This document shows, piece after piece, positions 1 through 64,000 of a stretch of 64,000 nt of DNA; positions within the stretch are counted from its first letter, which is position 1; every line of letters begins with the position of its first letter. This stretch comes from an uncultured Planctomycetales bacterium. Lineage in GTDB: Bacteria > Omnitrophota > Gorgyraeia > Zapsychrales > JANLHA01. A program made the translations under genes and the position numbers. The notes below the pieces were generated by a model. It did no database searches. It saw only the letters and a program-made list of their open reading frames with translations, and was not told the DNA's origin. The stretch spans positions 23,244 to 87,243 of the forward strand of contig CAYYRJ010000005.1 of NCBI GenBank assembly GCA_964474085.1. Reading direction: 5' to 3'.

Positions 1-24
1 TTATCTAACAAAAGGAGAGTCAAA

Positions 25-753
25 ATGATGCGCACAGGAAATCCGGTTCTCAATGACAATACGTTTAACAATGTGGCAACGTATGATCAAAGCAATGCCA
101 TGACGATTCAAGGAACGACCAATAAAGCGTTTTTGCTTTTGGGCCTTATCCTTTTGAGTGCGTCGTGGGTCTGGAGCAATCCGGCAAAATTGGCCATGTT
201 TTTTCTTCCGGCGATGATTGTCGGTGTTATCGTTGCGCTCGTCACGGTTTTTAAAAAAGAATGGGCGATGTTTACCTCGCCGGTGTATGCCTTAGTCCAG
301 GGGGTTATTTTAGGCGGTTTGTCTTCGATGTTTGAAAAGGCTTATCCGGGCATCGTGATCCAGGCGGTGGGCTTGACTTTTGGCACGATGTTTGCCCTGC
401 TGGCGGTTTATAAAAGCGGTCTTATCAAGGTCACCGATAATTTCCGTATGGGAATTTTTGCAGCTACCGGCGGGATTGCGGTGTTTTATTTTGCAACATG
501 GATTTTAAGTCTTTTTAACGTCAATGTTTCTATCATTGGCAGCAACAGCTTGTTGGGGATTGGGTTTAGCCTTATCGTTGTCGTTGTTGCGGCGCTTAAC
601 CTTGTTCTTGATTTTGATTTCATCGAAAAAGGAGCGCAATCAGGCGCGCCCAAGTATATGGAATGGTACGGCGCTTTTGGCTTGATGGTGACCTTGATCT
701 GGTTATATATGGAAATTTTGCGCTTGCTTTCCAAGCTTCGCAGCAGAGACTAA
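25..753 (+). CDS. Bax inhibitor-1/YccA-family polytopic inner membrane protein
   Basis: ATG at 25 with AAAGGAG RBS; 242 aa with about 7 predicted TM helices; overall layout resembles the BI-1/YccA family. Confidence 0.45.
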   Translation: MMRTGNPVLNDNTFNNVATYDQSNAMTIQGTTNKAFLLLGLILLSASWVWSNPAKLAMFFLPAMIVGVIVALVTVFKKEWAMFTSPVYALVQGVILGGLSSMFEKAYPGIVIQAVGLTFGTMFALLAVYKSGLIKVTDNFRMGIFAATGGIAVFYFATWILSLFNVNVSIIGSNSLLGIGFSLIVVVVAALNLVLDFDFIEKGAQSGAPKYMEWYGAFGLMVTLIWLYMEILRLLSKLRSRD

Positions 754-761
754 GGCAAGCT

Positions 762-983
762 ATGGCGCAGGTCAATAATTTGATTGAGTGGGATTATTTG
801 GGTTCGCATTTTAGTGTTTACATCAAACATTATACCGACGATGACGGACGCAAGGGCATGACGATGATTTTTGAAGATGTCACGCACGAAAAGGTCACAG
901 AAATGGTCATTCCTTCGCGCAGTTTTCCGGCTTTTTTAAAAGCGGTCAATGGTGCGCCGGATAGGTATCGACCCAATTTTTAA
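762..983 (+). CDS. small hypothetical protein (73 aa)
   Basis: Internal ATG of ORF 663..983, immediately after the stop of the upstream gene; no recognisable motif. Confidence 0.2.
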   Translation: MAQVNNLIEWDYLGSHFSVYIKHYTDDDGRKGMTMIFEDVTHEKVTEMVIPSRSFPAFLKAVNGAPDRYRPNF

Positions 984-1018
984 AAAGTTAACGTTTGTTC
1001 ATTGACAAAGGAGGCGTT

Positions 1019-1279
1019 ATGAGCACCAAAAGATGTTCACGCTGTCGCAACAGAAAGTCCTTGGATCAGTTTGTCAAAAATGCCAAAAGTCGCGACGGAT
1101 TAACGCATTATTGCCGTCCATGTAAGAAAATTATTATGCAAGAGTATTTCGCCACGCAAGAAGGGATCGCAGCTAAGAAGCGTATGGCTGATAATCTTCG
1201 TTTGCGTCGTCAAGCTGCAAAGAAAGCAAAGCAAGCCAAGCAAACTAAACAAGTTAAGCAAACCCCAAAAAGAAAGTAA
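1019..1279 (+). CDS. small zinc-ribbon protein with Lys-rich KQAKQ-repeat tail
   Basis: Internal ATG preceded by AAGGAGG; CxxC...CxxC pairs (CSRC...CRPC) followed by a basic KQAKQTKQVKQ tail. Confidence 0.4.
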   Translation: MSTKRCSRCRNRKSLDQFVKNAKSRDGLTHYCRPCKKIIMQEYFATQEGIAAKKRMADNLRLRRQAAKKAKQAKQTKQVKQTPKRK

Positions 1280-1296
1280 TAACTAAAGGAGATTTT

Positions 1297-1578
1297 ATGG
1301 CCAGAGCAAGCGCGCGGCATATTCTTGTCGCCAGTCAGGCAGAGTGCATTAAATTAAAGAGTGAAATTGAAGGTGGCAAAGATTTTGCGGCTGTTGCAAA
1401 GGCGCATTCGCAATGCCCGTCGGGAAAACAAGGCGGCGCTTTAGGCGAATTTGGCCCCGGACAAATGGTGCCGGAATTTGACAAGGTGGTTTTTAGCGGC
1501 GAGGTCGGCAAAGTTCACGGGCCGGTCAAAACACAGTTTGGGTATCATTTAGTCGAGATTACCAAGCGGGTGGACTAG
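1297..1578 (+). CDS. ppiC: parvulin-type peptidyl-prolyl cis-trans isomerase C
   Basis: 93 aa collinear with E. coli PpiC (HILV...CPSGK.GG.LGEF..GQMVPEFD...FGYH); AAGGAG RBS. Confidence 0.85.
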   Translation: MARASARHILVASQAECIKLKSEIEGGKDFAAVAKAHSQCPSGKQGGALGEFGPGQMVPEFDKVVFSGEVGKVHGPVKTQFGYHLVEITKRVD

Positions 1579-1676
1579 TGCACTGTCAATTTAATTTTAA
1601 ATGGCCTAATTTCAGAAAAAGTGCACTTTTGTACTGTGCACAACTATTAACAATTAAGATTACACAGTACTAGCTG

Positions 1677-2672
1677 ATGAAAAATCCGACGACGCTCATT
1701 CTTGACCGCAAGAGTGTTGAGACACTTATCGACATGAAATCTGCAATCCGTGCTGTTGAAAAAGTTTTTGGGCAGCATGGTCTTGGGCGTACGCTTATGC
1801 CGCCAAAGATCTATTTGGATTTGCCGCAGTTTGGCGGGGATTTTCGTGCGATGCCGGCCTATGCCCAAGGGATCGGGAAATGTTCTCTTAAATGGGTCAA
1901 TACGCATGCGAATAATGCCACATATGGTTTTCCATCGGTGATGGCGGTCATCATTTTGAATGATCCTAAAACCGGATTTCCTTTGAGCATTATGGATGCA
2001 ACGGCTTTGACGAGTATCCGTACCGGCGCCGCCGGTGGTGTTGCGGCAAAGTATCTTGCTTTTCAAAAAAGTCAAATAGTCGGCTTAGTCGGTTGCGGGG
2101 TGCAGGCTAAGACACAGCTTTTGGCTTTGCGAGAAATTTTTAAAATCAAAAGCGTTAAAGTCTGGGGCAAAGAAACAAGCCTTGCCCAAAATTTTGTAAA
2201 ACAGATGCAGCGTCCCGGCGAGACGATGAGCGTTTGCTCGACGGTTAAAGACTGCGTCGGCGATTGTGATATTGTGGTAACGACAACCCCTTCCCGAAAG
2301 CCGATTGTCCAGCGCTCATGGATCAAAAACGGCACGCATATTAATGCCATTGGCGCAGATGCCGCCGGTAAACAGGAACTGGATCCTTTGATTTTGAAAA
2401 ATGCTAAAGTTGTCGTCGATGATTATCGTCAAGCCAGCCATAGCGGAGAAATCAATGTGCCGGTTTCAAAAGGAAATCTGAGCCAAAAAGATATTTATGC
2501 GCAGTTAGGCCAGATTGTTTGCGGCAATAAAAAGGGCCGCAGTTCTCAGCAGGAAATTACGGTTTTTGATTCAACAGGTTTGGCGATACAGGATTTGGCG
2601 GTTGCGGATCTGGTTTATCGCAGCGCTTTAAAACAAAACGTCGGGCAAAAATTTAATTTGCTGGGATTGTAA
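1677..2672 (+). CDS. ornithine cyclodeaminase/mu-crystallin family protein
   Basis: 331 aa; OCD/mu-crystallin-like Rossmann region (IVGLVGCGVQAKTQL) and family-typical N-terminal segment. Confidence 0.65.
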   Translation: MKNPTTLILDRKSVETLIDMKSAIRAVEKVFGQHGLGRTLMPPKIYLDLPQFGGDFRAMPAYAQGIGKCSLKWVNTHANNATYGFPSVMAVIILNDPKTGFPLSIMDATALTSIRTGAAGGVAAKYLAFQKSQIVGLVGCGVQAKTQLLALREIFKIKSVKVWGKETSLAQNFVKQMQRPGETMSVCSTVKDCVGDCDIVVTTTPSRKPIVQRSWIKNGTHINAIGADAAGKQELDPLILKNAKVVVDDYRQASHSGEINVPVSKGNLSQKDIYAQLGQIVCGNKKGRSSQQEITVFDSTGLAIQDLAVADLVYRSALKQNVGQKFNLLGL

Positions 2673-2676
2673 GCCG

Positions 2677-3486
2677 TTATAAAAGTTTACTCAACGATCT
2701 AACAAAATTTCCGTCATTATAACTTCCGACATATGCCGTTGCTCCGGCATCAATACATTCTTGTTTTGCGGTATCAATGCTGATAGCTTTTTGTCTTGTG
2801 TCGTCTGTCCCGCCTTCGACGGTTTCTTGATAACTGTAAAGGAAGATAGGGATTTTTTCAAGTTTAGGAAGACCGCGGACAATGTTGACGATATCTTTGA
2901 CGGCAATGTTTTCCAAAGGTATTTCCAGCAAGAAGACATTTGGCAGAAATGCTCCAATTTTGGGAAGAATTTGGAGGCAATCCGCCGTTGTTTCGACAGT
3001 ATAATCTTGTTCTTGGAGGTGTTTGGAGATTTCTTGTATAACGCGATCTTCGACGCCGGCAATGAAAATTTTTTTGCTTTTTGTTAATGGTTTGGCGATA
3101 GTCGGCCCCGAGGTGACAGGTGCACTGGTAGCAAGATGTTTATTGACGGTAGCCAGCAATGTTTGCGCATCAAACGGCTTTGCAAGAAAATCCGCAACGC
3201 CCATCGAGGTAAACGTATCTGACATTTTTCCCCGCGCCGTCAAAACAATCACAGGGATTTTTGCGGTGGCCGCGTTCTGTTGAAGAGCTTTAAAAAGACC
3301 AAAGCCGTCTAATTCCGGCATCAGAACGTCGGTAATAATTAAATCTGGTTTCATGGTTTTAATTTGTTCTAATGCGATACGGCCGTTGGGGGCGGACGAA
3401 ACATCATAGCCGGCATTTTTAAGACGCTCAACAATGACATGGCTTAGGTCAGGTTCATCATCGACAACAAGAATTATTTTTGGCAT
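2677..3486 (-). CDS. response regulator: N-terminal REC plus C-terminal receiver-like domain of unknown function
   Basis: ILVVDDEPD...IITDVLMPELDGF...KP receiver signature; C-terminal half weakly REC-like. Confidence 0.7.
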   Translation of the reverse strand: MPKIILVVDDEPDLSHVIVERLKNAGYDVSSAPNGRIALEQIKTMKPDLIITDVLMPELDGFGLFKALQQNAATAKIPVIVLTARGKMSDTFTSMGVADFLAKPFDAQTLLATVNKHLATSAPVTSGPTIAKPLTKSKKIFIAGVEDRVIQEISKHLQEQDYTVETTADCLQILPKIGAFLPNVFLLEIPLENIAVKDIVNIVRGLPKLEKIPIFLYSYQETVEGGTDDTRQKAISIDTAKQECIDAGATAYVGSYNDGNFVRSLSKLL

Positions 3487-3668
3487 AAGAAAACCTCGGT
3501 TTAAATATTAACGAGGCATTGTAGCCGTCTTCCTATTTAATCACAAGAAAAATATAGAATGCTTTTTTAAAAAAAGCATGAATCAACTTTGTTTTTTTTG
3601 TCTCTGAAGTAGAATTAAAGAGTTTGTTAAAGCTTTTGCAGAATTTGTTGCACAACAATGGAGGCGCG

Positions 3669-4037
3669 ATGAAAAAGATTTTGATTGTTGAAGATGAACT
3701 CGACTTATTGACAATACTCAAACAACGCTTGGAACATCACCATTATGAAGTTTTGGAAGCGTCTGACGGAGAAGAGGGGCTAAAAAAAGTCGAGGAAAGC
3801 AAGCCAGACTTGATTATCCTTGATATTAAAATGCCAAAGCTCGACGGGTATACCTTTATTAAGGAAATGCGCACCAAAAAAGAAAATGCCAAAATTCCGG
3901 TTATCGTATTAACAGCGCACGCAAATTTGGATTCTTTGTTTAAAGTTGAAGGAGTAACAGCGTACTTTACAAAACCGTATGAGACGCAAACAATATTGGC
4001 AGCGATTGAAAATGCTTTAAGTTCTGCCGCAAAATAG
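3669..4037 (+). CDS. single-domain response regulator (CheY-like REC)
   Basis: Internal ATG 4 nt after GGAGG; KILIVEDE...LIILDIKMPKLDG...TKP receiver motifs; no output domain. Confidence 0.8.
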   Translation: MKKILIVEDELDLLTILKQRLEHHHYEVLEASDGEEGLKKVEESKPDLIILDIKMPKLDGYTFIKEMRTKKENAKIPVIVLTAHANLDSLFKVEGVTAYFTKPYETQTILAAIENALSSAAK

Positions 4038-4061
4038 AAAAGTAGGAAAGTGGAGAATAAT

Positions 4062-4089
4062 TTGCACGTCGTTGTCATTATGCTATAAT
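4062..4089 (+). promoter_or_regulatory. sigma70-like promoter (TTGCAC, 16-nt spacer, TATAAT) upstream of the GalT-like pair
   Basis: -35 TTGCAC 4062-4067 and -10 TATAAT 4084-4089, about 50 nt upstream of ATG 4142. Confidence 0.4.
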
Positions 4090-4141
4090 CGCTCTTCTTG
4101 ATTAATAAATTGGTGGGTGTTTAATCGTTTTTTAAATATAT

Positions 4142-5146
4142 ATGCCAGAACTACGTAAAGATCCGGTTATCGGGCGTTGGGTCATTATTGCTACTGAAAG
4201 AGCAAGACGGCCTGGTGTTTTTATCGATTCCCAAAAGAATACTTTTGATTCGGGGCATTGTTCGTTCTGTGACAATCAGGAAAAAGAAATTTATGCAGTG
4301 TATCCTCAGCCAGGCGGCCCGTGGAAAGTCCGTGTTGTCGAAAGCGGTACGCCTCTTTTGTCGACCCATGGAAAGTTTAGCCGAAAAGGTCACGGTCTTT
4401 ATGATGTGGTCAATGATTACGGCAGCCATGAGGTGGTCATTGAAACGCCGGAACATATTGCCAACATGGCGGATTTAAGCCAGGAACAAATTCGCATGGT
4501 TTTTGAAACCTACGCTGTCCGTTACAATGAACTTGAAAAAAACGCCAATTTTCAATATGTCATTGCTTACAAAAATTACGGCTGGGCGGCAGGTTCTCGT
4601 CGCATTGGGCATTCGCGTTCGCAGATCATTTCTACGTCGGTTATTCCTTTTAGCGCCAAAGAAAAACTTGCCGGAGCCAAAAAATATTATAATTACCGCG
4701 AACGCTGTCTGTATTGCGACATGATTGCCCAGGAGCTTGAAGCTAAGGTCCGCATCATTGCCGAGAGCGAACATTTTGTGGCGATGACACCGTTTGCGCC
4801 GCGTTTTATTTTTGAAATTTGGATTCTTCCCAAGAAGCATCATTGCGATTTTGGCAAAGGTGTTCTCGGACATGAGCATGATTTAGCGGGGTTGATCAAA
4901 GTCCTTTTGATGAAATTAAAAAAAGGATTGGATGACCCGGCGTATAATTATGTCATTCATTCTGCGCCATTTCGTCATGGGGAAAAATCTACGAAGTGGA
5001 AAACATTGGCTGAGGATTATCATTGGCATATCGAACTTTTGCCGAGATTAACGCGTGTGGCCGGTTTTGAGCGGGGTTCCGGATTTTATATTTCTTCGAT
5101 TCCACCGGAAAGTGTTGCGGACTTTTTGCGGGAGGTCAAAGTTTAA
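4142..5146 (+). CDS. GalT-like hexose-1-phosphate nucleotidyltransferase family protein (HIT superfamily), variant copy with HSRSQ in place of the H-x-H-x-Q motif
   Basis: 334 aa; CxxC zinc pair, C-terminal YHWHIELLP, GalT-family collinearity; residues 157-161 are H-S-R-S-Q (Arg where the nucleophilic His is expected). Confidence 0.7.
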   Translation: MPELRKDPVIGRWVIIATERARRPGVFIDSQKNTFDSGHCSFCDNQEKEIYAVYPQPGGPWKVRVVESGTPLLSTHGKFSRKGHGLYDVVNDYGSHEVVIETPEHIANMADLSQEQIRMVFETYAVRYNELEKNANFQYVIAYKNYGWAAGSRRIGHSRSQIISTSVIPFSAKEKLAGAKKYYNYRERCLYCDMIAQELEAKVRIIAESEHFVAMTPFAPRFIFEIWILPKKHHCDFGKGVLGHEHDLAGLIKVLLMKLKKGLDDPAYNYVIHSAPFRHGEKSTKWKTLAEDYHWHIELLPRLTRVAGFERGSGFYISSIPPESVADFLREVKV

Positions 5147-6150
5147 TGTCAGAAGTAAGGAGAGATCCGGTTATTGGCCGTTGGGTGATTGTCGAACAGC
5201 GCGAAAAGTCTTTGGGCCCTGCGGATTATGAAAAAGAGCCGCATGTTATTAAGCAGGCGGCGGTTTGTCAGTTTTGTGCAGGCCGTGAAGCGCAAACTCC
5301 ACCGGAAGTCGACGCAATTCGGCCGGGCGTGTATGCGCCCAATGCGATAGGCTGGCAGGCGCGTGTTGTCCCCAATAAATTTCCGGCACTGCGTATTGAA
5401 GGCGATTTGGGCCGTCGGGGCGTAGGGCTTTATGATATGAGCAATGGCGTAGGAGCTCATGAGGTTTTGATCGAAACGCCAGAGCACGCAAAAAATTTTG
5501 CGGATTATTCCGTTGATGAAGTCGTCAATGTCCTTAAGCTTTATCAAAGCCGCTCAGCGAGCTTGGCTAGAGATAAACGTTTTAAGTACATTATGATCTT
5601 TAAAAATTATGGCCAATCGGCCGGCGCCTCTGTTGAGCATGCGCACAGCCAGATTATTGCTTTGCCGATGGTGCCCAAATATGTCGCCGAAGAATTGGAA
5701 GGCGCAAAACAGTATTACGATTTTCGCGGGCGTTGTGTGTTTTGCGATATGATACAGCAAGAGTATCAGGACCAGCGACGGATTATTACCAGCAATGACG
5801 GGTTTATCAGTTTTTGCCCGTTTGTCCCGCGCTTTCCGTTTGAAAGCTGGATTTTCCCCAAAGACCATGGTTGCGACTTTGTCACTTTGCAAGACAAAGA
5901 GCGACGGGAATTGGCGGAAATTCTCAAAAGTGTTCTGTTGCGGATAAAGGTTTGTTTATCGGATCCTTCTTATAATTTTTATTTGCACGTCACTCCTGTG
6001 GATTACGAAAATCCGCAGAGCTATCATTGGCATATTGAAATTGTTCCGCAGTTGACCCGCGTTGCCGGGTTTGAGTGGGGGACCGGTTTTTATGTTGTCC
6101 GCACCGCCCCATCGGTTGCCGCCGAGCATTTGCGCGGCGCGATTTCTTAA
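5146..6150 (+). CDS. GalT-like hexose-1-phosphate nucleotidyltransferase family protein (canonical HAHSQ motif)
   Basis: 334 aa paralog of the upstream gene; start overlaps its stop (TAATG); CxxC, H165-A-H167-S-Q169, YHWHIEIVP. Confidence 0.75.
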   Translation: MSEVRRDPVIGRWVIVEQREKSLGPADYEKEPHVIKQAAVCQFCAGREAQTPPEVDAIRPGVYAPNAIGWQARVVPNKFPALRIEGDLGRRGVGLYDMSNGVGAHEVLIETPEHAKNFADYSVDEVVNVLKLYQSRSASLARDKRFKYIMIFKNYGQSAGASVEHAHSQIIALPMVPKYVAEELEGAKQYYDFRGRCVFCDMIQQEYQDQRRIITSNDGFISFCPFVPRFPFESWIFPKDHGCDFVTLQDKERRELAEILKSVLLRIKVCLSDPSYNFYLHVTPVDYENPQSYHWHIEIVPQLTRVAGFEWGTGFYVVRTAPSVAAEHLRGAIS

Positions 6151-6197
6151 GTCTCGTTCTTAAACATAAAAATTTCATTAACAAAAAGTAACATTAA

Positions 6198-7217
<1,020 letters not shown>

Positions 7218-7235
7218 TTGTCAGATGTTCGCACC

Positions 7236-7270
7236 GGGGGATGGCTGTTTTAAGCCATCCCCCTTTTTCT
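7236..7270 (+). terminator. rho-independent terminator after gap
   Basis: GGGGGATGGC / GCCATCCCCC 10-bp stem, 8-nt loop, followed by TTTTTCT. Confidence 0.7.
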
Positions 7271-7272
7271 GT

Positions 7273-7797
7273 ATGAGAAAATTAACTCACGAAGAGATTG
7301 TCAGCCGTCAACAAGCTAATCCTCAGAAACCTCTGGGGTTTACGGTTCTTCTTAATGATATTCGTAGTCTGCATAATGTCGGTTCTGTTTTTCGCACGGC
7401 CGACGGGATTGGTGTTGAAAAAATCTGGCTTTGCGGCATTACCGGGTATCCGCCGGATTCACAAATTACAAAAACCGCACTCGGCGCAGAAATGCGCGTG
7501 CCCTGGAGCCATGCGTATGATGCCGTTTCGGTCGTAAGGGACCTTAAAAAAAACGGTTATCAAATTGTCCTTGTAGAACAGACCGACAGCAGTGTTTCGT
7601 ACCATGATTTTTTGCCGACGGCGCCGGTGTGTCTGATTCTTGGTAATGAAATAGAGGGGGTATCCGATCAGCTCGTCGATTTAGCTGATGCGTCTGTTGA
7701 AATCGAAATGGCTGGACATAAGAATTCTTTAAATGTCGGCGTAGCTCTAGGAATCGTTGGATACCATTTTCGAAATTGTTTGAAAACAACAATTTGA
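7273..7797 (+). CDS. SpoU/TrmH-family RNA 2'-O-methyltransferase
   Basis: Internal ATG just after the terminator; SpoU motifs (LLNDIRSLHNVGSVFRTAD, CLILGNEIEGVS, NSLNVGVALGI). Confidence 0.7.
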   Translation: MRKLTHEEIVSRQQANPQKPLGFTVLLNDIRSLHNVGSVFRTADGIGVEKIWLCGITGYPPDSQITKTALGAEMRVPWSHAYDAVSVVRDLKKNGYQIVLVEQTDSSVSYHDFLPTAPVCLILGNEIEGVSDQLVDLADASVEIEMAGHKNSLNVGVALGIVGYHFRNCLKTTI

Positions 7798-7881
7798 AGA
7801 ATGTTTTTGGGGCACTTGCTTTTTGGTAAATGCTGTTATAATAAACCCGGATTTTGCACTAGCCGAAGGCAAATTTTCATT

Positions 7882-8892
7882 ATGTTTAAAAAATTCCTAT
7901 TTTATTCTTTTGTTGGTGTTTTGATGGTCTGGGCCGCAGGTTGCGAAACTGTTTCTGTGACTCCAGGGGTTTCGCGTGATTTAAAAGTCCTTTGTGAACA
8001 ATACAATATTCAATGGTATTTTGACAATGTTTCGCAGGTTGTGAACCTTCGGGCCGCTGGCCGTGAAGCGAAAGCTTTAGTCGGCAGCAACATCGTTGTT
8101 GTTGAGGGTCAAAAAGTTTTTTTAAGTGACGTTTTGCGTCGGGAACAGGGCAGAGTGATTGTTCCGGAAGATTTTCTGCCCAAAGTTATTTTGCGTGTTG
8201 TCGGTTCCTCCATTGCAGGCCGGCAGGGTTATCATATCGTTGTCGATGCCGGGCATGGCGGCAAGGACCCGGGAGCCAGGAGTCGAAACGGGACAGAAGA
8301 AAAAGATATTACGCTTGATATCGCACGGCGTTTAAAACAAAACTTGGAAGACAAGGGTTTTAAAGTCACGATGACGCGCGATCGAGATGTTTTTATTTCG
8401 CTCGAGGAGCGCACCGAAATCGCCACTCGCGCCAAGGCAGATATTTTTGTCAGCATCCATGCGAATTCCAGTCCGACACGCAATGTCGATGGGATTGAAG
8501 TTTATGCGCTAAGGGATTTGAACAGCGCCGAAAAGCGTGACCCGCAGCGTCTTAAAAACCAGCGTGTTTTGGCAAAAAGTCTAACGATGAAAAACAATGA
8601 TGCAAGTCTTGAGTCGATTATTGCCGACATGCTTTATAACTATAAAATGGCCGAGTCCCAGCTTTTGGCGGCGTACGTTAATAAAGGAACAAGTTTGGGG
8701 GCAAATGTGGTCAGCCGAGGGGTTAAACGTGCGGGGTTTCATGTTTTGCGTAACACTTTGATTCCGGCTGTTTTAGTCGAAGTCGGGTTTTTATCGAATA
8801 CTCAAGAAGAAATGTTGCTGCGAAAGGCTGAGTACCGTCAAAAGATTGCCGACGGAGTTGCGGCAAGTGTGGCGAGTTTTTCGGCACGTTAA
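7882..8892 (+). CDS. N-acetylmuramoyl-L-alanine amidase (Amidase_3, AmiC-like) lipoprotein
   Basis: Signal peptide with lipobox (WAAGC); Amidase_3 core IVVDAGHGGKDPGA...SIHANS...GFHVLRN. Confidence 0.8.
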   Translation: MFKKFLFYSFVGVLMVWAAGCETVSVTPGVSRDLKVLCEQYNIQWYFDNVSQVVNLRAAGREAKALVGSNIVVVEGQKVFLSDVLRREQGRVIVPEDFLPKVILRVVGSSIAGRQGYHIVVDAGHGGKDPGARSRNGTEEKDITLDIARRLKQNLEDKGFKVTMTRDRDVFISLEERTEIATRAKADIFVSIHANSSPTRNVDGIEVYALRDLNSAEKRDPQRLKNQRVLAKSLTMKNNDASLESIIADMLYNYKMAESQLLAAYVNKGTSLGANVVSRGVKRAGFHVLRNTLIPAVLVEVGFLSNTQEEMLLRKAEYRQKIADGVAASVASFSAR

Positions 8893-8906
8893 ACAGGATG
8901 TTAGAC

Positions 8907-8933
8907 GCTGGAGGCTGGAGGCTGGAGGCTGGA
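8907..8933 (+). repeat. heptanucleotide tandem repeat (GCTGGAG)x3.9 in the murI 5' region
   Basis: gctggag gctggag gctggag gctgga read directly between the amidase stop and the murI start. Confidence 0.8.
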
Positions 8934-8942
8934 AAAACTTTT

Positions 8943-9755
8943 ATGTTGAGTATAAAAAATAAAAACCAAGCGATCGGCGTTTTTGATTCGGGCTTAGGCG
9001 GCTTGACGGTTGTCAAAGCGCTGATGCGCCGAATGCCTCAGGAAGACATCGTGTATTTTGGCGATACTGCACGCGTTCCTTATGGGACAAAGTCACGGGA
9101 ATCGATTATCCGTTTTTCGAAAGAAAACGTAGCCTTGCTTTTAAAGCGACAAGTCAAAATGATTGTCGTTGCGTGTAATTCCTCGTCGAGTCATGCCTTG
9201 GCCACTTTGCACGAAACTTTTGATCTGCCGATTATTGGCGTCATTGAGCCGGGCTGTCGCGCCGCTGCGAAAGCCACTAAAAATAAAAGAATTGGCATTA
9301 TTGCGACACCCGCGACGATCAACAGTTACGCTTATCCGCAGGAAATCGCACGGTTAGATTCGACAATAAAAGTCATTGGCCAAGCTTGTCCGCTTTTTGT
9401 GCCGCTGATTGAAGAGGGCTGGTCTAAGAAACCTGTGACGGTGACAATCGCCAATGAGTATTTGAAAAAATTAAGCCAGTCAAAGATTGATACTTTGATT
9501 TTAGGCTGCACCCATTATCCGTTGTTAAAAAATACATTGCGTAAAGTTTTGGGCGCAAAAGTTAAGTTGGTCGATTCCGCCGAGGAAGTTGTTGTGGATG
9601 TGCGAAAAGTCTTGGAGCAGAAAGATGCTCTTAATGAAAAGACGCACAAAGGTAGTTATAAATTTCTTGTTAGTGATGAGCCGGCACATTTTCAAAAGTT
9701 GGCTCGTCGATTTTTAGGCTTTGATATTAGTAACGTGGAAAGATGCCATGTTTGA
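8943..9755 (+). CDS. murI: glutamate racemase
   Basis: GVFDSGLGGLTV, VVACNSSS and ILGCTHYP signatures. Confidence 0.85.
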   Translation: MLSIKNKNQAIGVFDSGLGGLTVVKALMRRMPQEDIVYFGDTARVPYGTKSRESIIRFSKENVALLLKRQVKMIVVACNSSSSHALATLHETFDLPIIGVIEPGCRAAAKATKNKRIGIIATPATINSYAYPQEIARLDSTIKVIGQACPLFVPLIEEGWSKKPVTVTIANEYLKKLSQSKIDTLILGCTHYPLLKNTLRKVLGAKVKLVDSAEEVVVDVRKVLEQKDALNEKTHKGSYKFLVSDEPAHFQKLARRFLGFDISNVERCHV

Positions 9756-10110
9756 GTTATCGATTAGTGGACATTTTGCTGCGGCACATTTTTTGCGCAA
9801 TTACGAAGGTCCCTGCAAAAATTTGCATGGCCATACGTGGAAAGTCGAAGTGACGATACAGTCGGACAAACTCAACGATATTGGGTTGGTTGTTGATTTT
9901 CGCGACTTAAAACAAAAGCTCAAACAAATTTTGATGCCCATCGACCACGTCTGCCTCAATGATTTGCCGTATTTTGACGATGTCAATCCATCGACGGAGA
10001 ATCTTGCGCAATACATTTACCGCGAATTTGCAAAAGTCAGTTCACCTTTTATTTTAAAACGTGTCCGGGTCTGGGAAAGCGAGACCTCGAGTGTGACTTA
10101 TTTTGAATGA
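9748..10110 (+). CDS. queD: 6-carboxy-5,6,7,8-tetrahydropterin synthase
   Basis: 121 aa 6-pyruvoyl-tetrahydropterin synthase family (CxxxHGH motif region: CKNLHGHTW); first gene of a que operon. Confidence 0.8.
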   Translation: MFELSISGHFAAAHFLRNYEGPCKNLHGHTWKVEVTIQSDKLNDIGLVVDFRDLKQKLKQILMPIDHVCLNDLPYFDDVNPSTENLAQYIYREFAKVSSPFILKRVRVWESETSSVTYFE

Positions 10111-10763
10111 TGCCCAAAAAGTGCGTTGTCCTTCTTTCCGGCGGCTTGGATTCCGCCACCACTCTTTTTTACAGCCAAGCTAAGGGGTATCAAACGTATT
10201 GTTTGATTTTTGACTATGGCCAGCGCCATGCCAAAGAAATTTTGCAGGCGCAAAAATTAGCCCGCTATACAAAAAGTGAATACCGCATAATTAAGATTCG
10301 TCTCCCGTGGGGCGGGTCAGCGCTTTTGGACAAAAAAGTGGATCTTCCTAAAAACCGCAAGGATATGTCAGGAGAAATTCCTGCAACCTATGTTCCGGCA
10401 CGTAATATCATTTTTTTAAGTTTTGCCGCCTCTTATGCGGAAGCGCTTGGGGCCAGGGCGATTTTTATAGGCGCTAATGCGGTTGATTATTCGGGGTATC
10501 CGGATTGCCGGCCGGAATTTTATGAGGCTTTTGCACTCGCGCTTAAGCGGGGTTTAAAGACAGGCGTTGGAGGAAAACCGATCAAAATTTATACGCCGCT
10601 TATCCGCAAAACCAAAGCGCAGATTATCCGTTTAGGACAAAAACTCAAAGTGCCTTATGAGCTGACCTGGTCCTGTTACGCCGGCGGCAAAAAGCCCTGT
10701 GGGGTGTGTGACAGCTGTCTTATCCGCGCCAAAGGTTTTGCAGAGGCGAAAGTTGGTCAGTAA
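10107..10763 (+). CDS. queC: 7-cyano-7-deazaguanine synthase
   Basis: LLSGGLDS PP-loop and C-terminal CxxC...CxxC zinc motif (CGVCDSC). Confidence 0.9.
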   Translation: MMPKKCVVLLSGGLDSATTLFYSQAKGYQTYCLIFDYGQRHAKEILQAQKLARYTKSEYRIIKIRLPWGGSALLDKKVDLPKNRKDMSGEIPATYVPARNIIFLSFAASYAEALGARAIFIGANAVDYSGYPDCRPEFYEAFALALKRGLKTGVGGKPIKIYTPLIRKTKAQIIRLGQKLKVPYELTWSCYAGGKKPCGVCDSCLIRAKGFAEAKVGQ

Positions 10764-10770
10764 AAGTCTT

Positions 10771-11469
10771 ATGCAAACCGCTAAAGTTTCAGAAATTTTT
10801 GTGTCTATTCAAGGCGAGGGGCCGTATGCGGGCTTAAGGCAGGTTTTTGTGCGTTTTTTTGGCTGTCATATGCACTGCACTTGGTGTGACACGCCCGAGT
10901 CGATTGGGGACACGTCGGGCGATTACAAAGAGATGACGCTCATGCAGGTTTTTGCCAAAATCAAAACGTTGTTTAAAGACTGTCATTCGGTTAGCTTAAC
11001 CGGTGGGGAGCCGCTTTTGCAGGTGGACTTTATTAGCAAGCTTTTGCCGCTTTTGAAAAAAGCAAAGATGCCGGTTTATTTGGAAACCAGCGGTGTTCTT
11101 CATAAGGCTTTAGCTCAAGTGATTAAGAACATTGACATTGTGGCGATGGATATTAAAATGCCTAGCTCGACGGGTCAGAGGGCTTTTTGGAAGCAACACC
11201 AGGAGTTTGTCGCCACTGTTTTAAAGCATAAAAAAGATTTTTTTGTCAAAGCGGTTGTTTCAGCCAACACAGACAAAAAGGATATTTTAAAAACAGTGCA
11301 GATATTAAGTCGTGCAAAAAAAGAGGTGCTTTTTATTTTGCAGCCCAATACCTTTGATTTAGAAAAAGGTGCTGTCGAGAAATGCGATAGCTTTGCGCGA
11401 TTGTGTTTTAAAACATTACCCAACACGCGCGTTTTGCCGCAAATGCATAAATTTATGAAAATCCAATAG
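10771..11469 (+). CDS. queE: 7-carboxy-7-deazaguanine synthase (radical SAM)
   Basis: EIFVSIQGEG and CHMHCTWCDT cluster motif typical of QueE. Confidence 0.8.
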   Translation: MQTAKVSEIFVSIQGEGPYAGLRQVFVRFFGCHMHCTWCDTPESIGDTSGDYKEMTLMQVFAKIKTLFKDCHSVSLTGGEPLLQVDFISKLLPLLKKAKMPVYLETSGVLHKALAQVIKNIDIVAMDIKMPSSTGQRAFWKQHQEFVATVLKHKKDFFVKAVVSANTDKKDILKTVQILSRAKKEVLFILQPNTFDLEKGAVEKCDSFARLCFKTLPNTRVLPQMHKFMKIQ

Positions 11470-11487
11470 ACATCGGAGGCAAAGAAA

Positions 11488-11889
11488 GTGAAACAAAGAA
11501 AAAGTTCTTATGAGGGTTTGCAGTCGCACGTGCGCAACTTACCAACGCCACAGATTGAAGTTTGGGAAAACGAGTATGCCGATCGGCAGTATCAGATTAC
11601 TATCGAAATCCCGGAATTTACCTGCATTTGTCCTAAGACGGGTTTGCCGGATTTTGCGACGATCAAAATCGATTATGTCCCTGGCAAAACATGTCTTGAA
11701 TTAAAGTCGCTTAAGATGTACATCGTTTCATATCGCGATGTGGGGATTTTTCACGAGCATCTCGTTAATAAGATTCTCGACGATATTGTCAAAGCCTGTG
11801 GCCCGCGCTCGGCTACTGTTTCGGCAATTATGAATCCCCGCGGCGGCATTGCAACGACGGTACGCGCCGAATTTAAAAATAAAAAGTAA
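11488..11889 (+). CDS. queF: NADPH-dependent 7-cyano-7-deazaguanine reductase (type I)
   Basis: 133 aa; EFTCICPKTGLPDFATI (QueF Cys/QueF motif). Confidence 0.85.
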   Translation: MKQRKSSYEGLQSHVRNLPTPQIEVWENEYADRQYQITIEIPEFTCICPKTGLPDFATIKIDYVPGKTCLELKSLKMYIVSYRDVGIFHEHLVNKILDDIVKACGPRSATVSAIMNPRGGIATTVRAEFKNKK

Positions 11890-11906
11890 TTGGAGAGGTT
11901 TATTCG

Positions 11907-12088
11907 ATGAATTTTACGGCTCAAGAAACGGTCCCCAGTGGATGGAATATAAAAATAAGAAATAGCTAGAGGGTTAAGGTGGTTAATTTTTAAGGCGAAT
12001 CGGAACGCAGCCCCGATTTTATCCCGCCGATAGGCGGGACTCCAGCGGGGATCGTTTCTTGAGCCGTAAAATTAACCACCTTAACCCG
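11907..12088 (+). repeat. 181-nt structured element: permuted inverted repeat (21-bp and 18-bp perfect arms) with internal GC hairpins
   Basis: 11910-11930 is the exact reverse complement of 12054-12074; 11971-11988 is the exact reverse complement of 12071-12088; inner hairpin CCCGCC-GATAG-GCGGG at 12023-12039. Confidence 0.6.
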
Positions 12089-12107
12089 ATAATAAATTGG
12101 AGGAAAA

Positions 12108-12815
12108 ATGATCAGATCCGACGGACGAAAATTTAATCAGTTGCGCAAAATCAAAGTGACAGTGCCTTTTAATAAGCATGCCGAAGGTTCCTGTTTAATT
12201 GAATTTGGTGACACACGGGTAGCCTGCACGGCGACGGTTGAAGAAAATGTCCCGCCATTTTTGCGTAATTCCGGCAAAGGCTGGGTCACTGCCGAGTACG
12301 GGATGCTGCCGCGTTCAACGAATACGCGGCTTAATCGGGACAAAACGCTGACGACGGGTCGCACGCTTGAAATCCAGCGGCTCATCGGTCGTTCGCTTCG
12401 GGCTGTGGTTGATACAAGCAAACTCGGTGAGCGGACTATTAAAATTGATTGTGATGTTTTGCAGGCCGATGGGGGGACGCGCACAGCGTCGGTGACCGGC
12501 GGATTTATTGCATTGGCTTTGGCGGTCAAAAAATTATTAAAGAGCGGCGTATTAACAGCCAATCCGCTTTTGGATTCTGTGGCAGCAGTCAGCGTCGGGA
12601 TTTATAAGGGGCAGCCGGTTTTGGATCTTCCTTATGAAGAGGATTCCTCAGCGGACATGGACATGAATGTCGTTATGGTCGGCCAAGGCAAGTTCGTCGA
12701 AGTGCAAGGCACGGCGGAAAAGGACCCGTTTTCTAAAAAGCAAGTCGATGCCCTTTTGAAGCTGGCTGAAAAAGGAATTAAAGAATTAATTAAAATACAA
12801 AAAAAATATGCGTGA
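12108..12815 (+). CDS. rph: ribonuclease PH
   Basis: Full-length RNase PH collinearity (DGR...LRKI..., [18 protein letters not shown]). Confidence 0.9.
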
Positions 12816-13407
12816 ACTTTTAGTCGCTACAAAAAATCAGGGCAAGTTGCGTGAAATCCGGGAGCTTTTAAAAGAGTTCGACGTTAAAGTCACCTCATTG
12901 TCGGATTATCCGGATTGCCCTGACATCGTCGAGGACGGAAAAACTTTTAAAGCCAATGCGGTCAAGAAAGCGACTGTAATTGGAAAGCACACCGGCAAAT
13001 TGACTTTAGGTGAAGATTCGGGATTGCAAGTTAAAGTTTTAGGCAACAAGCCCGGCATTTATTCAGCGCGGTTTTCGGATCCCAACGCGACGGATGAAAA
13101 AAACAATGACAAGCTTTTGACATCTTTAAAAAATGTTCCTCAATCCAAACGTCAGGCGCGATATCGTTGTTTTGTTGCATTAGCGGATGGCGAGAAGATC
13201 GTCGGTGTTGTTGACGGCAGTTGCGCAGGATTGATTACAAAAGATCGTCGCGGGAGCAATGGTTTTGGGTATGATCCGTTATTTCTTATTGCGCGGTATA
13301 ACAAAACATTTGGAGAACTTGCTCCTGAAATTAAAGCCAAGATCAGCCATCGTGCCCGCGCTTTAAAGAAACTCAAAGGGTTGCTAGCTAAATATTTTTC
13401 TCGGTAG
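12808..13407 (+). CDS. rdgB: dITP/XTP pyrophosphatase (Ham1/RdgB)
   Basis: [23 protein letters not shown] motifs; canonical rph-rdgB pairing. Confidence 0.85.
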
Positions 13408-13614
13408 TTTTTTAAAACTTAAGAATGAGACATATGAATAGTATGTGATGCTCAAAGGCGAAATGTTTATAAGGATATCACCCAGTTTTGTAAAAAGATC
13501 GTTATAAGAAAAACTTAGGTGAAGGACTGGTTTTATTTCAAACTTTAGGCGTTACACTTTTTTCCGAAATCATCACGGTGTGGAAAGGGAAACGTGATTG
13601 TTTATGCTCCCGGG

Positions 13615-14955
13615 TTAATCTTTAGAAAGCAAGCTTCCAAAAACCCAGAACAAAAAAAGCGGCAAGAGTGAAAAGAGAATGCGGTTTAGCGACACGGAAA
13701 GCCACCACTTGATTTCAAAATACGTATTGACCTGATAGTACGCCACGATCACCGTCAGATAAAGCAGTAAGAATGCGGCGGTAAGAAAGTTTTTGGCCCA
13801 CAGCTTTTTGCCGCCGAGAATTAAGCCCAAGAGAAGTAACATCCACAAGCCATTCCACTTCGCACTTTTTAATTCTAGCCAAAGAAAACTTAAGATAATT
13901 TGAAACCGCTCTGCCGTTGAAGGTTTAAGGGTCGACGTTAAGCCATTGACAAATGTCTGATTGCCTGGCGAATAGAGGATGTTAAACGCAAAAGTCGGCA
14001 AGCTCGCAAGCATTAGCCCAAAGAAAAAAAGTCCGGCGCAAGTAAAAGAAAAGCTTTTGTCTTTACGTAATTTGCTCACAAGGGCTAACCCGAGAACTAA
14101 GGCGCAGAGAATAAGGGAGGCGATCAATCCTTCGGGTTTTGTAAATCCCAAAAAGCCTGACAAAAGGCCAGCGAGCAAGGCCAATGGTTTTTGGCTTTCT
14201 TTTTGCGCTTCTGTAAGAGCCACGATGGAAGCTAAAAGATAGAATGAAAGCACAATGTCGCAGTATTGGGTTGTGGCCAGCAAAATATAAAACGGCAAAG
14301 TCAAAATCAGCAAAGCCGGCAAGAGCGAAAAAATATTTTTGGTTTTTTCCCACAAAGCGCTGCTTAATAATCCGGCGGTCAAGCACGCAAAAAGAACGGA
14401 CGTGATAAAAGGTGTTGTGTCATCCGGTTTTACGCTAAACAACCAGCCCCAGACATTGATCAGCGGCAAAAGAAGCGGATAATGCGGGCTGCTGCGCCAA
14501 AGCTCGGGCGAAAAAAGATTGTGCCAATACTCGTCGGACAAGAACAAAAATTTAGCTTTAAAATTCCAAACCTGCCAGGCGTCCCAGCCGCCGTATGGAT
14601 AAAACAAGCCTTGTTTGATGACGAGAAAAAGCACGATGAGAATAAGGACCGAGAGACTGATGTTTTGCCATGTCGGTTTTGGTAAAGAAAGGCTGACTGC
14701 GTCGTTTTTTCGAAAGATAAAGCGTTGAATCATCAAAGCGATCAGAATCACAAGATGCACGCTGATAACAAACTGCGGCATAAGGCGGTTAAAAAATAAA
14801 AAGCTGGAGAATGTCAAATGGCTGCTTAATCCCAATCCCAAGCCAATACCGAGTGTGCTAGTAAGAAAAAGATTAGGGGGCGGATCTTTTTTGAACAAAA
14901 AATTTATCCACAGAATCCCGATGGCGCTGGAAATAAGAAAGGGCAAGAGGTTCAT
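13615..14955 (-). CDS. polytopic membrane protein (at least 12 TM), possible GT-C-type glycosyltransferase
   Basis: 446 aa, very hydrophobic with periodic TM segments; function inferred only from architecture. Confidence 0.35.
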   Translation of the reverse strand: MNLLPFLISSAIGILWINFLFKKDPPPNLFLTSTLGIGLGLGLSSHLTFSSFLFFNRLMPQFVISVHLVILIALMIQRFIFRKNDAVSLSLPKPTWQNISLSVLILIVLFLVIKQGLFYPYGGWDAWQVWNFKAKFLFLSDEYWHNLFSPELWRSSPHYPLLLPLINVWGWLFSVKPDDTTPFITSVLFACLTAGLLSSALWEKTKNIFSLLPALLILTLPFYILLATTQYCDIVLSFYLLASIVALTEAQKESQKPLALLAGLLSGFLGFTKPEGLIASLILCALVLGLALVSKLRKDKSFSFTCAGLFFFGLMLASLPTFAFNILYSPGNQTFVNGLTSTLKPSTAERFQIILSFLWLELKSAKWNGLWMLLLLGLILGGKKLWAKNFLTAAFLLLYLTVIVAYYQVNTYFEIKWWLSVSLNRILFSLLPLFLFWVFGSLLSKD

Positions 14956-15458
14956 GGCATCTGCCTATGCTGGGTTTTATCAAACGTTTCATTACCGTCA
15001 GCTTTGTAGATAACGTTTGTGTCGGGATTGCCGGCTAAGATGATGCCATAGGGATTAGCTTTGAGCGCTTGCAATTTGAGTTCTTTGATTTTCTTAATTG
15101 CAGCCTGTGGCGTTGTGTAATCAAAAATGACAAATTCGTGGGTCGTATTATTTAAGTCAAGAATCGTTGGCGCCAAAACCAGCTGAGCTTGCGCAAATTG
15201 CATAGCGCTGCGATTGTCGTCGAGATTTTTGTCGGTCGCGTAGCCTATGTGCGGAGCGTTGCCGATAAAATCCTCAAGCCCGCGAAACCGGTCGCCTAAA
15301 AATGTATAGGCAATGCGCTTGCGGACTTGGGACATTTTTATCGTTTCTTTGGCAGAGCAAAAAAGATTGAAAGCCAAGAGCAAAGAGCCGATAGTTAGAA
15401 ACAGCGGCGTTTTCCAGAGTTGTGCAAAAATTAAAAGCTTTTTATTTATTGTTGGCAT
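14952..15458 (-). CDS. hypothetical exported/membrane-anchored protein
   Basis: 168 aa with N-terminal hydrophobic segment; 4-nt overlap with the downstream membrane protein gene suggests co-transcription. Confidence 0.35.
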   Translation of the reverse strand: MPTINKKLLIFAQLWKTPLFLTIGSLLLAFNLFCSAKETIKMSQVRKRIAYTFLGDRFRGLEDFIGNAPHIGYATDKNLDDNRSAMQFAQAQLVLAPTILDLNNTTHEFVIFDYTTPQAAIKKIKELKLQALKANPYGIILAGNPDTNVIYKADGNETFDKTQHRQMP

Positions 15459-15474
15459 TAGCTTGTGTTAACGA

Positions 15475-15549
15475 ATCCAAAAATCCTTTTGTGGCTCAAT
15501 TATTTGGTCCCTACTTCAGGGACTATTCGCCGAAAAAGTATTTTCGGAT
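15475..15549 (+). repeat. structured intergenic repeat, family copy 1 (core GGCTCAATTATTTGG-hairpin-ATTCGCC inside a 16-bp imperfect outer stem)
   Basis: Shares conserved flanks with the copies at 28348 and 37420; inner hairpin TCCC-ACTTCA-GGGA differs but stays paired. Confidence 0.6.
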
Positions 15550-15678
15550 TGGCCAAGAGTGGGTCATTCAATTTTTGTATTCTACAATAAATATAAAAAA
15601 TTATTATTTTTAACTTAAACTTATTTGCCTATAATGGCGATAGAATTTTACTGGTGCACTGACAAAAGGGAGGAAACC

Positions 15679-16695
15679 TTGATTCGTTTAGGCATTATCG
15701 GTTGCGGCCATTGGGGCCCTAACCATATCCGTATTTTTAGCCAGGTGGCCAATTCGCAAGTGGTGATCTGTGCGGATTTGGACGAAGCGCGACTAAAGTC
15801 GATTAAGGCACTTTTCCCGACGATCAAGACGACAAAAAATTATCGCGAAATTTTAACCGACCCGGATATTGACGCGGTGTGTATTGCAACCCCTACTAAT
15901 ACGCATTTTCAGTTTTCGAAAGAAGCGCTCGAGCACGGCAAGCATGTCTTGTGCGAAAAGCCGCTGGCGCTAGACCCGCAAGAATGTTTGCAGTTAAAAG
16001 AACTCGCTAGCCAAAAACAAAAACTACTTATGGTGGGTCACATCTTTGTTTTTAATCAGGGCATTGTGCGGCTTAAGGAATATATTAATTCCGGCGAGCT
16101 AGGAAAGATCCAGTATGCCCATTCGCAGCGCACAAATTTGGGACCTTTTCGCTACGATGTCAATGCGCTTTGGGATTTGGCGCCGCATGATATTTCCATT
16201 TTTGATTTTTTGTTTGATTCATCAGCTTTGAAAGTTTCATCTTGCGGCCAGAAATATTTGGGGCAAAGTCTTGAAGATGTGGCTTTCGCCTCGTTGGAGT
16301 ATCCGGGAAACATTTTGGTCAATGTTCATGTCAGCTGGCTGGACCCTAAAAAGGTGCGCCAGATTACAATTGTCGGCGACAAAAAAATGGTTGTTTGGGA
16401 CGATTTGGATAATTTGGGGCCGATTCGTCTCTATGACAAACACGTCGAACGCACGAGTAAATTTTATGAAAGTTACGGCGAATTTCAGCTGCTCTCGCGC
16501 GAGGGAAGCATCACGATCCCTAATATGGGATTTCACGAACCGCTCAAAGTACAGGCGCAGTATTTTATCGATTGCGTTTTGAACCATAAACAACCAGAAC
16601 GTGCGGATGCCCAAAAGGGTTATTATGTTGTCCGCACGTTATGTGCGACACAGCGTTCGATTCAGCAAGGTGGCGCACCCGTGGAGATAGCGTGA
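15679..16695 (+). CDS. Gfo/Idh/MocA-family NAD-dependent sugar oxidoreductase (WbpB-like)
   Basis: TTG start 6 nt after AAAGGGAGG; LGIIGCGHWGPNH Rossmann motif, EKP motif; TATAAT at 15630-15635. Confidence 0.7.
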   Translation: MIRLGIIGCGHWGPNHIRIFSQVANSQVVICADLDEARLKSIKALFPTIKTTKNYREILTDPDIDAVCIATPTNTHFQFSKEALEHGKHVLCEKPLALDPQECLQLKELASQKQKLLMVGHIFVFNQGIVRLKEYINSGELGKIQYAHSQRTNLGPFRYDVNALWDLAPHDISIFDFLFDSSALKVSSCGQKYLGQSLEDVAFASLEYPGNILVNVHVSWLDPKKVRQITIVGDKKMVVWDDLDNLGPIRLYDKHVERTSKFYESYGEFQLLSREGSITIPNMGFHEPLKVQAQYFIDCVLNHKQPERADAQKGYYVVRTLCATQRSIQQGGAPVEIA

Positions 16696-17261
16696 TAAAA
16701 AAGAAATTTTTCAAACATCCCACCGCTTTGGTCAGTCCCAAAGCGCAGATTGGAAATCGCACGCGGATCTGGGCTTTTGCCAACATCCAGGAGGGGGCGA
16801 TGATCGGCGAGGATTGCAATATTTGCGACGGCTGTTATATCGAAAAAGGGGCTGTTGTTGGAAATCATGTCACTTTAAAAAACGGGGTCAACGTTTTTGA
16901 AGGTGTGACGCTTGAGGATAATGTTTTTTGCGGGGCCAATACGGCCTTTACCAATGACCGCCATCCGCGCGCCCTTAGACGGGATCCGTGGGTTTTGGAA
17001 AAAACATCCGTTAAGACTGGGGCTTCGATCGGCAGCAATGCCGTTATTTTATGCGGGATTACCGTCGGGAAATATGCCGTTGTGGGTGCCGGCAGTGTCG
17101 TGACCAAAAGTGTCGGCGATTTTGAAATTGTTGCTGGTAATCCGGGTCGTTGTTTGGGTTTTGCGTGTCTCTGCGGACGCAAGCTTTCTGCCGACTATTA
17201 TTGTGCGGCCTGCCGCAAGCAATTTTTGCTGTTGGAAAATCAACTTCGCCCTAAAGAATAG
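16692..17261 (+). CDS. left-handed beta-helix (hexapeptide-repeat) acetyltransferase, WbpD/PglD-like
   Basis: GTG start overlapping the upstream stop; repeated [LIV]G.. hexapeptides (IGEDCNICDGCYIEKGAVVGNHV...). Confidence 0.65.
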   Translation: MIKKKFFKHPTALVSPKAQIGNRTRIWAFANIQEGAMIGEDCNICDGCYIEKGAVVGNHVTLKNGVNVFEGVTLEDNVFCGANTAFTNDRHPRALRRDPWVLEKTSVKTGASIGSNAVILCGITVGKYAVVGAGSVVTKSVGDFEIVAGNPGRCLGFACLCGRKLSADYYCAACRKQFLLLENQLRPKE

Positions 17262-17267
17262 ATTTTT

Positions 17268-17999
17268 ATGAATAAATGTTTGGTCTCTCCGGTTGCATAT
17301 AATGAACACGTCAAGCTTCGAAAGGTCATTGAGCGATTTTTAAAATCGCCGGTTGTAAATCAAGTGGATTATTTGATTGTCGACGACGGCTCTGATGATG
17401 GCACCAGCGAAATGATCCGCTCTTTTGACGCCCAAGCTGTCAAGACGATCCGCCACCCACAGCGTCAAGGGGTTGGGGCTGCGATCCGAACCGCTATCAA
17501 GTACGCCATCGAAAAAGGTTATGATGTTTTGGTCATCATGGCCGGCAATGACAAGGACAATCCGGATGAAATCCCGATTATTCTTGCGCCGATTCTTGAG
17601 AAAGGTTTTGATCTTGTCCAGGGTTCGCGTTATTTAGGAGGCAACCGTATCGGCGGAGACATGCCGTTTTATCGCAAATGGGCCACACGGCTGCATCCGT
17701 TTCTGCTTTCAGTTTTTGTCGGGCATACGGTCACCGACAGCACCAATGGTTTTCGCGCCATGCGGCTATCTTTGTTTAAAGATAAACGTATAAATATCGA
17801 CCAGCCGTGGCTTGATACCTATGAGTTAGAACCGTATATCCTTTTTAAAACGATTCGTTTAGGCTATCGTTTTTGTGAAGCGCCTGTCACAAAAATTTAT
17901 CCGGCCAAAAGTTTGGGGTACACAAAAATGAAGCCGATCGTCGGCTGGTGGAGCATATTAAAGCCGATCTTTTATTTGGGGCTGGGAATAAAGAAATGA
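17268..17999 (+). CDS. family-2 glycosyltransferase, Dpm1-like polyprenyl-phosphate sugar synthase
   Basis: LIVDDGSDDGT...DVLVIMAGNDKD...QGSR motifs of GT2/DPM1-type enzymes. Confidence 0.75.
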   Translation: MNKCLVSPVAYNEHVKLRKVIERFLKSPVVNQVDYLIVDDGSDDGTSEMIRSFDAQAVKTIRHPQRQGVGAAIRTAIKYAIEKGYDVLVIMAGNDKDNPDEIPIILAPILEKGFDLVQGSRYLGGNRIGGDMPFYRKWATRLHPFLLSVFVGHTVTDSTNGFRAMRLSLFKDKRINIDQPWLDTYELEPYILFKTIRLGYRFCEAPVTKIYPAKSLGYTKMKPIVGWWSILKPIFYLGLGIKK

Positions 18000-18760
18000 A
18001 AAAGTGCAACCGCTGCAAAATTGTTTTTCATAATGACGAACGCAAGCAGTGTTTGTATTGTGATACGGATTTGTTGAAAGTTGAGCGTGACGACACGGTA
18101 GGGTTTCGTGATGAAAAAGATTTTGACCCTAACTTGGTCGGTGGGGACATTAGGCGTGAAGTCTCAACGCTAAAACAGATTTTGTCCGATTGGGAATTAG
18201 GAGAATATTTGCGGGCCCAATATGTCGTTGGGACATATTTTAAAGTCAGGACATTCAAATTTTTGTATGACTTTAGCCGCAATCATTTTAAGATGGGCAG
18301 GGATTTTAAACGTCTTCTCGTGCAGCCTTTGAATTTAACGTCCTTTCTGACGCTCCCTTGGGTTATTTATAATACGCTCGACTCGATTTACATCCGTTTG
18401 TCCTATAATGCGTATTGCACAAAATGCGGTTGGAAATTTCATCAGGTACATGCGACCCAATTGCACAATTCGGCAGAATGTGAATACAACATGGAGTATT
18501 CCAGAATCGTCAAGGAGATTTTAAACGGAAACCTGAACAAGACCGAAGGCCTGATCAAAGAAAGCGCGTATAAAAAAATCCGCAGCGGCAAGCGCAGCGC
18601 CTACAAGGACCTGTGTTCTCGTCGCAGCGGGATCGGTTGGTTTTTTGACGTGATGTGTATTTGGCTTTCAATTTTGGCTTTGATGACGATTGTGGTCATT
18701 TTGGTCTTTCCATTTTTTCTTAAGTTCGGTAATTTTATGACAGCAGAGGAGGCGGTATGA
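17996..18760 (+). CDS. hypothetical protein with N-terminal zinc ribbon and C-terminal TM helix
   Basis: CNRC...CLYC pair at the N-terminus; C-terminal hydrophobic helix; start overlaps the GT2 stop. Confidence 0.4.
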   Translation: MKKCNRCKIVFHNDERKQCLYCDTDLLKVERDDTVGFRDEKDFDPNLVGGDIRREVSTLKQILSDWELGEYLRAQYVVGTYFKVRTFKFLYDFSRNHFKMGRDFKRLLVQPLNLTSFLTLPWVIYNTLDSIYIRLSYNAYCTKCGWKFHQVHATQLHNSAECEYNMEYSRIVKEILNGNLNKTEGLIKESAYKKIRSGKRSAYKDLCSRRSGIGWFFDVMCIWLSILALMTIVVILVFPFFLKFGNFMTAEEAV

Positions 18761-19032
18761 AACGGTTGGTGATTAGTTGTATGTTGTTCTTTGTCGTCGG
18801 GTGCGCAGCGCCGGGGCCAATCAAAAATATTATTCGAGACGAGCAATTTAGCGGATATAAGATGCAGTTAGAGCAGCTCGAAAAAGATTATCTGCAAAAA
18901 AAGATCAGCTACGTGCAATATCTTGAGGATAAAAAACGGATTGAAGAAGATTATCAAAAACAGATTGATGGCCGTCGGGATTTGATCCAAAACCAAAATA
19001 CGCCCAGCGCGGCAACTGAGATGGTGCCATGA
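18757..19032 (+). CDS. small lipoprotein
   Basis: Signal peptide with lipobox VVGC; 91 aa. Confidence 0.45.
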   Translation: MKRLVISCMLFFVVGCAAPGPIKNIIRDEQFSGYKMQLEQLEKDYLQKKISYVQYLEDKKRIEEDYQKQIDGRRDLIQNQNTPSAATEMVP

Positions 19033-19778
19033 GACTATACGGACGCAATCCAGTTTTAGAAAGAATCAAGTCCAACCCGCGCAGCATCAAGCGGATTTTT
19101 GTTGAGCATGGCCATCCAGACTCAGCGTATGTTAATCAGAAGGCCAAGCAGTTTGGCTTGCCTGTGACGATGGTCCCCGCCTCTAAGATGCTCAAACTTG
19201 CGCGTGATGTCAACTCCCAGGGCTTGCTCGCCGAGGTGGAAGGGTTTTCATATTTGCCGTTTCCTGATCTTCTAGCGCAGGCAAAAGAAAAACACGGAAC
19301 ATTGGTTTTTTTAGATGAGCTTAATGACCCGCAGAATCTTGGTGGAATTATGCGCAGCCTAGGTTGCCTTGGCCATTTTTATATTGTTTTGCCGACGCAT
19401 CACTCGGTTGAAGTGACCGAGACCGTTTTGCGCGTTTCCTGCGGCGGGGATAATTATGTGGCCGTGGCGAAAGTCGCCAATATTGCCGTTGCAATTACAA
19501 AAGCGAAAGAAGAGGGCTTTTGGATTGCCGGCTCAGTCGTCAAAAACGGTGAAGATTTAACAAAGACTCAATTTCAGTTTCCGTTAGGCATAGTCATCGG
19601 GTCGGAACAAAAAGGGATTCGGGATGTTATCGTTAAACATTTGGATCTCGCCGTCACAATCCCGATGGCGCATGATCGCATGTCGTTTAACGCGGCGCAC
19701 GCGACGACGATTTTATGTTATGAAATTGCGCGACAACGAAGTCAATATCAAGAAACCTTACAAGCACAGAAAAAATGA
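19029..19778 (+). CDS. rlmB: 23S rRNA (Gm2251) 2'-O-methyltransferase RlmB-like (SpoU family with N-terminal substrate-binding domain)
   Basis: MRLYGRNPVLE N-terminus typical of RlmB; SpoU motifs in the C-terminal half. Confidence 0.7.
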   Translation: MRLYGRNPVLERIKSNPRSIKRIFVEHGHPDSAYVNQKAKQFGLPVTMVPASKMLKLARDVNSQGLLAEVEGFSYLPFPDLLAQAKEKHGTLVFLDELNDPQNLGGIMRSLGCLGHFYIVLPTHHSVEVTETVLRVSCGGDNYVAVAKVANIAVAITKAKEEGFWIAGSVVKNGEDLTKTQFQFPLGIVIGSEQKGIRDVIVKHLDLAVTIPMAHDRMSFNAAHATTILCYEIARQRSQYQETLQAQKK

Positions 19779-20392
19779 AAAAAACAACATCGCAAATTCA
19801 GAAAAAAAAGCCCCAGCCTTCTTTAGGGGCGGCGGTTAATTTTTTTGCCGAAGCGGGACTTTTGAAACATGTCAAACGAAGCGGCTGGTGGGTCGCCGGG
19901 ATCAAGGAACCGGAGTCGGTCGCGGAACATTGTTTTCGCACGGCGGTCATCGGATTTTATTTAGCCCATTTAGAAAATTTGGACCCTTATAAGGTCGTCG
20001 TCATGGCGCTTTTTAATGACATCCACGAGGCGCGGATCAACGATTTGCATAAAATGGGTCACTACTACATTGACTTTAAGGACGCCGAGAAAAAAGTTTT
20101 TAAGGACCAGGTAGCAGAGCTTGATGAAAAAGTCGGTATGGTCCTTGAAAAGATGCGCAAAGATTACGACGAGCAGGCAACGCCAGAAAGCATTGTCGCG
20201 CGCGATGCGGATATTTTAGAATGCCTGTTGCAAGCCAAGGAATATTACGATCGCGGGCACCAGGGCGCCAAACTTTTTTTTAAGAGGGCGCCGGAGTATT
20301 TGAAAACGAAAAGTGCGCAAAAAATGTGGGCGACGATCGAAACATGGGACAGCCACCTGTGGTGGCAGAATGTTGTCAAGTTTGAACGCTAG
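19775..20392 (+). CDS. HD-domain phosphohydrolase (YfbR-like 5'-deoxynucleotidase family)
   Basis: AEHCFRTAVIG...FNDIHEARINDL region resembling the HD_3 family. Confidence 0.5.
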   Translation: MKKTTSQIQKKKPQPSLGAAVNFFAEAGLLKHVKRSGWWVAGIKEPESVAEHCFRTAVIGFYLAHLENLDPYKVVVMALFNDIHEARINDLHKMGHYYIDFKDAEKKVFKDQVAELDEKVGMVLEKMRKDYDEQATPESIVARDADILECLLQAKEYYDRGHQGAKLFFKRAPEYLKTKSAQKMWATIETWDSHLWWQNVVKFER

Positions 20393-20411
20393 AATTCCCG
20401 GAGGAAATTCA

Positions 20412-20702
20412 ATGGAACGTATCGGAATGATTGCCAGCAAAATTTCATCGGGGAATCTATTTCTTTACAACTGTTATGTCATTGTTATTTCGTTTTTCTT
20501 ATCGTTTTTAGTATTTCTTTTAGCCGGTTGTGCGATTTTTCTTGGCCTTTGGGTGTTGCGTTTGGGCATAGGGCCGTTTATCCCGTCGATGAGCCCCGGT
20601 GTGTGGAACCTGGTTTTTTGTTATTCGCTAAGCGCGTTAACGGTTTTAGTTGGAATGATCAATCTTGTGGCTGTTTTAAAAAATATTAAACTTGGAAAAT
20701 GA
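20412..20702 (+). CDS. small membrane protein (96 aa, 2-3 TM)
   Basis: Internal ATG with GGAGG RBS; stop overlaps the start of the hybrid kinase (ATGA). Confidence 0.35.
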   Translation: MERIGMIASKISSGNLFLYNCYVIVISFFLSFLVFLLAGCAIFLGLWVLRLGIGPFIPSMSPGVWNLVFCYSLSALTVLVGMINLVAVLKNIKLGK

Positions 20703-22993
20703 GCGATCTTTCTCAGACAGGATCTTCGGACATTTCCGGTTTGCTTGATGCGATGCCGATGGGCGTTTTTCGGATCAAGCTGCAGGATAAGTACCCCTTT
20801 GTTTTTGGCAATGAGTGCTTCTGCCGGATGCTTTCTTATTCGCGTTCGGAGTTGGATGCTCTTTGGTTTGAGGATATCCTGTTGGACAAAAAAATCGGCC
20901 TTGCTTTGATCCAGACAGCAGCCAAAGAAAAGTCTGCGGCGTCCGGTGAGATCGAAATTTTGACCAAGGCCAAACGTCTTTTGTCTTGCAGTTTGTCTTT
21001 GGTCGCTGTCAAAGAGGGCAAAGGAAAACCGCTTTTTGTCGACGGGATATTGCAGGACATTACAGATACTAAACGCGCCCAAAAAGACCTCAAAGAGTCG
21101 AAGGAAATCTTTCAGACGGTTTTTAATAATTCGGCCGTCGCGATTCTTGTGGCTGATGCGGCCGGAGCGGTCACCGCGTGGAATCCTTTTGTCGAACAAA
21201 TGTTGGGTGTTGAAAAAATAGATCTTTTCAACAAGGAATTCCGTGAGCTTTTTGCGCCCAATGAATGGGAGCGGGTCCTTGCGATACGCGCCAAGGACAG
21301 CGAGGTTATGACAGAAATTGAAACGCAGGTTTACAAAAAAAACGGCACCGTTTTGGACGTAGGACTTTCGCTGTCATTTATCAAAGACAATCAGAATCGA
21401 CTCAACGGGTCGATTGTGATTTTGCGGGATATGACCAAACAAAAAATTGCAGAACGCAAAATCCGGGAATCCGAGGCCAAAATCCGTATTATTCTCGACC
21501 ATTCGGCTGCCGCGATTACGTTGACCGATGAACAAGAACGAATTATTACCTGGAACCGCTATACCGAACAGATGCTGGATAAGTCCAAGGACGATCTTTA
21601 TTTGCAGCCGGTCAGTGTGCTTTATCCGCCTTCCGAATGGGAAAAGATTCGCGCGGCGGATATCCGCAAGAGCGGTTCACGTCATCATTTTGAAACATTT
21701 GCGTTAAAAAAAGACGGGACATTGATTGACGTGGACCTTTCGGTCAATATTCTTAAAGATTCCAACGGCAGTATCGTTGGGTCGGTAGGAATCATGCAGG
21801 ACATTACCGAACGAAAGCGCGTTGAGCAAATGCTCGTCAAAGCCAAGATTGCCGCGGAAGAGGCGAATAATTCCAAAAGTTTGTTTCTCGCCAATATGTC
21901 GCATGAGGTTCGCACGCCGATGAATACGATTCTGGGGCTTGTGGATTTGACTTTGGATACCCAGCTTTCGCCTGAGCAGCGGGACAATTTGACGACGATC
22001 AAAAACGCCGGCGATATTCTTTTGAGTTTGCTCAATGATATTCTTGACCTTTCACGCGTTGAGGCTGGCAAGATCCAGCTGGAAAATATCGAATTAAGCA
22101 TTCCTAATATTTTGCAGAGCGTCTGTAAAGGTCTCGAAGTTTTGTCGCGCAACAAAAAGATCGAGCTTGTCCGTTATGTCGATGAGAATATTCCCTCGAC
22201 ATTAATCGGAGATCCGGTCAGGATACGCCAGATTTTGGTGAATCTTATCAATAATGCGATTAAATTTACGTTTCAGGGGCAGATTGTCACAACTGTGAAA
22301 TTGCTTGATGTGACCGACACCGTTTGTCAATTGCAGTTTTCGGTCAAAGATCAGGGGGTTGGGATACCGCAGGACAAGTTGGAAACTATTTTTGAAGCTT
22401 TTACGCAGGCCGATGCTTCGACGACTCGCCGATTTGGCGGGACGGGTTTGGGGTTGGCGATTTCTAAGAGGCTCGTCGAAATGATGGGCGGCCGGATTTG
22501 GGTGGAAAGCGAAGAGTTTCAGGGCAGTACATTTATTTTTACCGCAAAGTTTCGTATCGGACAAAATGGGCAAGCGGCTGTTTTGCCTGAAGTTAACCAA
22601 GCGACGGTTGCTGCCAAAGAAGCCAAGGCTGTTAAAATTTTGCTTGCGGAGGACAATTTGGTCAATCAAAAAATTGCCGCCAAAATGCTCGAAAAAAAAG
22701 GATGGTTTGTTAAGGGGGCTGAAAACGGAAAACAAGTTCTCGAGTATCTTGAACAGGAGCCGTTTGATGTGATTTTGATGGATGCCCAGATGCCTGTTTT
22801 AGATGGTTTTGAAGCCACTCGTTTGATCCGTGAAGCGGAGAAAAAAACTGGTAAGCATATTCCGATTGTTGCTCTTACCGCTCATGCGATGGCCGGTGAT
22901 CGGCAAAAATGTCTGGATGCGGGGATGGACGGCTATGTTACGAAACCAATCGATCGGCAAAAACTTTATGAGGCGGTCGAAAATGTTGTTTAA
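20699..22993 (+). CDS. hybrid sensor histidine kinase (multiple PAS, HisKA, HATPase_c, C-terminal REC)
   Basis: PAS-like repeats, H-box [15 protein letters not shown] boxes, C-terminal receiver [11 protein letters not shown]...[12 protein letters not shown]. Confidence 0.85.
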
Positions 22994-23015
22994 TCAGTTT
23001 TAAAAAAGGAATGGT

Positions 23016-23369
23016 ATGAGCGAAAAAGTTATTGATCTTGAGGAAGTGTTGGAACGTGTACAGGAAGATAAAGAACTTTTGCTGGAGCTTTTTGACATTT
23101 TCACGAAAGATTATTTGCAAAAGACCCAAACGTTAAAAAAAGCCATTGCCGAAAAGAACATTGAGCTGATCAAGGACCTTGTGCATTCGATCAAAGGGGC
23201 GGCCGGAAATATTTCAGCAAAGGCCCTGCATGCGGTTTGCGTTAATATCGAAGAGCTTTGTGCCAAAAAAGACATCGCCGCCACACAAGCCGCTTTGCCT
23301 GTGCTCGACGAAAGTTTCAAAAATCTTCAAGGCCGTATCGCTGAGATTAAAAAAGAATTTGGTGCTTAA
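23016..23369 (+). CDS. Hpt (histidine phosphotransfer) domain protein
   Basis: 117 aa with HSIKGAAGNISA (HxxKG) Hpt signature; immediately downstream of the hybrid kinase. Confidence 0.8.
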   Translation: MSEKVIDLEEVLERVQEDKELLLELFDIFTKDYLQKTQTLKKAIAEKNIELIKDLVHSIKGAAGNISAKALHAVCVNIEELCAKKDIAATQAALPVLDESFKNLQGRIAEIKKEFGA

Positions 23370-23392
23370 CTACATGTTAAAAGGGCAGGGCT

Positions 23393-24391
23393 ATGCGTAG
23401 TATTTTCGTTTTGACGATGATGATGTTTGCCCTTTTGGTCGGCGCATTTTACTATGCGTTTTATACGCCGGCTTTGGTGCAAAAAGCCGCCCCGGCGTTT
23501 ATTGAAAAATATGTTAAAGAAGTGACGTTGAATTCTTTGCGAATCGGCGGCCAGTCGATTGCGTACCCGGAAGTTTTGAAGCTTTATAATATCCGTGCCG
23601 AGTTTCAGTGGGAAAACGAGACCTACGAGCTTGCGATTGCAGAATTGGATTTTTTAAATTTTCAAACGTTTATCAGAACGCAGCAACAGGCTTTGATCGA
23701 TCTTTCGGGCGTTGATATTCACAAGAAAGATTGGGAAATTCTCAACGCGTCTGCAGGTTTGACGGTTAATCTCAACGATAAATCATTCGATAATTGTTTA
23801 ATTGTCCTGCGCCAGGCGGCAATAAAAATTGCTCCTTATAAGTTGACGGGGATCCAGGCGCGTATTGAGGCCAGTCGCCAGAGTGTCAAAATTCCCGAAT
23901 TCAAGGCCCAGGCTTATGGCGGTGGGGCAAAGGGAAAAATCAGTTTGACGTTTACGCCTAAGGTTTCGGAAGAAATCAACATTGAATTTTGGGACATGAA
24001 AAGTACGGAATTAGCGTTGTTTAATAAAAGGCTTTTTGCGCAAGTTAGCGGGGACTTTAACGGGACTTTAAAGTTTAGCCGGGCCGAAGGGTTGATTGCC
24101 GTTTTGGCTATTTTTGCCGAAATTCCTAAAGGAGGCACTCTGTCGACGAATCTTGGCAAAAAGATAAGCGGGTATATTGTTGACGAAGAAACTCTTGGCA
24201 AGATAACAGATTCGATCGAGAAAAAAGGCAAAATCGAGTTTGATAATGCCCAGGTTAGAATTCTTAAACTCAATGAGAGAGTAGCCGGCGTTAGCGTGAC
24301 CTTAGAGAACAAAAAAGACAATTTGTCAATTCATGAAACAATTAATATGGATATGAGCCGTATCCTGGCAAAATTTGATTGGAAGAAATAG
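23393..24391 (+). CDS. hypothetical membrane-anchored protein
   Basis: N-terminal TM helix, otherwise soluble 300-aa domain without recognisable motifs. Confidence 0.35.
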   Translation: MRSIFVLTMMMFALLVGAFYYAFYTPALVQKAAPAFIEKYVKEVTLNSLRIGGQSIAYPEVLKLYNIRAEFQWENETYELAIAELDFLNFQTFIRTQQQALIDLSGVDIHKKDWEILNASAGLTVNLNDKSFDNCLIVLRQAAIKIAPYKLTGIQARIEASRQSVKIPEFKAQAYGGGAKGKISLTFTPKVSEEINIEFWDMKSTELALFNKRLFAQVSGDFNGTLKFSRAEGLIAVLAIFAEIPKGGTLSTNLGKKISGYIVDEETLGKITDSIEKKGKIEFDNAQVRILKLNERVAGVSVTLENKKDNLSIHETINMDMSRILAKFDWKK

Positions 24392-24397
24392 ACGGTA

Positions 24398-26077
24398 ATG
24401 CGTTTTTCACTTTTAACGCTTATTCTCTTAGGGGCATTGTGTTATTTTAATGCGGTCGGAAATCCGTTTGTCCACGACGATATTGTTTTTATTCTGCAAA
24501 ATCCCGGAGTCCATCATCTTACCGGGATCGCGGAAGTTTTTAATAAAAGTTCTTTTGCGCCCGCATCGATTGCGGTCGCCAATGGGTATTACCGCCCTTT
24601 TTTGGATCTTGTTTATCGTCTGGAGTATTGGCTGTTTGGTCCGGCTCCTCAAGGATATCATCTGCTTAATATCGGGCTTCATCTGGCCAATGCGTTTTTG
24701 ATCTTTGCCTTGGGTTTGCGTTTGACGGGACGTGAAATTTTTTCATGGTGTGCGGCAGCTTTGTTTTTGGTTCATCCGATACAAAGTGAGGCGGTCGCGT
24801 GTATTTCCGGAATATCCAATCTGCTTTTTGTATTCTTTCTGCTCGCATCGTTTTTGCTCTATACCCGGATTTCTAATCAAACTTCTCAATTGACTTGGGT
24901 TGACGAGGCTGCAACGTATAGCGGGGCGCTTGTTCTTTTTGGCTGCGCGCTTTTGTCTAAGGAACAGGCGATTGTTTTGCCGCTGCTTTTATTGCTTTAT
25001 GAATTCTGTTTCCCCAAAATTGTGACCACCAGTAATAATATCTGGCGGCTTCGGCTCTCAGGGTTTTTAATTGTAGCCGGCGGTTATCTTATGTGGCGCA
25101 AAATTGTCGTTGGGGAATTTTTGACTTCTTTTGTGAGCAATTGGGGCGAATTTTATTTAAGGCTAAAATCGTTTCCGGCGATGATGCTCAACCATTTGCA
25201 AACGGTTTTTTGGCCGTCGGATTTGCATTATTATCGCAGTTATGACATCCTTTTGCCCTGGGGTTGGCCGGCGGTCAGTTTTTTTCTTCTCTTGGTTGTG
25301 TGCCTTTTGGTTTGGAGAATTTTGCCGAAGAATCGTCAGATGCTTTATAGTTTTGGGTTAGGATGGTTTGCTCTTACCCTTTTGCCGACGACGAGTATTA
25401 TTCCGCTGGTTCATGAATATTCTTTTATTGCTGCTTTTGAACATTTTCTTTATTTGCCTCTGGCCGGTTTATTATGGAGTTTGCTCATTGCATTGGACTA
25501 TTTTGCGGATCAAATATTTCGTCGAAAAAGCCAGATTGCCAAAAAGATTTTTATGGCCGTTGGGATTGTCAGCGCTGTTGTTTTAACGCAAGCGCAAACC
25601 CGTATCTGGGCTGGTGAGATTGCGCTTTTTGAAAAAGCGGTCAAATATGAAAACGGGATGGGCCGGCTGCATCTTCTTTTGGCGCAGGCATATTATGTCA
25701 ACGGTGATTTTCGACAAGCCAAAGGCGAATACAGCGTCGGGCGTGATATTATGCTTAAGTATCTTGGCAAAATCAAAGATCAGCGGGTCAAACCGTTTTA
25801 TCTTTCGTTTTTAAAAGACAGCTTGTTGGGAATTGCCGCTTGTGAACAGGCGCTTGGGAATTGGCAGGCAGCCAGTGCCCAGTATGAAAAAATTCTATTA
25901 TTTGCTCTGTCGGATAGTCGTGTTGAAAACAATTTGGGCATTTGTGCGATCCACTCTGGTGATTTGCAGAAGGCCGAACAACATTTTCGACGTGCTTTAG
26001 CGATGGATGCAAATTTTCAAGGTGCAGAAAAAAATTTAGAACAGGTCCTTAAACAAAAATCTTCAGGAGTCCAATGA
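24398..26077 (+). CDS. polytopic GT-C-like membrane protein with C-terminal TPR repeats (TMTC/DUF1736-like putative glycosyltransferase)
   Basis: N-terminal NPFVHDDIVFILQNP motif (acidic DD in first loop), at least 10 TM helices, C-terminal TPR-like repeats; paralog of 61924..63687. Confidence 0.55.
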   Translation: MRFSLLTLILLGALCYFNAVGNPFVHDDIVFILQNPGVHHLTGIAEVFNKSSFAPASIAVANGYYRPFLDLVYRLEYWLFGPAPQGYHLLNIGLHLANAFLIFALGLRLTGREIFSWCAAALFLVHPIQSEAVACISGISNLLFVFFLLASFLLYTRISNQTSQLTWVDEAATYSGALVLFGCALLSKEQAIVLPLLLLLYEFCFPKIVTTSNNIWRLRLSGFLIVAGGYLMWRKIVVGEFLTSFVSNWGEFYLRLKSFPAMMLNHLQTVFWPSDLHYYRSYDILLPWGWPAVSFFLLLVVCLLVWRILPKNRQMLYSFGLGWFALTLLPTTSIIPLVHEYSFIAAFEHFLYLPLAGLLWSLLIALDYFADQIFRRKSQIAKKIFMAVGIVSAVVLTQAQTRIWAGEIALFEKAVKYENGMGRLHLLLAQAYYVNGDFRQAKGEYSVGRDIMLKYLGKIKDQRVKPFYLSFLKDSLLGIAACEQALGNWQAASAQYEKILLFALSDSRVENNLGICAIHSGDLQKAEQHFRRALAMDANFQGAEKNLEQVLKQKSSGVQ

Positions 26078-26766
26078 CACTCTCTTTTCAAATTATTGCC
26101 GCAGGCATTGCGGTTTTCCTTTTAGGGGTTTTGGGTATTTTGCTGATTGTCCCGACGAAAAAGACGCGGCGTCAGCGTTTTTCTGGCGAGCAAAAAATTA
26201 AACCTCAACAGCCTCCCCAGAAAGATTGGCAAGCGGTCAGCCTCAAATTAGAAAGGCATATCCAGGCTTTACGCAAAGAAATTGACGAGTATCAGAGAAA
26301 AGAAAAGAGTTTGGAGCGCGACCTTTCGGTGCAGAGCCAAAAATATAGCAAACTGCAGGAAAAGCTACTGCAGGAGCGCGATTGGCAAAAAAAAGAGAGC
26401 GATGATATCGAAAAAAAGGCGCAGGAAATCCTTGCCCTTAAAAATGACCTTCGAAAAATGGAGCATGATCTGGGAGTGATGCATTCAGACCGTTTGCGTT
26501 TTGAAAGGGAACTGCGAGAATCAAAAGACGAGAATAGTTCGATCGTACAAGTGCGTCGTAACCTGGAGTTGCATGTCCAAAAAATTGAAGCTGAAAATGA
26601 AACTTTGCGTAAAACTGTTAAAGAATTGCGCTGGGAGACAGAGCGGCTTTCCGAGAAAAAGGACGCTGAAAGCTGGGTGCCGAAAGAAGATTTTCAAAAA
26701 CTGCAAGCTGATCTGCGCAACAAGGAAAAAGATCTCGCCCGATTACGGGAACAATTTAAAAAATAA
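26074..26766 (+). CDS. membrane-anchored coiled-coil protein
   Basis: N-terminal TM helix then about 180 aa of heptad-rich E/K/R/L sequence; start overlaps the upstream stop. Confidence 0.5.
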   Translation: MTLSFQIIAAGIAVFLLGVLGILLIVPTKKTRRQRFSGEQKIKPQQPPQKDWQAVSLKLERHIQALRKEIDEYQRKEKSLERDLSVQSQKYSKLQEKLLQERDWQKKESDDIEKKAQEILALKNDLRKMEHDLGVMHSDRLRFERELRESKDENSSIVQVRRNLELHVQKIEAENETLRKTVKELRWETERLSEKKDAESWVPKEDFQKLQADLRNKEKDLARLREQFKK

Positions 26767-26957
26767 GTATTATTTGATGTATTCCATTAAGGCAGAACAA
26801 TCCATCGACATATAGTTGAGACATAGAATTAAATATAGATTCCTCCCCCTTGCAGCCTAGGTGAGATGGGGAGAAATTTAATGATATTTGTCGACGATGA
26901 ATTAGCTCTTTTCGTCGACAACATAAAATTCTTAAATGGTGTGCCGCTAAATCTTTG

Positions 26958-27040
26958 GATCCCTGCTTTCGCAGGGATGACATTGCCTTTTTTGTCATTC
27001 ACAGGAAAATATTTTGTCATTCCCGCGAAAGCGGGAATCC
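26958..27040. repeat. inverted pair of GTCATYC-hairpin-GRATC palindromic units (IPAKAGI/SRESGNP-type repeat)
   Basis: ggatccctgctttcgcagggatgac (26958-26982) and gtcattcccgcgaaagcgggaatcc (27016-27040); three six-frame ORFs here encode IPAKAGIQ/SRESGNP peptides typical of this repeat class. Confidence 0.7.
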
Positions 27041-27107
27041 ACTTTTCAGATTGCCCCTTTATCTGACCCGATCTGTGCTGCGAGAGGGAAATTTAATTTG
27101 GACAGCA

Positions 27108-28328
27108 ATGACAAAACCCGCTATAATGTCCGACTTACAAGGAGTAGCGATTGTGCAATTTGCCCGACGGACAGATTGGGAGTTAAGCCCGAATGCGATT
27201 AGCGGTATTTTGGAAGATTTTAAAAAGCGCAGCGAGCTCATTTGGGATTTGACACAGTCAAACCCGACGGTTTGCGCCTTTGAGTATCCGCTCCATGAGC
27301 TTTTGCCTAAACTCGGCGATATGCAAAGCTCGACGTATGCTCCAACCAGCAAAGGGCTTTTGAGCGCCCGGCAAGCGATTGTGGAGTATTATCAGGGCCA
27401 AAATATTGCCATTTCGCCCGAGCAGATTTTTTTGACGGCAAGTACCTCGGAGGCGTATTCATTTTTGTTTCGGCTTTTAGCCAATCCGGGGGAAACGGTC
27501 CTTTTCCCTCGCCCAAGCTATCCGTTATTTGACTTTTTGGTGGATCTTAACGATTTGGAACAAGGCTTTTATCCACTTGTTTATGACGGGCGCTGGGCCG
27601 TTGATTTAGGCGAACTGCAAAACACTATTTCATCACGGACAAAAGCGATCGTTGTTGTTAACCCGAATAATCCGACGGGTTCCTATGTCACGGATCATGA
27701 GCTTAAAAAGTTAAATGTGCTTTGCCAAGAAAACGATTTGGCTTTGATCAGCGACGAAGTTTTTTTTGATTATGCTTTTGACGCAGAGAAACGTTATGCC
27801 TCTTTTGCTTCAAACACGCAAAATTTGACTTTTACATTAGGCGGACTTTCCAAAACTCTAGGTCTGCCGCAAATGAAATTGTCGTGGATTCTTGTGACTG
27901 GCCCGAAATCGATTGTGGATGAAGCGATCGCCCGTCTTGAAATTATTGCGGACACGTATCTTTCGGTTAACACGCCGGTACAAAATGCTTTAGCCTCATG
28001 GCTTTCTTTTCGGCCGCTGATCCAGGAGCAAATCAAAAAGCGTGTTAGGACCAACCGTGAATTTTTGCTCAAAAATTTTGCGGATGAGACTTTGGCATCT
28101 GTTCTACAGGCTGACGGCGGATGGTATATGATCCTAAAATTGTCCGGGGCAATTGACGAAGAAAAGATCGTTGAGGAATTGTTGATGCACGATAAGGTTT
28201 ATGTGCACCCGGGTTATTTTTTTAATTTTAGCCAGGAACCGTATCTGATTTTAAGCCTTTTGCCCAGAGAAGATATTTTTTGTGAAGGGGTCGGGAGAAT
28301 TGCAGCACGATTAAGGAATCTTTTGTAA
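27108..28328 (+). CDS. class I/II pyridoxal-phosphate aminotransferase
   Basis: NPNNPTG and SKTLGLPQMKLSW (PLP-lysine) motifs. The annotated ORF start lies in a repeat; I take the first ATG downstream (27108). A GTG at 27153 with AAGGAG RBS is an alternative. Confidence 0.7.
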   Translation: MTKPAIMSDLQGVAIVQFARRTDWELSPNAISGILEDFKKRSELIWDLTQSNPTVCAFEYPLHELLPKLGDMQSSTYAPTSKGLLSARQAIVEYYQGQNIAISPEQIFLTASTSEAYSFLFRLLANPGETVLFPRPSYPLFDFLVDLNDLEQGFYPLVYDGRWAVDLGELQNTISSRTKAIVVVNPNNPTGSYVTDHELKKLNVLCQENDLALISDEVFFDYAFDAEKRYASFASNTQNLTFTLGGLSKTLGLPQMKLSWILVTGPKSIVDEAIARLEIIADTYLSVNTPVQNALASWLSFRPLIQEQIKKRVRTNREFLLKNFADETLASVLQADGGWYMILKLSGAIDEEKIVEELLMHDKVYVHPGYFFNFSQEPYLILSLLPREDIFCEGVGRIAARLRNLL

Positions 28329-28347
28329 ATTTTTTGCGTTAATTTTG

Positions 28348-28430
28348 CCGGTTCTCAAAGTCCTTTTTCGGCTCAATTGTTTGGCGCCTCTATGGCGCTA
28401 TTCGCCTTCAAAAGGACTTTGAAAACCGGC
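28348..28430 (+). repeat. structured intergenic repeat, family copy 2 (21-bp outer stem with one mismatch; core TCGGCTCAATTGTTTGG-CGCC-TCTAT-GGCG-CTATTCGCC)
   Basis: gccggttctcaaagtcctttt ... aaaaggactttgaaaaccggc encloses the conserved core. Confidence 0.65.
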
Positions 28431-28493
28431 AGCCAGCATGATGAAATGATCAATAAAAATATGTATCGACGTACTATAAAGGAAAAATAAATT

Positions 28494-29567
28494 ATGGAAA
28501 TTGGAATTGTTGGATTACCAAATGTCGGAAAATCAACACTCTTTAATGCTTTGACCGGGGCGGGAGTTGCGGCAGAAAATTTTCCGTTTACGACCATTGA
28601 GCCTAATATCGGGATTGTGCCTCTGCCAGATGAGCGGTTAAATGTTTTGGCGCAAAAAAATGACAGCGTTAAAATAACGCCCGCCGGGATTCGCTTTGTG
28701 GATATCGCTGGTATCGTCAAAGGCGCCAGTCAGGGGGAAGGCTTAGGTAACAAATTTCTTTCACATATCCGCAGTGTGGACGCGATATGCCACGTCGTGC
28801 GCTGTTTTAGGGACGAAAATGTCGTCAACGTTTTGGGGAATCTCGATCCGTTAAACGCGGCAGATATTATCGAGACCGAACTTTTGCTCGCTGATTTGCA
28901 ACAGGCGCAAAAAGCGTTGGATAAATACAAAAAGCCTGCACAAGCAGGCGACAAGCTCGCGAAAGAAAAAACGGCAGTGCTTGAAGCGGCGATGAAAGGG
29001 TTTAATGAAGGCAAATCCGCTCGTTCTCAGGGACTTCCCGCGGAGCTTGTCGGAGAATATCAATTTCTGACTTCCAAGCCCATTGTCTATGTCGCCAATG
29101 CTGATGAGGGGGGTGCGGCGCCTGAGCTTTTAACGCCTTTGCAGGAACGTGCCCAAAAGGAAAACGCGCAAGTGGTTGTTCTGTGTACCAAAATTGAGGC
29201 CGAAATTTTGGAGTTGCCGGTTGAGGAGCGCGCCTCGTATTATGACAGTGCGGGGATTACTTCGCCGGGTTTGGCGACCCTTGCACGGGCCGGACAGCAG
29301 CTTTTAAATCAGATTTGTTTTTTTACTTCAGGTCCACAAGAAACTCGAGCATGGTTGATTACAAAAGGAACCAAGGCGGTCAAAGCGGCTGGAAAAATTC
29401 ACAGTGACATCGAGCGCGGGTTTATTCGCGCGGAAATTCATAAATATAAGGATCTCGTCGAGCTTGGATCGTATAAAGCGATTCAGGAAAAGGGATTAGT
29501 TTCGCTGGAAGGCAAGGATTACGAAATGCAGGACGGCGATGTGGTGTATTTTCGGTTTAGCGTTTGA
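28494..29567 (+). CDS. ychF: ribosome-binding ATPase YchF
   Basis: GIVGLPNVGKSTLFNALT P-loop, FTTIEPN, C-terminal TGS-like domain; full-length collinearity. Confidence 0.9.
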   Translation: MEIGIVGLPNVGKSTLFNALTGAGVAAENFPFTTIEPNIGIVPLPDERLNVLAQKNDSVKITPAGIRFVDIAGIVKGASQGEGLGNKFLSHIRSVDAICHVVRCFRDENVVNVLGNLDPLNAADIIETELLLADLQQAQKALDKYKKPAQAGDKLAKEKTAVLEAAMKGFNEGKSARSQGLPAELVGEYQFLTSKPIVYVANADEGGAAPELLTPLQERAQKENAQVVVLCTKIEAEILELPVEERASYYDSAGITSPGLATLARAGQQLLNQICFFTSGPQETRAWLITKGTKAVKAAGKIHSDIERGFIRAEIHKYKDLVELGSYKAIQEKGLVSLEGKDYEMQDGDVVYFRFSV

Positions 29568-29594
29568 AAATTTTTTTATGTGGGAGGAAAAAAT

Positions 29595-30110
29595 ATGGCA
29601 AAAAAAGCAAAGGCACCCTCTGCAAAAAAAACACAACGTCCCGACTGGGACCAGTATTTTTTAAAGCTGGCCATGCTCGCCTCTGAGCGGGCCACGTGTC
29701 CGCGTATGCATTGCGGCTGTGTTTTGGTCAAAAACAAAAATGTGATTTCAACCGGATATAACGGTTCAATTCCCGGGGACGAACATTGCGAAGATATCGG
29801 TTGTCTGGTTGTCGATAACCACTGTGTGCGCACGGTCCATGCGGAGATGAATGCTTTGGTGCAGGCGGCCAAACGCGGGCATGCGGTAGAGGGCGCAACG
29901 GCTTATGTGACGAACATGCCTTGCACAACGTGCGCCAAGTCGCTTATCACCGCCGGAATCGAACGTGTTGTTGTTTTTTCTGATTATCATGACACGCTGG
30001 CCACACAGTTTTTTGCCGTCGCCGGGGTGAGGATTGACAAGATTGCGATGCCTGAGGTTGAGATAAAATATGATTTAGGCAACTATTCTTCAGCAAGGAT
30101 TTTAAAATGA
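29595..30110 (+). CDS. dCMP deaminase (ComEB-type cytidine/deoxycytidylate deaminase)
   Basis: HAEMNAL and PCTTCA zinc-binding motifs; ATG with GGAGG RBS. Confidence 0.8.
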   Translation: MAKKAKAPSAKKTQRPDWDQYFLKLAMLASERATCPRMHCGCVLVKNKNVISTGYNGSIPGDEHCEDIGCLVVDNHCVRTVHAEMNALVQAAKRGHAVEGATAYVTNMPCTTCAKSLITAGIERVVVFSDYHDTLATQFFAVAGVRIDKIAMPEVEIKYDLGNYSSARILK

Positions 30111-30511
30111 CGTCTCTAAAAGTTTTGATGGCGGATGATGAACCAGACGTCTTGGGCGTTATGGCCAAGCGTATAAAATCTGCCGGCTATGAGGTGATAA
30201 CGGCCGTCGATGGAGAAGAGGCGTGGGACAAAATTGTGGCAGAGGATCCGGACATTATTTTGCTGGATCTGACGATGCCTAAGCTTGAAGGCTTTGAAGT
30301 GCTCAAGCGTTTGCGTGAAAAGCCGCCGACAAAAAAATGGCAGCCGGTCATTATCGTCTCGGGCCGTGAAGAGCTAAAAGATATTCAGCAAGGGTTTACG
30401 CTGGAAGCAGATCATTATTTGACGAAGCCATGCAATATGGACGATGTCCTCAATGCTATTCGCTTGATGGCCAAACTGATCCCGCAGCATAAGGCGATCG
30501 GCGAGGCATAA
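30107..30511 (+). CDS. single-domain response regulator (REC)
   Basis: VLMADDEPD...IILLDLTMPKLEGF...TKP motifs; no output domain. Confidence 0.8.
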   Translation: MTSLKVLMADDEPDVLGVMAKRIKSAGYEVITAVDGEEAWDKIVAEDPDIILLDLTMPKLEGFEVLKRLREKPPTKKWQPVIIVSGREELKDIQQGFTLEADHYLTKPCNMDDVLNAIRLMAKLIPQHKAIGEA

Positions 30512-30529
30512 AACGATTTTTAATAGTTT

Positions 30530-31342
30530 ATGAAAATTCTTATTTTTTTATTTGCTGGTTTTGTGTGTTTGATCGTTTATGTACGGTTTTTGGAATCTTC
30601 GCGGCTTTTTGCCTCAACACGCGAAATTTTGGCCACGCCCAAAGAGGCCGGGCTTGACTTTGAAGATGTCTATTTCTCGACGAGCGATCATCTTCGTTTA
30701 AACGGTTGGCTTGTGAAGGCGACAGAGGCCCCGCAAAATGCTTCGACATTTCTTTTTTGCCACGGCAATGCCGGCAATATCGGCGACCGTATCGAAAAAA
30801 TCAGGCGTTTTCATGAATTTGGGGTTAACGTTTTTATTTTTGACTATCGGGGGTTTGGCAAAAGTCAGGGACGCCCGACGGAAGAGGGGATGTACCGTGA
30901 TGCAAAAGCCGCGTACACCTATTTAAAAAGCCGTCAGGACATTGCGCCAGAGTGGATCATCGTTTATGGCGCGTCGATGGGCGGGGTTGCGGCGATTGAT
31001 TTGGCATCGCAACAGAAGGTTGCGGCGCTGATCATAGACTCGACGTGGACATCGGCGGCCGATATGGCAAAAATAATTGCCCCGTTTGTTCCGTCTTTTA
31101 TTTTGACGGCGAGACTTGATAATGCATCTAAAATTAAAACGATCCTGGTGCCTAAGCTTGTTATTCATAGCCCGGATGACGAATCTGTGCCGATAGCTTT
31201 AGGCCAAAAATTGTTTGCTTTAGCACCGGCGCCTAAAGAATTTTTGCAAATTTCCGGCAGTCATTCTCAAGGCTATGAAACGTCGCGGGAAATATTTTTC
31301 CCGGGGATCAGGAATTTTTTGGATAAATACCAGCTAAGGTAA
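30530..31342 (+). CDS. alpha/beta-hydrolase fold protein with N-terminal membrane anchor
   Basis: N-terminal TM, HGNAGN oxyanion region, GASMGG nucleophile elbow. Confidence 0.65.
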   Translation: MKILIFLFAGFVCLIVYVRFLESSRLFASTREILATPKEAGLDFEDVYFSTSDHLRLNGWLVKATEAPQNASTFLFCHGNAGNIGDRIEKIRRFHEFGVNVFIFDYRGFGKSQGRPTEEGMYRDAKAAYTYLKSRQDIAPEWIIVYGASMGGVAAIDLASQQKVAALIIDSTWTSAADMAKIIAPFVPSFILTARLDNASKIKTILVPKLVIHSPDDESVPIALGQKLFALAPAPKEFLQISGSHSQGYETSREIFFPGIRNFLDKYQLR

Positions 31343-31344
31343 AT

Positions 31345-32187
31345 ATGCGGACTCAATTTCAGGCGTTGCCTAAAATCACAAGTTTTGCAAATCCTAAAAT
31401 TAAACAGCTTGTGCGGCTGCGCGATCGGCGCGAGCGAGTGAAAACCGGTGTTACGGTCATCGACGGAATCCGTGAAGTTAGGGCGGCGATGGATGCCGGC
31501 ATTTTGATCAAAGAAGCCTTTGTTTGTCCGGCTTTATATCAGGCTCATCAAGAAGATGTTGAGGGTGGGATTTTAAAAAGTTTGGCGGCGCAGGGAAAAG
31601 AAGTTTTTGAAGTGACCAAAGAGATTTTTGCCAAGATCTGTTTTGGGGATCGGCTAGAGGGGGTTTTGGCCGTCGGCAGCCCTGTGACTCAAACGATCGC
31701 CGGATTGCCAAAGACAAAAGCCCCTTTTTTTATGCTTGTTGAAAATGTCGAGAAACCGGGCAATTTGGGTGCGATTTTACGCAGCTGCGATGCGGCCGGC
31801 ATAGACGCGTTGTTTGTCAGCGATACGACGACAGATATTTTTAATCCCAATGTGATCCGTGCGAGTTTGGGAACAGTTTTTCATGTCACGGTTATTGTGG
31901 AATCCCAGGAGAAGATTTTGGAATTCTTTAAAAGTCAAAAGGTCAAGGTCGTAGCGGCTACTCCGGTGGGCCAAAAGGTTTATACCGCTGTCGATTATCG
32001 TCGTGGGATTGCCATTCTCGTGGGTAGCGAAAAGGATGGCTTAAACGATTTTTGGCTTGATGCGGCGGATGAAAAAATTGTGATCCCGATGAAGGGCAAA
32101 GCCGATTCGCTTAATACGTCGGTGGCGGCTGCGCTGATCGCCTATGAAGCGTTACGGCAGCGAAGCGAAGGCCGACCGAACACGTAA
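31345..32187 (+). CDS. SpoU/TrmH-family RNA methyltransferase with N-terminal substrate-binding domain
   Basis: VENVEKPGNLGAILRSCDAAG, ILVGSEKDGL, SLNTSVAAALIAYE SpoU motifs. Confidence 0.7.
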   Translation: MRTQFQALPKITSFANPKIKQLVRLRDRRERVKTGVTVIDGIREVRAAMDAGILIKEAFVCPALYQAHQEDVEGGILKSLAAQGKEVFEVTKEIFAKICFGDRLEGVLAVGSPVTQTIAGLPKTKAPFFMLVENVEKPGNLGAILRSCDAAGIDALFVSDTTTDIFNPNVIRASLGTVFHVTVIVESQEKILEFFKSQKVKVVAATPVGQKVYTAVDYRRGIAILVGSEKDGLNDFWLDAADEKIVIPMKGKADSLNTSVAAALIAYEALRQRSEGRPNT

Positions 32188-32282
32188 CGTGTGAGGGAGT
32201 GGCGAGACCATCTTGTCGAGCCCATCAAGGCCAAAGCGGAGTGCCGAAAGCAGGAGCTTTCGGCGCGAGGAGCTAATAGTAG

Positions 32283-33008
32283 ATGAATACGGCAAAAGAA
32301 TTTCAGCGTCTTAATGTTTATCTGGCCCATCAGGGGATTTGTTCTCGTCGAAAAGCGATGGAGGCGATTGCACAAGGCTTTGTCAGCGTCAACGGTAAAG
32401 TCGTTCGTGAGCCGTCAACGCCGGTTAATCCAGCTAAAGACCGGGTCGTTGTCGACGGCAAGATTGTTCAAAGAAAAGCCTATGAGTATATTATGCTCAA
32501 CAAACCCGTTGGGTATGTGACGACCCGAGAGGACCGTTTTGCGCAAAAAACGGTTTTGGACCTTTTGCCGACGGGCTTGCGGCATTTAAATCCGGTTGGC
32601 CGGCTGGACAAAAACACAGAAGGCCTTCTTGTGATGACCAATGACGGAGAACTGGCCAATCAGTTGACGCATCCGCGATATGATGTGGATAAGACCTATG
32701 TGGTGCAGATCCAAAAGAAATTAACTCCTGAGGACCACAAAAAACTTGAGACCGGTGTCGTGATCGACGGCGAAAAAACCGCGCCAGCCAAGATTGCGGG
32801 GCTTGTAGCTTTGAAAAACGGCTGTGAGTTTTTGATGACGATTCATGAAGGCCGCAAGCGGCAAATTCGGCTGATGCTTTCTCAAATTGGGCATTATGTC
32901 ACTTTTTTAAAACGAATACAGCAGGGGCCGTTGTCTTTGGCTAATTTGGAAACGGGAAAGTATCGGGCTTTGACAATGGATGAAATAAAACAATTAAAAA
33001 GGAATTAG
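32283..33008 (+). CDS. rRNA pseudouridine synthase (RsuA/RluB family, S4 domain)
   Basis: S4 region (RLNVYLAHQGICSRRKA) and catalytic NPVGRLDKNTEGLL motif. Confidence 0.8.
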   Translation: MNTAKEFQRLNVYLAHQGICSRRKAMEAIAQGFVSVNGKVVREPSTPVNPAKDRVVVDGKIVQRKAYEYIMLNKPVGYVTTREDRFAQKTVLDLLPTGLRHLNPVGRLDKNTEGLLVMTNDGELANQLTHPRYDVDKTYVVQIQKKLTPEDHKKLETGVVIDGEKTAPAKIAGLVALKNGCEFLMTIHEGRKRQIRLMLSQIGHYVTFLKRIQQGPLSLANLETGKYRALTMDEIKQLKRN

Positions 33009-33016
33009 TATCTTTA

Positions 33017-33140
33017 CTTTTATCTGCTTTACGTCGGAACGTTCGCCCGCCCCTGCGTATGGCGGGCTTACTCGAAGAAAAACTCGCTCTGATTCCATGC
33101 GAGCTTTGTTTTTCAACGTCCGACTACAAGCAGATAAAAG
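33017..33140 (+). repeat. structured element: about 25-bp imperfect outer stem enclosing two hairpins, one followed by a T-tract
   Basis: cttttatctgctttacgtcggaacgtt pairs with aacgtccgactacaagcagataaaag; inner GCCCGCC-(9 nt)-GGCGGGC; CTCGC-(11 nt)-GCGAG followed by TTTGTTTTT. Confidence 0.55.
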
Positions 33141-33170
33141 CAAAGCCATAAAAGGACAGTATTTTAAATT

Positions 33171-35117
33171 ATGATTACAATCAGCGGATTATCAAAAGGT
33201 TTTACAGGACGGACATTATTTAAGGATGTCAGCTTGAGCATTTTTGCCGGCGAAAAAATCGGTTTGACCGGTCCTAACGGATCAGGAAAGTCCACGCTTT
33301 TTTCAATTATCCTCGGGCAAATGGAGTCGACTGGTGGCAGTGTGCAGATGCAAAGGAATTTGAACATCGGGCATTTAGCGCAGGAAGCGCATTTTGCCTC
33401 GACGCAAACCGTGTTAGATGAAGTCACATCCGGAGATGACCGGATCAAAAAACTTTTGAAAGAAAAACATGAATTAGAAGATGCCAACAAAGCTGACAGC
33501 ATGCGTTATGGGGACATTTTGCAAGAGCTTGAGGCGGCCGGGATTTATGAACTGGAAAACAAGGCCGAACGGATTTTGACCGGTTTGGGTTTTAAGGAAG
33601 AAGAATTTCATAAGCCGGTCAATACCTTAAGCGGCGGCTGGCAGATGCGCGCTCTGTTGGCCAAGCTGCTTTTGTACCCGTACGATATTATTTTGCTCGA
33701 CGAACCGACAAACTATTTGGACTTGCACGCCACATTGTGGCTTAAGGGCTTTTTGGCCAGTTATCCGGGGACGTTTGTCATTATTTCGCATGACAAGATT
33801 TTTTTAAACGATGTCACCAATTACACGATCGTTTTGGAAAACGGGCAGATGACCAAGATCAAGGGAAATTATCACGCGTATGAAGAGCAAAAAGATTTAA
33901 TGCTGCGCTCGATGGAAAAAAAGCAGAAGTCCCTTGAACAAAAGAAAGACCAGTTGGAAAAATTTGCCCAGCGCTTTCACGCGCAGCCTAACCGTGCGGC
34001 CGCGGTGCGCAATAAACGTAAAATGCTCGAAAAGATTGAAGAGCAGCAAGTGGATTTGCCGCAGGAACGCCGCAGTATCCGCGACTTTGAATTTCCGCCG
34101 ACGCAAGAAAGCGGTTATGTCGTTGCTAATGCGCAGAACTTAAGCAAAGCTTACGGCGAGAAACAAGTTTATAAAAACTTGGACTTGGAAATTATCAAAG
34201 GCCAGAAGATTTGTTTGATCGGTCCCAACGGCGCGGGTAAATCGACCTTGCTTAAAATGCTCGCCGATATTATCCCACCGGATGCGGGGAATGTGAAGCT
34301 TGGCTTTAATGTGACGCGCGGGTATTTTTCGCAGACGCGGTTGGATGTTTTAAACCCCAACAATACCGCGTTGGAAGAACTTGCGACAGCCTCCAGCAAA
34401 AGTGTTCCGGCGCAAACGATGCGCACGCTTTTGAGTATTTTTAATTTTCGTGGCGATGATGTTTTTAAGCACGTCAAGGTTCTCTCCGGTGGGGAAAAGA
34501 GCCGTTTGATTTTGGCGAAGTTATTATTAAATCCGCCGAATTTTGTTCTTCTCGATGAGCCGACAACCCACTTGGATATCGACGGGGTCGAAGCGTTAAC
34601 CGAGTGTTTTCAAAAATATCAGGGCACGCTTGTTTTTATCAGCCACGATCTTTTTTTTGTGAAAGAAATCGCAGATCATATTATTGAAGTCGATCGCGGG
34701 CGGATCAAAATTTATTCGGGCGGGTTAGATTATTATCTGGACAAAAAGGCCGCTGGCGAAACGCTAGGCCAGGAAAGCGAGCGGGCCGCCCGTCAAGAAG
34801 AGTTGCGGATTAAGGATGAAAAACGCAAAGTTTTTGATTCTGAAAATCAAAAAATGCAAGAAGCGCGCAGTCAGCATAATCAGGCGCTGAAGAGACTCGC
34901 GGATATTAAAAAAGAAATCAAAGCGCTCGAGGACGAAAATAAGGAAATCGAGTCGGAGAGTTATGTGAAGGCACGGGTTCTTTCTAACGCCTACGGCAAA
35001 GATCCGCAAATGCTCAAAGAGTACGGTCAGAGGCTTAAAATGATACAACAGCGCGTGCGCGAGATAGCGACGAAAATCAAGGAATTGACAGAAGAGCGCG
35101 ACAGGATCAATAATTGA
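33171..35117 (+). CDS. ABC-F family ATPase (tandem ABC domains with C-terminal coiled coil; Uup/EttA-like)
   Basis: Two Walker A sites (GPNGSGKST, GPNGAGKST), two LSGG signatures, no TM domain, Lys/Glu-rich C-terminal tail. Confidence 0.85.
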   Translation: MITISGLSKGFTGRTLFKDVSLSIFAGEKIGLTGPNGSGKSTLFSIILGQMESTGGSVQMQRNLNIGHLAQEAHFASTQTVLDEVTSGDDRIKKLLKEKHELEDANKADSMRYGDILQELEAAGIYELENKAERILTGLGFKEEEFHKPVNTLSGGWQMRALLAKLLLYPYDIILLDEPTNYLDLHATLWLKGFLASYPGTFVIISHDKIFLNDVTNYTIVLENGQMTKIKGNYHAYEEQKDLMLRSMEKKQKSLEQKKDQLEKFAQRFHAQPNRAAAVRNKRKMLEKIEEQQVDLPQERRSIRDFEFPPTQESGYVVANAQNLSKAYGEKQVYKNLDLEIIKGQKICLIGPNGAGKSTLLKMLADIIPPDAGNVKLGFNVTRGYFSQTRLDVLNPNNTALEELATASSKSVPAQTMRTLLSIFNFRGDDVFKHVKVLSGGEKSRLILAKLLLNPPNFVLLDEPTTHLDIDGVEALTECFQKYQGTLVFISHDLFFVKEIADHIIEVDRGRIKIYSGGLDYYLDKKAAGETLGQESERAARQEELRIKDEKRKVFDSENQKMQEARSQHNQALKRLADIKKEIKALEDENKEIESESYVKARVLSNAYGKDPQMLKEYGQRLKMIQQRVREIATKIKELTEERDRINN

Positions 35118-35144
35118 CGTCGTGTGTAAGTTTTATTTACCGTC

Positions 35145-35206
35145 GTCATTCTGAGGCCGAAGGCCGAAGAATCTTCATCGAGATCCTTCGCTCCGCTCAG
35201 GATGAC
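35145..35206. repeat. inverted pair of GTCATYC-hairpin-GRATC palindromic units just after the ABC-F stop
   Basis: gtcattctgaggccgaaggccgaagaatc (35145-35173) and gagatccttcgctccgctcaggatgac (35180-35206); same unit class as 26958-27040. Confidence 0.65.
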
Positions 35207-35251
35207 ATTTTCTAAAATAAATATTGATGAACTTTTGAAGCGGGGTATATA

Positions 35252-35686
35252 ATGCCGGCAATGAAAAAACTTAATCCTTTTCTTTTTGTTCTTCTCTTAA
35301 GTGTTTTAGCTTTCTCTGGCTGTGCGAAGCTTGCCCACATGGAGGAGTTATTGCGCCTTAAAGGGTATTCGCAGGAAAAAGACCGTCAGGGGATTTTGGT
35401 TGAAAAGCAGAATAAAAGTTTTGAACGTTTGTTGAGCGCGGCCAAGAGCGGGGCGCTTAAGCAATATCCGGATGATAAAAGTATTTGGACTGCGTTTGGA
35501 CGCCCGGTTTTTGAGAAAAAAGTCACAATTGACGGGGCGACGTACAACGTTTGGCTGTATCGCTATTCAACGAAGTTTTTTGGTTCTGACAAGGTTTATC
35601 TCTACTTTGATCCGCAAGGCTATCTCAAAATTTATGATTTCTCGCCGGGTGGGACGATGACGGCGGTTCATGCCAGTCATAAATAA
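35252..35686 (+). CDS. hypothetical lipoprotein
   Basis: Signal peptide with lipobox AFSGC; 144 aa. Confidence 0.4.
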   Translation: MPAMKKLNPFLFVLLLSVLAFSGCAKLAHMEELLRLKGYSQEKDRQGILVEKQNKSFERLLSAAKSGALKQYPDDKSIWTAFGRPVFEKKVTIDGATYNVWLYRYSTKFFGSDKVYLYFDPQGYLKIYDFSPGGTMTAVHASHK

Positions 35687-35815
35687 AAATGTGCAGGCTT
35701 TTTTATATTTTTTAACCCCTCCGTTTCCCCTTTAATAAAAGTGGGTTTCGGTTTTTTATCTTTAAAGTGATATACTCTAAACAATCAACGGACTTGTACA
35801 AAGGATGTCTAAAAT

Positions 35816-36247
35816 ATGAAATCTAATTCAAGCGGTTTTACTTTGATGGAGATTGTTGTGACAACTATTATTGTCGGGGTGATTGCTTCGTTTGCGTTTA
35901 GCAATTATACGATAGTAATTGAACGGCACAGGGCAAAGGAAGCGGAACAAATCTTGCAGGCTATTTTTGCTAATATTCAACGAGTAAAGGTTGAGTCGGG
36001 ATCTATCGGGAGTGTCATTGTCAGCGGGACAGATCCTTTTTTAAATCAAATTCGTTCGACGGACAATTTTTCTCCAGTTGTTTTTTCTTTTGCCATGGGA
36101 GGAGTACCGCCGTTAACGTATACCATTAGTCGTCAGCCGCCCGGCCCAGGGTATACTCTTAGCATGACGGTATTGAATACTACGACGACTCCTGTCATTA
36201 CCTGCTCAGGCGGGCCAGCAGGTTTATGCGCTCAATTAGGATATTGA
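35816..36247 (+). CDS. type IV pilin/pseudopilin (prepilin-type N-terminal methylation domain)
   Basis: N-terminus KSNSSGFTLMEIVV with G/FTLME cleavage-methylation motif and hydrophobic helix; C-terminal Cys pair. Confidence 0.7.
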   Translation: MKSNSSGFTLMEIVVTTIIVGVIASFAFSNYTIVIERHRAKEAEQILQAIFANIQRVKVESGSIGSVIVSGTDPFLNQIRSTDNFSPVVFSFAMGGVPPLTYTISRQPPGPGYTLSMTVLNTTTTPVITCSGGPAGLCAQLGY

Positions 36248-36255
36248 TTTTTTAA

Positions 36256-37416
36256 ATGACCAAAACGATTCTGCACGTCGATCTTGACGCGTTTTTTGCG
36301 GCTGTCGAGCAAAGGGATAATCCGCAGTGGCTTGGGCAACCGGTTGTCGTCGGTGCAGATCCTAAAGCGGGAGCTGGCCGCGGCGTTGTATCGACCTGTT
36401 CGTATGAAGCGCGTGCGTTTGGCATTCACAGCGCCATGCCGATTTCTAAAGCCTATCAGTTGTGCCCGTCAGCGATTTTTGTCCCGCCTAATTTCAAAAA
36501 ATACAACGAAGCTTCCCGAGCTGTTTTCAAAATTTTTTATGACTTTACGCCGCACATCGAAGCTTTGAGTATCGATGAAGCGTTTTTGGATATGACGACG
36601 AGCGCCCATCTTTTTGGCGGCGCTCTGCTTGCAGCCAAACGTTTAAAAGAGAAAGTGCGCCAAGACGTTGGACTGACGGCGTCGGTAGGCATTGCGCCGG
36701 TCAAGTTTGTTGCCAAAATCGCATCTGATTTATCCAAGCCCGACGGATTATTAGAAGTTGCGCAGACTCAAGTTATCGAATTTTTAAAACCGCTCAAAAT
36801 CGAGCGGCTCTGGGGCGTGGGGCCTAAGACCGCCGAAGTTTTACACGCTTGTGGGATTCAAACCATCGGAGAGTTGGCCCAGATTTCTCTTGAAGATTTG
36901 CGCGATAACTTTGGCGAAAGCGGGGAGCATTTGTTTAACTTGGCGCATGGTAAAGATGAGCGTGATGTCGTCGAAGAAACAGATATTAAATCGGTCAGCC
37001 ACGAGCATACGTTTGATCGGGATAGCAACAATATCGAAGAGATTTTGGCTATCATGCTTTCATTGTCCGAACAAGTTTCGCGCCGGCTTCGAAAGTACAG
37101 CTTGAAAGGCAGGACAATCACCGTTAAAATACGTCTGCATGGATTTCAGACGTATACCCGCGCCCAGACTCTGGCGGAACGGACGAATTTTACCGACGTG
37201 ATTTTTGGGACAGCAAAAGAAACATTGCAGAAGTTTTTCAAGTCCGGAATGAAGGTGCGATTGATTGGGGTTAAGGTCAATAATTTTGAGGACGATTATA
37301 TTCAGGAGAGTTTGTTTTCTGCCCCCGACAATGAACGCCGGGAAAAAATTCATTCGGCCGTTGATGTGATTAAAACGAAGTTCGGCGAGGATGCAATCGT
37401 AAGAGGGAAGGTATAA
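36256..37416 (+). CDS. dinB: DNA polymerase IV (Y-family)
   Basis: ILHVDLDAFFAAVE, SIDEAFLD and VGIAPVKFVAKIASD motifs; full-length collinearity. Confidence 0.9.
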   Translation: MTKTILHVDLDAFFAAVEQRDNPQWLGQPVVVGADPKAGAGRGVVSTCSYEARAFGIHSAMPISKAYQLCPSAIFVPPNFKKYNEASRAVFKIFYDFTPHIEALSIDEAFLDMTTSAHLFGGALLAAKRLKEKVRQDVGLTASVGIAPVKFVAKIASDLSKPDGLLEVAQTQVIEFLKPLKIERLWGVGPKTAEVLHACGIQTIGELAQISLEDLRDNFGESGEHLFNLAHGKDERDVVEETDIKSVSHEHTFDRDSNNIEEILAIMLSLSEQVSRRLRKYSLKGRTITVKIRLHGFQTYTRAQTLAERTNFTDVIFGTAKETLQKFFKSGMKVRLIGVKVNNFEDDYIQESLFSAPDNERREKIHSAVDVIKTKFGEDAIVRGKV

Positions 37417-37419
37417 GCG

Positions 37420-37502
37420 ACAGAGTTGATATTGAGTTTTTCGGCTCAATTGTTTGGCGCCTCTATGGCGCAATTCGCCTAAAAACTCAATATCAACTCT
37501 GT
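37420..37502 (+). repeat. structured intergenic repeat, family copy 3 (perfect 22-bp outer stem; core CGGCTCAATTGTTTGG-CGCC-TCTAT-GGCG-CAATTCGCC)
   Basis: acagagttgatattgagttttt is the exact reverse complement of aaaaactcaatatcaactctgt; core nearly identical to copy 2. Confidence 0.7.
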
Positions 37503-37524
37503 CAATCATATAGGAGATATTGTT

Positions 37525-38682
37525 ATGGGGTTTTTGATTTTGGGTATCGTCGCTGGCATTATTGTTTTAGCTGCGTTTGTGTTTGTTCTGCAAAAGGTTT
37601 TGTACTCGCAGGCGCAGGCGCAGGTTGCGTTTTTTGAAAAAAGAATCGCCGAACAGATGAAAGCCAATCAGGAGCAGTTTTTGCTTTTGGCCGGGCAACA
37701 GTTTAAGGCTGAACAGAGCAAGGCCGCCGGCGAGTTGGAAATCCGCAAACAAGCCGTTGAGACGTGGGTTGTCCAATTAAAGGAAGAATTGTCGCAATAC
37801 CAAAAACAGGTTCGTGATTTTGAACAAGACCGGTCTGTCAAATACGGCAAACTTGAGAATGAGTTAAAAAATGCCTCTTTAGCGACGGCGCGGCTGCAGG
37901 AGTCGACGAATCATTTGAATAATATTTTGGGCAATGTCAAGCTGCGCGGGCAATGGGGCGAGCGCATGGCTGAGGATATTATCCGCTACGCGGGCTTGAT
38001 CGAAGGGGTCAATTACGAGAAACAAAAGAAAATCGAAAGTAGCGCGACCAAGCCGGATTTTGCATTTTTTTTACCCGACAATCATCGGGTCAACATGGAC
38101 GCGAAGTTTCCTCTGGATAATTATATCAAGATGGTCAACTTGCCCGATGGCGTTGAACGTGCGGCGGCGCTGAAAGAATTTTTAAAAAACGTCAAGGAGC
38201 GGATCAAGGAAATCCAGAATCGCGAATATATCAATCCGTCCGAAAATACGCTGGATTTTGTGCTTTTGTTTATTCCTAATGAACAGGTCTTTGGGTTTAT
38301 TCAGGAGAATTTGCCAGAACTCATGACGCAAGCATTGCAGGACAAGGTTGTTCTTTGTTCGCCCTTTACGCTTTATGCGATGCTCTCTGTCATTCGCCAA
38401 GCGCACGAAAATTTTCGCTACGAAAACGATATCCGCAAAATCATCGGGCTTATTGAACAGTTTATTGGCCTGTATGACCGTTTTAAAGGGCGATTTGACG
38501 ACGAGCTTGGCAAGCAAGTCGAAAAACTGAATCTTCTGTATGCGGACATTAAAACAAAAAATTTTGTGCAGTTGGATACAAAAATCCGGCAAATTGAAGC
38601 CTACAAGCAAGGCAATCCCGGCGTCACGCAGGCTGATATTCCCGTAATCGACTTAAAATCAGAGTTTGCCCGTGAATTATAA
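37525..38682 (+). CDS. rmuC: DNA recombination protein RmuC
   Basis: N-terminal TM, long coiled coil, then RmuC C-terminal domain (NVKLRGQWGE..., DFVLLFIPNEQVF). Confidence 0.85.
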   Translation: MGFLILGIVAGIIVLAAFVFVLQKVLYSQAQAQVAFFEKRIAEQMKANQEQFLLLAGQQFKAEQSKAAGELEIRKQAVETWVVQLKEELSQYQKQVRDFEQDRSVKYGKLENELKNASLATARLQESTNHLNNILGNVKLRGQWGERMAEDIIRYAGLIEGVNYEKQKKIESSATKPDFAFFLPDNHRVNMDAKFPLDNYIKMVNLPDGVERAAALKEFLKNVKERIKEIQNREYINPSENTLDFVLLFIPNEQVFGFIQENLPELMTQALQDKVVLCSPFTLYAMLSVIRQAHENFRYENDIRKIIGLIEQFIGLYDRFKGRFDDELGKQVEKLNLLYADIKTKNFVQLDTKIRQIEAYKQGNPGVTQADIPVIDLKSEFAREL

Positions 38683-38683
38683 A

Positions 38684-39379
38684 ATGTTCGAGAATTTTTT
38701 CCCTTTAGAAGTCAAAGCGGTTTTTACCGATACAACGTGTGACTTTATTCTGCCGCCTAATGCTCAAGGACTTTCCGGTGGGCAAAAAGAATTCTTAAAG
38801 AAGACATATCAGGTCGACGCAGAAAAAGTTTTTACCATCCGCCAAGTTCACGGGGATAAAGTTTTGACGGTCACCCAGAATGATTTGCCGCAACAAGCGA
38901 TCCTTCCCGAAGCCGATGGTGTTGTGACAAATGTCTCTGGAATTGTCCTTTCTATCCGTACGGCCGATTGCGTGCCGATTTTTCTTTATGACCCTAACAA
39001 AAAATGTATTGGGCTTGCGCATGCCGGATGGAAAAGTTCTGCGCAATCGATCGCCAAGAAAACCGTTGAAACTTTGGTGCAAAATTATGGCAGTGCCCCC
39101 GCCGACATTCTGGCTGCTTTGGGGCCGGCGATTGGCCGATGTTGTTATCAGGTTGGCGAGGAATTTGAAAAGATTTTTCCGGATGAGATTTCTTATATTT
39201 CCGATAACCGCTTTTTGGATTTACCTTTGGTTAACAAAAATCAATTGTTGAAAGCCGGCGTAAAATCTAAAAATATCTTTGAGTCCGCCGCCTGTACGGT
39301 GTGTGGCCAAGATTTTTTTTCTTTCCGTCGGGATAAAGAAAAGGCCGGTCGGCATTTGTCTTGGATGAGGATTTTGTAA
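38684..39379 (+). CDS. pgeF: YfiH/PgeF (DUF152) laccase-domain protein, purine nucleoside phosphorylase/peptidoglycan editing factor
   Basis: RQVHGDKV, TADCVPI and LAHAGWK motifs. Confidence 0.8.
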   Translation: MFENFFPLEVKAVFTDTTCDFILPPNAQGLSGGQKEFLKKTYQVDAEKVFTIRQVHGDKVLTVTQNDLPQQAILPEADGVVTNVSGIVLSIRTADCVPIFLYDPNKKCIGLAHAGWKSSAQSIAKKTVETLVQNYGSAPADILAALGPAIGRCCYQVGEEFEKIFPDEISYISDNRFLDLPLVNKNQLLKAGVKSKNIFESAACTVCGQDFFSFRRDKEKAGRHLSWMRIL

Positions 39380-39424
39380 AAAGGGGATAGGGGTTGGGGG
39401 TTAGTATTTTAGGAGGAATGAATT

Positions 39425-39739
39425 ATGGAATTTATTGTCGTGTATGTTACGGCACGTGATTTGGCAGAGGGGCGCAAAATTGCGCAACATCTTCTGACGC
39501 AAAAATTAGCGGCTTGTGTTAATATCGTCTCTGGTGTTGAGTCGCATTATCGCTGGGAAGGCAAGCTTGAGCAGTCGTCAGAAGTGCTTTTGGTGATCAA
39601 GGCCCGAAAGGCGCATTTTGGAAAGCTTGCAAAAGCAGTCAAGGATGTGCATAGTTACAGCGTTCCTGAAATTATTGCTTTGCCGATTGCTGACGGCGAA
39701 AGGAAATATTTAGCGTGGCTTAGGCAAGAGACTCAATAG
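39425..39739 (+). CDS. cutA: divalent-cation tolerance protein CutA
   Basis: 104 aa; CutA1 collinearity (KLAACVNI...ESHYRWEGK...SYSVPEI). Confidence 0.85.
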   Translation: MEFIVVYVTARDLAEGRKIAQHLLTQKLAACVNIVSGVESHYRWEGKLEQSSEVLLVIKARKAHFGKLAKAVKDVHSYSVPEIIALPIADGERKYLAWLRQETQ

Positions 39740-39748
39740 GAGGATGGA

Positions 39749-40270
39749 ATGAAAAACTTTTATAAGATTTTTTTAATAGCTGCGGTTGTCATGTTTTGTT
39801 TCTCGCCATTATCCGCGCAGGGACAATTTATTTTTGACGAAAATCCCTTGATCGGCAAGCAGGCGCCTGACTTTACGCTTAATTTGACCTCAGGAGAGTC
39901 AACGAGTTTAAACAAGTACCGCGGCAGCGATACGGCGATTATCTTCTTTTGGGCGACGTGGTGTCCATCGTGTCGTGAGGAATTGCGGATTTTAACCCGA
40001 GAATCAGAGCGATTTGCCAAAAGCGGTATTAAAATTATTTTGGTCAACGTCGAGGAAAATCCACGGCTTGTTAAATCGTTTATCGACAAAATCAAATTGC
40101 CGTATCCCGTTTTTCTCGACGAAACATCAGAAGTCGCCGGACAATATAGTATTATTGGTTTGCCGAGTTTGTTTTTTGTGGACAAAAATGGTGTTGTCGC
40201 CGGGATGGAACACGGCTTGCCGCAAGATTATTTGGAAATGTTAAAAGCGCCGGCGGACAAGAAAAAGTAA
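39749..40270 (+). CDS. TlpA/ResA-like periplasmic thiol:disulfide oxidoreductase
   Basis: Signal peptide; thioredoxin fold with WATWCPSCREE active site. Confidence 0.75.
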   Translation: MKNFYKIFLIAAVVMFCFSPLSAQGQFIFDENPLIGKQAPDFTLNLTSGESTSLNKYRGSDTAIIFFWATWCPSCREELRILTRESERFAKSGIKIILVNVEENPRLVKSFIDKIKLPYPVFLDETSEVAGQYSIIGLPSLFFVDKNGVVAGMEHGLPQDYLEMLKAPADKKK

Positions 40271-40298
40271 ACCCAAAGGTGTTGGGGCGTGTGGAGCT

Positions 40299-42782
40299 TC
40301 ATTGATCCAAAATATCTTCGAGCATTCCTTGTATCCCTTCAAAGATCGATCCGGTTGTTTTTTCTAGAACTTTTAAGGGGAGAATTTTGTATCGGACTTC
40401 TGGGGTGGTGATTGACCCGGTGAGTTTTATTCCGACGACATTTTTGACCACTTGAGAAATAATTGTTGTTGGAACAGCCTGAAGAGCTGAGGCAGTGACG
40501 ATCGGCGCTTGCCGCACTTTTGCAATCACATCAAAATTCAGCTGGCCGTTTAAGCTCAACGAACCGCGTGCTGAAATATCGGCAGGCTCGCTTTCTAAAA
40601 GAAGATCCTCGGTTTTGATAAATCCGTCCTGGACTTTAAAAGTCGCTTTGCCCTGCGTAAAAGCGATTTTGCGATAATCCTCGACGAGCAAATTGTTAAA
40701 TAAAACTTTCCATATCCCTTTGAGCATTTCCAACTCCAGGAGTTTTCCCTCTTTGATGGTTATCGCGCCATCTCCCTTGAGAGCTTTGTAATCTTCAAGC
40801 GGGCCTTTAAGATTGACATTTGCCGATAAGATTCCAGATAGGTCTTTATTTTTGAGCCTGGGAAAAGTATTTTTTAGTCGTTGAACATTAAGTCTTGTAA
40901 TGCTCGCCGCAATTTCGCTGGGCACATTTTCTTGTTGCAGCGCAACGTTGGCATCTACGGAAAGTTTTCCATCGTAAACAAGGCCTTCTAGGCGGATATT
41001 TTGACGCTGACTGGCTGTTTTAAAATCAACAGAAACATCAAAGTCTTTTCCTGAAACGTTTGCCTTAATGTCAGGGGTACTAAAATGTTTAATCGTCCCT
41101 GAAAGCGATAGTGGCGTTTGTCCAAGAGTCAGCGTAAGATTTTTGCTCGAAGCCTCATCCGCACCAAAAGCGAGTTGACCGGTGAGGTTTTTTATTTGAG
41201 TAATTTTTGGAATTCCCTGGAATGTGTCGTTTGAGAAATGAATGACGCCGCTTGGGATCATCTTGTTGTCGTCGATGGCGGGATTACGGGAAAGCGTCAA
41301 ATCACATTGCGGATTGCCTGCAAAAGATATTTTGTTTGGCCAAAGGAGCTTTAAGTTTTCCGTTTTGAAATCGCCTCGGGCGTTCAAAATTTCATCAGTC
41401 GAATCGATTTTAATATTCTGGGCCGTTGCACTGCCATCGACCTGTGTTGTCAAAAATAGTCCCGAAAGATTTTTTGCCCGTAAATCAGGGATGTCTAATA
41501 GAAAGCCGTTTTTATGCCTATTAAATTTCCAGTTGGTTGTAGCTTGGTTTATGGCAATGTCCCAAACAGGATCTTTGAACGTTGAATTTGTGATTTTGCT
41601 TTCGCCCGCAAGGACTAGTTTGTCATCGAATTTATCAAAAAATATTTTCTTTGTTTCAATGTCGCCGATTAGGGTTTCTTTCGCCCAAAGTATTTTCGCT
41701 TTTTGTGCTGAAAGGTCCCCTGTCATCGTAAAATGATCGCCGGATTTTTGAAATGTAATCGCTGTCCCCGAAAAATTACCCGAAAACATTTTGTCTGCGC
41801 CTACCGCAACGCTCGTATCGGTTGCTAAAAAGTTTCCGGCAAGATCAAAATCGCGTCCCCGTTTATGGTAAATGAAGTTTTTGGAAGTGATAACGCCAGT
41901 TGTTCTTACGGCAATGTCCGTTTTGGTCGTAATATCGACGGGTCCAGCGATCATGCCCTTGAGAGTCCACTGTTTGTTTTTAAATTGCACTGCAAGGTCA
42001 GCCTCGTCAATCAGCCAGCGGTCAAAAACAACATAGAGCGGCACGCCGGTTAAATGGATCAAGCGCGGAGGGTTTAAGTTGTGTGTTTTTATGGAAGCGT
42101 TTAATTCTTGCGCTGCGGGAAAGAATTTTCCTTTCATGCTCAAAGTGCAATGGTCAGCTTCGATGACAAAATCAGATTCAAAGCGGATCGCATCCGGTAA
42201 AGACAGCTGCAGGCTTGCATGAAGCACGTTGATTGTTTCGCTTGTCGCAGGATCTGAAATAATGACTTGCCCATTTTGGATTTTGACGGCGCCCAGAGAA
42301 AACCTGACTTTCCCGGATTTTGTGCTAGAATTGTTCTCTGTCTTCGTCGGGCTTTTGGTTAGAAGATCAGAAAAGTTCCATTGGTCATCTTTTATGCGTT
42401 TAAGGTGAACAACCGGTTTGTCGAGTGTTATCGAGGGGATAAAAATTTCGCGGGCCCGAAAAAAGTTGGGAAGGACAATGTTAAATCGGACCTCATCGAT
42501 GCTAATAAACGCAACAGCAGAAGAAAGCTGCTCGTCAATGCGAATATTTTTAAGAATAAATCCTTTTTGCGGATGAAATTTTATTTCCCCGACGGAAACA
42601 TTGCGTTTTAGCCAGGCGGTTGCTTTTGCGCTAAGGATATCTTTGACTTGAAGGGGAAGAAAAATGGTATTTAGGTAAAATATTCCACCACCCAGGACAA
42701 GGCAAAGAAAGACAAGAATAAAAAACGTTTTTTTAAGCCAGCGCATGACGGGCATTATATAGAAAGCATCAGCGCGCTTCAA
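40299..42782 (-). CDS. AsmA/TamB-like large membrane-anchored protein
   Basis: 827 aa with N-terminal TM anchor followed by a long beta-rich repetitive domain; assignment from architecture. The true start may be an internal Met. Confidence 0.45.
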   Translation of the reverse strand: MKRADAFYIMPVMRWLKKTFFILVFLCLVLGGGIFYLNTIFLPLQVKDILSAKATAWLKRNVSVGEIKFHPQKGFILKNIRIDEQLSSAVAFISIDEVRFNIVLPNFFRAREIFIPSITLDKPVVHLKRIKDDQWNFSDLLTKSPTKTENNSSTKSGKVRFSLGAVKIQNGQVIISDPATSETINVLHASLQLSLPDAIRFESDFVIEADHCTLSMKGKFFPAAQELNASIKTHNLNPPRLIHLTGVPLYVVFDRWLIDEADLAVQFKNKQWTLKGMIAGPVDITTKTDIAVRTTGVITSKNFIYHKRGRDFDLAGNFLATDTSVAVGADKMFSGNFSGTAITFQKSGDHFTMTGDLSAQKAKILWAKETLIGDIETKKIFFDKFDDKLVLAGESKITNSTFKDPVWDIAINQATTNWKFNRHKNGFLLDIPDLRAKNLSGLFLTTQVDGSATAQNIKIDSTDEILNARGDFKTENLKLLWPNKISFAGNPQCDLTLSRNPAIDDNKMIPSGVIHFSNDTFQGIPKITQIKNLTGQLAFGADEASSKNLTLTLGQTPLSLSGTIKHFSTPDIKANVSGKDFDVSVDFKTASQRQNIRLEGLVYDGKLSVDANVALQQENVPSEIAASITRLNVQRLKNTFPRLKNKDLSGILSANVNLKGPLEDYKALKGDGAITIKEGKLLELEMLKGIWKVLFNNLLVEDYRKIAFTQGKATFKVQDGFIKTEDLLLESEPADISARGSLSLNGQLNFDVIAKVRQAPIVTASALQAVPTTIISQVVKNVVGIKLTGSITTPEVRYKILPLKVLEKTTGSIFEGIQGMLEDILDQ

Positions 42783-42926
42783 GCGGCTTGGTGTTTAAAC
42801 AGGCGCGTTCTTTAAAAAATATAAAGCGAAAAAAGAATTGTTTTAATATTTTTTGATGCAAAGGTTCTGTGGTAACATCAGGCAAATTATTAGATTTTTT
42901 TGCGTTTATTTCAAAAGGAGCCGCTT

Positions 42927-43322
42927 GTGGAAAATAAAAAGAAAATATTAATTATTGAAGATGATCTCCAGGTTCTTCGGCTTTGCGATCACATCTTAGC
43001 GCAAGAAGGTTTTGAAATTGTTAAGGCGAGCTCTGGGGCCGAGGCTTTGAAAAAGATTCAAGAGCAGCGTCCGGATCTTTTGATTGTTGATTTGATGCTT
43101 CCTGATATGAATGGGGCCGAAATTATCCAGGAAGCCAAAACAAAATATGCTTGTCAAGCACCAGTGATCTTTTTAACTGGAATGATCACCAAAAAGGAAG
43201 AAGAGGTCAATAATATTACTTTAAAAGTTGAAAATCAGAATTATCCTGCTATCGCCAAGCCGTTTGACCGCAGTCAGCTGATTGACCTTGTTAAAGCCCA
43301 GTTTCAGAAAAAAAGCAAATAA
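42927..43322 (+). CDS. single-domain response regulator (REC)
   Basis: GTG start 6 nt after AAAGGAG; KILIIEDD...LLIVDLMLPDMNG...AKP. Confidence 0.75.
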   Translation: MENKKKILIIEDDLQVLRLCDHILAQEGFEIVKASSGAEALKKIQEQRPDLLIVDLMLPDMNGAEIIQEAKTKYACQAPVIFLTGMITKKEEEVNNITLKVENQNYPAIAKPFDRSQLIDLVKAQFQKKSK

Positions 43323-43502
43323 GCTTCCTTTTTTGCTAAAAAAAATCAAGAAATTCTTGAAATAATTATAAGCATCTTATTCCCAATGCTTTATAACAAT
43401 AGTATTATTATTGTATATATTGACAACAATAAGAATATAATATACTATATGAATAAGAAGAACAAGTGGAACAATAAGAACTAAGTAGAAAAGGATGCAA
43501 AA

Positions 43503-44132
43503 ATGAATACAAAAAATCAAAATCAGGTTCAAAAAAGACAAGCCCCAAGAGCGATCATTGGCAAAGGCATCTTGGCTTTGATTTTTGTATCCTTTTTATT
43601 ATCAAATAATTACGCTTTTGCTAACACTTCTGCAACCTATAAAGTTCGCCAGGAAAAATTGAACCTTAATGGCGTTTTGGTTTCGCGTCCTTCGAATGAG
43701 GACGTCGAAATTGTTAAGTTCTTGAAGGACAACAATATACATAATCCGCAGGAATATGCCCAATGGTTAGCCAAAAATGTTCAATTCAAGAAAGATCAAG
43801 ATAGTGATCAGTGGTCTAATCCTTTGGAAACTTTAGCTCGCCAATTTGGGGATTGTGAAGATTTTACTTTTTTGAATATCGCTGTTTTAAGAGTGATGGG
43901 GTATGACGCAAAATTTGTCGCATTTTTTAATCCTGCTGTTGAAAATCATGCGGTGACGGTATTTGAAGATCATGGACAGTTTTATTATTTTGACAATATG
44001 AATTTAAAGAAAATCGAAGAATCAAGCGTTCGTGATTTTGCTAAAAACAAGATGTCGAAAAATAGATATCTTTTAAGCAAAGTCTTAAATGTCGAGTCAA
44101 GAAAGTGGGAATTATTATATAAAACTTCATAA
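43503..44132 (+). CDS. secreted transglutaminase-like cysteine peptidase (BTLCP-like)
   Basis: Signal/TM N-terminus; GDCEDFTFL Cys motif with downstream His and Asp (HAVTVFE...DNMN); gene and both flanks have lower GC than their neighbours. Confidence 0.45.
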   Translation: MNTKNQNQVQKRQAPRAIIGKGILALIFVSFLLSNNYAFANTSATYKVRQEKLNLNGVLVSRPSNEDVEIVKFLKDNNIHNPQEYAQWLAKNVQFKKDQDSDQWSNPLETLARQFGDCEDFTFLNIAVLRVMGYDAKFVAFFNPAVENHAVTVFEDHGQFYYFDNMNLKKIEESSVRDFAKNKMSKNRYLLSKVLNVESRKWELLYKTS

Positions 44133-44251
44133 AAATATATTATATTCATTGCAAGGATTGTGGACTTGAATGTACAGACTTTTCCATATAATTACGAAAG
44201 AAGTCTGTGCTATGGTAGTTTCATCTAGAAAAATAATTTAGGAAAATTACC

Positions 44252-44824
44252 ATGAAAAAAGAACTTTTGACAACCGGAGAAGTTGCTCAATACTGCCACG
44301 TGACCTATCGTGCTGTATTAAAGTGGATAGTAGAGGGCAAGCTTAAAGCCTACCGCACACCGGGTCAGCATAGCCGTGTCGCCATCAATGATTTCCTCGA
44401 TTTTTTAGAAAAATTCCATATGCCCATTCCTGCGGGCCTCGAACGAACAACACAAAAGAATAAAATTTTGATTGTTGACGATGACCAAAAAATCGCTCAT
44501 TTGGTCCGTGCCGCGCTTGAAGTCGACAGCCGTTATCAGCTCGATGTTGCTTACGACGGTTTTAGTGCCGGCCAAAAATTTTCTGCGTTTCGTCCGGATC
44601 TTGTCGTTTTGGATATTATGATGCCCGGCCTTAACGGGTATGAAGTTTGTGCGAATATCCGAAAAGATCCTGCCAATAAAGACGTTAAGATCATTGCGGT
44701 GTCCGGTTCATTTGCTGTCGAGGGAGAAGAGAAGATTTTGAAGGTCGGCGCGAATATGTGCTTGGCCAAACCTTTTGATATTGAGCAGTTAAAAGGCAAG
44801 ATCGAAAAACTTTTGGAAAAATGA
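44252..44824 (+). CDS. response regulator with reversed architecture: N-terminal excisionase/MerR-type HTH, C-terminal REC
   Basis: LTTGEVAQYCHVTYRAVLKWI HTH_17-like segment, then KILIVDDDQ...LVVLDIMMPGLNG...AKP receiver. Confidence 0.7.
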   Translation: MKKELLTTGEVAQYCHVTYRAVLKWIVEGKLKAYRTPGQHSRVAINDFLDFLEKFHMPIPAGLERTTQKNKILIVDDDQKIAHLVRAALEVDSRYQLDVAYDGFSAGQKFSAFRPDLVVLDIMMPGLNGYEVCANIRKDPANKDVKIIAVSGSFAVEGEEKILKVGANMCLAKPFDIEQLKGKIEKLLEK

Positions 44825-45573
44825 TGGATCATGCTCCGACTATTCTGATTATCGATGATGATGTTCATCTCGCAGGTTTAATGAAACGTCAGCTTGAAGA
44901 TACCGGATATGACGTCGTTGTCGCCTCTAACGGGAAAGAAGGGCTAGAGAAGTTAAAAACCATCATCCCGTCTTTGATTATTCTTGATATTAATATGCCG
45001 CAGATGAATGGTCTGGAATTTTTTCGGCACATTATGGCCGATGGTCAGCATTCTTTGTATCCTGTCCTTGTTTTGACTAGCCGCATCGAATTCGAAAATA
45101 TTTTTAAGGATGTCAACGCCGCCGGGTTTATCCCGAAGCCTTTTCTTATCAATCATTTGATCGAGGAAGTCCACCGGATTATTGCTCTTGCCCCACGCCC
45201 AATCGTATTTCTCATTGACCATTCTGCCTCAGAAACAGTGCGTCAGCTTACCAAAATTCTCATCAAAAAAAACTATGATGTTATTGGAGTAAACAGCTCG
45301 ACGGAGTTTGAAAGAATTACGCAACGGCGCAAACCCCGCTTTATTCTTTTAGAATGCGGCCAAAGTGATGGCGCCGGGGAAGAAATAATAAAAAAAATAA
45401 AAAGTTATCGGGATTTAAGTCAAGTTCCTGTTGTGGCCTATACTTACACGGTTGGAAAAAACGTGCCGATGAGCAGTTATCAGGCTGGGATCAATCAAAT
45501 TTTGCAAAATCCGCAAGACGTTGAATCGTTTCTTGCCGTGATCAAGGACATTGAATCAACGGATAAAGGATAA
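44821..45573 (+). CDS. tandem receiver protein: REC plus degenerate pseudo-receiver
   Basis: First domain has the canonical DDD...LDINMP...PKP motifs. The second is receiver-like (IVFLIDHS...FILLECG) but has Glu at the phospho-acceptor position. Confidence 0.6.
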   Translation: MMDHAPTILIIDDDVHLAGLMKRQLEDTGYDVVVASNGKEGLEKLKTIIPSLIILDINMPQMNGLEFFRHIMADGQHSLYPVLVLTSRIEFENIFKDVNAAGFIPKPFLINHLIEEVHRIIALAPRPIVFLIDHSASETVRQLTKILIKKNYDVIGVNSSTEFERITQRRKPRFILLECGQSDGAGEEIIKKIKSYRDLSQVPVVAYTYTVGKNVPMSSYQAGINQILQNPQDVESFLAVIKDIESTDKG

Positions 45574-45582
45574 ATTTCGCGT

Positions 45583-47298
45583 ATGCCAACATACATCCGC
45601 AAAAGGTTCGGCGAAAGATTAGTGGAAGAAGGGCTAATTACCGCCGAGCAATTTGAGTTGGCCTTAAAAAAACACAAGGAAACCAAGGTCCTTTTGCGCC
45701 AGATTTTAGTCGACTTAGGGTTTATCAGTGAAGATAAACTCCTGGAGTTTACAGCGAAAGTCATGGGAATCCCGGTTGTCAAAGATCTCTTAAACAAGAT
45801 CACCGACCCGCAGATTGTCAAAATTGTCCCCGAAAAAACCTGTCGCCAGAATTTTGTTTTGCCTCTTTATAAAACCGCAAACGTTTTGACTATCGCGATG
45901 TTCGATCCGTTTGATGTTTTTGTTTTAGATGATCTGCAGGCGCTGACAAAATGCAAAATTGAATCGGTGTTGAGTAAAAAAGAAGATATTTTAAAGACCT
46001 TAAGTATTTTTTATGAGGAAAAAGAAAACATCGAGGAGATTGTTAAGGGCATGACTCAGGAAGCCGAAGAGCTTGAGATCATTCGAGAAACCCGCGAAGA
46101 AGAAAATGAAAAAATTGATGCTCAGGCGGTCGATGCGCCGATTATTCGCTTGGTCAATACGATTATCACACAGGCGATCAAGCAGCGGGCCAGCGATATT
46201 CACGTCGAGCCGGATGAAAAGGGTTTACGCATCCGTTATCGGATTGACGGGATATTGCGCGAAACGATGTCGCCGCCCAAACGGCTTCAGGCTCCGATTA
46301 TTTCACGCATTAAGATTATGGCGGAGATGGATATTTCCATCAAACGTCAGGCGCAGGATGGCCGTTTTAAAATCCGCGTTGAAAACAAAAATATCGATGT
46401 GCGCATTTCCTCCGTTCCGACGATTTATGGCGAAAAACTGGTCATGCGTCTGTTGGATAAATCATTTATTCAGATGGGCCTTATGGATTGCGGCCTAAGC
46501 AAAAGCTGTCTGGAGCGTTTTAGTGAACTGATCAATCGTCCTTACGGCATTATTTTGGTTACGGGCCCCACCGGAAGCGGCAAAACAACGACGCTTTATC
46601 TGGCTTTGCAAACGCTCAATTCCCCCGACAAAAACATTATCACCATTGAAGAGCCTGTCGAATATGACCTTGAGGGGGTCAATCAGATCCCTGTCAACAG
46701 CAAGGCGGGGATTACCTTTGCTAAGGGGTTGCGTTCGATTTTGCGGCAAGACCCGGATGTGATCATGGTCGGTGAGATGCGCGATTTGGAAACAGCGGAT
46801 GTTGCGGTACGTGCCGCTTTGACGGGACATTTGGTATTTAGCACTTTGCACACCAATGATGCTTGTAGCTCGATTATACGGTTAATTGACATGGGGATCG
46901 CTTCTTATCTTGTAACCTCGTCGATCTGTTGTGTTTTGGCGCAACGTTTGGTGCGTACGATTTGCGATAAATGTAAAGAAGCTTATACGCCCAGTCAAGA
47001 ACAGTTGGATTCTGCGGGGATCAAAGCTTCTGTGTCAGAAGTGACATTTTATCGTGGAAAAGGTTGCGAAGATTGCGGGCAGACGGGTTTTCGCGGGCGC
47101 ACAGGTCTTTTTGAACTGATGGTCGTCGACAAAAAGTTGCGGCAACTGATTCATGAGGGACAGTCGGTCGATGCTCTGCGCAGTGCATCGCAAAAGTCAG
47201 GGATGAAATTTTTGTGGGATGACGGGTTAGAAAAAGTGCTACAAGGACAGACAACGATCGAGGAACTCAAGCGGGTTACTTTCTTGGAGGGGGAATAA
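45583..47298 (+). CDS. pilB: type II secretion/type IV pilus assembly ATPase (GspE/PilB)
   Basis: N-terminal GspE_N domain, Walker A GPTGSGKTT, Asp/His boxes, tetracysteine CxxC...CxxC motif. Confidence 0.9.
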   Translation: MPTYIRKRFGERLVEEGLITAEQFELALKKHKETKVLLRQILVDLGFISEDKLLEFTAKVMGIPVVKDLLNKITDPQIVKIVPEKTCRQNFVLPLYKTANVLTIAMFDPFDVFVLDDLQALTKCKIESVLSKKEDILKTLSIFYEEKENIEEIVKGMTQEAEELEIIRETREEENEKIDAQAVDAPIIRLVNTIITQAIKQRASDIHVEPDEKGLRIRYRIDGILRETMSPPKRLQAPIISRIKIMAEMDISIKRQAQDGRFKIRVENKNIDVRISSVPTIYGEKLVMRLLDKSFIQMGLMDCGLSKSCLERFSELINRPYGIILVTGPTGSGKTTTLYLALQTLNSPDKNIITIEEPVEYDLEGVNQIPVNSKAGITFAKGLRSILRQDPDVIMVGEMRDLETADVAVRAALTGHLVFSTLHTNDACSSIIRLIDMGIASYLVTSSICCVLAQRLVRTICDKCKEAYTPSQEQLDSAGIKASVSEVTFYRGKGCEDCGQTGFRGRTGLFELMVVDKKLRQLIHEGQSVDALRSASQKSGMKFLWDDGLEKVLQGQTTIEELKRVTFLEGE

Positions 47299-47304
47299 TA
47301 TTTT

Positions 47305-48522
47305 ATGCCGATGTATTCTTACAAAGTGCGAGATAAAGCTGCAACAATTCACAACGGCCAGATGGAAGCCGCTGATGAACGTGATTTGCGCCGTAAGCTC
47401 GACGAGCGGGAATATTTTATTATTGACTATAGCCGGCTTACGAGTAAAAAAGAGTTTTTGTTTAAATCGATTTCTTTTGGTTTGGGGCATGCCAGTTATA
47501 CAGATTTAGCGCTTATCAGCTGGCAGTTTTTTACGTTGTTAAATGCTGGCCTGACATTGAGTAACAGTTTAACGATCATCATCAACCAGACAAAAAACGA
47601 AGTTTTAAAAACAGCTTTAAGCCGGGTTTATAGCCGTGTTGAAGCAGGTTCGACGTTTTCTGATGCCCTTAAAGAAAGCCCGAAAGTTTTTTCAAGGTTT
47701 TATGTGCAGATGGTCAATGCTGGCGAGGTTGGCGGAGTTTTAGACGAAATGTTAAAAAGGCTGGCCATCTATTATGAACGTCAAGCTGAAATCAGTTCCA
47801 AAATAAAATCTGCAATGATTTATCCAGCGCTGCTATTGACAGTCTCTTGTGCCGTTATCATGTTTTTGGTGATGTTTGTTCTGCCTCAGTTCTCCAGCAT
47901 TTTTAAGGAAATAGGGGTGAGCCTGCCTGTGCCCACACAGATGCTTTTGAGTTTTAGCGCGATGTTAAGGACATATTGGTTGATATTTATCGGCGCAGCA
48001 CTTGGATTGTGCACTTTGGGGTGGGTCGTTGTTAACACGGATCAGGGCGGGTATCAATTTGATCTGTTGAAATTAAAGCTTCCTGTCATCGGGGGGTTGA
48101 TTAACAAATCCGTGACGGTTCAGTTTACGCAAACGTTGTCGACCTTAGTCAGTGCTGGAATCCCGATTCTTTCGGCTTTGGATGTCGTCACAGATACCAT
48201 TGGCAATAAAGCTATTGTCAAAGTGCTCAAAAAAGTTTCTTCGTTTGTTGAACAAGGCAAACCGATCGCCCAGCCTTTGGAAGAAAGCCGGATGTTTCCT
48301 GACATGCTGATTAACATGATTCGTGTCGGCGAGGAAACCGGCTCCTTGAGCAACATGCTCGATAAAATCGGCGAATTTTATTTCAAGGATGTTAATAATG
48401 CTGTCGAATATTTTACAAAAATGATTGAGCCGACCTTGATGGTGATTATGGCTGGAATTATTGGCTTTATTACAACATCGATTTTTTTGCCCTTGTCGAG
48501 TTTGCTGCAAACGATTCGTTGA
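47305..48522 (+). CDS. pilC: type II secretion/type IV pilus platform protein (GspF/PilC)
   Basis: Two T2SSF repeats; about 400 aa; 3 TM segments. Confidence 0.9.
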   Translation: MPMYSYKVRDKAATIHNGQMEAADERDLRRKLDEREYFIIDYSRLTSKKEFLFKSISFGLGHASYTDLALISWQFFTLLNAGLTLSNSLTIIINQTKNEVLKTALSRVYSRVEAGSTFSDALKESPKVFSRFYVQMVNAGEVGGVLDEMLKRLAIYYERQAEISSKIKSAMIYPALLLTVSCAVIMFLVMFVLPQFSSIFKEIGVSLPVPTQMLLSFSAMLRTYWLIFIGAALGLCTLGWVVVNTDQGGYQFDLLKLKLPVIGGLINKSVTVQFTQTLSTLVSAGIPILSALDVVTDTIGNKAIVKVLKKVSSFVEQGKPIAQPLEESRMFPDMLINMIRVGEETGSLSNMLDKIGEFYFKDVNNAVEYFTKMIEPTLMVIMAGIIGFITTSIFLPLSSLLQTIR

Positions 48523-48544
48523 CGATAAAGAAAGGCTTTAGCCG

Positions 48545-48949
48545 ATGTCAGTGATGAAAAAAGGATATACGCTGATGGAAGTCATCATGGTTGTCTTTAT
48601 CGTCGGGCTTTTGTCTTCTCTGGTTGTCATGCGGTATGATTCGCAGAGAAAAAGAACCGCGATCAATGTGACTAAAGCAAACTTAGAAAGTATCCGCACG
48701 GCGATAGCTTTTTATTATGAGGTTGAAGGCACATGGCCTGTCGGCAACTTATCTGAACTTTATCTAGGGACAGCCCCTAGCGGTAAAATATATTTGGGCA
48801 AGCTGCCTTCCGAAGAGATCACCCACAAAAATTCGGTTACCAATGTTTCGACGAATACGGGCGGATGGTTTTATGATTTACCGACGCATACGATTATTCC
48901 AAACTTGACGGGAACAGATGCCACGGGTGTTCTTTATTCGACATATTAA
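48545..48949 (+). CDS. prepilin-type pseudopilin (GspG-like major subunit)
   Basis: KKGYTLMEVIMVVFIVGLL N-terminal methylation motif (G/YTLME) and hydrophobic helix. Confidence 0.7.
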   Translation: MSVMKKGYTLMEVIMVVFIVGLLSSLVVMRYDSQRKRTAINVTKANLESIRTAIAFYYEVEGTWPVGNLSELYLGTAPSGKIYLGKLPSEEITHKNSVTNVSTNTGGWFYDLPTHTIIPNLTGTDATGVLYSTY

Positions 48950-49010
48950 ACGTGAGGTGCAAGTCGGTAAAAAAAATTTGCACACGGCGTTATGAAGTGG
49001 GGATTTTAAA

Positions 49011-49466
49011 ATGAAGGTTTCTAAAGGGTACACTTTACTGGAAATGGCGATGGTCTTAGGCATCCTTGCCATAGGGATGATGATCATTATCCCCAAAATG
49101 GTCAGCCTAATGAATGTTTGGGATTTGGATATTGAAATTAATAAACTCAAAGCCAAAATCAGGCAAGCGCAGAATTTGGCGATTGCCAAACAGGCTACTT
49201 ATCGGATGACTTGGGATATTCCGGGTAAGGTTTATACGCTCAAGAAGTTCGATGGGGTCAGTTTTGTTCTTCAGGAAACCAATGGATATCAAAACAATGT
49301 TAGTGTAATAAATACGACATTTATCATTAACCCAGGGTCGGTGGATTTTGATCAATTTGGATCTCCGTCGGAAGCTGGAATGATTATGTTGCGGCATGAA
49401 AAAACGATGGCTTCAAAATATATCCAAATTTCGGCTGTCACTGGGCAATTATCGGTGTTCCCATGA
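49011..49466 (+). CDS. prepilin-type minor pseudopilin (GspH-like)
   Basis: SKGYTLLEMAMVLGIL N-terminal motif. Confidence 0.65.
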   Translation: MKVSKGYTLLEMAMVLGILAIGMMIIIPKMVSLMNVWDLDIEINKLKAKIRQAQNLAIAKQATYRMTWDIPGKVYTLKKFDGVSFVLQETNGYQNNVSVINTTFIINPGSVDFDQFGSPSEAGMIMLRHEKTMASKYIQISAVTGQLSVFP

Positions 49467-49840
49467 AAAAGAAACAGAAAGGTTTTAGTTTAATCGAGCT
49501 TCTTGCCGCGGTTGTTGTCACAGGCGTGATGGCGGTATCGATTATGAATCTGTATTCTTTTGGAGGACAGATGAATTTTCTTGTTGAGGAAGATTTAGCT
49601 GTTACCAATCTGCTTCAATATAAGATCGAAGAGATCCGCTGTCAGCCTTTTACAAAAAATATCACTGTGACAGATCAGGTAATTACAGGCTTTGGGAAAT
49701 ATAAATTGAGTGCGACCCAAACGGTGCCGTATTTGGGTAATCCGTATTTAAAGAAGGTGCACGTCAGCTGTATTTATCCGTCGGGTGTGGGGGTTAATAA
49801 GACAGAACAGATTGATTTTTTGGTTGGGGACAAACAATAA
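49463..49840 (+). CDS. prepilin-type minor pseudopilin (GspI-like)
   Basis: QKGFSLIELLAAVVV N-terminal motif; start overlaps the upstream stop. Confidence 0.65.
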   Translation: MKKKQKGFSLIELLAAVVVTGVMAVSIMNLYSFGGQMNFLVEEDLAVTNLLQYKIEEIRCQPFTKNITVTDQVITGFGKYKLSATQTVPYLGNPYLKKVHVSCIYPSGVGVNKTEQIDFLVGDKQ

Positions 49841-49855
49841 GAAAGGCCCAAAGAA

Positions 49856-50410
49856 GTGACTCGGGTGCGTAATATCAAAGGATTTACTCTTTTGGAAGCC
49901 ACTTTGGCCGTTGCGATCAGCGCCCTTCTGTTAGGTTCGCTTTTGCTAGTTTTCAAAGTGGGAAAATCAAGCTGGAATGTCAGTAATCAGCAAAGCGAAC
50001 TTTTGCAACATGCACGGACGGCTATGGCGCGTTTAAGTTCGGAATTGCGTTATGCGACAGGTTTAACGCAGGCCAATTTGCTTGGTGTTGAGTTTACAAC
50101 CAAGGTTTTGGTCGATTCGGATAATACGACGACAGAAACGATCCGTTATGAAGTTGTCGGTAATACGATTCAACGTTCTGTCAACGCTGGGACAAAGCAA
50201 ATTGTGGCAGGCGATGCTTTGGCTGGCGGGGTTATTGCAAAATTTTATAGTGTTACTCCAGTCAAGCTTGATGCTGGGTTTAACGTTGCCCCCTTGGATA
50301 CTCTTGACCCGTTGTCCCTAGCTATCGGGCTTAGGGTTGCGATGAGTATGCAGGACACGCATTTAAAGACGGTCGTAGTTTCTACAATGGCGAATTTTAG
50401 GGATAAGTGA
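49856..50410 (+). CDS. prepilin-type minor pseudopilin (GspJ-like)
   Basis: GTG start; IKGFTLLEATLAVAI N-terminal motif. Confidence 0.65.
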   Translation: MTRVRNIKGFTLLEATLAVAISALLLGSLLLVFKVGKSSWNVSNQQSELLQHARTAMARLSSELRYATGLTQANLLGVEFTTKVLVDSDNTTTETIRYEVVGNTIQRSVNAGTKQIVAGDALAGGVIAKFYSVTPVKLDAGFNVAPLDTLDPLSLAIGLRVAMSMQDTHLKTVVVSTMANFRDK

Positions 50411-51585
50411 CGGGACAAATGAAAGAAAAGAAATTTAACCCGGATTTTGCATTAGCCACGCTCCTGCGAGGCCAAGCAAAATCCGCCCAAAGGGCCGCAT
50501 GTCTCGACAAAGTCGAGACGTGTGGGATAAATAACAGGGGAGTCGCTTTTGTTACGGCAATTGTCTTGATGGTTTTATTTTTAAACTTGGGTCTAGGGTA
50601 TTTGATGATGGCCAGAACTCAACTTATGATTGCCCGCAATCAAATCAGTACGCTTAAGGCTTTTTATCATTCAGAAAGTGCACTGCAGCATTCGATCGCT
50701 GAGCTTGTCAACAATGTGGATAAAGATGCCGACGGCTTGGGCAATATTCCTTTGCAGGATTTGGATGGGGATGGAAGTATGGATTATTCGGCAACATATA
50801 ATTCTGCAACAGGAACTGTTTCTTCGACAGGGAACACAGGGACCGACGGGATTGTGCGCACGATTGAAACAAAGATGACGCCTAAAAAGTGGACAGGAGC
50901 GTTTATGGCGGGGCTGAGCATCCCCGCTGTGAGCAATTGTGATTTTAGCACGGTTACAGGCAATGTGTTTGCGCGCAGTGCAATTACACCAAATTTTACG
51001 ACACAGCACACAGTAACTGGTACAGTCACACAAGGCTATGCGTCTTTAGCTATTCCGACAACAATCACAAGCCCGGGTGGGCCATGGTTTAGTTATGCGC
51101 CGGCAGCAAACAGGCATGTCAATTGCCTGTGGGTTACGCCAGCATCCTCGACGATCACAGGGGTGCATTATGTCAATGGAGCTTGCACGATTAATTTGGG
51201 AGGATCAGCGCCTTTGACGATTAATGGATCATTGATCGTCAATGGGAATTTGTCTATTTCTCAAGTGACCAGTTTGATGATAACGCCTGCCGGCAAAGAC
51301 CCGGCCTTGGTTGCCTCAGGAACTTTAAGTTTAGGAAATGTCTCGCCGGGTGTTGTCAATATTCATGGGCTGATTTATGCCGGAGGCAATATATCTTTGA
51401 CGATATGGAATTTTTTCCCGACCCCGAGACATTCGATTAATGGGGCTATTGTTAGTGGGGTAGGGACTATTAGTATGGCTACGATTGCCAGGACGGACTG
51501 GGTGTTTGATTCTTCTTTGAATCCACCATTTTTTACCGGCGGAAGCCCCGGATATTCCGTCGACTATTGGAAGGGACATAAATAA
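50407..51585 (+). CDS. GspK-like minor pseudopilin/pilus tip protein
   Basis: N-terminal RGVAFVTAIVLMVLF...ARTQL hydrophobic segment lacking Glu5, followed by ...YHSESALQHSIAEL, as in GspK; Thr/Gly-rich C-terminal domain with a DGDG motif. Confidence 0.45.
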   Translation: MTGQMKEKKFNPDFALATLLRGQAKSAQRAACLDKVETCGINNRGVAFVTAIVLMVLFLNLGLGYLMMARTQLMIARNQISTLKAFYHSESALQHSIAELVNNVDKDADGLGNIPLQDLDGDGSMDYSATYNSATGTVSSTGNTGTDGIVRTIETKMTPKKWTGAFMAGLSIPAVSNCDFSTVTGNVFARSAITPNFTTQHTVTGTVTQGYASLAIPTTITSPGGPWFSYAPAANRHVNCLWVTPASSTITGVHYVNGACTINLGGSAPLTINGSLIVNGNLSISQVTSLMITPAGKDPALVASGTLSLGNVSPGVVNIHGLIYAGGNISLTIWNFFPTPRHSINGAIVSGVGTISMATIARTDWVFDSSLNPPFFTGGSPGYSVDYWKGHK

Positions 51586-51601
51586 TTTTATAGAGGTTGC
51601 C

Positions 51602-52942
51602 GTGATGGAAAAGACATTAGGACAATATAAGATCGTCCGCGAAATTGCTAAGGGCGGCATGGGCATTATTTACAAGGCTTTAAATCCAGCGACGCAAAAA
51701 ACTGTGGCCATCAAAGTTCTTCCGCCGATGATGGTTGATCGCGTGACGGTTGAGCGGTTTCATCGTGAAGCGCAGGCGATGACCCAGTTAAAACATCCTA
51801 ATATGATTGAAGTTTATGAGTCAGGGATGCAAGAGGGGAAACATTTTCTCGTCATGGAATTTGTTGAAGGCGATAATCTTAAGAATTTGATTACAGCCAA
51901 AGGGCCGCTGCCGATTGAACGCGTCATTAAAATAAGCGTTTGTGTTGCTGATGCGCTAGCGCATATGCATCAGAGGGGAATGATTCATCGCGATATCAAG
52001 CCGGGCAATATTATGATTTTGCCCGACGGACGAGTTAAGTTGATGGATTATGGTTTGGTCAAAATTTTAGGACGCACAAGTGTCACGGTCGAAGGTTCTT
52101 CTTTGGGCACCGCAGAGTATATGTCGCCTGAGCAAATTACAGGGGAAGGGGTAGATAGCCGCACAGATATTTATTCTCTGGGGATTACGATGTATGAAAT
52201 GGTCACCGGCCGTCTTGCTTTTGAAGCCGACACGTTGCAGGAGTTGTTGCACAAACATCAAACACAAGCTGCCTTGGCGATTTCTGCACTTAGGCCGCAA
52301 GTTCCGTTCGAATTAGAATCGATGATCAACAAGGCGATGGCTAAAAATCTTGTGAACCGTTATTCTTGTGCGCAGGATTTAAAAAATGATTTGCAGAAGT
52401 TATCGAAAGAAGATGATCACGCTCAAAGCGCAACTCAAACCGATCTTACCCAAAAGGCACCCATTTTTTCGAGGCCCAACGCTGCTGGCCGGCCCCAAAA
52501 GGCCAAAGGCCTAGCTTGGGGAAAAATGTTTGCCCTTGTGGTTTGCGCAGCACTTATTTATTTTTATCGGGACAAGGCGACCGACATTTTTAAAAAAGTG
52601 CCGTGGAATAAATTTGCCGTAACGGTTGGGCAAAGGGATTTGGTAAAAGAAACGAATATTACCTTAACACTTCTAGAACAGGCCCAAGCGCATTTTGATC
52701 AGGGACAATCTTTTGCTCGTCAGGGATTGTCCGATGAAGCGATTTCTGAGATTCAAAAGGCCCTGCAATTAAGAGCGGATGAGCCGGTGTATTACAAACA
52801 ATTAGCTTTAATTTATGAAAAGAAAAATGATTACAAAAAGGCTATAAAGGCTTGGAAAGATTTATTAAAATACGAAAACGATGCGGCCCAAATCAAAATC
52901 GCACAGCAGCATATTGAACAATTAACAGCGACTAAGAATTAA
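51602..52942 (+). CDS. Hanks-type Ser/Thr protein kinase with C-terminal TM helix and TPR domain
   Basis: GxGxxG (AKGGMGIIY), VAIK, HRDIKPGNIM, DYG, TAEYMSPE motifs; TM around residue 300; TPR-like C-terminus. Confidence 0.85.
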   Translation: MMEKTLGQYKIVREIAKGGMGIIYKALNPATQKTVAIKVLPPMMVDRVTVERFHREAQAMTQLKHPNMIEVYESGMQEGKHFLVMEFVEGDNLKNLITAKGPLPIERVIKISVCVADALAHMHQRGMIHRDIKPGNIMILPDGRVKLMDYGLVKILGRTSVTVEGSSLGTAEYMSPEQITGEGVDSRTDIYSLGITMYEMVTGRLAFEADTLQELLHKHQTQAALAISALRPQVPFELESMINKAMAKNLVNRYSCAQDLKNDLQKLSKEDDHAQSATQTDLTQKAPIFSRPNAAGRPQKAKGLAWGKMFALVVCAALIYFYRDKATDIFKKVPWNKFAVTVGQRDLVKETNITLTLLEQAQAHFDQGQSFARQGLSDEAISEIQKALQLRADEPVYYKQLALIYEKKNDYKKAIKAWKDLLKYENDAAQIKIAQQHIEQLTATKN

Positions 52943-52978
52943 GGTTGAGTTTCATCTATCAACAGGTCAAATGGATCT

Positions 52979-54667
52979 ATGCCAAAGTTATTGATAAAAA
53001 ATGGGGAACGAAAAGGTTCTGTGATCCGGGTTGGTGATCAAAAATTAGAGCTTGGTCGCGATCCGTCTAACACGGTTGTGATTCCTGACAGGCGTGTTTC
53101 TCGACGGCATGCATCGATTTTTTCTCAAGCTGGGGAGTGGTGGATTGAAGACTTGGGGTCTGTCAACGGCACGTTTGTCAACGGCCAGACCGTGCGTAAA
53201 GGGAAGTTGCAATTTTGCGATCAAATCATGTTGGGGGCAACGGTCATTGAATTTTTGCAACTCAACGCACCCGAAGATCGCCAAACGGACGGATTGACTC
53301 AGGTGCGGTTGCTTTCAGCGCAGGAGAATGTGTCTAAAAGCAATGTGGTGATGTCGCTTTCAACTGCGTCGGGCAGTTTTGAAAAAAAAGATTTTCCCGC
53401 CGATCCAAAATCTTTGTTGGAATTATACCAGAGGTTATTGACGGTTTATCGGATCAGCCTTGATTTGGGTGTTGTTGTCGACCTTAAAAAACTTTCGTTT
53501 CGGATATTGGAATCTGTTTTAAATGTGATTAAAGCGGACCGTGGATTTATTATGTTGAAAGATGAGGAAACTCAGCAACTGATTCTACAAGCTGTTTATC
53601 GAAGGCCGGGAGTTGATGAAAGCGAAGAGATTTCTTTGTCACAAACCATTGCCCAACAAGTTATGCACAGCGGCGAATCGCTTTTGATTTCGGATGCGGG
53701 GTTAGATGAGCGTTTTAAACAAGCACAGAGCATTGTCATCCAGGGGATCCGCTCAACGATGTGTGTTCCCATAAAAATCAAGGATCGGATTTTAGGAATT
53801 CTCTACGTCGACACAAAAGGCAAGGTCGCCAGCTTTGTTCGCGAAGATCTTGAAATGCTAACCGCGATTTCTCATCAGGCGGCGGTGGCTATCGAAAATT
53901 CGCAGCTGTTTGACAATTTGCATAAAGTCAATGAGGAGCTCAAACAACAGCAAGCCCAATTGATTGAGTCCGAAAAATTATCCGCCTTAGGCCAATTAGC
54001 CGGCGGGGTTGCGCATGAGATCAATAATCCGATGACGAGTATTTTGGGATATTCGCAGTTGATTGTTGGACAGCTGGGGAAAGAGAACTTGGATGCACAC
54101 AAAATAAAAGAATGTGCCGAATTTGCGGGTATTGTCGAGAGTGAAGCCCATCGTTGCCAGGCGATCGTTCAAACTCTTTTGCAATTTGGCCGCCGTAAAA
54201 AAGAAGAAATGGTGGCGATGGATGTCAATAAGGCCATTGAAGCAGCTCTTCTGATTGCGAAATTTCACATTAAAAAAACGCACATTGAAATCAAACAGCA
54301 ATTGTCGTCTGGCTTGCCGGCGATTATGGCTGATGCCAATCAATTGCAGCAGGTTTTTTTGAATTTGATTATTAATGCACGCGATGCGATGGAAAAAAAT
54401 GGAGGAACGTTACTTATCAGCTCGTGCGACTCAGCAGAAGGTCACGTGATTGTCAAGTTTGCGGATACCGGGTGTGGTATTCCGGAGGATAAATTAGATG
54501 AGATTTTTAAGCCTTTGTACACGACTAAAGAAGAAGGCAAAGGGACTGGTTTAGGATTATCGATTACTCAAGACATTCTTGAACTTCATAAAGCAAAGAT
54601 TGAAGTTGAAAGCACCGTCGGAAAAGGAACGACTTTTACAATACGTTTCCCGGTGATAGGCGGATAA
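52979..54667 (+). CDS. FHA-GAF sensor histidine kinase
   Basis: N-terminal FHA (LGRDPSNTVVIPDRRVSRRHASI...GSVNGTFVNG), central GAF, H-box GVAHEINNPM, HATPase_c N/G boxes; no TM. Confidence 0.8.
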   Translation: MPKLLIKNGERKGSVIRVGDQKLELGRDPSNTVVIPDRRVSRRHASIFSQAGEWWIEDLGSVNGTFVNGQTVRKGKLQFCDQIMLGATVIEFLQLNAPEDRQTDGLTQVRLLSAQENVSKSNVVMSLSTASGSFEKKDFPADPKSLLELYQRLLTVYRISLDLGVVVDLKKLSFRILESVLNVIKADRGFIMLKDEETQQLILQAVYRRPGVDESEEISLSQTIAQQVMHSGESLLISDAGLDERFKQAQSIVIQGIRSTMCVPIKIKDRILGILYVDTKGKVASFVREDLEMLTAISHQAAVAIENSQLFDNLHKVNEELKQQQAQLIESEKLSALGQLAGGVAHEINNPMTSILGYSQLIVGQLGKENLDAHKIKECAEFAGIVESEAHRCQAIVQTLLQFGRRKKEEMVAMDVNKAIEAALLIAKFHIKKTHIEIKQQLSSGLPAIMADANQLQQVFLNLIINARDAMEKNGGTLLISSCDSAEGHVIVKFADTGCGIPEDKLDEIFKPLYTTKEEGKGTGLGLSITQDILELHKAKIEVESTVGKGTTFTIRFPVIGG

Positions 54668-54694
54668 ATTTTTCAACAAACCATTTGAGGCCAA

Positions 54695-55816
54695 ATGACG
54701 GAATCTCAGTTTTTTAAGAAAATCGCGCAGGGCTTAATGACTCCGGTTAAATTTCAGGGCGGGGATTTCCTGGAGAATATGTTAGAAAAAGGCGTGCGCG
54801 TTGTTGTCGATATTGGATCAAGTTCGATAAAGATCATCGAAGTTCAGGCAACATCAAATGGCCCTCTCGTCAGAACTGTGGCTTATCGTGAATTCCCACG
54901 TTCTCTTGACTCTAAGGGGTCTATGCCAGCGCAGGCGCTTATTGAGCAAACTTTGGTTGATTTATGGCGCAGTCATAAGATACGGCCGGGCGATGTGCGT
55001 TTGATTATTTCTGATCCGGCGGTGTATTTGCGGTATTTGACGATTCCGCGGATTGAGGAGCAGGAATTACAAAAAGCCTTGCGATGGCAAATTGAAAAAT
55101 ATGTGCCGTTTGCGATTGAAGAGGCCAGCATTGATTATCAGATCGTCGATCATGAAGGCCTAAAAGATAAAACTCAAATGCGGATTATTGTTGTTGCGGT
55201 CGAACGAAAGGTCATTGATAAATATTTGGGGATTTTAAAGGCCGTTAAGGTCGTTCCAACGGTCATTGATATTGCGGCGTTTTCTGCGGCGAAAGCGGTT
55301 ATGAAAATGAGCCCTGCCAATTCGCAGCAAACAGTTTTAGTCGTCGATATCGGGGCGCATACGATATCGATGGTCGTTTTTAAAGCCCGTGTGCTTTTGA
55401 TGGTTCGCAGTATTGAAAATGCCGGCGATCAGATGACGCGCATGATCAGCGAAACCTGCACAGTCGACATCATGACGGCCGAAGATTTAAAGCGTCAGGC
55501 CGTTCTTTTTTTCGATGAGAAATCAGCTTCTTCTCATAATAAAGTGTTAGCTGTTATGCAAACAATTTGTCAACAGTGGGCCCAAGAGATTGATCGTTCA
55601 TTGACGTACTGTGAACGGGAAGGACTCGCAGAGACAATCGACAAAATTATTCTTTGCGGGGGCTCGGCCAAACTTAAAGGCCTTGATCAATTTGTTGCCA
55701 GCCAGTTGGGGTTGCCTGTTGAAGTTGTTAATGTTGCCAAACACATCCCTTGCGAACAACTCGACGCTCAAGGGTTGGCGACAGAGTTTTTGGCCGCTTA
55801 TGGCGGGTTGTATTAA
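54695..55816 (+). CDS. pilM: type IV pilus assembly protein PilM (actin-like ATPase fold)
   Basis: VVDIGSSSIKIIEV N-terminal actin-like motif, about 370 aa; immediately followed by pilN/pilO-like genes. Confidence 0.75.
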   Translation: MTESQFFKKIAQGLMTPVKFQGGDFLENMLEKGVRVVVDIGSSSIKIIEVQATSNGPLVRTVAYREFPRSLDSKGSMPAQALIEQTLVDLWRSHKIRPGDVRLIISDPAVYLRYLTIPRIEEQELQKALRWQIEKYVPFAIEEASIDYQIVDHEGLKDKTQMRIIVVAVERKVIDKYLGILKAVKVVPTVIDIAAFSAAKAVMKMSPANSQQTVLVVDIGAHTISMVVFKARVLLMVRSIENAGDQMTRMISETCTVDIMTAEDLKRQAVLFFDEKSASSHNKVLAVMQTICQQWAQEIDRSLTYCEREGLAETIDKIILCGGSAKLKGLDQFVASQLGLPVEVVNVAKHIPCEQLDAQGLATEFLAAYGGLY

Positions 55817-55839
55817 ACATTTCTCCAAGAGGAGTTTTT

Positions 55840-56376
55840 GTGCGACAGATTAATTTATTGCCCGAATCTTTGCAGCAGGCGCAAAATAAAAAGAAAATTT
55901 TAAATTCTTTTTTTGTCACATTGATTCCGACGGTATTCGCGGTTGGAGCCATTCATGTTTTGACGATATTGTTTATTGCGAATTTAGAAGGCCAGGTCAA
56001 ACATCCTGCCGCGAATATGGACACTATGGAATTTATGGCCTTGCGGGAAGAAATCCAGAAAAAATCAGAGGATGTCCAAAAATATACACAGCAGTATGGG
56101 GCACTTATCAACAGTTATATGGACAATTTTTTATCCCAGGATATTTTAAAAGCTCTCGGAGCTATCAGCCATCATAAAGTTTGGTTTACGCGTTTTGAAT
56201 TGAATAATAAAAATCGGGCATGTGAAATTCAGGGCAAGTCTTTTAATACGCGCTTAGTCAGCGAGTTTATGTTAGGGGTCAAGAAAGCGCCTTTTTTTGA
56301 TAATGTGACATTGATTTCAATGGAAAAAGGGCAGGATGAGAAGGTCAATTTTAAGATCGTCTGTGTGCTTAAGTAA
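55840..56376 (+). CDS. pilN: type IV pilus assembly protein PilN
   Basis: GTG start 5 nt after AAGAGGAG; N-terminal RQINLLPE PilN motif, single TM. Confidence 0.65.
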   Translation: MRQINLLPESLQQAQNKKKILNSFFVTLIPTVFAVGAIHVLTILFIANLEGQVKHPAANMDTMEFMALREEIQKKSEDVQKYTQQYGALINSYMDNFLSQDILKALGAISHHKVWFTRFELNNKNRACEIQGKSFNTRLVSEFMLGVKKAPFFDNVTLISMEKGQDEKVNFKIVCVLK

Positions 56377-56413
56377 CCGGTTTTAGAGGCTGTTTGCGGG
56401 AGATTGTCGTCGG

Positions 56414-56989
56414 ATGGATATTGATATCAAAAAAATTTATAAGATCGAGTTTTGGCTGGTTGCCATTATTCTTTGTGCTTTTTTTGTTTTGGATATTTAT
56501 CCTCAAGCGATTCGTATTTTTTCACTCTTGCAGACGATAGATGTCTCCCGGAAAACGGCCTTGGCTTTGCCGCCGCAAGAAAAGGAAAGAATTCGTCAGG
56601 AATTATTAAACGATAAAAAAAGACTCGACGAATCTGACGGGGCGATGCGCGGGATTGTCAGCAGTATCGAGCAAAAGATATCCGGTGAAAAGAGCATTCC
56701 TAACATTACTTTGAAATTAGAAGAATTGTCAACCGGTTGCGGGATTGATTTATTGAGCATCAAGCCATCGGCGTTAATCTCGGAGGGCGGCTATGATGCA
56801 TTTACCATTGACCTGGAGTTTGAAAGTGAATATGGACAGTTGATTAATTTTTTGTCGCTCTGGGCGCAGACACCGTTTTATTTAACAGTTGAACAGGTGA
56901 CTGTTTCTAAATCCAAAGAGACATCTTTAAAACTGGATGTCAATCTTAAACTCAAGGTGCTTTTTAAGCAGGAACCCAAAACTTTGTAA
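56414..56989 (+). CDS. pilO: type IV pilus assembly protein PilO-like
   Basis: Single TM, coiled-coil segment, PilO-like C-terminal domain; position after pilN. Confidence 0.5.
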   Translation: MDIDIKKIYKIEFWLVAIILCAFFVLDIYPQAIRIFSLLQTIDVSRKTALALPPQEKERIRQELLNDKKRLDESDGAMRGIVSSIEQKISGEKSIPNITLKLEELSTGCGIDLLSIKPSALISEGGYDAFTIDLEFESEYGQLINFLSLWAQTPFYLTVEQVTVSKSKETSLKLDVNLKLKVLFKQEPKTL

Positions 56990-57010
56990 GATTTAAAAGG
57001 CGTACGGATC

Positions 57011-57487
57011 ATGAGCCAACGTGAAAAATTTATAGGGATTATTTTATTGGCCCTTGCTGTTTTGTGTGTGGTTGTGTTTAGCTCGCGACATTTTCCCGTT
57101 TCAGTTCCCGACGGAAAAACAGTTCAAGAGATTAAGAATGGCGTTACTGCGACAAAAACGCCGGCGCAGGATTCCAAAGACGATTTTAAGCGAATGGTCG
57201 ACAAAGTTATGCTTCAAAATCAGCCTAAGCAAGCAAGCGAACCGGTCGACCCTTTTAGAAAATTTGAACTCCGGGATCTTATGGAGGGTAATATTTTAGA
57301 ATTCTCTGAGCTGAAATTAATTGGGATTGTGATGGATGAGGAAATCACAGCGGCCTTGATCAATGATGAAATTTTGTATGTTGGTGATGAGATATCCGGG
57401 TTTAAAGTCACAGAAATTCTTGCGAATGAAGTTTTTTTAACCCGGGGGCTTGAAAAATATACTTTGAAGCTATTTGAAGAACAGTGA
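57011..57487 (+). CDS. PilP/GspC-like pilus assembly lipoprotein-like protein
   Basis: N-terminal TM/signal; C-terminal beta domain (FKVTEILANEVFL) resembling PilP; position after pilO. Confidence 0.4.
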   Translation: MSQREKFIGIILLALAVLCVVVFSSRHFPVSVPDGKTVQEIKNGVTATKTPAQDSKDDFKRMVDKVMLQNQPKQASEPVDPFRKFELRDLMEGNILEFSELKLIGIVMDEEITAALINDEILYVGDEISGFKVTEILANEVFLTRGLEKYTLKLFEEQ

Positions 57488-57533
57488 CACAAAGAACGGA
57501 TGTTGCACAAATGTTCAAGGAGGTCGACGAGAA

Positions 57534-57911
57534 ATGTCCCCAATTAAGATTTTAGTGATCGAAGACGATCCGGTTATTATTCATATGAATGAAAGATTGT
57601 TAGGCGAGAAAGGATACCAGGTTATCACCGCCCGTGACGGCTTAGAGGGAATTGACCGAGCCTTGGATGAAAAACCGGATCTTATCCTTTTGGACATCAT
57701 CTTGCCTCGAATGCACGGGTTTGAGGTCTGCAAACTTTTAAAATTAAATCCTGCGACAGGACATATTCCTATCATTTATTTGACGGGGACCGGTTTAGAA
57801 GAGGTGGCTCAAAATGAACCCGAAATTAAAGCCCAGGGGTACATTGCCAAACCGTACGATATTAACGCACTAGATAATCTTATCCAAGAAGTCCTCAAGA
57901 AAAACCATTGA
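57534..57911 (+). CDS. single-domain response regulator (REC)
   Basis: ATG after AAGGAGG; KILVIEDDP...LILLDIILPRMHGF...AKP. Confidence 0.8.
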   Translation: MSPIKILVIEDDPVIIHMNERLLGEKGYQVITARDGLEGIDRALDEKPDLILLDIILPRMHGFEVCKLLKLNPATGHIPIIYLTGTGLEEVAQNEPEIKAQGYIAKPYDINALDNLIQEVLKKNH

Positions 57912-57935
57912 GGACTATATTAAGGAGATCCCGCC

Positions 57936-58505
57936 ATGGGACAACACGAAAAAGCGAGCAAGCGTCAATTAAAGATTCTTGTTATCGAGGATGATCCGAC
58001 GATCATTAAAATATATGAACGGATATTATCCAATGACGGCCATCGGGTTGTTAGCGCACTGACTGGAGCGCAGGCGGTCGCTAAACTTAAGGATGAATCT
58101 TTTGATTTGGTTTGTTTGGATTTAAAACTTCCGGATATGGACGGGATGGATTTATTAAAATTGATCAAAAGAAAAGTCGAGTGGATTCCGGTTATTATCG
58201 TGACCGCTAATCCTTCTTTGGAATCTTCCCTTGAGGCTTTAAATGCGGGAATTGTCACCGAATATATCACAAAACCGTTTGATACCAAGGAGCTTGTGAT
58301 AACTATTCGCCAGTCCGTCGAGAAAGCAAAACTTCTTTTAGATAATAAGAGATTATTAAAACGACTTGAAAATACAAACAAGGCCCTGACGGAGCGCGTT
58401 GAGCAGCTTGAAGAATTTGCGAAAGATTCTGTGAAGTTGCAGAGGCGGATCACAGAATTAAATGCGTATGTCGAGTCTTTGGGCAAAAAGTTTCCCGGCG
58501 CTTAA
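57936..58505 (+). CDS. response regulator: REC with C-terminal coiled-coil extension
   Basis: KILVIEDDP...LVCLDLKLPDMDG...TKP receiver, then about 60 aa of heptad-rich sequence. Confidence 0.75.
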   Translation: MGQHEKASKRQLKILVIEDDPTIIKIYERILSNDGHRVVSALTGAQAVAKLKDESFDLVCLDLKLPDMDGMDLLKLIKRKVEWIPVIIVTANPSLESSLEALNAGIVTEYITKPFDTKELVITIRQSVEKAKLLLDNKRLLKRLENTNKALTERVEQLEEFAKDSVKLQRRITELNAYVESLGKKFPGA

Positions 58506-58560
58506 GCTGGTGTCGTTTTGTTTATAAAAATGTTTTAGGATAATCACAAGGACGTTTAAG

Positions 58561-59325
58561 GTGAAAATAGGTTTATTTTCAGATATTCACAGTAATCGCG
58601 AAGCTTTCGAAAGCGTTTTAAGCGCTTTAAAACAGGCCAAGGTTGACCGGTATATTTTTTTGGGAGATCTTGTCGGCTATGGCGCCAGTCCACGTGAATG
58701 TATTGAAATGTTAAAAAGATTAATCGACGAGAAAGGGTGTTTATGCATCGCCGGAAACCATGATTATGCCGTTTGCGGGTTAACAGTGTATGAACATTAT
58801 GCTTTAAATGCCAAGACGTCGATTGAGTGGACAAAAAAGCAGCTTAACTCTCAGGAGTTAAAGTTTTTGGCGGATTTGCCCTTGGTGGGCGATTCACGTC
58901 ATTCTTTTGGGGGAGACGAATTTTTGGAACAATTTACGATCGTCCACGCGAATTTGTTATCGCCAAAAGATTGGCGGTATATCTGGGATATTGATGATGC
59001 TTTTGAGAGTTTTCAAATACTTCAACATCGGCTGTGTTTCGTCGGGCACTCGCATAAACCGCTTGTTTTTACGTGCGGATCGATTGTCGATTGGTTTATC
59101 CGCGACCAGATCCCTTTAAAGAAAGATTTGAAATATATTATAAATGTCGGCAGCGTCGGACAGCCCAGAGACGGTAATCCGAAAGCTTGCTATGCGATTT
59201 ATGATACCCAAACGGATCTTGTGACGATTGAACGTATCGATTATGATATTCCAACGGCCCAAGCTAAAATTATTTCTGCTGGCCTTCCCAAACTTCTTGC
59301 CGACCGTCTAGCGACGGGAAAGTGA
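58561..59325 (+). CDS. calcineurin-like metallophosphoesterase
   Basis: GTG start; SDIH, GDLVGYG, GNHD and GHSH motifs. Confidence 0.8.
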   Translation: MKIGLFSDIHSNREAFESVLSALKQAKVDRYIFLGDLVGYGASPRECIEMLKRLIDEKGCLCIAGNHDYAVCGLTVYEHYALNAKTSIEWTKKQLNSQELKFLADLPLVGDSRHSFGGDEFLEQFTIVHANLLSPKDWRYIWDIDDAFESFQILQHRLCFVGHSHKPLVFTCGSIVDWFIRDQIPLKKDLKYIINVGSVGQPRDGNPKACYAIYDTQTDLVTIERIDYDIPTAQAKIISAGLPKLLADRLATGK

Positions 59326-59452
59326 GTTGTTTACAAAAATCCTAAGATCGTGTTATAGTATCGCTTATATTTTGAATATTTTATTACGCGCAGTAGCCCC
59401 GCTTAAGGCTAAAGGCTAGCAGATTAAAATAGTGACAAGTATTGAATTTATT

Positions 59453-59526
59453 CGGGGAGTAGCGCAGCTGGCTAGCGCACTTGCTTTGGGAGCAAGGGGT
59501 CCCGGGTTCGAATCCCGGCTTCCCGA
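59453..59526 (+). tRNA. tRNA-Pro (anticodon UGG)
   Basis: Cloverleaf folded by hand: C1-G72 acceptor stem (typical of bacterial tRNA-Pro), D stem GCGC/GCGC, anticodon stem CTTGC/GCAAG with loop TTTGGGA, T arm CCGGG-TTCGAAT-CCCGG; no encoded CCA. Confidence 0.8.
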
Positions 59527-59637
59527 CTTTAATTTATATTTTTTGAAAGGGATTCGAAGCCGACCCGAGCGCCATTGGTACAAGCGAGGGCGGCCGGCTT
59601 CGGAGGAGCCCCGATGAATATCGGGGCGGGGGAGAAG

Positions 59638-59658
59638 GAATCCCGGCTTCCCGACTTT
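59638..59658 (+). repeat. 21-bp direct repeat of the tRNA-Pro 3' end (copy of 59510-59530)
   Basis: gaatcccggcttcccgacttt occurs exactly at both positions, 128 bp apart. Confidence 0.8.
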
Positions 59659-59674
59659 TATTTTTTTCTTTCCC

Positions 59675-61927
59675 ATGATTCCACGCGACCACACAAAACT
59701 GATCTGCGACATCGGCGAGTTAAGCGGTCTTTTTTCTGACACGCCCAGCCTAGACGGATTTCTTCAAAGAATCGTCGAAATGATCTCTTCTCACATGCGT
59801 TCGGAAGTCTGCTCGATCTACATCTATTATGAAAACACTAACCAGCTGGTTTTGCGCGCGACCAAGGGCTTAAAGCTCCAGGCTATCGGTAATGTCAAAA
59901 TGAAGTTGGGGGAGGGTTTGACAGGGATTGCGCTTAAAGAGTTGCGGCCGGTTTGCGAAAAAAATGCAAGTAAGACCCCCGGCTATCGGTATTTTCCGGA
60001 TATCGGCGAAGAGCAGTATGAATCTTTTTTGGCTGTTCCTATTCTCCGGGGAACGACGCGTATCGGTGTCGTTGTCATCCAAAATTCGCAAAAAAATTAT
60101 TTTTCAGAAGACGATATCAAAGTTTTTCGTGCGATTACCTCCCAGTTGGCCAACACGATCGAAACGGCCAAACTGCTCATCAGCTTTAACGAAAAGGCCA
60201 ATACACCCACCGACTTATCGACGGAAAAAGAGCTTAAATTCATCAAAGGCCGTGTGGGGTCAGAAGGCTTTGCGTTTGCGCCGGCAGTCGTTTATGAACA
60301 GTCTGCGATTTTTGTCCCGCCAAGCGAGGCAAATCCCAGACAGTTTTCGCTTGATGATTTTTACAGTGCTGTCGAAAAAACTGAGCAACAGCTTGAAGTC
60401 TTGCAGGCGCAGATTGAAGAAAAACTTTCGGACGTAGCGTCTTTGATTTTTACCGCTCAGATTTTGATGCTCAAAGACCAGGCTTTTTTGGATGCGATCA
60501 CCAAAGCGATTGCCCAAGGGGTTAATCCGCCGGATGCACTACGGCAGATTGTCACACAATATGCGCTGATGTTTGAAAAGCTGCCAAATCAATATTTGCG
60601 TGATAAAAAGCACGATGTGTTGGATATTGGTAATCGTCTTTTAGAAAATCTCGTCGGGGTCCTTGACGATGAACATGATCTTCATGGCAAAATCGTGATT
60701 TCTCGCCAGCTTTATCCGTCGGATATTTTGAAATTTTCTTCTTTAGGCGTTTGTGGCATTATCCTTTTAAGCGGCGGGGTCGCATCCCATTTGACTATTT
60801 TGGCGGTCTCGCTCGGTGTTCCGGTTGTTTTTTGCGAAGAGACAGCGCTTTTGAAAATATCGTCTGGTACAAAAGTTATTCTCGACGCAGATTTGGGGAA
60901 TATTTACGTCAAACCGACGCAGGAAGTCATCGAGACTTTTAAGAATAAAGAAAAGGACCGTCAGCTTGCCGCTGAGCTTAAAGCCCAGATTAAGGAAATA
61001 ACTTTAACGTCCGATGGCACTGCCGTCGAGCTAATGGCCAACATCAACCTTTTAGGCGATTTGAAAACGGCGCGGGAATACAAGGCCCAAGGCATTGGGC
61101 TGTATCGCACGGAGTTTCCTTTTATTGTCCGCAGTGATTTTCCGTCGGAAGAAGAGCAGTTTTTGGTTTACAAAAAGCTTGTTGACGGGATGCCGGGCAA
61201 GGAAATTACGTTTCGCACGCTCGATATTGGCGGCGACAAAGTCCTCTCCTATTATGACAACGGCAGCGAAGAAAACCCTTTTTTAGGGATGCGTTCGATT
61301 CGTTTTTCACTCAAGCACAAAGATGTTTTTGCCCAGCAGATTCGCGCGATTTTGCGCGCCGGGGTGGGGGCTAACATTCGGGTGATGTTTCCGATGATTT
61401 CTTCTTTGGACGAATTTTTGCAGGCCAAAGATTTTGTTTATCAGTGCGCTGATGAGCTAAAAAAAGAGGGCATCGAGAGCCTTGCCACTTTGCCGATCGG
61501 AATGATGGTTGAGCTTCCGTCGGTCATCGAAATTATCGACGAGCTTGCCGTGGCAGCGGATTTTTTTAGTATCGGAACCAATGATTTTATCCAGTATATG
61601 CTGGCCGTTGATCGAACCAATGAAAAAGTCGCGGACTTTTTTTTGCCGCATCATCCGGGGGTTTTGCGCGCTTTAGCCCGTGTAGCCCAGGCTGCTTTGC
61701 GGCATAAAAAGGACATTTCCGTCTGTGGTCTTATGTCGCATCAGGAAAAGTTTGTGCCCTATCTTTTAGGCATTGGGATACGCAAATTTAGCGTCGCCTC
61801 AAGATATCGTTACAGGATCCAAAAATCCGTCGAGGCCGTCGATATCGCTACAGCGCAAAAACACGCGCAAAATCTGCTTTCGCAAAAGCTCGTCGCTGAT
61901 ATCGAAACTTTGCTCAATAATCTGTGA
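59675..61927 (+). CDS. ptsP: phosphoenolpyruvate-protein phosphotransferase PtsP (Enzyme I-Ntr, GAF-EI)
   Basis: N-terminal GAF domain, PEP-utilizing His domain GGVASHLTILAVSLGVPVV, C-terminal PEP-binding TIM barrel (GTNDFIQY). Confidence 0.9.
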   Translation: MIPRDHTKLICDIGELSGLFSDTPSLDGFLQRIVEMISSHMRSEVCSIYIYYENTNQLVLRATKGLKLQAIGNVKMKLGEGLTGIALKELRPVCEKNASKTPGYRYFPDIGEEQYESFLAVPILRGTTRIGVVVIQNSQKNYFSEDDIKVFRAITSQLANTIETAKLLISFNEKANTPTDLSTEKELKFIKGRVGSEGFAFAPAVVYEQSAIFVPPSEANPRQFSLDDFYSAVEKTEQQLEVLQAQIEEKLSDVASLIFTAQILMLKDQAFLDAITKAIAQGVNPPDALRQIVTQYALMFEKLPNQYLRDKKHDVLDIGNRLLENLVGVLDDEHDLHGKIVISRQLYPSDILKFSSLGVCGIILLSGGVASHLTILAVSLGVPVVFCEETALLKISSGTKVILDADLGNIYVKPTQEVIETFKNKEKDRQLAAELKAQIKEITLTSDGTAVELMANINLLGDLKTAREYKAQGIGLYRTEFPFIVRSDFPSEEEQFLVYKKLVDGMPGKEITFRTLDIGGDKVLSYYDNGSEENPFLGMRSIRFSLKHKDVFAQQIRAILRAGVGANIRVMFPMISSLDEFLQAKDFVYQCADELKKEGIESLATLPIGMMVELPSVIEIIDELAVAADFFSIGTNDFIQYMLAVDRTNEKVADFFLPHHPGVLRALARVAQAALRHKKDISVCGLMSHQEKFVPYLLGIGIRKFSVASRYRYRIQKSVEAVDIATAQKHAQNLLSQKLVADIETLLNNL

Positions 61928-63687
61928 CAATGAACATTTCTGCTTTAATCAAACGGCGTCTTGAAAAAATCATTCGCTTTATTCTCATCGAAAATTTTTA
62001 TACGATTTTGGGCTTGCTTGTTCTGGCTGTCGCCGGCACGCTTGCTTATCGCAATGCGTTTGGCACGCCGTTTGTTTTTGATGATTTGACGCAAATTCTC
62101 CAAAATCCCAATATTCAATCGTGGGATTGGCCGTGGTCTTTTATTCAAAACAACCGGCGACCGTTTTTGTATTTAACGTTAGCGTTTAATTTCCGTTTTG
62201 ACGGTTTTAATCCGCAGGGTTATCACGTTTTTAATATCCGTGTGCATATTCTCTCGGCGATGATGCTGTTTTTGCTCCTGCGCCAAACGTTTAGCCTGCC
62301 GTCGGTAGGGCAATGGCTCAAAAAAGATGCACTTCTTTTGGCTTTGTCGTCGGCACTGTTTTGGCTTTTGCATCCGATCCATACGCAGGCTGTTACGTAT
62401 ATTATTCAGCGGGCCGAATCGCTTATGGGGCTGTTGTTTTTGACGACGTTGTATTGTGCTAGCCGATATTTGACGTCACGTCGGGCATTTTGGTTGATCG
62501 CCTCTGGGGTGATCGCACTTTTTTGCGGTTTGACTAAGGAGGTAGCACTTGTCCTGCCTGTGATGGTGCTTTTTTATGACCGGACTTTTTTTTCGGAAAG
62601 TTTTTTGTCGGCCATTAGACGCAACCGGTTTCTTTATGCCAGTTTATCTGTGATGTGGGTGGCCATGATTTTTTTGTATTTTACGACAAAGCCCGAAGAG
62701 AAACTGACAGCCGGTTTTGGCATGCAGGGGATGTCGCCGTTTTTGTATGCGGTCAATCAACCGGCGGTCATTTTGCATTATCTGCGTCTTATCCTTTGGC
62801 CGCATCCGCTTGTTTTTGATTACCAGTGGCCGCCAGAGGTTCAGCCGTATCTTTTGTTACCAAGCATCGCTGTCGTTGGTACGTGGATTGCGGTTTTTTT
62901 GGCATTGTATCGTTGGCATCGTTTTTTAAGTTTTTTATGTTTAAGTTTTTTTATTCTGCTTTTGCCGTCGTCGAGTATTATTCCGCTTAAAGATTTGATT
63001 TTTGAATATCGGCTGTATTTATCATTAACGTGTGCGGCGGTCTTAGGTGCAGTTAGTTTGAAGATTTTTGTAGAAAAGTTTGTGCATTCTAAAAGCCGAA
63101 AAGTTTTTTTTGTTGTTTGCGTGGCCCTTATGTCCGTGATTTTGGGCGGGTTAACGTATCAGCGCAATAAAGTTTATGTGTCCGAAGAAAGCCTTTGGAA
63201 AGATGTGATCAAAAAACAGCCAGCTAATGCCCGCGCGTACAATAATCTGGGGGAATATTGGCTGCGGCAAGGGCGTGATTCGTGGGCGAAGAGTTGCTTT
63301 TTAAAGTCGATTTCTTTGGACCAAAAGTATGCGGATGTTTTTGCGAATATGGCCACGGTTTTGGGCAAAGAGGGAAAAACACAAGAGGCGATCGAGTATG
63401 CAAGGGACGCGGTTCGTATCGACCCGGATTTTGCCGTCGGATACAATAATTTAGGTTCTGCGCTTTCGCAAATTGGGCGTTATGATCAGGCGGTGCCTTA
63501 TTTTGAAAAAGCGCTCGCTTTGGGGTTTGTCCGCGAAGGGGTTTTGATCAATTTGGCTGTGGCGCTTAATAATTCGGGAGACAGGCATGGGGCACTGAAG
63601 GTTTTAAAAGACGCTTTGCAATTAAGCCCTTCGTCGACCGAGATCCCAGCGCTTTTAAACGAGGTGTTGGGCAAAGCCGACAGGTAA
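61924..63687 (+). CDS. polytopic GT-C-like membrane protein with C-terminal TPR repeats (paralog of 24398..26077)
   Basis: N-terminal TPFVFDDLTQILQNP motif matching NPFVHDDIVFILQNP of the paralog; multiple TM helices; clear TPR repeats (AYNNLGEYW..., GYNNLGSAL...). Confidence 0.55.
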   Translation: MTMNISALIKRRLEKIIRFILIENFYTILGLLVLAVAGTLAYRNAFGTPFVFDDLTQILQNPNIQSWDWPWSFIQNNRRPFLYLTLAFNFRFDGFNPQGYHVFNIRVHILSAMMLFLLLRQTFSLPSVGQWLKKDALLLALSSALFWLLHPIHTQAVTYIIQRAESLMGLLFLTTLYCASRYLTSRRAFWLIASGVIALFCGLTKEVALVLPVMVLFYDRTFFSESFLSAIRRNRFLYASLSVMWVAMIFLYFTTKPEEKLTAGFGMQGMSPFLYAVNQPAVILHYLRLILWPHPLVFDYQWPPEVQPYLLLPSIAVVGTWIAVFLALYRWHRFLSFLCLSFFILLLPSSSIIPLKDLIFEYRLYLSLTCAAVLGAVSLKIFVEKFVHSKSRKVFFVVCVALMSVILGGLTYQRNKVYVSEESLWKDVIKKQPANARAYNNLGEYWLRQGRDSWAKSCFLKSISLDQKYADVFANMATVLGKEGKTQEAIEYARDAVRIDPDFAVGYNNLGSALSQIGRYDQAVPYFEKALALGFVREGVLINLAVALNNSGDRHGALKVLKDALQLSPSSTEIPALLNEVLGKADR

Positions 63688-63794
63688 TCGTTTCAAAAAT
63701 TTTAAAAAATATTTTTGTTTAATTTTTCTAAAAATCACTGGTATTTCAAGGAGTCCTGCATATAATTAACGAATGAAAGAGGAAAATATTTCCA

Positions 63795-64000
63795 TGGCTC
63801 AACAACTCAAGCGCCTTCTGTTTGTCAATGTCAATAAATACCAGCAACAAATCCTATTTCCTGCCCTTATTATTTGTTTAGTCGCTTGCATCGGTGTTTT
63901 TTATACACTTTACTATATCAATTACGTTGATAAAAATCTTGCTGTCGTCTGCCATATTGACGTGATGCAATTGTCTAAAGATATTCCGTGGTTTATGCAG
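63795..64000 (+). CDS. hypothetical membrane protein (5' fragment, runs off the window end)
   Basis: ATG at 63795 with AAGAGG upstream; open to the window end; hydrophobic helix. Confidence 0.25.

Follow-up and report, generated by a model that had tools for sequence, protein, structure and literature searches.

Interspersed palindromic repeats are known chiefly from Proteobacteria, and in these families it is the stem or the ends that are conserved. REP and REPIN sequences reach tens to hundreds of copies and are found in Enterobacteria and Pseudomonas. They have been described as short extragenic imperfect palindromes in which changes in the hairpin are compensated (PMC3116915); REPINs consist of two invariant ends, the REP 16-mers, on either side of a less conserved spacer with compensated changes (PMC3116915).

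Our analysis identified a previously undescribed intergenic repeat family of ~90 bp that is confined to a small group of Omnitrophota genomes. It belongs to no named family, and REP/BIME and REPIN-RAYT are the closest. As in those systems, the repeats are short, multicopy, extragenic imperfect palindromes that lie in the spacers of housekeeping genes and persist vertically within a lineage. The likeness to REPs and REPINs extends to the predicted single-stranded DNA or RNA hairpins, to compensatory changes in part of the hairpin and to the lack of an adjacent transposase at most copies. Relative to a REPIN, however, the geometry is reversed, with an invariant and asymmetric centre and variable outer arms, and the copies are singlets instead of inverted doublets, the only adjacent pair being a type B copy and a half copy at 11897-12087. 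Unlike REPs, the repeats have no GTAG-type 5' tetranucleotide, and no RAYT was found in ~510 kb of sequence. To our knowledge, inversion of the core from one orthologue to another has not been reported in REPs.

Other described systems share fewer of these features. Integron attC sites have conserved outer R''/R' boxes (RYYYAAC/GTTRRRY) and a variable centre, and they are arranged in one-orientation cassette arrays beside intI. The attC sites are recognised as a folded single strand of defined polarity, as the present repeats may be, and in both the sequence is largely free provided that it pairs and a bulge asymmetry sets the strand; here, in contrast, the outer ends are unconserved, both orientations occur, the copies are scattered among core genes and no integrase lies nearby. 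The MITEs Correia/NEMIS, ERIC, RUP and BOX are likewise non-coding, ~100 bp long, dispersed between genes and able to form long hairpins. MITEs carry target-site duplications, and their terminal inverted repeats are conserved and match a parent IS. In the present family, conservation is lowest at the termini, and neither a duplication nor a parent IS was found. The end hairpins of IS200/IS605 elements and of their miniature derivatives are recognised as single-stranded DNA, strand-specifically, by an HUH enzyme acting in trans, as may be the case here, and there too terminal inverted repeats and target duplications are lacking. IS200/IS605 elements have different left and right subterminal hairpins, defined cleavage tetranucleotides and a replication-strand insertion bias; two distinct end hairpins with cleavage tetranucleotides and strand-biased insertion were both unseen in our family. 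Finally, template switching at hairpin loops and quasipalindromes (plastid non-coding DNA, E. coli and yeast) has been reported to homogenise the arms of inverted repeats and to invert the spacer (PMC8604942, PMC8794818). Repeated evolutionary flipping of a spacer between short inverted repeats is common to those cases and the present one. Those small hairpin-loop inversions are mutational and concern unrelated hairpins, whereas the repeats described here form a multicopy family with a strongly constrained spacer.

The window, i.e., the whole 64-kb stretch of DNA analysed, contains four full copies and one half copy of the family. The original prediction had proposed a three-copy family, and all three copies are present where it placed them; the fourth full copy and the half copy were found besides. 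Type A copy 3 (37420..37502; folding strand, minus) is located in the dinB/rmuC spacer and scores 94.8 bits on the minus strand with the covariance model. Its perfect 22-bp arms (37420-37441 and 37481-37502) enclose the core GGCTCAATTGTTTGGCGCCTCTATGGCGCAATTCGCC (37443-37479). Type A copy 2 (28346..28431, minus; 90.0 bits on the minus strand) lies in the spacer between an aminotransferase gene and ychF. Its arms (28346-28367 and 28410-28431) are unlike those of copy 3 in sequence, and its core (28370-28406) is a single base (A/T) apart from the copy 3 core. Type A' copy 1 (15475..15549, minus; 65.6 bits on the minus strand) occupies the spacer between two divergent genes, a 168-aa gene without assigned identity on the minus strand and a GFO/IDH/MocA oxidoreductase gene on the plus strand. 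The arms of copy 1 are weaker and imperfect, and its core (15493-15531) has an alternative, compensated inner hairpin, GTCCC-TACTTCA-GGGAC; the motifs GGCTCAATTATTTGG and ATTCGCC are kept despite this change. The same core subtype was also found in L045 and, with another loop, in L041.

The type B copy (11971..12087, plus) lies in the queF/rph spacer and was detected by an inverted-repeat scan and by the covariance model (33.3 bits, E=1e-5, plus strand). Its perfect 20-bp arms (11971-11990 and 12068-12087) flank a 72-nt interior (11994-12065) that reads GGCGAAT...TGAGCC on the plus strand, opposite in orientation to the three type A copies. The terminal clamps (GGCTCA...ATTCGCC) are those of type A, and the interior is larger. 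The truncated half copy (11897..11942, plus), found by the inverted-repeat scan and by blastn (91% identity over 33 nt), comprises a single arm and the first 25 nt of the type B interior in the GGCTCA orientation, and 28 nt separate it from the full type B copy downstream. Exact matches to the 15-mer GGCTCAATTRTTTGG number three in the window. Five further matches have three mismatches each, and the looser count of eight is at the level expected by chance (6.0). Against dinucleotide shuffles, the three originally listed copies gave folding z-scores of -11.1, -9.0 and -4.3.

The repeat unit consists of arms of 22-28 bp and an asymmetric 37-nt core, in which a GGC/GCC clamp, a small internal loop, a 5-bp GC hairpin and a 5-nt bulge can be distinguished. 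The clamp and five A-T pairs beside the core, formed by a conserved T5/A5 run, are nearly invariant, and the arms share the loose consensus cttaRccgatttaggaaatccttttt; the stems thus vary less freely than had been claimed. The motifs originally described as conserved and unpaired are in fact partly paired, through the GGC/GCC clamp. A possible AAUU/AAUU helix lacks covariation support, given that it is unpaired in 28 of 49 copies owing to T/A polymorphism, with no compensation, and the segment is treated here as an internal loop. A K-turn or loop-E reading of the GGC-G-AAUU / AAUU-GA-GCC loop was rejected on the same observation and because the sequence, on inspection, departs from the k-turn pattern. 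Neither flips nor gene direction showed, by inspection, any association with the A/T polymorphism at core position 30. No arm-type palindromes lacking the core were found in 390 kb, and arms and core therefore form one unit; this result, together with the arm consensus, rules out insertion of the core into pre-existing palindromes or terminators. Information content falls to zero from ~28 nt outside the core on both sides. Beyond the arms there is no conserved promoter, terminator or target duplication, and neither flank of the repeat scores higher than the other for promoter-like sequence.

The pairing of the stems is overwhelmingly supported by covariation, as the original prediction of always complementary stems had implied. 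The alignment of 50 copies was fitted to the structure by the model, which favours pairing, and the margin is very large: 332 compensated cells were counted, against 84.5 ± 8.7 in shuffles, and none of 500 shuffles reached the observed value. Paired cells amounted to 96%, against 32-51% when the partners were slid by 1-3 columns. Each of the 20 arm pairs has changed on both sides, double changes occur in 22 of 32 pairs, and compensation is also seen at two inner-hairpin pairs (GCGCC/GGCGC -> GUCCC/GGGAC).

Only one of the two strands, 5'-arm-GGCGAATWGCGCCATAGAGGCGCCAAACAATTGAGCC-arm'-3', bears a single-strand folding signature; the original prediction had written its complement (GGCUCAAUUG...). 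Raw arm mismatches that read A·C on the GGCTCA strand, and hence G·T (G·U) on the complement, number 56, versus eight of the opposite kind. After collapsing orthologues into 42 arm groups, the GGCGAAT…TGAGCC strand has 50 G·T versus 8 A·C mismatches (p=1.6e-8), and among its other arm mismatches purine·purine outnumbers pyrimidine·pyrimidine by 18 to 2. Additionally, the arms-only folding energy, computed with the core replaced by a tetraloop, favours the GGCGAAT strand in 47 of 53 copies (p=6e-8), and independently obtained copies agree by eye with the wobble rule (L076, 3:0; L029 variant, 2:0). Mismatches of the opposite polarity cluster at distal arm positions. When wobbles are assigned by transcript, no bias is seen (mRNA strand 23, antisense strand 26), and the folding signature is independent of the direction of the neighbouring genes. 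In principle, the wobble polarity could reflect differential correction and not selection for stability. Tolerance of G·T wobbles does not discriminate between DNA and RNA.

All of the ~60 copies lie between genes, in agreement with the strictly intergenic location originally reported. Typically, a copy begins 3-30 nt past a stop codon and ends 20-70 nt ahead of the next start codon. In the window, the neighbouring genes encode DinB and RmuC, the aminotransferase and YchF, the GFO/IDH/MocA oxidoreductase, and QueF and RNase PH. Elsewhere they encode YggS, ProC and PNP, with both spacers occupied in several genomes, as well as PyrB, PyrC, UDG, TrkA and others, all ordinary housekeeping genes. 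The three copies first listed do share one orientation, as had been stated for the family; across the whole family the orientation is random. With the GGCTCA strand as reference, 17 copies are arranged '>E>' and 17 '<E<' relative to co-directional flanking genes. Core orientation is also unrelated to local GC skew, which is strong (|skew| 0.1-0.2) but positive in core orientation at 21 copies and negative at 23. A mechanism based on single-stranded DNA of the lagging-strand template predicts an orientation bias with GC skew; none was seen, and frequent flips could erase such a bias. Intrinsic terminators were rejected as an explanation: of 47 copies, a T5 run follows the element in 7 when one strand is read and in 9 when the other is, and copy 1 is located between divergent genes. 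Without a U-tract, the copies are not the simple terminators that the original prediction had allowed for as a refutation.

In total, ~60 copies were found across nine related Omnitrophota-type assemblies, and the wider scan that might have returned no more copies instead revealed a genuine family. An exact-pattern scan with one genome per species gave 53 loci, of which ~48 are genuine, all in five Omnitrophota-type MAGs; these are labelled 'uncultured Planctomycetales' (CAYNSM01, CAZNNZ01, CAZWOH01) or Candidatus Omnitrophota (JACKFI01, JAYRHV01). The other five loci are chance or coding matches in unrelated bacteria. One fragmentary MAG alone has up to ~27 exact-pattern matches. Searches of the sequence analysed with nhmmer and the covariance model gave 56 copies plus the type B copy, and since only four of the 56 were missed by the exact pattern, decayed cores do not form a long tail there. 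Of the 37 core positions, 21 were fixed in the first collection scan, and the apparent invariance of the core is in part due to ascertainment. Nevertheless, the 16 unfixed positions are nearly invariant too, and protein-anchored loci show 92-97% core identity beside unrecognisable arms. A graded series of RmuC homologues, which is unbiased regarding the core, was used to fetch contigs; in JADLGJ01, JANPFV01 and a Logan assembly these yielded copies whose cores carry one to three substitutions, and in JAHZTO01 a copy identical to copy 3 of the window. A variant in L029 has similar arms and a 75-nt interior that keeps the GCGCC/GGCGC hairpin around a 34-nt loop.

Outside this group the family was not encountered. 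No match to it was found in virus, plasmid and phage collections. A scan of the JGI metagenome set with the inner hairpin TTGGCGCCTCTATGGCGC, intended as an unbiased test of clamp conservation, gave only 13 chance matches, and the family is absent there. The original prediction had recognised no named element, and indeed Rfam 15 at gathering thresholds detected only a tRNA in the whole window, a permissive Rfam scan of copy 3 gave only sub-threshold miRNA-hairpin noise, and no description of the repeat family was found in the literature. Several contigs stop exactly 9 nt from the core. Because such breaks occur 9 nt on either side, leaving a shared 55-mer (9 + 37 + 9), they are assembly breaks, and the idea that these contig ends mark a larger mobile element was rejected; the usual final assembly k is 55.

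Comparison of orthologous sites shows how the repeats change in place. The dinB-rmuC copy is common to the window, CAYNSM01, JAYRHV01, JAHZTO01, JACKFI01 and a Logan contig. By locus, L053, L021 and L067 have a copy at this site, and L007, L069 and L076 have one with the core flipped; by accession, it is in JACKFI01, the Logan contig and JADLGJ01 that the core runs opposite to its flanks. Between the window and L007, the dinB-rmuC cores are identical at 36 of 37 positions, whereas the flanking genes are only 74-79% identical. The arms at this site are recognisably homologous, and a 1-bp insertion in one is compensated on the opposite arm. Both core orientations were observed in six of ten orthologous site groups, and in the flipped pairs L010/L035, L016/L037 and L002/L029 the flanks are 94-97% identical; these flips were deduced from assemblies of different MAGs, not from reads. 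The arms evolve faster than the surrounding, mostly coding DNA, but keep their pairing; beside flanks that are 94% identical, for example, ~3 of 14 positions have changed in each arm. Intact cores that persist for long at some sites are not expected of a purely selfish element.

Other sites differ in occupancy between lineages. Copy 2 has an ortholog in L046, and L070-72 and L077 have no copy at its site. In the syntenic sister clade L070-72 (RmuC 82-84% identical), the dinB-rmuC spacer is only 12 nt long, the aminotransferase and ychF genes abut, and no copy was found in 21 kb. Other lineages have different hairpin repeat families in the same spacer, and L077 carries a copy at a position where L070, L073 and L076 have none. 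Based on the empty sister-clade sites, this turnover and the shared occupied sites, we conclude that the family is mobile on the genus scale and long-lived at some sites. No target-site duplication was visible when filled and empty sites were compared, in alignments that were poor owing to highly diverged spacers. L076 and L077 have lineage-specific core variants that are common to non-orthologous sites, and gene conversion among copies could add to core homogeneity. A lead to an IHF site was dropped on account of the L076, L077 and L008 core variants, in which the TCAA-N4-TTG match is lost.

The original prediction had called for a search for an associated hairpin-binding transposase, and none was found. 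Pfam analysis of 24 neighbouring ORFs revealed no HUH/Y1 transposase beside the copies, and clustering of 102 adjacent ORFs, all of them housekeeping orthologues, revealed no recurrent non-orthologous gene. A tblastn search of ~510 kb of fragmentary MAG sequence with approximate IS200/IS608 TnpA queries, a weak test, gave nothing at E<0.5. The mechanism outlined below is accordingly put forward by analogy with REP/RAYT systems.

Our favoured reading, held tentatively and at somewhat less than an even chance, is that the family is a REP-like interspersed element whose single-stranded hairpin is recognised by a putative trans-acting protein. The original prediction had offered either a structured RNA or a hairpin-recognised site. 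Of the two, a REP/RAYT-type site suits the data better than does a structured RNA gene or cis-acting RNA because the orientation is 17:17, no promoter or terminator is conserved and the wobbles follow the core. Under this model, the long stem would be required merely as a stem, and the asymmetric core would serve as the recognition module for a sequence- and structure-specific protein that is encoded elsewhere and that binds, and possibly mobilises, the hairpin; a RAYT/IS200-like HUH enzyme is the candidate class. Template switching between the arms during replication may restore complementarity and invert the core in one step. Selection through the trans-acting factor would keep the core asymmetric and would tolerate, on the recognised strand, only G·T or purine·purine mismatches. 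The folded form is more likely DNA than RNA, since half of the copies are antisense to the read-through transcript and yet are equally maintained.

Several other explanations account for part of these observations. The typical placement of the copies, shortly after a stop codon and before the next start within co-directional housekeeping clusters, is what would be expected of a cis-acting RNA hairpin in polycistronic mRNAs that works as a 3'-end stabiliser, an RNase III processing site or an intercistronic insulator; some E. coli REPs have been shown to act in this way, and arms of 22-28 bp would be of RNase III substrate length. Such a stem would work either way round, with the core merely carried along. 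Against this reading, the wobbles show no bias towards the mRNA strand (23 vs 26), as opposed to 50:8 by core strand, copies with the folding strand antisense to the operon are maintained as well as sense copies, and copy 1 lies between divergent genes. It also leaves unexplained why a 37-nt asymmetric core is nearly invariant, and we consider it unlikely. Independent small RNA genes, each with its own promoter, would be consistent with a strong, strand-specific and covarying structure. However, sequence conservation ends with the arms, and neither side has more promoter-like matches than the other. A terminator T-run is lacking, a promoter would not fit at those copies that a stop codon precedes by 3 nt, and Rfam gives no match; this alternative is extremely improbable. 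Taken together, the strand, context, core and flip features disfavour both operon RNA as the main constraint and independent small RNA genes. In a double-stranded DNA site for a nucleoid or regulatory protein, e.g., one similar to IHF, the arms would either be incidental or help a cruciform to extrude. The centre of the E. coli RIP/BIME-1 element is an IHF-type site, and orientation independence is as such a site predicts. By eye, the segment CTCAAttgtTTG of the canonical core matches seven of the nine specified positions of the IHF consensus WATCAANNNNTTR, and the A/T runs flanking the core are conserved. We regard this proposal as quite improbable, given that it explains neither the strand-polar mismatches nor the compensated changes of the inner hairpin.

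The remaining alternatives concern how the repeats spread and invert. A purely selfish, MITE-like repeat, unselected in place, would owe its uniform core to recent spread and gene conversion and its arm complementarity to template switching only. The lineage-restricted expansion, the empty sites of the sister clade, the high turnover of hairpin families in the same spacers and the lineage-specific core variants that recur at non-orthologous sites in L076 and L077 are in line with this explanation. On the other hand, unselected template switching should erase the core asymmetries, and the 50:8 and 18:2 biases would be left unexplained; degenerate cores are few (4/56), neither conserved terminal inverted repeats nor a target-site duplication is present, and a core identical at 36 of 37 positions across flanks that are 74-79% identical is not expected, which makes this account likewise unlikely. 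Frequent flips would explain polarity in both present orientations if the repeat were a phase-variable RNA or regulatory switch, in which the RNA works only with the GGCGAAT strand as sense and core inversion toggles dozens of operons. The flips in six of ten orthologous site groups, some with flanks 94-97% identical, support this possibility, as does the clustering of opposite-polarity mismatches at distal arm positions; exchange near the outer arm ends would move the polarity with the core. Against it, no recombinase is associated with the copies, the arms differ by locus and leave no common invertase site beyond the clamp, an invertible segment of 31-37 bp is too short for conventional synapsis, and heterogeneity within a population is not evidenced, so that we consider it very unlikely. 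A variant in which the host maintains a strand-specific hairpin, with the core as a reversible cassette that inverts between self-correcting arms and thereby toggles the functional strand, seems to us decidedly unlikely. If true, it would mean that dozens of housekeeping operons carry invertible structured switches or address tags for a hairpin-binding protein. The toggled strand would determine which transcript or replication template bears the hairpin, and no classical site-specific invertase would be needed.

For metagenomics, the shared 55-nt segment has a practical consequence, as it breaks the assemblies of these organisms. With its many paralogous and orthologous copies, the family offers a test bed for the upkeep of hairpins by template switching and for REP-like persistence. 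Its strand-specific folding signature indicates that such a signature is possible regardless of transcription direction and replication skew, and it points to a trans-acting reader of the hairpin. In this uncultivated phylum, the family reverses the usual layout of interspersed palindromic repeats and unites three features that are seldom joined: an asymmetric, nearly invariant centre, fast-evolving but compensated arms and frequent inversion of the centre.

In the window, the inverted-arm repeat at 26956-27041 is delimited by 27-nt arms (TGGATCCCTGCTTTCGCAGGGATGACA / TGTCATTCCCGCGAAAGCGGGAATCCA), both of which also form a small hairpin on their own. Related GGATCCCCG...CGGGGATGAC hairpins are located in the dinB-rmuC spacer of four contigs (L074, L075, L077 and L079); together with the window repeat, they constitute a repeat family of their own, apart from the type A hairpin element. 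The ATTCCC-N8-GGGAAT pattern of this family recalls Neisseria dRS3.

The ends are conserved in a third family of palindromic repeats, GTCATTGCGAG...CGAAGCAATC...GATTGCTTCG...CTCGCAATGAC, which has a REPIN-like layout and was observed in L068 (~2585-2700), L024 (~4000-4120), L034 (~104-187), L037 (~3942-4050), L048 (~544-683) and L079 (~1135-1200). In the metagenome-assembled genome CAZWOH01, the dinB-rmuC spacer contains this family, whereas that of the window contains a type A element.

The second structured repeat family, AACCCGGATTTTGCATTAGCCAAGCTCCTGCTTGGCCAAGCAAAATCCG, is interspersed; its copies are located at ~50430-50525 of the window, L034 ~1680 and L045 ~3930, and on the minus strand at L030 ~3030, L032 ~6660, L003 ~200 and L007 ~2870-3070. 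Copies at unrelated loci share 84-98% identity, and those of the window, L034 and L007 are followed by a second hairpin, GGGCCGCATGTCTCGACAAAGTCGAGACGTGTGGG. No Rfam family matched this repeat at the gathering threshold. The window also includes a long intergenic hairpin (33012-33145) with 27-nt arms that are 85% complementary and an 80-nt interior comprising two internal hairpins; the clamps of the type A and type B copies are absent from it.

With respect to type A itself, the yggS-proC spacer of CAZNNZ01 (L014, 5380-5470) presents a degenerate, armless core-like sequence, CGCTCAATTCTTTCGCTCC...GAATTCGCAC, adjoining an unrelated perfect 10-bp hairpin. This sequence probably represents a decayed version of the element still intact at yggS-proC in three other genomes. 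Copy 1 in the window adjoins two consecutive minus-strand ORFs of 446 and 168 aa (13615-15458), neither of which matched Pfam at E<1e-5.

In L077 (~17740-18360), L073 (~7800-8350) and L070 (~17940-18060), the 3' end of a tRNA gene recurs after the gene as a direct repeat (AGCCCTGGCTGGGCA), and in L077 and L073 a small ORF with GIY-YIG-like sequence follows too. This locus looks like the remnant of a tRNA-integrated element.

Runs of ~100 Ns, either scaffold gaps or masked stretches, were found in L017 (2093-2191), L029 (3372-3472), L030 (2007-2106), L037 (2324-2424 and 4425-4525), L039 (4712-4812), L045 (1494-1593) and L048 (3802-3900). Because some are flanked by mutually complementary sequence, e.g., aaacggt[N]accggtt in L037, the assembly gaps are suggested to hide further hairpin repeats.

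Follow-up and report, generated by a model that had tools for sequence, protein, structure and literature searches.

The T2SS pseudopilins GspG-K and the PilA/FimU/PilVWX subunits of type IVa pili (T4aP) are homologous sets, and the HR fold of PilP and GspC docks onto the N0 domain of the secretin. The gene order of the comG operon, comGA-GG, equals the E-F-G-H-I-J-K order. Among the Omnitrophota, T4aP clusters are present in nearly all members, and T4aP expression is documented for V. archaeovorus (Seymour et al. 2023, PMC10066038).

The locus described here lies in a 64-kb stretch of Omnitrophota DNA (the window), which bears out the unusual lineage suspected in an earlier sequence-only reading. 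That reading's gene list was correct, every named ORF being found on the plus strand where that reading placed it (Table 1), and the domain evidence for the named genes is well past chance level. With moderate confidence, we read the locus as encoding the inner-membrane motor, filament subunits, and periplasmic alignment complex of a T4aP-like machine together with a dedicated signaling circuit. The core machine parts are ordinary; what every related locus recovered also contains is a Ser/Thr kinase and FHA-histidine kinase module. A phosphorelay embedded in an Omnitrophota pilus locus appears to be undescribed so far. An AsmA-family gene within the window indicates an outer membrane.

Table 1. 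Features of the locus and its surroundings (window positions; ↓, prepilin cleavage)
Position	Strand	Feature	Profile matches
35816..36247	+	Orphan prepilin (MKSNSSG↓FTLMEI)	N_methyl 2.6e-5
42900..43322	+	Single-domain response regulator (REC), possible upstream locus part	Response_reg 5.6e-22
43503..44132	+	Transglutaminase-like/LapG-like cysteine protease, N-terminal signal anchor, possible accessory	Transglut_core 5.8e-8
44252..44824	+	HTH_17-REC response regulator	Response_reg 6e-26, HTH_17 7e-9
44821..45573	+	Tandem REC-REC protein	Response_reg 1.6e-32, 2 stretches
45583..47298	+	PilB-type extension ATPase, MshE-type c-di-GMP-binding motif and MshEN at N terminus	T2SSE 1e-138, MshEN 4e-15
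47305..48522	+	PilC/GspF inner-membrane platform	T2SSF 4e-64, two repeats
48545..48949	+	Major (pseudo)pilin, 134 aa, leader MSVMKKG↓YTLMEV	N_methyl
49011..49466	+	Minor pilin 1, GspH/FimU/ComGD position	N_methyl 8.8e-5
49463..49840	+	Minor pilin 2, GspI/PilV/ComGE position	N_methyl 9.4e-8; weak ComGE match
49856..50410	+	Minor pilin 3, GspJ/PilW/ComGF position	N_methyl 8e-5
50407..51585	+	PilX_N-family pilin without Glu5, C-terminal right-handed beta-helix, tip-subunit position	
50434..50526	+	93-nt structured repeat, in frame within leader-coding region of PilX-like gene	
51602..52942	+	Receptor-type Ser/Thr kinase: cytoplasmic kinase domain, one TM helix, periplasmic TPR	Pkinase 5.7e-54, TPR_2 1e-8
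52979..54667	+	Soluble FHA-GAF-HisKA-HATPase histidine kinase	FHA 5e-19, GAF 4e-18, HisKA 2e-11, HATPase_c 5.5e-26
54695..55816	+	PilM, actin-like cytoplasmic alignment protein	PilM_2 1e-41; TIGR01175 166.7 > 133
55834..56376	+	PilN, RQINLLP PilM-binding motif at N terminus, one TM helix	PilN 1.1e-9, 38.6 > 22.8
56414..56989	+	PilO	PilO 2.7e-5, 24.8 > 22; T2SSM_b 17.9 < 21.7
57011..57487	+	PilP-like: N-terminal membrane anchor, disordered linker, C-terminal HR (secretin-N0-binding) beta-domain	
57474..57911	+	Single-domain receiver (CheY-like)	Response_reg 2.4e-23
57936..58505	+	Receiver with coiled-coil C-terminal extension	Response_reg 1.6e-27
58561..59325	+	Calcineurin-like metallophosphoesterase	Metallophos_2 2.6e-19; PDB 3rqz 6e-41

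Motor, alignment complex, and secretin

The ATPase carries Walker A (GPTGSGKTT) and tetracysteine motifs and passes the c-di-GMP motif model NF053729 (53.9 > 38), and it falls short of both equivalog cut-offs (PilB, 635.8/675.65; GspE, 624.5/630.25). Its best full-length PDB matches are the PilB proteins of M. xanthus (the top match, at 507 bits) and Geobacter and PilF of Thermus. In a small NJ tree (few reference sequences), it groups with the ATPases of pilM-linked loci (100% bootstrap), and the GspE clade excludes it (93% bootstrap). The platform protein scores 359 bits with GspF and 355 bits with PilC, each under its equivalog cut-off.

PilM, PilN, and PilO each pass their thresholds, in agreement with the earlier naming of pilM, pilN (from its RQINLLP motif), and a pilO-like gene. 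PilM has only 6 close relatives, beyond which identity falls to 29%. For PilN, the most likely start is GTG 55834 rather than TTG 55750 of the mechanical ORF; its homologs have 178 aa. Sequence-family searches place the PilP-like protein in no family above threshold (GspC_delta matches weakly, 20.5 < 150). In its AF2 model, residues 100-155 have pLDDT >90, and the top 9 Foldseek matches comprise PilP (3jc8_Pa, 2y4y, 2lc4, 2ivw), GspC-HR (3oss_C, 6hcg_e), and GspB (4wfw), with a TMt of 0.70 and an rmsd of 2.4 against 3oss_C.

The earlier statement that the 64-kb window lacks a secretin, a prepilin peptidase, and PilT is correct. Essentially every ORF of ≥110 aa was scanned with Pfam, and none of the three turned up. 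In tblastn of the window, the queries (the window ATPase and, from E. coli, GspD, HofQ, and GspO) returned nothing else at E<1, while in control loci they did recover secretins and peptidases. The related loci recovered are likewise without a secretin, a prepilin peptidase, or a retraction ATPase, and nine non-Omnitrophota pilM loci have a linked secretin. Because the PilP-like protein is modeled with an HR fold, the genome probably encodes a secretin at another site.

Filament subunits

The prepilin motifs reported earlier for four ORFs were confirmed: N_methyl and G↓[FY][TS]L[LMI]E occur in four consecutive genes, so that Glu5 is present in each product. The major pilin has four N-x-S/T sequons and matches the profiles of Geobacter PilA-N (4e-14), GspG (4.5e-11), and Neisseria PilE (1e-9); its best NCBIfam match is a weak one to GspG (42 bits, N-terminal half). 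Its gene keeps its position 3' of pilC in three related loci (L007, L008, and L009). Minor pilin 1 matches ComGD (1.2e-10) and GspH (1e-3), neither reaching cut-off, and minor pilin 3 matches ComGE, ComGF, and GspJ weakly.

The fifth pilin had been described as GspK-like and lacking Glu5. Glu5 is indeed absent, but a GspK identity was rejected given the PilX_N relatives and the beta-helix fold of the head; a profile search of the locus gave no T2SSK match. The protein's own sequence has no Pfam or NCBIfam match; its family comprises 578 cluster representatives at E≤1e-10, and 33 of 97 relatives match PF14341 (PilX_N). The AF2 model (pLDDT 75) has a helix at residues 9-67 and a beta-helix at 214-331; its Foldseek matches include a DUF3494 ice-binding beta-helix (7e-5) and, at rank 14, Thermus ComZ (6qvi; TM 0.16-0.20). 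Cleavage is predicted at G45↓V46. The length of 392 aa, from which an unusually large tip subunit had been proposed, is inflated: homologs have 341-363 aa, and the excess is due to the 93-nt repeat in the leader-coding region. At ~350 aa the protein is not unusually large, because E. coli GspK has 327 aa.

Signaling genes within the locus

The Ser/Thr kinase has HRD, VAIK, and SPE motifs and a TM helix at about residues 301-322. The FHA-histidine kinase, which has no TM segment, keeps the pThr-binding residues GR...SRRH...NG. As the earlier reading had it, the locus ends with two receiver genes and one metallophosphoesterase gene. The first receiver probably starts at M21 (57534). The second matches NosR-type REC-HD-GYP proteins over their first 174 residues and is without the HD-GYP domain. 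In the metallophosphoesterase, every metal-binding motif is intact (DxH, GD, GNHD, H, GHxH).

The two kinase genes had been seen as an interruption of the locus. This was wrong: both are conserved locus members, in synteny throughout the clade. The entire gene order with both kinases recurs in Omnitrophota MAG loci L007, L008, and L009, at 35-38% PilM identity, and recurs in part in six others (L002, L004, L006, L010, L025, and L026). An FHA-histidine kinase gene lies immediately 5' of pilM in all 10 clade loci with upstream sequence. In L007-L009, identities are 48-57% for the FHA-histidine kinase, 43-49% for the Ser/Thr kinase (88% in L006), and 51-53% for the metallophosphoesterase (L007 and L008). 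These values exceed those of PilM (35-38%) and of the PilX-like pilin (26-33%), so that conservation is stronger among the signaling proteins than among the structural ones. The first receiver is syntenic and 51-72% identical in L002, L004, and L007-L009, and the second is syntenic in L002, L004, L006, L008, L009, and L026. The metallophosphoesterase is 51-70% identical in L002, L004, L007, L008, and L026 and 93% identical in L006, and it is absent from L009 and L010.

Pilus, secretion system, or competence machine

The sequence-only reading called the locus a T2SS/T4P hybrid, which holds only in part; its further idea of one machine for both pilus and secretion gained no support. The order on which this rested stands: the locus is colinear with gspE-F-G-H-I-J-K-L-M, with PilM and PilN at the place of GspL, PilO at that of GspM, and the PilP-like protein as the GspC counterpart. 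E-F-G-H-I-J-K with five pilins is the usual arrangement in T2SS and Com operons, which counts against a T4aP reading. However, the components that pass curated thresholds (PilM, PilN, PilO) are all T4P-type, and a GHIJK-like set followed by pilMNOP is not in itself a mosaic because the pilin sets of the two systems are homologous. The locus could still be a divergent T2SS, with a short periplasmic GspG-like pseudopilus capped by four minor pseudopilins pushing folded exoproteins through a secretin, and with unfused PilM and PilN serving as GspL, PilO as GspM, and the PilP-like protein as GspC, but we consider this unlikely. Besides gene order, it would draw on an ATPase core that is 50-52% identical to GspE versus 45.5% to A. 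baumannii PilB, scores of 445 bits with EpsE versus 416 bits with M. xanthus PilB, and a best full-length annotated match in the plasmid set (45% identity) from a Comamonas T2SS-annotated locus of the same order; GspG as the major subunit's best NCBIfam match, the weak GspC_delta match, and the failure to find PilT nearby also fit. Judged from the core identities and the weak GspG match, the T2SS flavor is mild, and no T2SS-specific family reaches threshold anywhere in the locus in Pfam and NCBIfam profile searches (GspG, 42 < 88.85; GspH, 19-28 < 80; GspJ, 18 < 64.85; T2SSL, 21.1 < 25.5; T2SSM_b and GspC_delta as above). Furthermore, PilM and PilN are unfused and PilN carries INLLP, the tip subunit is of the PilX_N family, the ATPase falls outside the GspE clade of the small tree and has an N-terminal c-di-GMP module of PilB/MshE type, and the secretin is unlinked, whereas gspD is normal in T2SS operons.

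A Thermus/Com-type competence (DNA-uptake) pilus, in which a short dynamic filament carries a large DNA-binding beta-solenoid pilin at its tip, is very unlikely. Its comGA-GG order, the ComGD, ComGE, and ComGF matches as the minor pilins' best, and the tip pilin's beta-solenoid head, with ComZ among the fold matches, speak for it, but the Com family scores are all far under cut-offs, the ComZ match is weaker than those to DUF3494 adhesin/ice-binding beta-helices, and genes for ComEA, ComEC, and DprA were not found in the window. We also think it quite unlikely that the kinases, receivers, and phosphoesterase are mere fellow travelers that control some other process and are mechanistically unconnected with the machine. 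Receiver genes do crowd Omnitrophota loci (about eight in a row in L002 and at least 9 in the window), signaling genes occupy variable sites (between pp1 and pp2 there is a REC gene in L007 and a histidine kinase gene in L009), and two loci are without the phosphoesterase. Nevertheless, in every clade locus that spans the region, the Ser/Thr kinase and FHA-histidine kinase genes separate the pilin block from pilM, on the same strand with spacers of 17-37 nt, and this placement holds down to 35% PilM identity, whereas control pilM loci from other phyla are without both kinases.

A proposed T4aP-like machine and its proposed circuit

For a T4aP-like machine with its own signaling circuit, we infer the following mechanism from domain logic and synteny. 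Four minor pilins would prime filament assembly, with the beta-helix displayed as an adhesive tip; extension would be licensed by c-di-GMP binding to the ATPase; and the filament, its subunits processed by a prepilin peptidase encoded elsewhere, would exit through a secretin likewise encoded elsewhere. The TPR region of the membrane Ser/Thr kinase may sense a periplasmic or envelope cue, leading to autophosphorylation on Thr, and the soluble GAF-histidine kinase would dock on that phosphothreonine through its FHA domain. The histidine kinase could then phosphorylate the two CheY-like receivers 3' of pilP, and perhaps those 5' of pilB, which would target the motor or the alignment complex much as PilG/PilH do. 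The metallophosphoesterase might reset the circuit, either as a PPP-like protein phosphatase or by hydrolyzing a nucleotide ligand of the GAF domain. In line with proposals for Omnitrophota, the machine likely mediates regulated attachment, whether to host cells, prey cells, or surfaces.

Neighboring genes and a repeat insertion

Receiver genes also lie directly upstream of the ATPase gene (42900-45573). The REC-REC gene stops 9 nt 5' of the ATPase gene, an adjacency repeated in L001, and a REC fragment lies 5' of the ATPase gene in L007. The transglutaminase-like protein has a weak LapG match (3.2e-5) and a hydrophobic segment at residues 14-40. The orphan prepilin gene, 10 kb upstream of the locus and preceded by a lipoprotein gene (35252-35686), is an unproven candidate for a further part of the machine.

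The 93-nt repeat in the fifth pilin gene is missing at the same site in the 93%-identical related locus L006, which has a copy in reverse orientation at 166-74 (91% identical). The repeat has no Rfam match and forms two hairpins (MFE, -50.7 kcal/mol; z = -7.0).

Gene Content and Conservation of the Locus

The segment from 45583 to 57487 is part of a tightly packed run of about 20 genes on the + strand, which begins at 42900 or 44252, reaches 59325, and is closed by a tRNA-Pro gene at 59453, the sole family that Rfam found in the locus. Pfam and NCBIfam scans, from which the gene order was taken, bear out the gene list drawn up by the sequence-only reading (see the table), and the catalytic and phospho-acceptor motifs of the locus proteins are intact.

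Genes of the filament run and receiver-containing regions of the window
Feature	Position	Strand	Basis
REC	42900-43322	+	Pfam/NCBIfam
Transglutaminase/LapG-like protease	43503-44132	+	Pfam/NCBIfam
HTH-REC	44252-44824	+	Pfam/NCBIfam
REC-REC	44821-45573	+	Pfam/NCBIfam
PilB/GspE-class ATPase	45583-47298	+	Pfam/NCBIfam
PilC/GspF platform	47305-48522	+	Pfam/NCBIfam
Four prepilins, motif G|[FY][TS]L[LMI]E	48545-50410	+	N_methyl in all four
Pilin-like N terminus without Glu5 (PilX-like)	50407-51585	+	
Hanks-type Ser/Thr kinase, one TM helix, periplasmic TPR domain	51602-52942	+	
FHA-GAF-HisKA-HATPase kinase, soluble	52979-54667	+	
PilM	54695-55816	+	TIGR01175, PF11104
PilN, RQINLLP motif	55834-56376	+	PF05137
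PilO	56414-56989	+	PF04350
PilP-like protein, 158 aa	57011-57487	+	Fold match
Two receivers	57474-58505	+	
Metallophosphoesterase, catalytic motifs complete	58561-59325	+	
Receiver/hybrid kinase regions	2677-3486(-), 3624-4037, 20699-23369, 30107-30511, 42900-45573, 57474-58505		

The same reading took the two kinase genes between the pilins and pilM, a Ser/Thr kinase (STK) and an FHA-GAF histidine kinase (FHA-HK), for an interruption of the locus, a view that comparison with related loci overturns. When the window proteins were compared by tblastn with fetched loci, the full order (ATPase, PilC, pilin 1, pilins 2-4, PilX-like pilin, STK, FHA-HK, PilM, PilN, PilO, PilP-like protein, one or two receivers, and phosphoesterase, the last missing from L009) was found to be kept in the distant loci L007, L008, and L009, where PilM is only 35-38% identical to that of the window. 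The FHA-HK/pilM junction itself is present in 10/10 clade loci with upstream sequence (L002, L003, L004, L006-L010, L025, and L026). Identities by tblastn in L007-L009 are 48-57% for FHA-HK and 43-49% for STK, with 51-53% for the phosphoesterase in L007 and L008, and in this comparison the signaling proteins are more conserved than most of the structural ones. No STK or FHA-HK was found by tblastn in the pilM loci L011-L022, which come from Deinococcus, Bacillota, Patescibacteria, Planctomycetia, and Legionella. Synteny of this depth rules out that the kinases were inserted recently. L007 and L009 each have an extra signaling gene between the first two pilin genes (REC in L007, a histidine kinase in L009).

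The window is unusually rich in receiver-domain genes, with at least nine of them in addition to a hybrid PAS-HK-REC accompanied by an Hpt gene, and about eight stand in a row after the locus in L002 (4748-12502). Just downstream of the homologous locus in L007, positions 15057-16538 encode a membrane-anchored GAF-HD-GYP (HD_5) protein, likely a c-di-GMP phosphodiesterase. The transglutaminase-like protein encoded among the receivers upstream of the ATPase is signal anchored and weakly matches LapG, an adhesin-releasing cysteine protease; together with the c-di-GMP-binding ATPase, it hints at c-di-GMP-controlled adhesion. Outside the run, at 35816-36247, lies an orphan prepilin gene; a small lipoprotein gene without a Pfam match (lipobox LAFSGC) comes before it and dinB after it (window 35252-36247).

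Type IV Pilus and Type II Secretion Components

The proposal that the locus is a hybrid of type II secretion system (T2SS) and type IV pilus (T4P) holds for its gene order but largely not for its components. Compared with E. coli K-12 gspC-O, the order E-F-G-H-I-J-K followed by platform genes is indeed that of the gsp operon, and it recurs in a Comamonas T2SS-like locus that holds the best full-length annotated match of the ATPase among plasmid records; other pilM loci have only one or two pilin genes between pilC and pilM. Component-level tests, however, point to the T4P side. PilM (TIGR01175, 166.7 against a cutoff of 133; PF11104, 1e-41), PilN (PF05137, 38.6 against 22.8, with RQINLLP at the N terminus), and, marginally, PilO (PF04350, 24.8 against 22) all score above their cutoffs, and PilM and PilN are separate genes, unlike the GspL fusion. 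No T2SS-specific model for GspG, H, J, L, M, or C reached its cutoff, and GspI and GspK were without a match: T2SSL scored 21.1 (cutoff 25.5, on PilM only), T2SSM_b 17.9 (21.7), GspC_delta 20.5 (150), GspG 42 (TIGR01710, 88.85), GspH 19-28 (TIGR01708, 80), and GspJ 18.3 (TIGR01711, 64.85), and the locus pilins had no Pfam match to T2SSI, T2SSJ, or T2SSK.

The ATPase falls short of both equivalog cutoffs (PilB, TIGR02538, 635.8 with a cutoff of 675.65; GspE, TIGR02533, 624.5 with a cutoff of 630.25). Its residues 8-59 match the MshE-type c-di-GMP motif NF053729 (53.9, above the cutoff of 38), and it carries the RFGERLVEEGLITAEQFELALKKH and LLRQILVDLGFISEDKLLEF motifs of the MshE-type c-di-GMP module; because this motif is common to many PilB proteins, it is insufficient for membership in the MSH group. 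The best full-length PDB alignments were to M. xanthus PilB (the best), Geobacter PilB, and Thermus PilF, whereas the catalytic core alone scored slightly higher with EpsE/GspE than with PilB (50-52% identity to GspE versus 45.5% to A. baumannii PilB). In a neighbor-joining tree (386 core columns, 200 bootstraps), the Omnitrophota ATPases joined those of pilM-linked loci from Patescibacteria, Bacillota, and Planctomycetia with 100% bootstrap support and lay outside the separate clade of four bona fide GspE proteins (93%); as the tree is small and distance based, this placement is indicative only. The major pilin is small, and its best family match, a weak one, is GspG; a four-sequence profile matched Geobacter PilA-N, GspG, and Neisseria PilE at similar levels. 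Another locus that blurs the T2SS/T4P boundary is annotated as T2SS on the Comamonas odontotermitis plasmid NZ_CP083452.1 (301539-309482): its ATPase is full length and of the MshEN type, and the place of GspL is taken by a 438-aa "PilN domain-containing protein."

The Fifth Pilin

The fifth pilin had been described as a GspK-like protein lacking Glu5. The missing residue is confirmed (predicted cleavage site G|VAFVT, Thr at +5), but the family is another. The protein itself has no Pfam or NCBIfam match. A profile of nine relatives retrieved 578 cluster representatives at E<=1e-10 among 1.84 billion, and 33 of 97 sampled relatives match PF14341 (PilX_N), for which the window protein is below significance; a few of the 97 match DUF7305, bactofilin-like, or ice-binding-like beta-solenoid models. 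Its AlphaFold model (pLDDT 75, above 90 in the beta-helix) has an N-terminal helix, a small sheet, and a right-handed beta-helix. Foldseek matched the model to DUF3494 ice-binding/adhesin beta-helices (7e-5) and weakly to the Thermus competence pilin ComZ; there were no GspK structures among these matches, nor did the protein match PF03934. The predicted beta-helix and membership in the PilX_N family rule out GspK, and on the family matches and predicted fold the protein is a PilX-family pilin of the tip position fused to a beta-helix. PDB searches by sequence with the PilX-like, PilP-like, and fourth pilin proteins returned nothing useful.

Nor does the idea of an unusually large, 392-aa tip subunit survive. 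The length is an artifact: a 93-nt repeat that forms hairpins has been inserted, in frame, ahead of the predicted cleavage site, and the protein is otherwise similar in size to GspK. This element (window 50434-50526, in the leader-coding part of the gene) forms two strong hairpins (MFE, -50.7 kcal/mol; z = -7) and has no Rfam match. In the 93%-identical locus L006, it is missing from the PilX-like site and present instead at the pilin-2/pilin-3 junction (74-166, reverse strand), with compensatory stem changes. About 35 aa are common to the element and the unrelated proteins P0130 and P0131. Its features suggest a small mobile repeat of a REP/MITE-like kind.

N-x-S/T sequons are abundant in the pilins (48545-51585): the major pilin has four within its 134 aa, and the PilX-like protein has five. 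A multipass membrane protein with C-terminal TPRs is encoded downstream in the window (61924-63687), in L006, and in L007 (17590-19611), where the homolog matches PMT_2, a GT-C glycosyltransferase family. Given the sequon-rich pilins and this PMT_2-matching homolog, pilin glycosylation is possible.

PilP-Like Protein, Secretin, Peptidase, and Retraction ATPase

Sequence methods fail on the 158-aa PilP-like protein, which has no PF04351 match. The C-terminal beta-domain of its AF2 model is confidently predicted; all of the nine best PDB matches by Foldseek are PilP, GspC-HR, or GspB, and the domain superimposes on the GspC HR domain crystallized on GspD (3oss_C) with a TM score of 0.70 and an rmsd of 2.4 Å. 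By fold, then, the protein is predicted to have a secretin-binding HR domain, the module through which the inner-membrane platform engages the secretin N0 domain.

The statement that the 64-kb window holds no secretin, prepilin peptidase, or PilT stands. No secretin was found in the window or the clade loci by PF00263, by tblastn with E. coli GspD and HofQ, or by a secretin-motif scan, while nine control loci gave a secretin downstream of pilM with the same tblastn queries. No prepilin peptidase was found in the window (tblastn with E. coli GspO, Pfam) or the clade loci, and the GspO query found peptidases in three control loci (L011, L014, and L015). The window and the clade loci also have no second ATPase; the one PilB/PilT-superfamily ATPase in 64 kb leaves no PilT. 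Because the secretin is missing at every clade locus and the same queries are positive in controls, its unlinking is a feature of the clade rather than an accident of the window edge. A peptidase and a secretin probably lie elsewhere in the genome, since five genes with class III signal peptides need the one and the HR domain needs the other as its partner. We reject a secretin-less T4P of the monoderm type on account of the HR domain of PilP and of an AsmA-family gene at 40299-42782, which indicates a diderm envelope.

In the control locus L011, from a MAG labeled Patescibacteria, a secretin homolog lies downstream of pilM (12887-14044). Patescibacteria are usually regarded as having no outer membrane, and a secretin is unexpected there; this one may reflect misbinning or an atypical use of the protein.

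Comparison with Known Systems

The T4aP of M. xanthus and P. aeruginosa has these parts in common with the locus: the MshEN c-di-GMP-binding N terminus on an ATPase that is probably of PilB type (as in M. xanthus PilB), PilC, separate PilM and INLLP-containing PilN, PilO, an HR-domain PilP, and four priming minor pilins that include a Glu5-less PilX_N type (compare FimU-PilVWX). Unlike T4aP, the locus gathers filament and alignment genes into one operon-like block in T2SS/Com order, has no pilQ after pilP and no nearby pilT or pilD, carries a beta-helix fused to the PilX-like pilin instead of PilY1, has a small, GspG-like major pilin, and embeds STK and FHA-HK between the pilins and pilM. With the T2SS (Gsp/Xcp; E. 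coli K-12 gspC-O) it shares the E-F-G-H-I-J-K order followed by assembly-platform genes, one major and four minor subunits of which the last lacks Glu5, an HR-domain protein, and an ATPase core that is about 50% identical. It differs in having unfused PilM and PilN for GspL, no PDZ/coiled-coil part of GspC, no GspD or GspO in the operon, no GspK fold, no score at a T2SS family cutoff, and an extra MshE-type c-di-GMP module on the ATPase.

The tandem MshE-type c-di-GMP motif and the lack of a linked retraction ATPase recall the MSHA pilus (V. cholerae MshE). MSH loci contain MshI, MshJ, MshK, the secretin MshL, MshM, and MshN; this set was not seen in the locus, and MshL is missing by tblastn. 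Thermus thermophilus ComZ (PDB 6qvi) resembles the fifth pilin in its minor-pilin-type N terminus and large beta-solenoid head, presumably at the filament tip, but the folds match only weakly, the sequences show no similarity, and the beta-helix of the locus is closer to DUF3494/ice-binding-like adhesin domains.

Signaling from an STK to an FHA reader on such machines is known from M. xanthus EspA, an FHA histidine kinase that works with PktA5/PktB8, from PpkA-Fha1-PppA on the P. aeruginosa T6SS (Hanks-type kinase and FHA reader), and from ArnA/ArnB with ArnC/ArnD on the Sulfolobus archaellum. EspA is the closest domain analogue of FHA-HK (NF052573 match). The locus departs from these systems in that kinase and reader genes both lie within a pilus operon of a bacterium, that the reader combines FHA with GAF and histidine kinase domains and would pass the signal to CheY-like receivers, and that a calcineurin-like phosphoesterase, not a PP2C, is the candidate phosphatase. 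The Sulfolobus machine is itself a relative of type IV filaments, according to a review (PMC5007285).

Omnitrophota are uncultured and mostly ultra-small, with a presumed predatory or parasitic lifestyle, and few candidate contact organelles, type IV pili among them, have been reported in these bacteria. T4aP clusters are already on record for the phylum: Seymour et al. 2023 (PMC10066038) describe clusters detected by TXSScan in nearly all Omnitrophota genomes, often within 10 kb of type-2/3 F-type ATPases, propose a role in host attachment, and note expression in V. archaeovorus. Phylum and machine class are common to those clusters and our locus, but no F-type ATPase is present in the window, which rules out identity with the F-ATPase-linked loci. 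The searched text of that paper does not mention embedded kinases, a PilX-beta-helix pilin, or an unlinked secretin, and its supplements contain no pilQ, pilT, pilD, or "secretin" strings (PMC10066038). West-Roberts et al. 2023 concerns a different locus, with gspD/rcpC, that adjoins giant genes. No description of the STK/FHA-HK/REC/phosphoesterase module, the PilX-beta-helix pilin, or clade-wide secretin unlinking was found in open-access text.

A Possible Mechanism

The mechanism we propose takes its parts list, conservation, intact motifs, and two fold assignments from the analysis; the remainder we infer. A c-di-GMP-licensed PilB motor would act on a PilC/PilMNO platform, and four minor pilins displaying the beta-helix tip would prime the filament. 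The transmembrane, TPR-bearing STK would report an envelope cue, its phosphothreonine would recruit the FHA domain of the GAF-histidine kinase, and this kinase would feed the adjacent CheY-like receivers, which could modulate the motor in the manner of Pseudomonas PilG/PilH until the phosphoesterase resets the system. EspA with PktA5/PktB8 provides the domain precedent. Judged from the genes, the filament may be a long retractile pilus, a nonretractile adhesive pilus, or a secretion pseudopilus.

A tentative reading, which we regard as possible but rather doubtful as a whole, is that the locus encodes a lineage-specific Omnitrophota type IV filament machine lying between T4aP and T2SS and acting as a phosphorelay-gated contact device. 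Such a machine would combine T2SS/Com operon order with PilM, N, O, and P as separate proteins and with a beta-helix adhesin fused to a PilX pilin, and its secretin gene would have parted from the alignment genes or been lost relative to them. It would have a dedicated envelope-sensing phosphorelay, from TPR STK to FHA-GAF HK to CheY-like receivers with phosphoesterase reset, and would serve these ultra-small, host-dependent bacteria as a contact-triggered device for attachment or attack. If the module really controls the machine, it would represent a new wiring of eukaryote-like kinase signaling into a bacterial type IV filament system and would point to an envelope or contact cue as the signal that triggers attachment; to our knowledge, comparable kinase wiring is found only in the regulation of the Sulfolobus archaellum and of the T6SS. 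With its T2SS/Com order and unfused T4aP-type alignment proteins, the locus is also useful for the question of how T2SS and T4aP diverged. Its practical weight is limited: no host is in culture, and machines with this kind of core are already known.

Lineage and Other Features of the Window

PilM has only 6 close relatives among 5.8 billion clustered proteins, beyond which identity falls to 29%. The closest loci in a scan of one genome per GTDB species were from Candidatus Omnitrophota MAGs, and a metagenome scan added only two loci. Environmental assemblies (2-4 kb metagenome contigs) contain exact copies of window proteins, as does the 96,632-nt NCBI contig from which the window comes. Two MAGs labeled "uncultured Planctomycetales" (L006 and L008; CAZWOH and CAZBSU) carry the Omnitrophota-type locus, one with 93% PilM identity, which makes these labels doubtful. 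Locus L010 (SUPR01000126.1), binned as "Candidatus Helarchaeota" (an Asgard archaeon), is probably misbinned, as it carries a bacterial FHA-HK-pilMNOP-REC-REC block.

Nearly all genes of the window (1-64000) lie on the + strand; the GC skew stays positive along its whole length and the cumulative curve climbs monotonically, which indicates that the whole window is the leading strand of one replichore. Sizeable ORFs of 446, 168, 332, and 230 aa (13615-15458(-), 23393-24391, and 26074-26766) have no Pfam match, and those of 332 and 230 aa flank a TPR protein that adjoins the hybrid kinase/Hpt genes. Directly upstream of gapA, at 4142-6150, lie two tandem 334-aa GalT/HIT-like paralogs, which resemble galactose-1-phosphate uridylyltransferase (DUF4921/DUF4931).

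Follow-up and report, generated by a model that had tools for sequence, protein, structure and literature searches.

A Hanks-type Ser/Thr kinase and an FHA-histidine kinase form a conserved gene pair in a type IV filament locus and may act as a split sensor

In the 64,000-nucleotide stretch of DNA that we analysed (the window), a gene for a Hanks-type Ser/Thr kinase (STPK) is followed by a gene for a histidine kinase with an FHA domain (FHA-HK), and both lie within a cluster that encodes a type IV filament machine. Comparison of related loci indicates that this pair is not a chance insertion; it is an ancestral, co-inherited part of the locus type. We propose, at roughly even odds (a probability of about 0.5), that the two proteins work as a split sensor in which a periplasmic TPR domain would activate the STPK, phosphothreonine (pThr) would engage the FHA-HK, and phosphotransfer would reach CheY-like receivers acting on the PilB/PilM machinery. 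The two genes and their domains are as follows.

51602..52942, plus strand: STPK, Hanks-type Ser/Thr kinase, 446 aa from the GTG (Pfam match, motifs read in the translation)
51626-52384, plus strand: STPK kinase domain (Pkinase, E = 5.7e-54, residues 9-261)
52076-52087, plus strand: STPK activation-loop Thr159/Thr162
~52508-52567, plus strand: STPK single TM, the sole hydrophobic segment (~residues 303-321, KD19 = 1.82)
~52676-52879, plus strand: STPK predicted periplasmic TPR (TPR_2, E = 1.1e-8; TPR_16, E = 2.1e-6; residues 359-426)
52979..54667, plus strand: FHA-HK, predicted soluble FHA-GAF-HisKA-HATPase_c kinase, 562 aa (Pfam)
53051-53236, plus strand: FHA domain of FHA-HK (E = 5.2e-19, residues 25-86)
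53480-53893, plus strand: GAF domain of FHA-HK (E = 3.7e-18, residues 168-305)
53987-54199, plus strand: HisKA of FHA-HK (E = 1.7e-11, residues 337-407), with His346 at 54014-54016
54332-54655, plus strand: HATPase_c of FHA-HK (E = 5.5e-26, residues 452-559)

The domain matches of both proteins lie well past chance level. As the first-pass annotation had described, the STPK has its catalytic motifs intact and carries a TM helix, the only one, and a TPR domain (Pfam, translation and hydropathy); the TPR domain is C-terminal, small and conserved. Its start is more likely the ATG at 51605 than the GTG at 51602, and an AGAGG Shine-Dalgarno-like sequence lies upstream. The Pkinase score (PF00069, 183.7 bits against a cutoff of 31.7) places the protein in the family, and the translation contains the GGMG loop, VAIK, E56, HRDIKPGN, DYG and SPE; DYG stands where DFG is usual, and the remaining Hanks motifs are all present. 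Across 9-10 orthologs, K38, E56, HRD, N136, D149, T159, T162 and SPE are invariant (numbered from the GTG), invariant threonines occur only in the kinase's own activation and P+1 loops, and the TM segment keeps its position. If the kinase domain faces ATP, the TPR domain has to be extracytoplasmic. Column conservation in the aligned orthologs is 0.58 for the TPR region vs 0.32 for the linker. FHA domains commonly dock on a juxtamembrane linker of this kind, and its lack of conservation among orthologs counts against the split-sensor reading. Among solved structures, the kinase domain comes closest to StkP and PknB (E = 1e-50 to 1e-54). We do not class the STPK as a PASTA kinase (NF033483, PknB/Stk1), since its extracytoplasmic part is a TPR domain and its score of 325.8 bits, from a match to the kinase domain only (residues 7-290), falls below the family cutoff of 450.

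The FHA-HK gene begins at an ATG (52979) 36 nt after the end of the STPK stop codon (52942), and its product is, again as first described, an FHA-GAF-HisKA-HATPase_c protein with no TM segment by hydropathy (maximum KD19 = 1.17). By its motifs it is an intact NtrB-type kinase core joined to a GAF domain and to an FHA domain that has all the pThr-binding residues. The FHA match (PF00498) scores 68.9 bits against a cutoff of 20.7, the translation shows the GR...SRRH...NGT signature of a predicted pThr reader together with a HEINNP H-box, and G26, R27, S41, H44, N63 and N68 are invariant in ~122 homologs. This invariance makes coupling of pThr to His-Asp phosphotransfer a reasonable reading. Among solved structures, the FHA domain comes closest to the pThr readers GarA/OdhI (E = 2e-11), with the archaellum regulator ArnA (5a8i, E = 2.9e-9) also among the closest. 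The HisKA (44.4 bits) and HATPase_c (91.6 bits) scores place the protein among HisKA-type sensor kinases; H346 is present in 122/122 homologs, the other invariant boxes are N462/N466, D496-G500, F510 and G522-G526, and the best NCBIfam neighbours of the core, AtoS and ZraS, are NtrB-type. Two narrower families were tried and rejected. Against the EspA equivalog (NF052573; FHA, two PAS, HK and a C-terminal REC) the protein scores 169.3 bits in two stretches, with a cutoff of 1400, and the Pfam scan of the protein found neither PAS nor REC domains; against T2SS_HK (NF038348) it scores 159.9 bits, below 450 and also in two stretches, the best of which covers only the catalytic core (residues 390-559).

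The pair sits between the pseudopilin block and pilMNO, in the following surroundings.

45583..47298, plus strand: PilB/GspE-type assembly ATPase with a predicted N-terminal MshEN c-di-GMP-binding motif (T2SSE 1.1e-138, MshEN 4.3e-15)
47305..48522, plus strand: PilC/GspF platform protein (T2SSF 4.3e-64)
48545-48949, 49011-49466, 49463-49840 and 49856-50410, plus strand: four prepilin-type (pseudo)pilin genes (N_methyl; weak GspG/GspH/ComGD-F matches)
50407..51585, plus strand: PilX/GspK-like protein, 392 aa, with an N-terminal hydrophobic helix (translation, tblastn orthologs)
54695..55816, plus strand: PilM, actin-like cytoplasmic platform protein (PilM_2 9.9e-42; TIGR01175 166.7 bits, cutoff 133)
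55750-56376, plus strand: PilN (PilN 1.1e-9), its true start probably past the pilM stop
56414-56989, plus strand: PilO (PilO 2.7e-5)
57011..57487, plus strand: PilP/GspC-like protein, 158 aa, one TM (weak GspC_delta, 3.4e-4, and CdsD_C; orthologs in related loci)

These flanks, four N_methyl prepilins and a PilX/GspK-like ORF upstream and PilM, PilN, PilO and a PilP/GspC-like protein downstream, are those that had been reported. The cluster is same-strand and tightly packed: gaps around the pair are 16, 36 and 27 nt, SD-like sequences are present, and no strong terminator-like site occurs in the cluster before 58496-58515. The GC content of the pair (0.44-0.46) is no different from that of its flanks. 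The assembly ATPase scores just under the cutoffs for both PilB (TIGR02538, 635.8 against 675.65) and GspE (TIGR02533, 624.5 against 630.25) and exceeds that for the c-di-GMP motif (NF053729, 53.9 bits against 38); PilC and GspF scores are equal for the platform protein, and the pilin block has G-H-I-J-K-like sizes. The PilX/GspK-like protein has no family match and is kept in most related loci, with 25-34% identity in L001, L002, L004, L090, L092 and L094 (tblastn). Among the larger window ORFs scanned we found no secretin, PilT or prepilin peptidase. Omnitrophota have been scored T4aP-positive by TXSScan (Seymour et al., PMC10066038), and, as part of the split-sensor reading, it is plausible that the cluster encodes a single Omnitrophota machine of the type IV filament kind, with T4aP-like and T2SS-like traits combined in a hybrid.

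We compared 14 related loci, of which those with names belong to Omnitrophota; the bacteria in question are uncultivated. The FHA-HK gene lies directly upstream of pilM in 14/14, and the STPK gene lies directly upstream of the FHA-HK gene in all nine loci with enough DNA. The five loci seeded with the HK (L001, L002, L004, L084, L098) all read STPK-FHA-HK-PilM, and in the PilM-seeded loci (L088-L096) the FHA-HK gene directly precedes pilM in 9/9 and is itself preceded by the STPK gene in 4/4 with enough DNA. Pairwise identities of the STPK and the FHA-HK correlate (r = 0.85 over 45 pairs), and the fixed position among pilus genes persists at HK identity down to 40%. The first-pass annotation had called the pair inserted between the pseudopilins and pilM and had looked to orthologous loci for a possible absence; the position holds, the pair is not absent, and the idea of an insertion gives way to one of ancestral co-inheritance. 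In canonical T4aP loci (L101, L103) the same slot, directly upstream of pilMNOPQ, is occupied by a PAS-HK and an NtrC-type response regulator (RR), a PilS/PilR-like pair. A second Omnitrophota pilus locus (L102) encodes a one-piece dCache-HAMP-HK and several single-domain receivers, with no STPK and no FHA. The split-sensor logic draws on both of these arrangements. Counting against it, members of clade B, the sister clade of the FHA-GAF-HK family, occur in pilus loci in 0/5 cases and have no linked STPK.

The remaining genes of interest encode receivers and a phosphoesterase.

44252..44824, plus strand: HTH_17-REC response regulator (Response_reg 6e-26, HTH_17 7.4e-9)
44821..45573, plus strand: tandem receiver protein, directly upstream of pilB (Response_reg 1.6e-32, two stretches)
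57474..57911, likely start ATG 57534, plus strand: REC1, single-domain receiver (Response_reg 2.4e-23)
57936..58505, plus strand: REC2, NtrC/PilR-type receiver with a C-terminal coiled coil of ~60 aa without His (Response_reg 1.6e-27)
58561..59325, plus strand: metallophosphoesterase (Metallophos_2 2.6e-19; PDB 3rqz E = 6e-41)

The receivers flank the locus as had been claimed, with starts at 44252, 44821, 57474/57534 and 57936 (Pfam). The cluster has no HK other than the FHA-HK and holds several receivers without enzymatic output. In the tandem protein, which has a 40% identical ortholog in L001, the first REC is intact; the second, which is degenerate, carries E where the acceptor Asp would be and lacks the conserved Lys. 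REC1 keeps intact DD/D/T/K residues, and no other receiver of the locus is so widely conserved (orthologs 37-58% identical). REC2 has the receivers of NosR, RssB, AtoC, GlrR, NtrX and LuxO as its best NCBIfam neighbours, and it matches the receiver domain of the PilR-like RR in L101/L103 better than anything else in the window (72-84 bits vs 43-53 for REC1). In L004 its ortholog has the architecture REC-HisKA-HATPase_c, and a REC and a PilZ protein come next, an arrangement that would make for a longer relay. The receiver set differs between loci (none in L098, and in L094 one, between the PilP-like gene and the phosphoesterase), which counts against the split-sensor reading. Among the receivers of the cluster, only the HTH_17-REC protein has a DNA-binding domain. 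It is absent from L001, L002 and L084, where a plain REC takes its position; given its presence, the output in this genome may be transcriptional, a further point against the split-sensor reading.

The metallophosphoesterase was found in 8/10 related loci with enough downstream DNA. It is not a PPP-family phosphoprotein phosphatase: SDIHSN, GDLVGYG and GNHD are present and the motif II Asp-Arg is missing (GDxVDRG expected). It matches PrpA/B at E = 6.5e-4 only, and its best relatives are the uncharacterised 3rqz and the YfcE/ApaH/SapH types, uncharacterised proteins or nucleotide hydrolases. The cluster contains no PP2C phosphatase, a further point against the split-sensor reading.

How such a system might operate can be sketched from the domains. 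A periplasmic cue on the TPR domain, for which pilus/pseudopilus machine state, envelope contact or a partner-cell signal are candidates, would promote dimerisation of the STPK, which would then autophosphorylate at the two invariant activation-loop threonines. By docking on this pThr, the FHA domain would place the soluble HK at the membrane, next to PilM/N/O. The FHA domain of GarA/OdhI binds a Thr that lies in a flexible stretch of its own polypeptide and has been phosphorylated by a kinase. The actinobacterial GarA and OdhI resemble the FHA-HK as its closest solved FHA relatives, and the HK family has a conserved site, T-V-E-[M/L/I], in the FHA-GAF linker (Thr in 105/122 members); as an alternative or additional step in most family members, the FHA domain could bind this site once phosphorylated. 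Unlike in GarA/OdhI, where the output is inhibition of a metabolic enzyme, it would then act on a kinase core. The linker residue is Thr in 30/44 clade A members and Asn in the window protein and its closest relatives, and this variant is therefore not general. Either binding event would shift the autokinase/phosphatase balance of the HK, with the GAF domain as a second, cytoplasmic input. The HK would phosphorylate the cluster receivers, with REC2 as the best candidate by family type (AtoS/ZraS neighbours for the HK and AtoC, GlrR, NtrX and LuxO for REC2 hint at this pairing) and REC1 or the tandem REC beside pilB as alternatives. The receivers would gate assembly protein-to-protein on PilB/PilM, PilB would also read c-di-GMP through its MshEN motif, and the metallophosphoesterase may reset the system. 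All of this is our inference: which way the signal runs, which substrates and which receiver take part, and that the output is post-translational rather than transcriptional. A receiver that works directly on pilus motors has a precedent in DrdR, which binds PilB and PilT and raises the ATPase activity of both (PMC13507683).

Several known systems share parts of this design. In the T6SS PpkA/Fha pathway, the machine's cluster carries genes for an FHA protein and for a membrane-bound Hanks kinase whose sensor domain is periplasmic, and the two act post-translationally (PMC3953482). The likeness to PpkA, Fha1 (or pThr-TssL-Fha) and PppA lies in a Hanks kinase and an FHA protein encoded within the cluster of an envelope-spanning machine. 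The window differs in that its machine belongs to the type IV filaments, that a TPR rather than a vWA domain occupies the periplasm, and that the FHA domain forms part of a GAF-histidine kinase rather than a stand-alone scaffold; PP2C is lacking, and the output is probably His-Asp phosphotransfer. We found no T6SS core, vWA or PP2C in the Pfam-scanned cluster genes or the other larger window ORFs scanned, and membership of the T6SS threonine phosphorylation pathway was rejected, the cluster genes being type IV filament components and receivers.

EspA is a hybrid histidine kinase carrying an FHA domain. In Myxococcus xanthus it works with the Ser/Thr kinases PktA5/PktB8 and EspB (PMC4320627). 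Like the FHA-HK, it has its FHA domain N-terminal to a HisKA/HATPase_c kinase and is partnered with Hanks kinases; unlike the FHA-HK, it has PAS domains, replaced here by GAF, and a C-terminal receiver, and it controls developmental timing via MrpC turnover from outside a pilus locus, whereas here the STPK gene is directly adjacent. In the archaeal Sulfolobus Arn network, the Hanks-type kinases ArnC/ArnD, the FHA protein ArnA, ArnB and the phosphatase PP2A control the archaellum (PMC5300886). Hanks kinases, an FHA protein and a metallophosphoesterase-family enzyme thus accompany a type IV filament superfamily machine there too, although the components lie outside the machine operon, control is reported to act on archaellum expression, there is no histidine kinase, and PP2A is a true PPP enzyme. 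PilG/PilH (Chp) and the Xanthomonas tandem-REC protein DrdR are output-less receivers that work directly on PilB/PilT; they have counterparts in the window, which has a tandem REC abutting pilB and two single RECs after pilMNO; the upstream kinase of the Chp system is CheA-like, unlike that of the window, and the degenerate REC is N-terminal in DrdR and C-terminal in the window protein.

Against the split sensor we weighed four other explanations. A T6SS-style scaffold, in which the STPK mainly phosphorylates PilM, the PilN N-terminus, PilC and PilB and the HK, tethered by its FHA domain to the phosphorylated machine, reports machine state outward rather than exerting control, would account for the pair's location between structural genes, for pilM directly after the HK gene in 14/14 loci and for the means of localisation that a soluble HK requires, and docking of Fha on pThr-TssL is a precedent (PMC3953482). 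We nevertheless judge it unlikely: PilM has no invariant Thr among five orthologs (its invariants include S44, S106 and S302), the STPK conserves threonines only in its own loops, and clade B members of the HK family occur without pilus genes. Improbable too is PilS/PilR-like control, whereby the pair would sense envelope or pilin status and set transcription of pilin and assembly genes through a DNA-binding regulator, with no post-translational gating. The shared slot before pilM, the NtrB-type HK core, the PilR-like receiver of REC2 and the HTH_17-REC gene at 44252 speak for it. In PilS-PilR and the PilS2/PilR2-type pairs by pilMNOPQ in Deltaproteobacteria, an NtrB-type HK also lies within the pilus cluster. 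Unlike in those systems, the conserved receivers of this locus type have no DNA-binding, HTH or sigma-54 activator domain, the HTH-REC gene is confined to the window in comparison with L001, L002 and L084, and the HK is soluble and proposed to be FHA-gated, with the STPK supplying the membrane and periplasmic part. A PilS-PilR system proper (polytopic PilS; PilR as REC, sigma-54 AAA+ and HTH) was rejected, as the FHA-HK has no TM and Pfam finds no Sigma54_activat in the cluster.

We give very little weight to hitchhiking, that is, to a pair that shares the operon but serves another process, such as envelope signalling in general or, as an anti-phage kinase of the PD-T4-6 type, defence. The STPK kinase domain strongly matches the PADLOC PD-T4-6 models (E = 3e-88) and clade B kinases lie in unrelated contexts, but those models match only the generic Hanks core (residues 4-290), and a position fixed in 14/14 loci down to 40% HK identity, with co-divergence, is hard to explain without functional linkage. 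Just as improbable in our estimate is a phospho-independent role of the FHA fold, linking the HK structurally to the inner-membrane platform in the manner of the FHA-fold cytoplasmic domains of T3SS YscD/PrgH, with the STPK irrelevant to it. Pfam Yop-YscD_cpl does also match residues 8-92 (E = 1.2e-14); even so, the pThr-contacting R27, S41, H44 and N63 are invariant in ~122 homologs, the closest solved relatives GarA and OdhI are true pThr readers, and in clade A a predicted active STPK always adjoins.

The coupling had been put forward as undescribed. For bacterial T4P/T2SS loci this stands, as we found no literature description of an STPK acting on an FHA-HK there; in wider terms it does not, since the principle of an FHA-HK fusion that cooperates with Ser/Thr kinases has a forerunner in EspA with PktA5, and the archaeal Arn network already provides a case of STPK/FHA control over a member of the type IV filament superfamily (PMC5300886). 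For a large clade within the Omnitrophota, which are ultra-small and probably predatory or parasitic bacteria, we suggest only tentatively that a machine thought to mediate host attachment may be gated by a three-tier relay encoded in its own operon, running from a periplasmic TPR-STPK through pThr-FHA docking and a GAF-HK to CheY-like receivers (joined in some lineages by a REC-HK and PilZ) that would act on PilB/PilM. If that is true, no bacterial type IV filament system before it would have been under Ser/Thr phosphorylation control, and it would offer a natural transmembrane sensor histidine kinase split into two polypeptides and re-joined by phosphothreonine.

Both kinase genes proposed by the first-pass annotation proved to be genuine open reading frames at exactly the positions it had assigned, and they lie inside a plus-strand cluster running from 44252 to 59325. 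The cluster encodes, in order, an HTH-REC protein, a tandem REC protein, PilB/GspE, PilC/GspF, four prepilins, a 392-aa PilX/GspK-like protein, the Hanks Ser/Thr kinase (STPK, 51602-52942), the FHA-GAF-HisKA-HATPase_c kinase (FHA-HK, 52979-54667), PilM, PilN and PilO. Downstream of pilO are a 158-aa PilP/GspC-like protein, a receiver (REC1, 57474-57911), a receiver with a coiled coil (REC2, 57936-58505) and a metallophosphoesterase (58561-59325). Genes overlap or are spaced by at most about 60 nt, GC content is uniform across the region, and the strongest intergenic plus-strand terminator-like hairpin within the cluster falls at the end of REC2 (58496-58515). The N-terminus of PilB (45583-45780) carries an MshEN-type c-di-GMP-binding motif (53.9 bits for NF053729, whose cutoff is 38), so the machine probably reads c-di-GMP too. 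No secretin, PilT or PilD was found among the larger ORFs of the window. Features outside the cluster were as follows.

20699-22993: PAS-PAS-HisKA-HATPase_c-REC hybrid kinase, elsewhere in the window
40299-42782, minus strand: 827-aa AsmA/YhdP-like protein, C-terminal part weakly like Leptospira-type GspN (E = 6.8e-5)
42900-43322: stand-alone receiver gene, elsewhere in the window
43503-44132: transglutaminase-like (DUF553) gene, upstream of the cluster
59675-61927: PtsP, GAF-containing, of the Enzyme I-Ntr type, directly downstream of the cluster
61924-63687: 587-aa protein with C-terminal TPR repeats resembling PilW/Tgl-type pilus lipoproteins, directly downstream of the cluster

In the related loci L001, L002, L084 and L098, no counterparts of the last two genes come after the metallophosphoesterase gene. 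L084 likewise has a DUF553 gene ahead of REC-pilB, and this gene may belong to the conserved neighbourhood. The AsmA/YhdP-like gene is the sole large minus-strand gene near the cluster, and the stand-alone receiver and hybrid kinase add to an unusually receiver-rich region. Throughout the window (1-64000), every 2-kb bin had positive GC skew and nearly all genes lay on the plus strand, consistent with a long single-replichore stretch with strong gene-strand bias.

The STPK is 446 aa long when counted from its GTG; the ATG one codon further on, with AGAGG ahead of it, is the likelier start. It combines a Pkinase domain (E = 5.7e-54, residues 9-261), in which all Hanks catalytic elements can be read, with a single hydrophobic segment (about residues 303-321) and TPR repeats (residues 359-426). 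The closest solved structures are StkP and PknB, and the protein did not exceed the membership threshold for PASTA kinases. Among orthologs the TPR domain shows moderate conservation, the TM segment keeps its position and the juxtamembrane linker varies. Ser/Thr invariance is limited to four residues, two in the activation loop (T159, T162) and two in the P+1 region (T170, S175); positions are counted from the GTG, and each is one lower when counted from the ATG at 51605.

Beginning 36 nt past the end of the STPK gene, the FHA-HK gene encodes a 562-aa protein that has no TM segment and contains FHA (E = 5.2e-19), GAF (3.7e-18), HisKA (1.7e-11) and HATPase_c (5.5e-26) domains. It fell below the membership thresholds of EspA and T2SS_HK, and the solved FHA domains nearest to its own are those of GarA/OdhI and ArnA. 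The phospho-accepting H346 is essentially invariant across 122 FHA-HK sequences. The linker between FHA and GAF in this kinase family carries the motif T-V-E-[M/L/I], which fits the FHA-ligand pattern pT-x-x-hydrophobic and makes its Thr a candidate phospho-acceptor and FHA ligand. This Thr is present in 30/44 members of clade A, the group that includes the window protein, and in 75/78 of clade B. Residues 122-125 of the window kinase (53342-53353) read N-V-V-M, as they do in its nearest relatives (P0001-P0004); the Thr is lost in that sublineage. A universal phospho-switch at the linker Thr is thus ruled out for the window protein, which has Asn at the site. Separately, Cys262 (53762-53764), within the GAF motif M-C-V-P-I, is found in all 44 clade A sequences and 66 of the 78 in clade B, with Ser in the remainder, and may serve in sensing a ligand or redox state.

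The first-pass annotation had placed the pair inside a pilus operon and named chance insertion as the alternative; related loci were examined. Full-length FHA-HK homologs are numerous, and those with a named source come from Candidatus Omnitrophica/Omnitrophota. Five clade A loci recovered with the FHA-HK as seed (L001, L002, L004, L084 and L098; 44-58% identity) all have the order STPK(TPR)-FHA-HK-PilM-PilN-PilO-PilP-like, with PilB, PilC and pilins upstream wherever the DNA reaches and usually REC genes and a metallophosphoesterase downstream. An independent scan seeded with PilM gave ten metagenome loci, in which the FHA-HK is directly upstream of pilM in 9/9 cases with DNA there and the STPK directly upstream of the FHA-HK in 4/4 with enough DNA. 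In a PilM profile search, the PilMs retrieved for the window's locus type scored at least 398 bits and other retrieved PilMs at most 253 bits. Over a set of ten loci with both kinases, identities ranged over 40-78% for the STPK and 40-85% for the FHA-HK, and the two proteins diverged in step (r = 0.85, 45 pairs). Together, these data show that the pair is not a chance insertion but a real, conserved, clade-wide feature. The metallophosphoesterase is present in 8/10 related loci with enough downstream DNA; as a cognate pSer/pThr phosphatase it was downgraded, since a motif check found PPP motif II absent and the protein is not a canonical PPP phosphatase. Its nearest relatives are uncharacterised proteins or nucleotide hydrolases. 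In L001 (16372-21680), a giant ORF of >3,700 aa starts right after the metallophosphoesterase gene and runs off the locus, in agreement with published reports that Omnitrophota giant genes adjoin T2SS-like loci.

A neighbour-joining tree of 122 FHA-HK homologs separated two monophyletic groups: clade A (44 sequences), which holds the window protein and all ten members with pilus-locus context, and clade B (78 sequences), with pilus context in none of the five examined. For one clade B member, an unrelated kinase of 300 aa is encoded at a distance of two genes. In the clade B loci L099 (7112-10010) and L100 (8001-10850), PqqD-like and ScmC-family genes directly follow the kinase gene, and an NTP_transf_5 gene and one for a Wzz/GNVR-AAA_31 protein are close by; the family thus has a second conserved setting that has nothing to do with pili. 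The occurrence of clade B outside pilus loci indicates that the link to pili is younger and narrower than the FHA-GAF-HK architecture itself. Scanning genome contigs with the full-length kinase alignment relied on generic H-box and G2-box patterns, and the 80 loci obtained were mostly unrelated histidine kinases of many phyla, with one from Omnitrophota (L004). Acidobacteriota FHA-GAF-HKs (L005/L006, 29% identity) had, within 10 kb, no detectable homologs of the STPK or of the window's pilus proteins. Among the best 150 matches of an FHA-linker-GAF search, about six representatives covered the full span and giant multi-GAF proteins dominated.

The next-best PilM homologs were canonical 352-aa PilMs on two Syntrophaceae-like contigs (L101 and L103). 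Directly upstream of their pilMNOPQ operons are two genes, for a PAS-HisKA-HATPase_c kinase and an NtrC-type regulator; this PilS/PilR-like pair fills the same slot as the window pair but has neither STPK nor FHA. The core of the window FHA-HK is 32% identical to these PAS kinases, and the best window match to the receiver of the NtrC-type regulator is REC2. A distantly related second type of Omnitrophota pilus locus (L102, GCA_042570265.1, 2355-19073) also lacks STPK and FHA; its signalling genes encode a membrane dCache-HAMP-HK, a PAS-HK and five single-domain receivers. Its 541-aa PilM-like protein is possibly a PilM-PilN/GspL-like fusion. These contexts point to a recurring theme, a histidine kinase and receiver-only proteins within the pilus cluster. 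In the window's locus type the membrane sensor is realised as two polypeptides.

We propose, with a probability of roughly 0.5 and a wholly inferred mechanism, that STPK and FHA-HK form a split sensor kinase. A periplasmic cue received by the TPR domain would activate the STPK, whose activation-loop pThr would engage the FHA domain of the soluble FHA-HK and so recruit or switch that kinase, a role that a phosphorylated linker Thr may share in most relatives. The GAF domain would add cytoplasmic input, and the kinase would then phosphorylate receivers of the cluster. REC2 is the best partner candidate because the kinase core is NtrB/AtoS-like and REC2 is NtrC/PilR-like. The ortholog of REC2 in L004 (14687-17723) has REC-HisKA-HATPase_c architecture and 428 aa, and the genes after it encode a further REC, a PilZ-domain protein and a TPR/YfiO-like lipoprotein. 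This gene order suggests that a phosphorelay of several steps, with a connection to c-di-GMP, lies downstream of the FHA-HK.

Transcriptional control in the manner of PilS/PilR would suit the arrangement in L101 and L103, yet we consider it improbable: DNA-binding output is lacking in the conserved receivers of the locus type, the gene next to pilB encodes a tandem REC, and DrdR provides precedent for such a protein acting on a pilus motor (PMC13507683), so that direct action on PilB/PilM is favoured over transcription. Alternatively, the pair could form a scaffold as in T6SS, where STPK and FHA are encoded within the secretion-machine cluster (PMC3953482), and the kinase substrates would be pilus proteins; we regard this as unlikely. 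That the FHA domain is a phospho-independent adaptor seems very doubtful, as the phosphothreonine-contacting residues G26, R27, S41, H44, N63 and N68 are essentially invariant in the 122 FHA-HK sequences. Hitchhiking or a defence function has an equally slim chance: PADLOC did match the STPK to PD-T4-6, but only over the generic kinase core, and its assignment as an anti-phage kinase was rejected.

Every single element of the proposed split sensor system is already precedented. In EspA an FHA domain and a histidine kinase are joined in one protein, PilG and PilH are receiver-only regulators of pilus motors (as is DrdR), and histidine kinases occur within pilus clusters in PilS/PilR as well as in L101 and L103. 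EspA with PktA5 exemplifies a histidine kinase cooperating with STPKs (PMC4320627), and in the archaeal Arn network a type IV filament machine is under STPK/FHA/phosphatase control (PMC5300886). In line with the earlier suggestion that such coupling is undescribed for T2SS/T4P-type machines, our literature search found no STPK/FHA-HK description for bacterial T4P/T2SS loci, nor the combination in Omnitrophota papers on pili and T2SS-like loci.

T4P and T2SS-like systems have been proposed as central to the attachment of Omnitrophota to other cells and their exploitation (PMC10066038; bioRxiv 10.1101/2023.11.21.568195), and our literature search returned nothing on how these systems are controlled in the phylum. 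The in-operon pair offers a concrete signalling hypothesis, testable with recombinant proteins and no cultivation. If true, the set of envelope machines under Thr-phosphorylation control, which so far includes T6SS and the archaeal archaellum, would gain type IV filament machines, and the pair would be a clean natural example of Ser/Thr signalling coupled to a His-Asp pathway by a histidine kinase with its own FHA domain, for which the poorly understood EspA system is the sole current precedent.
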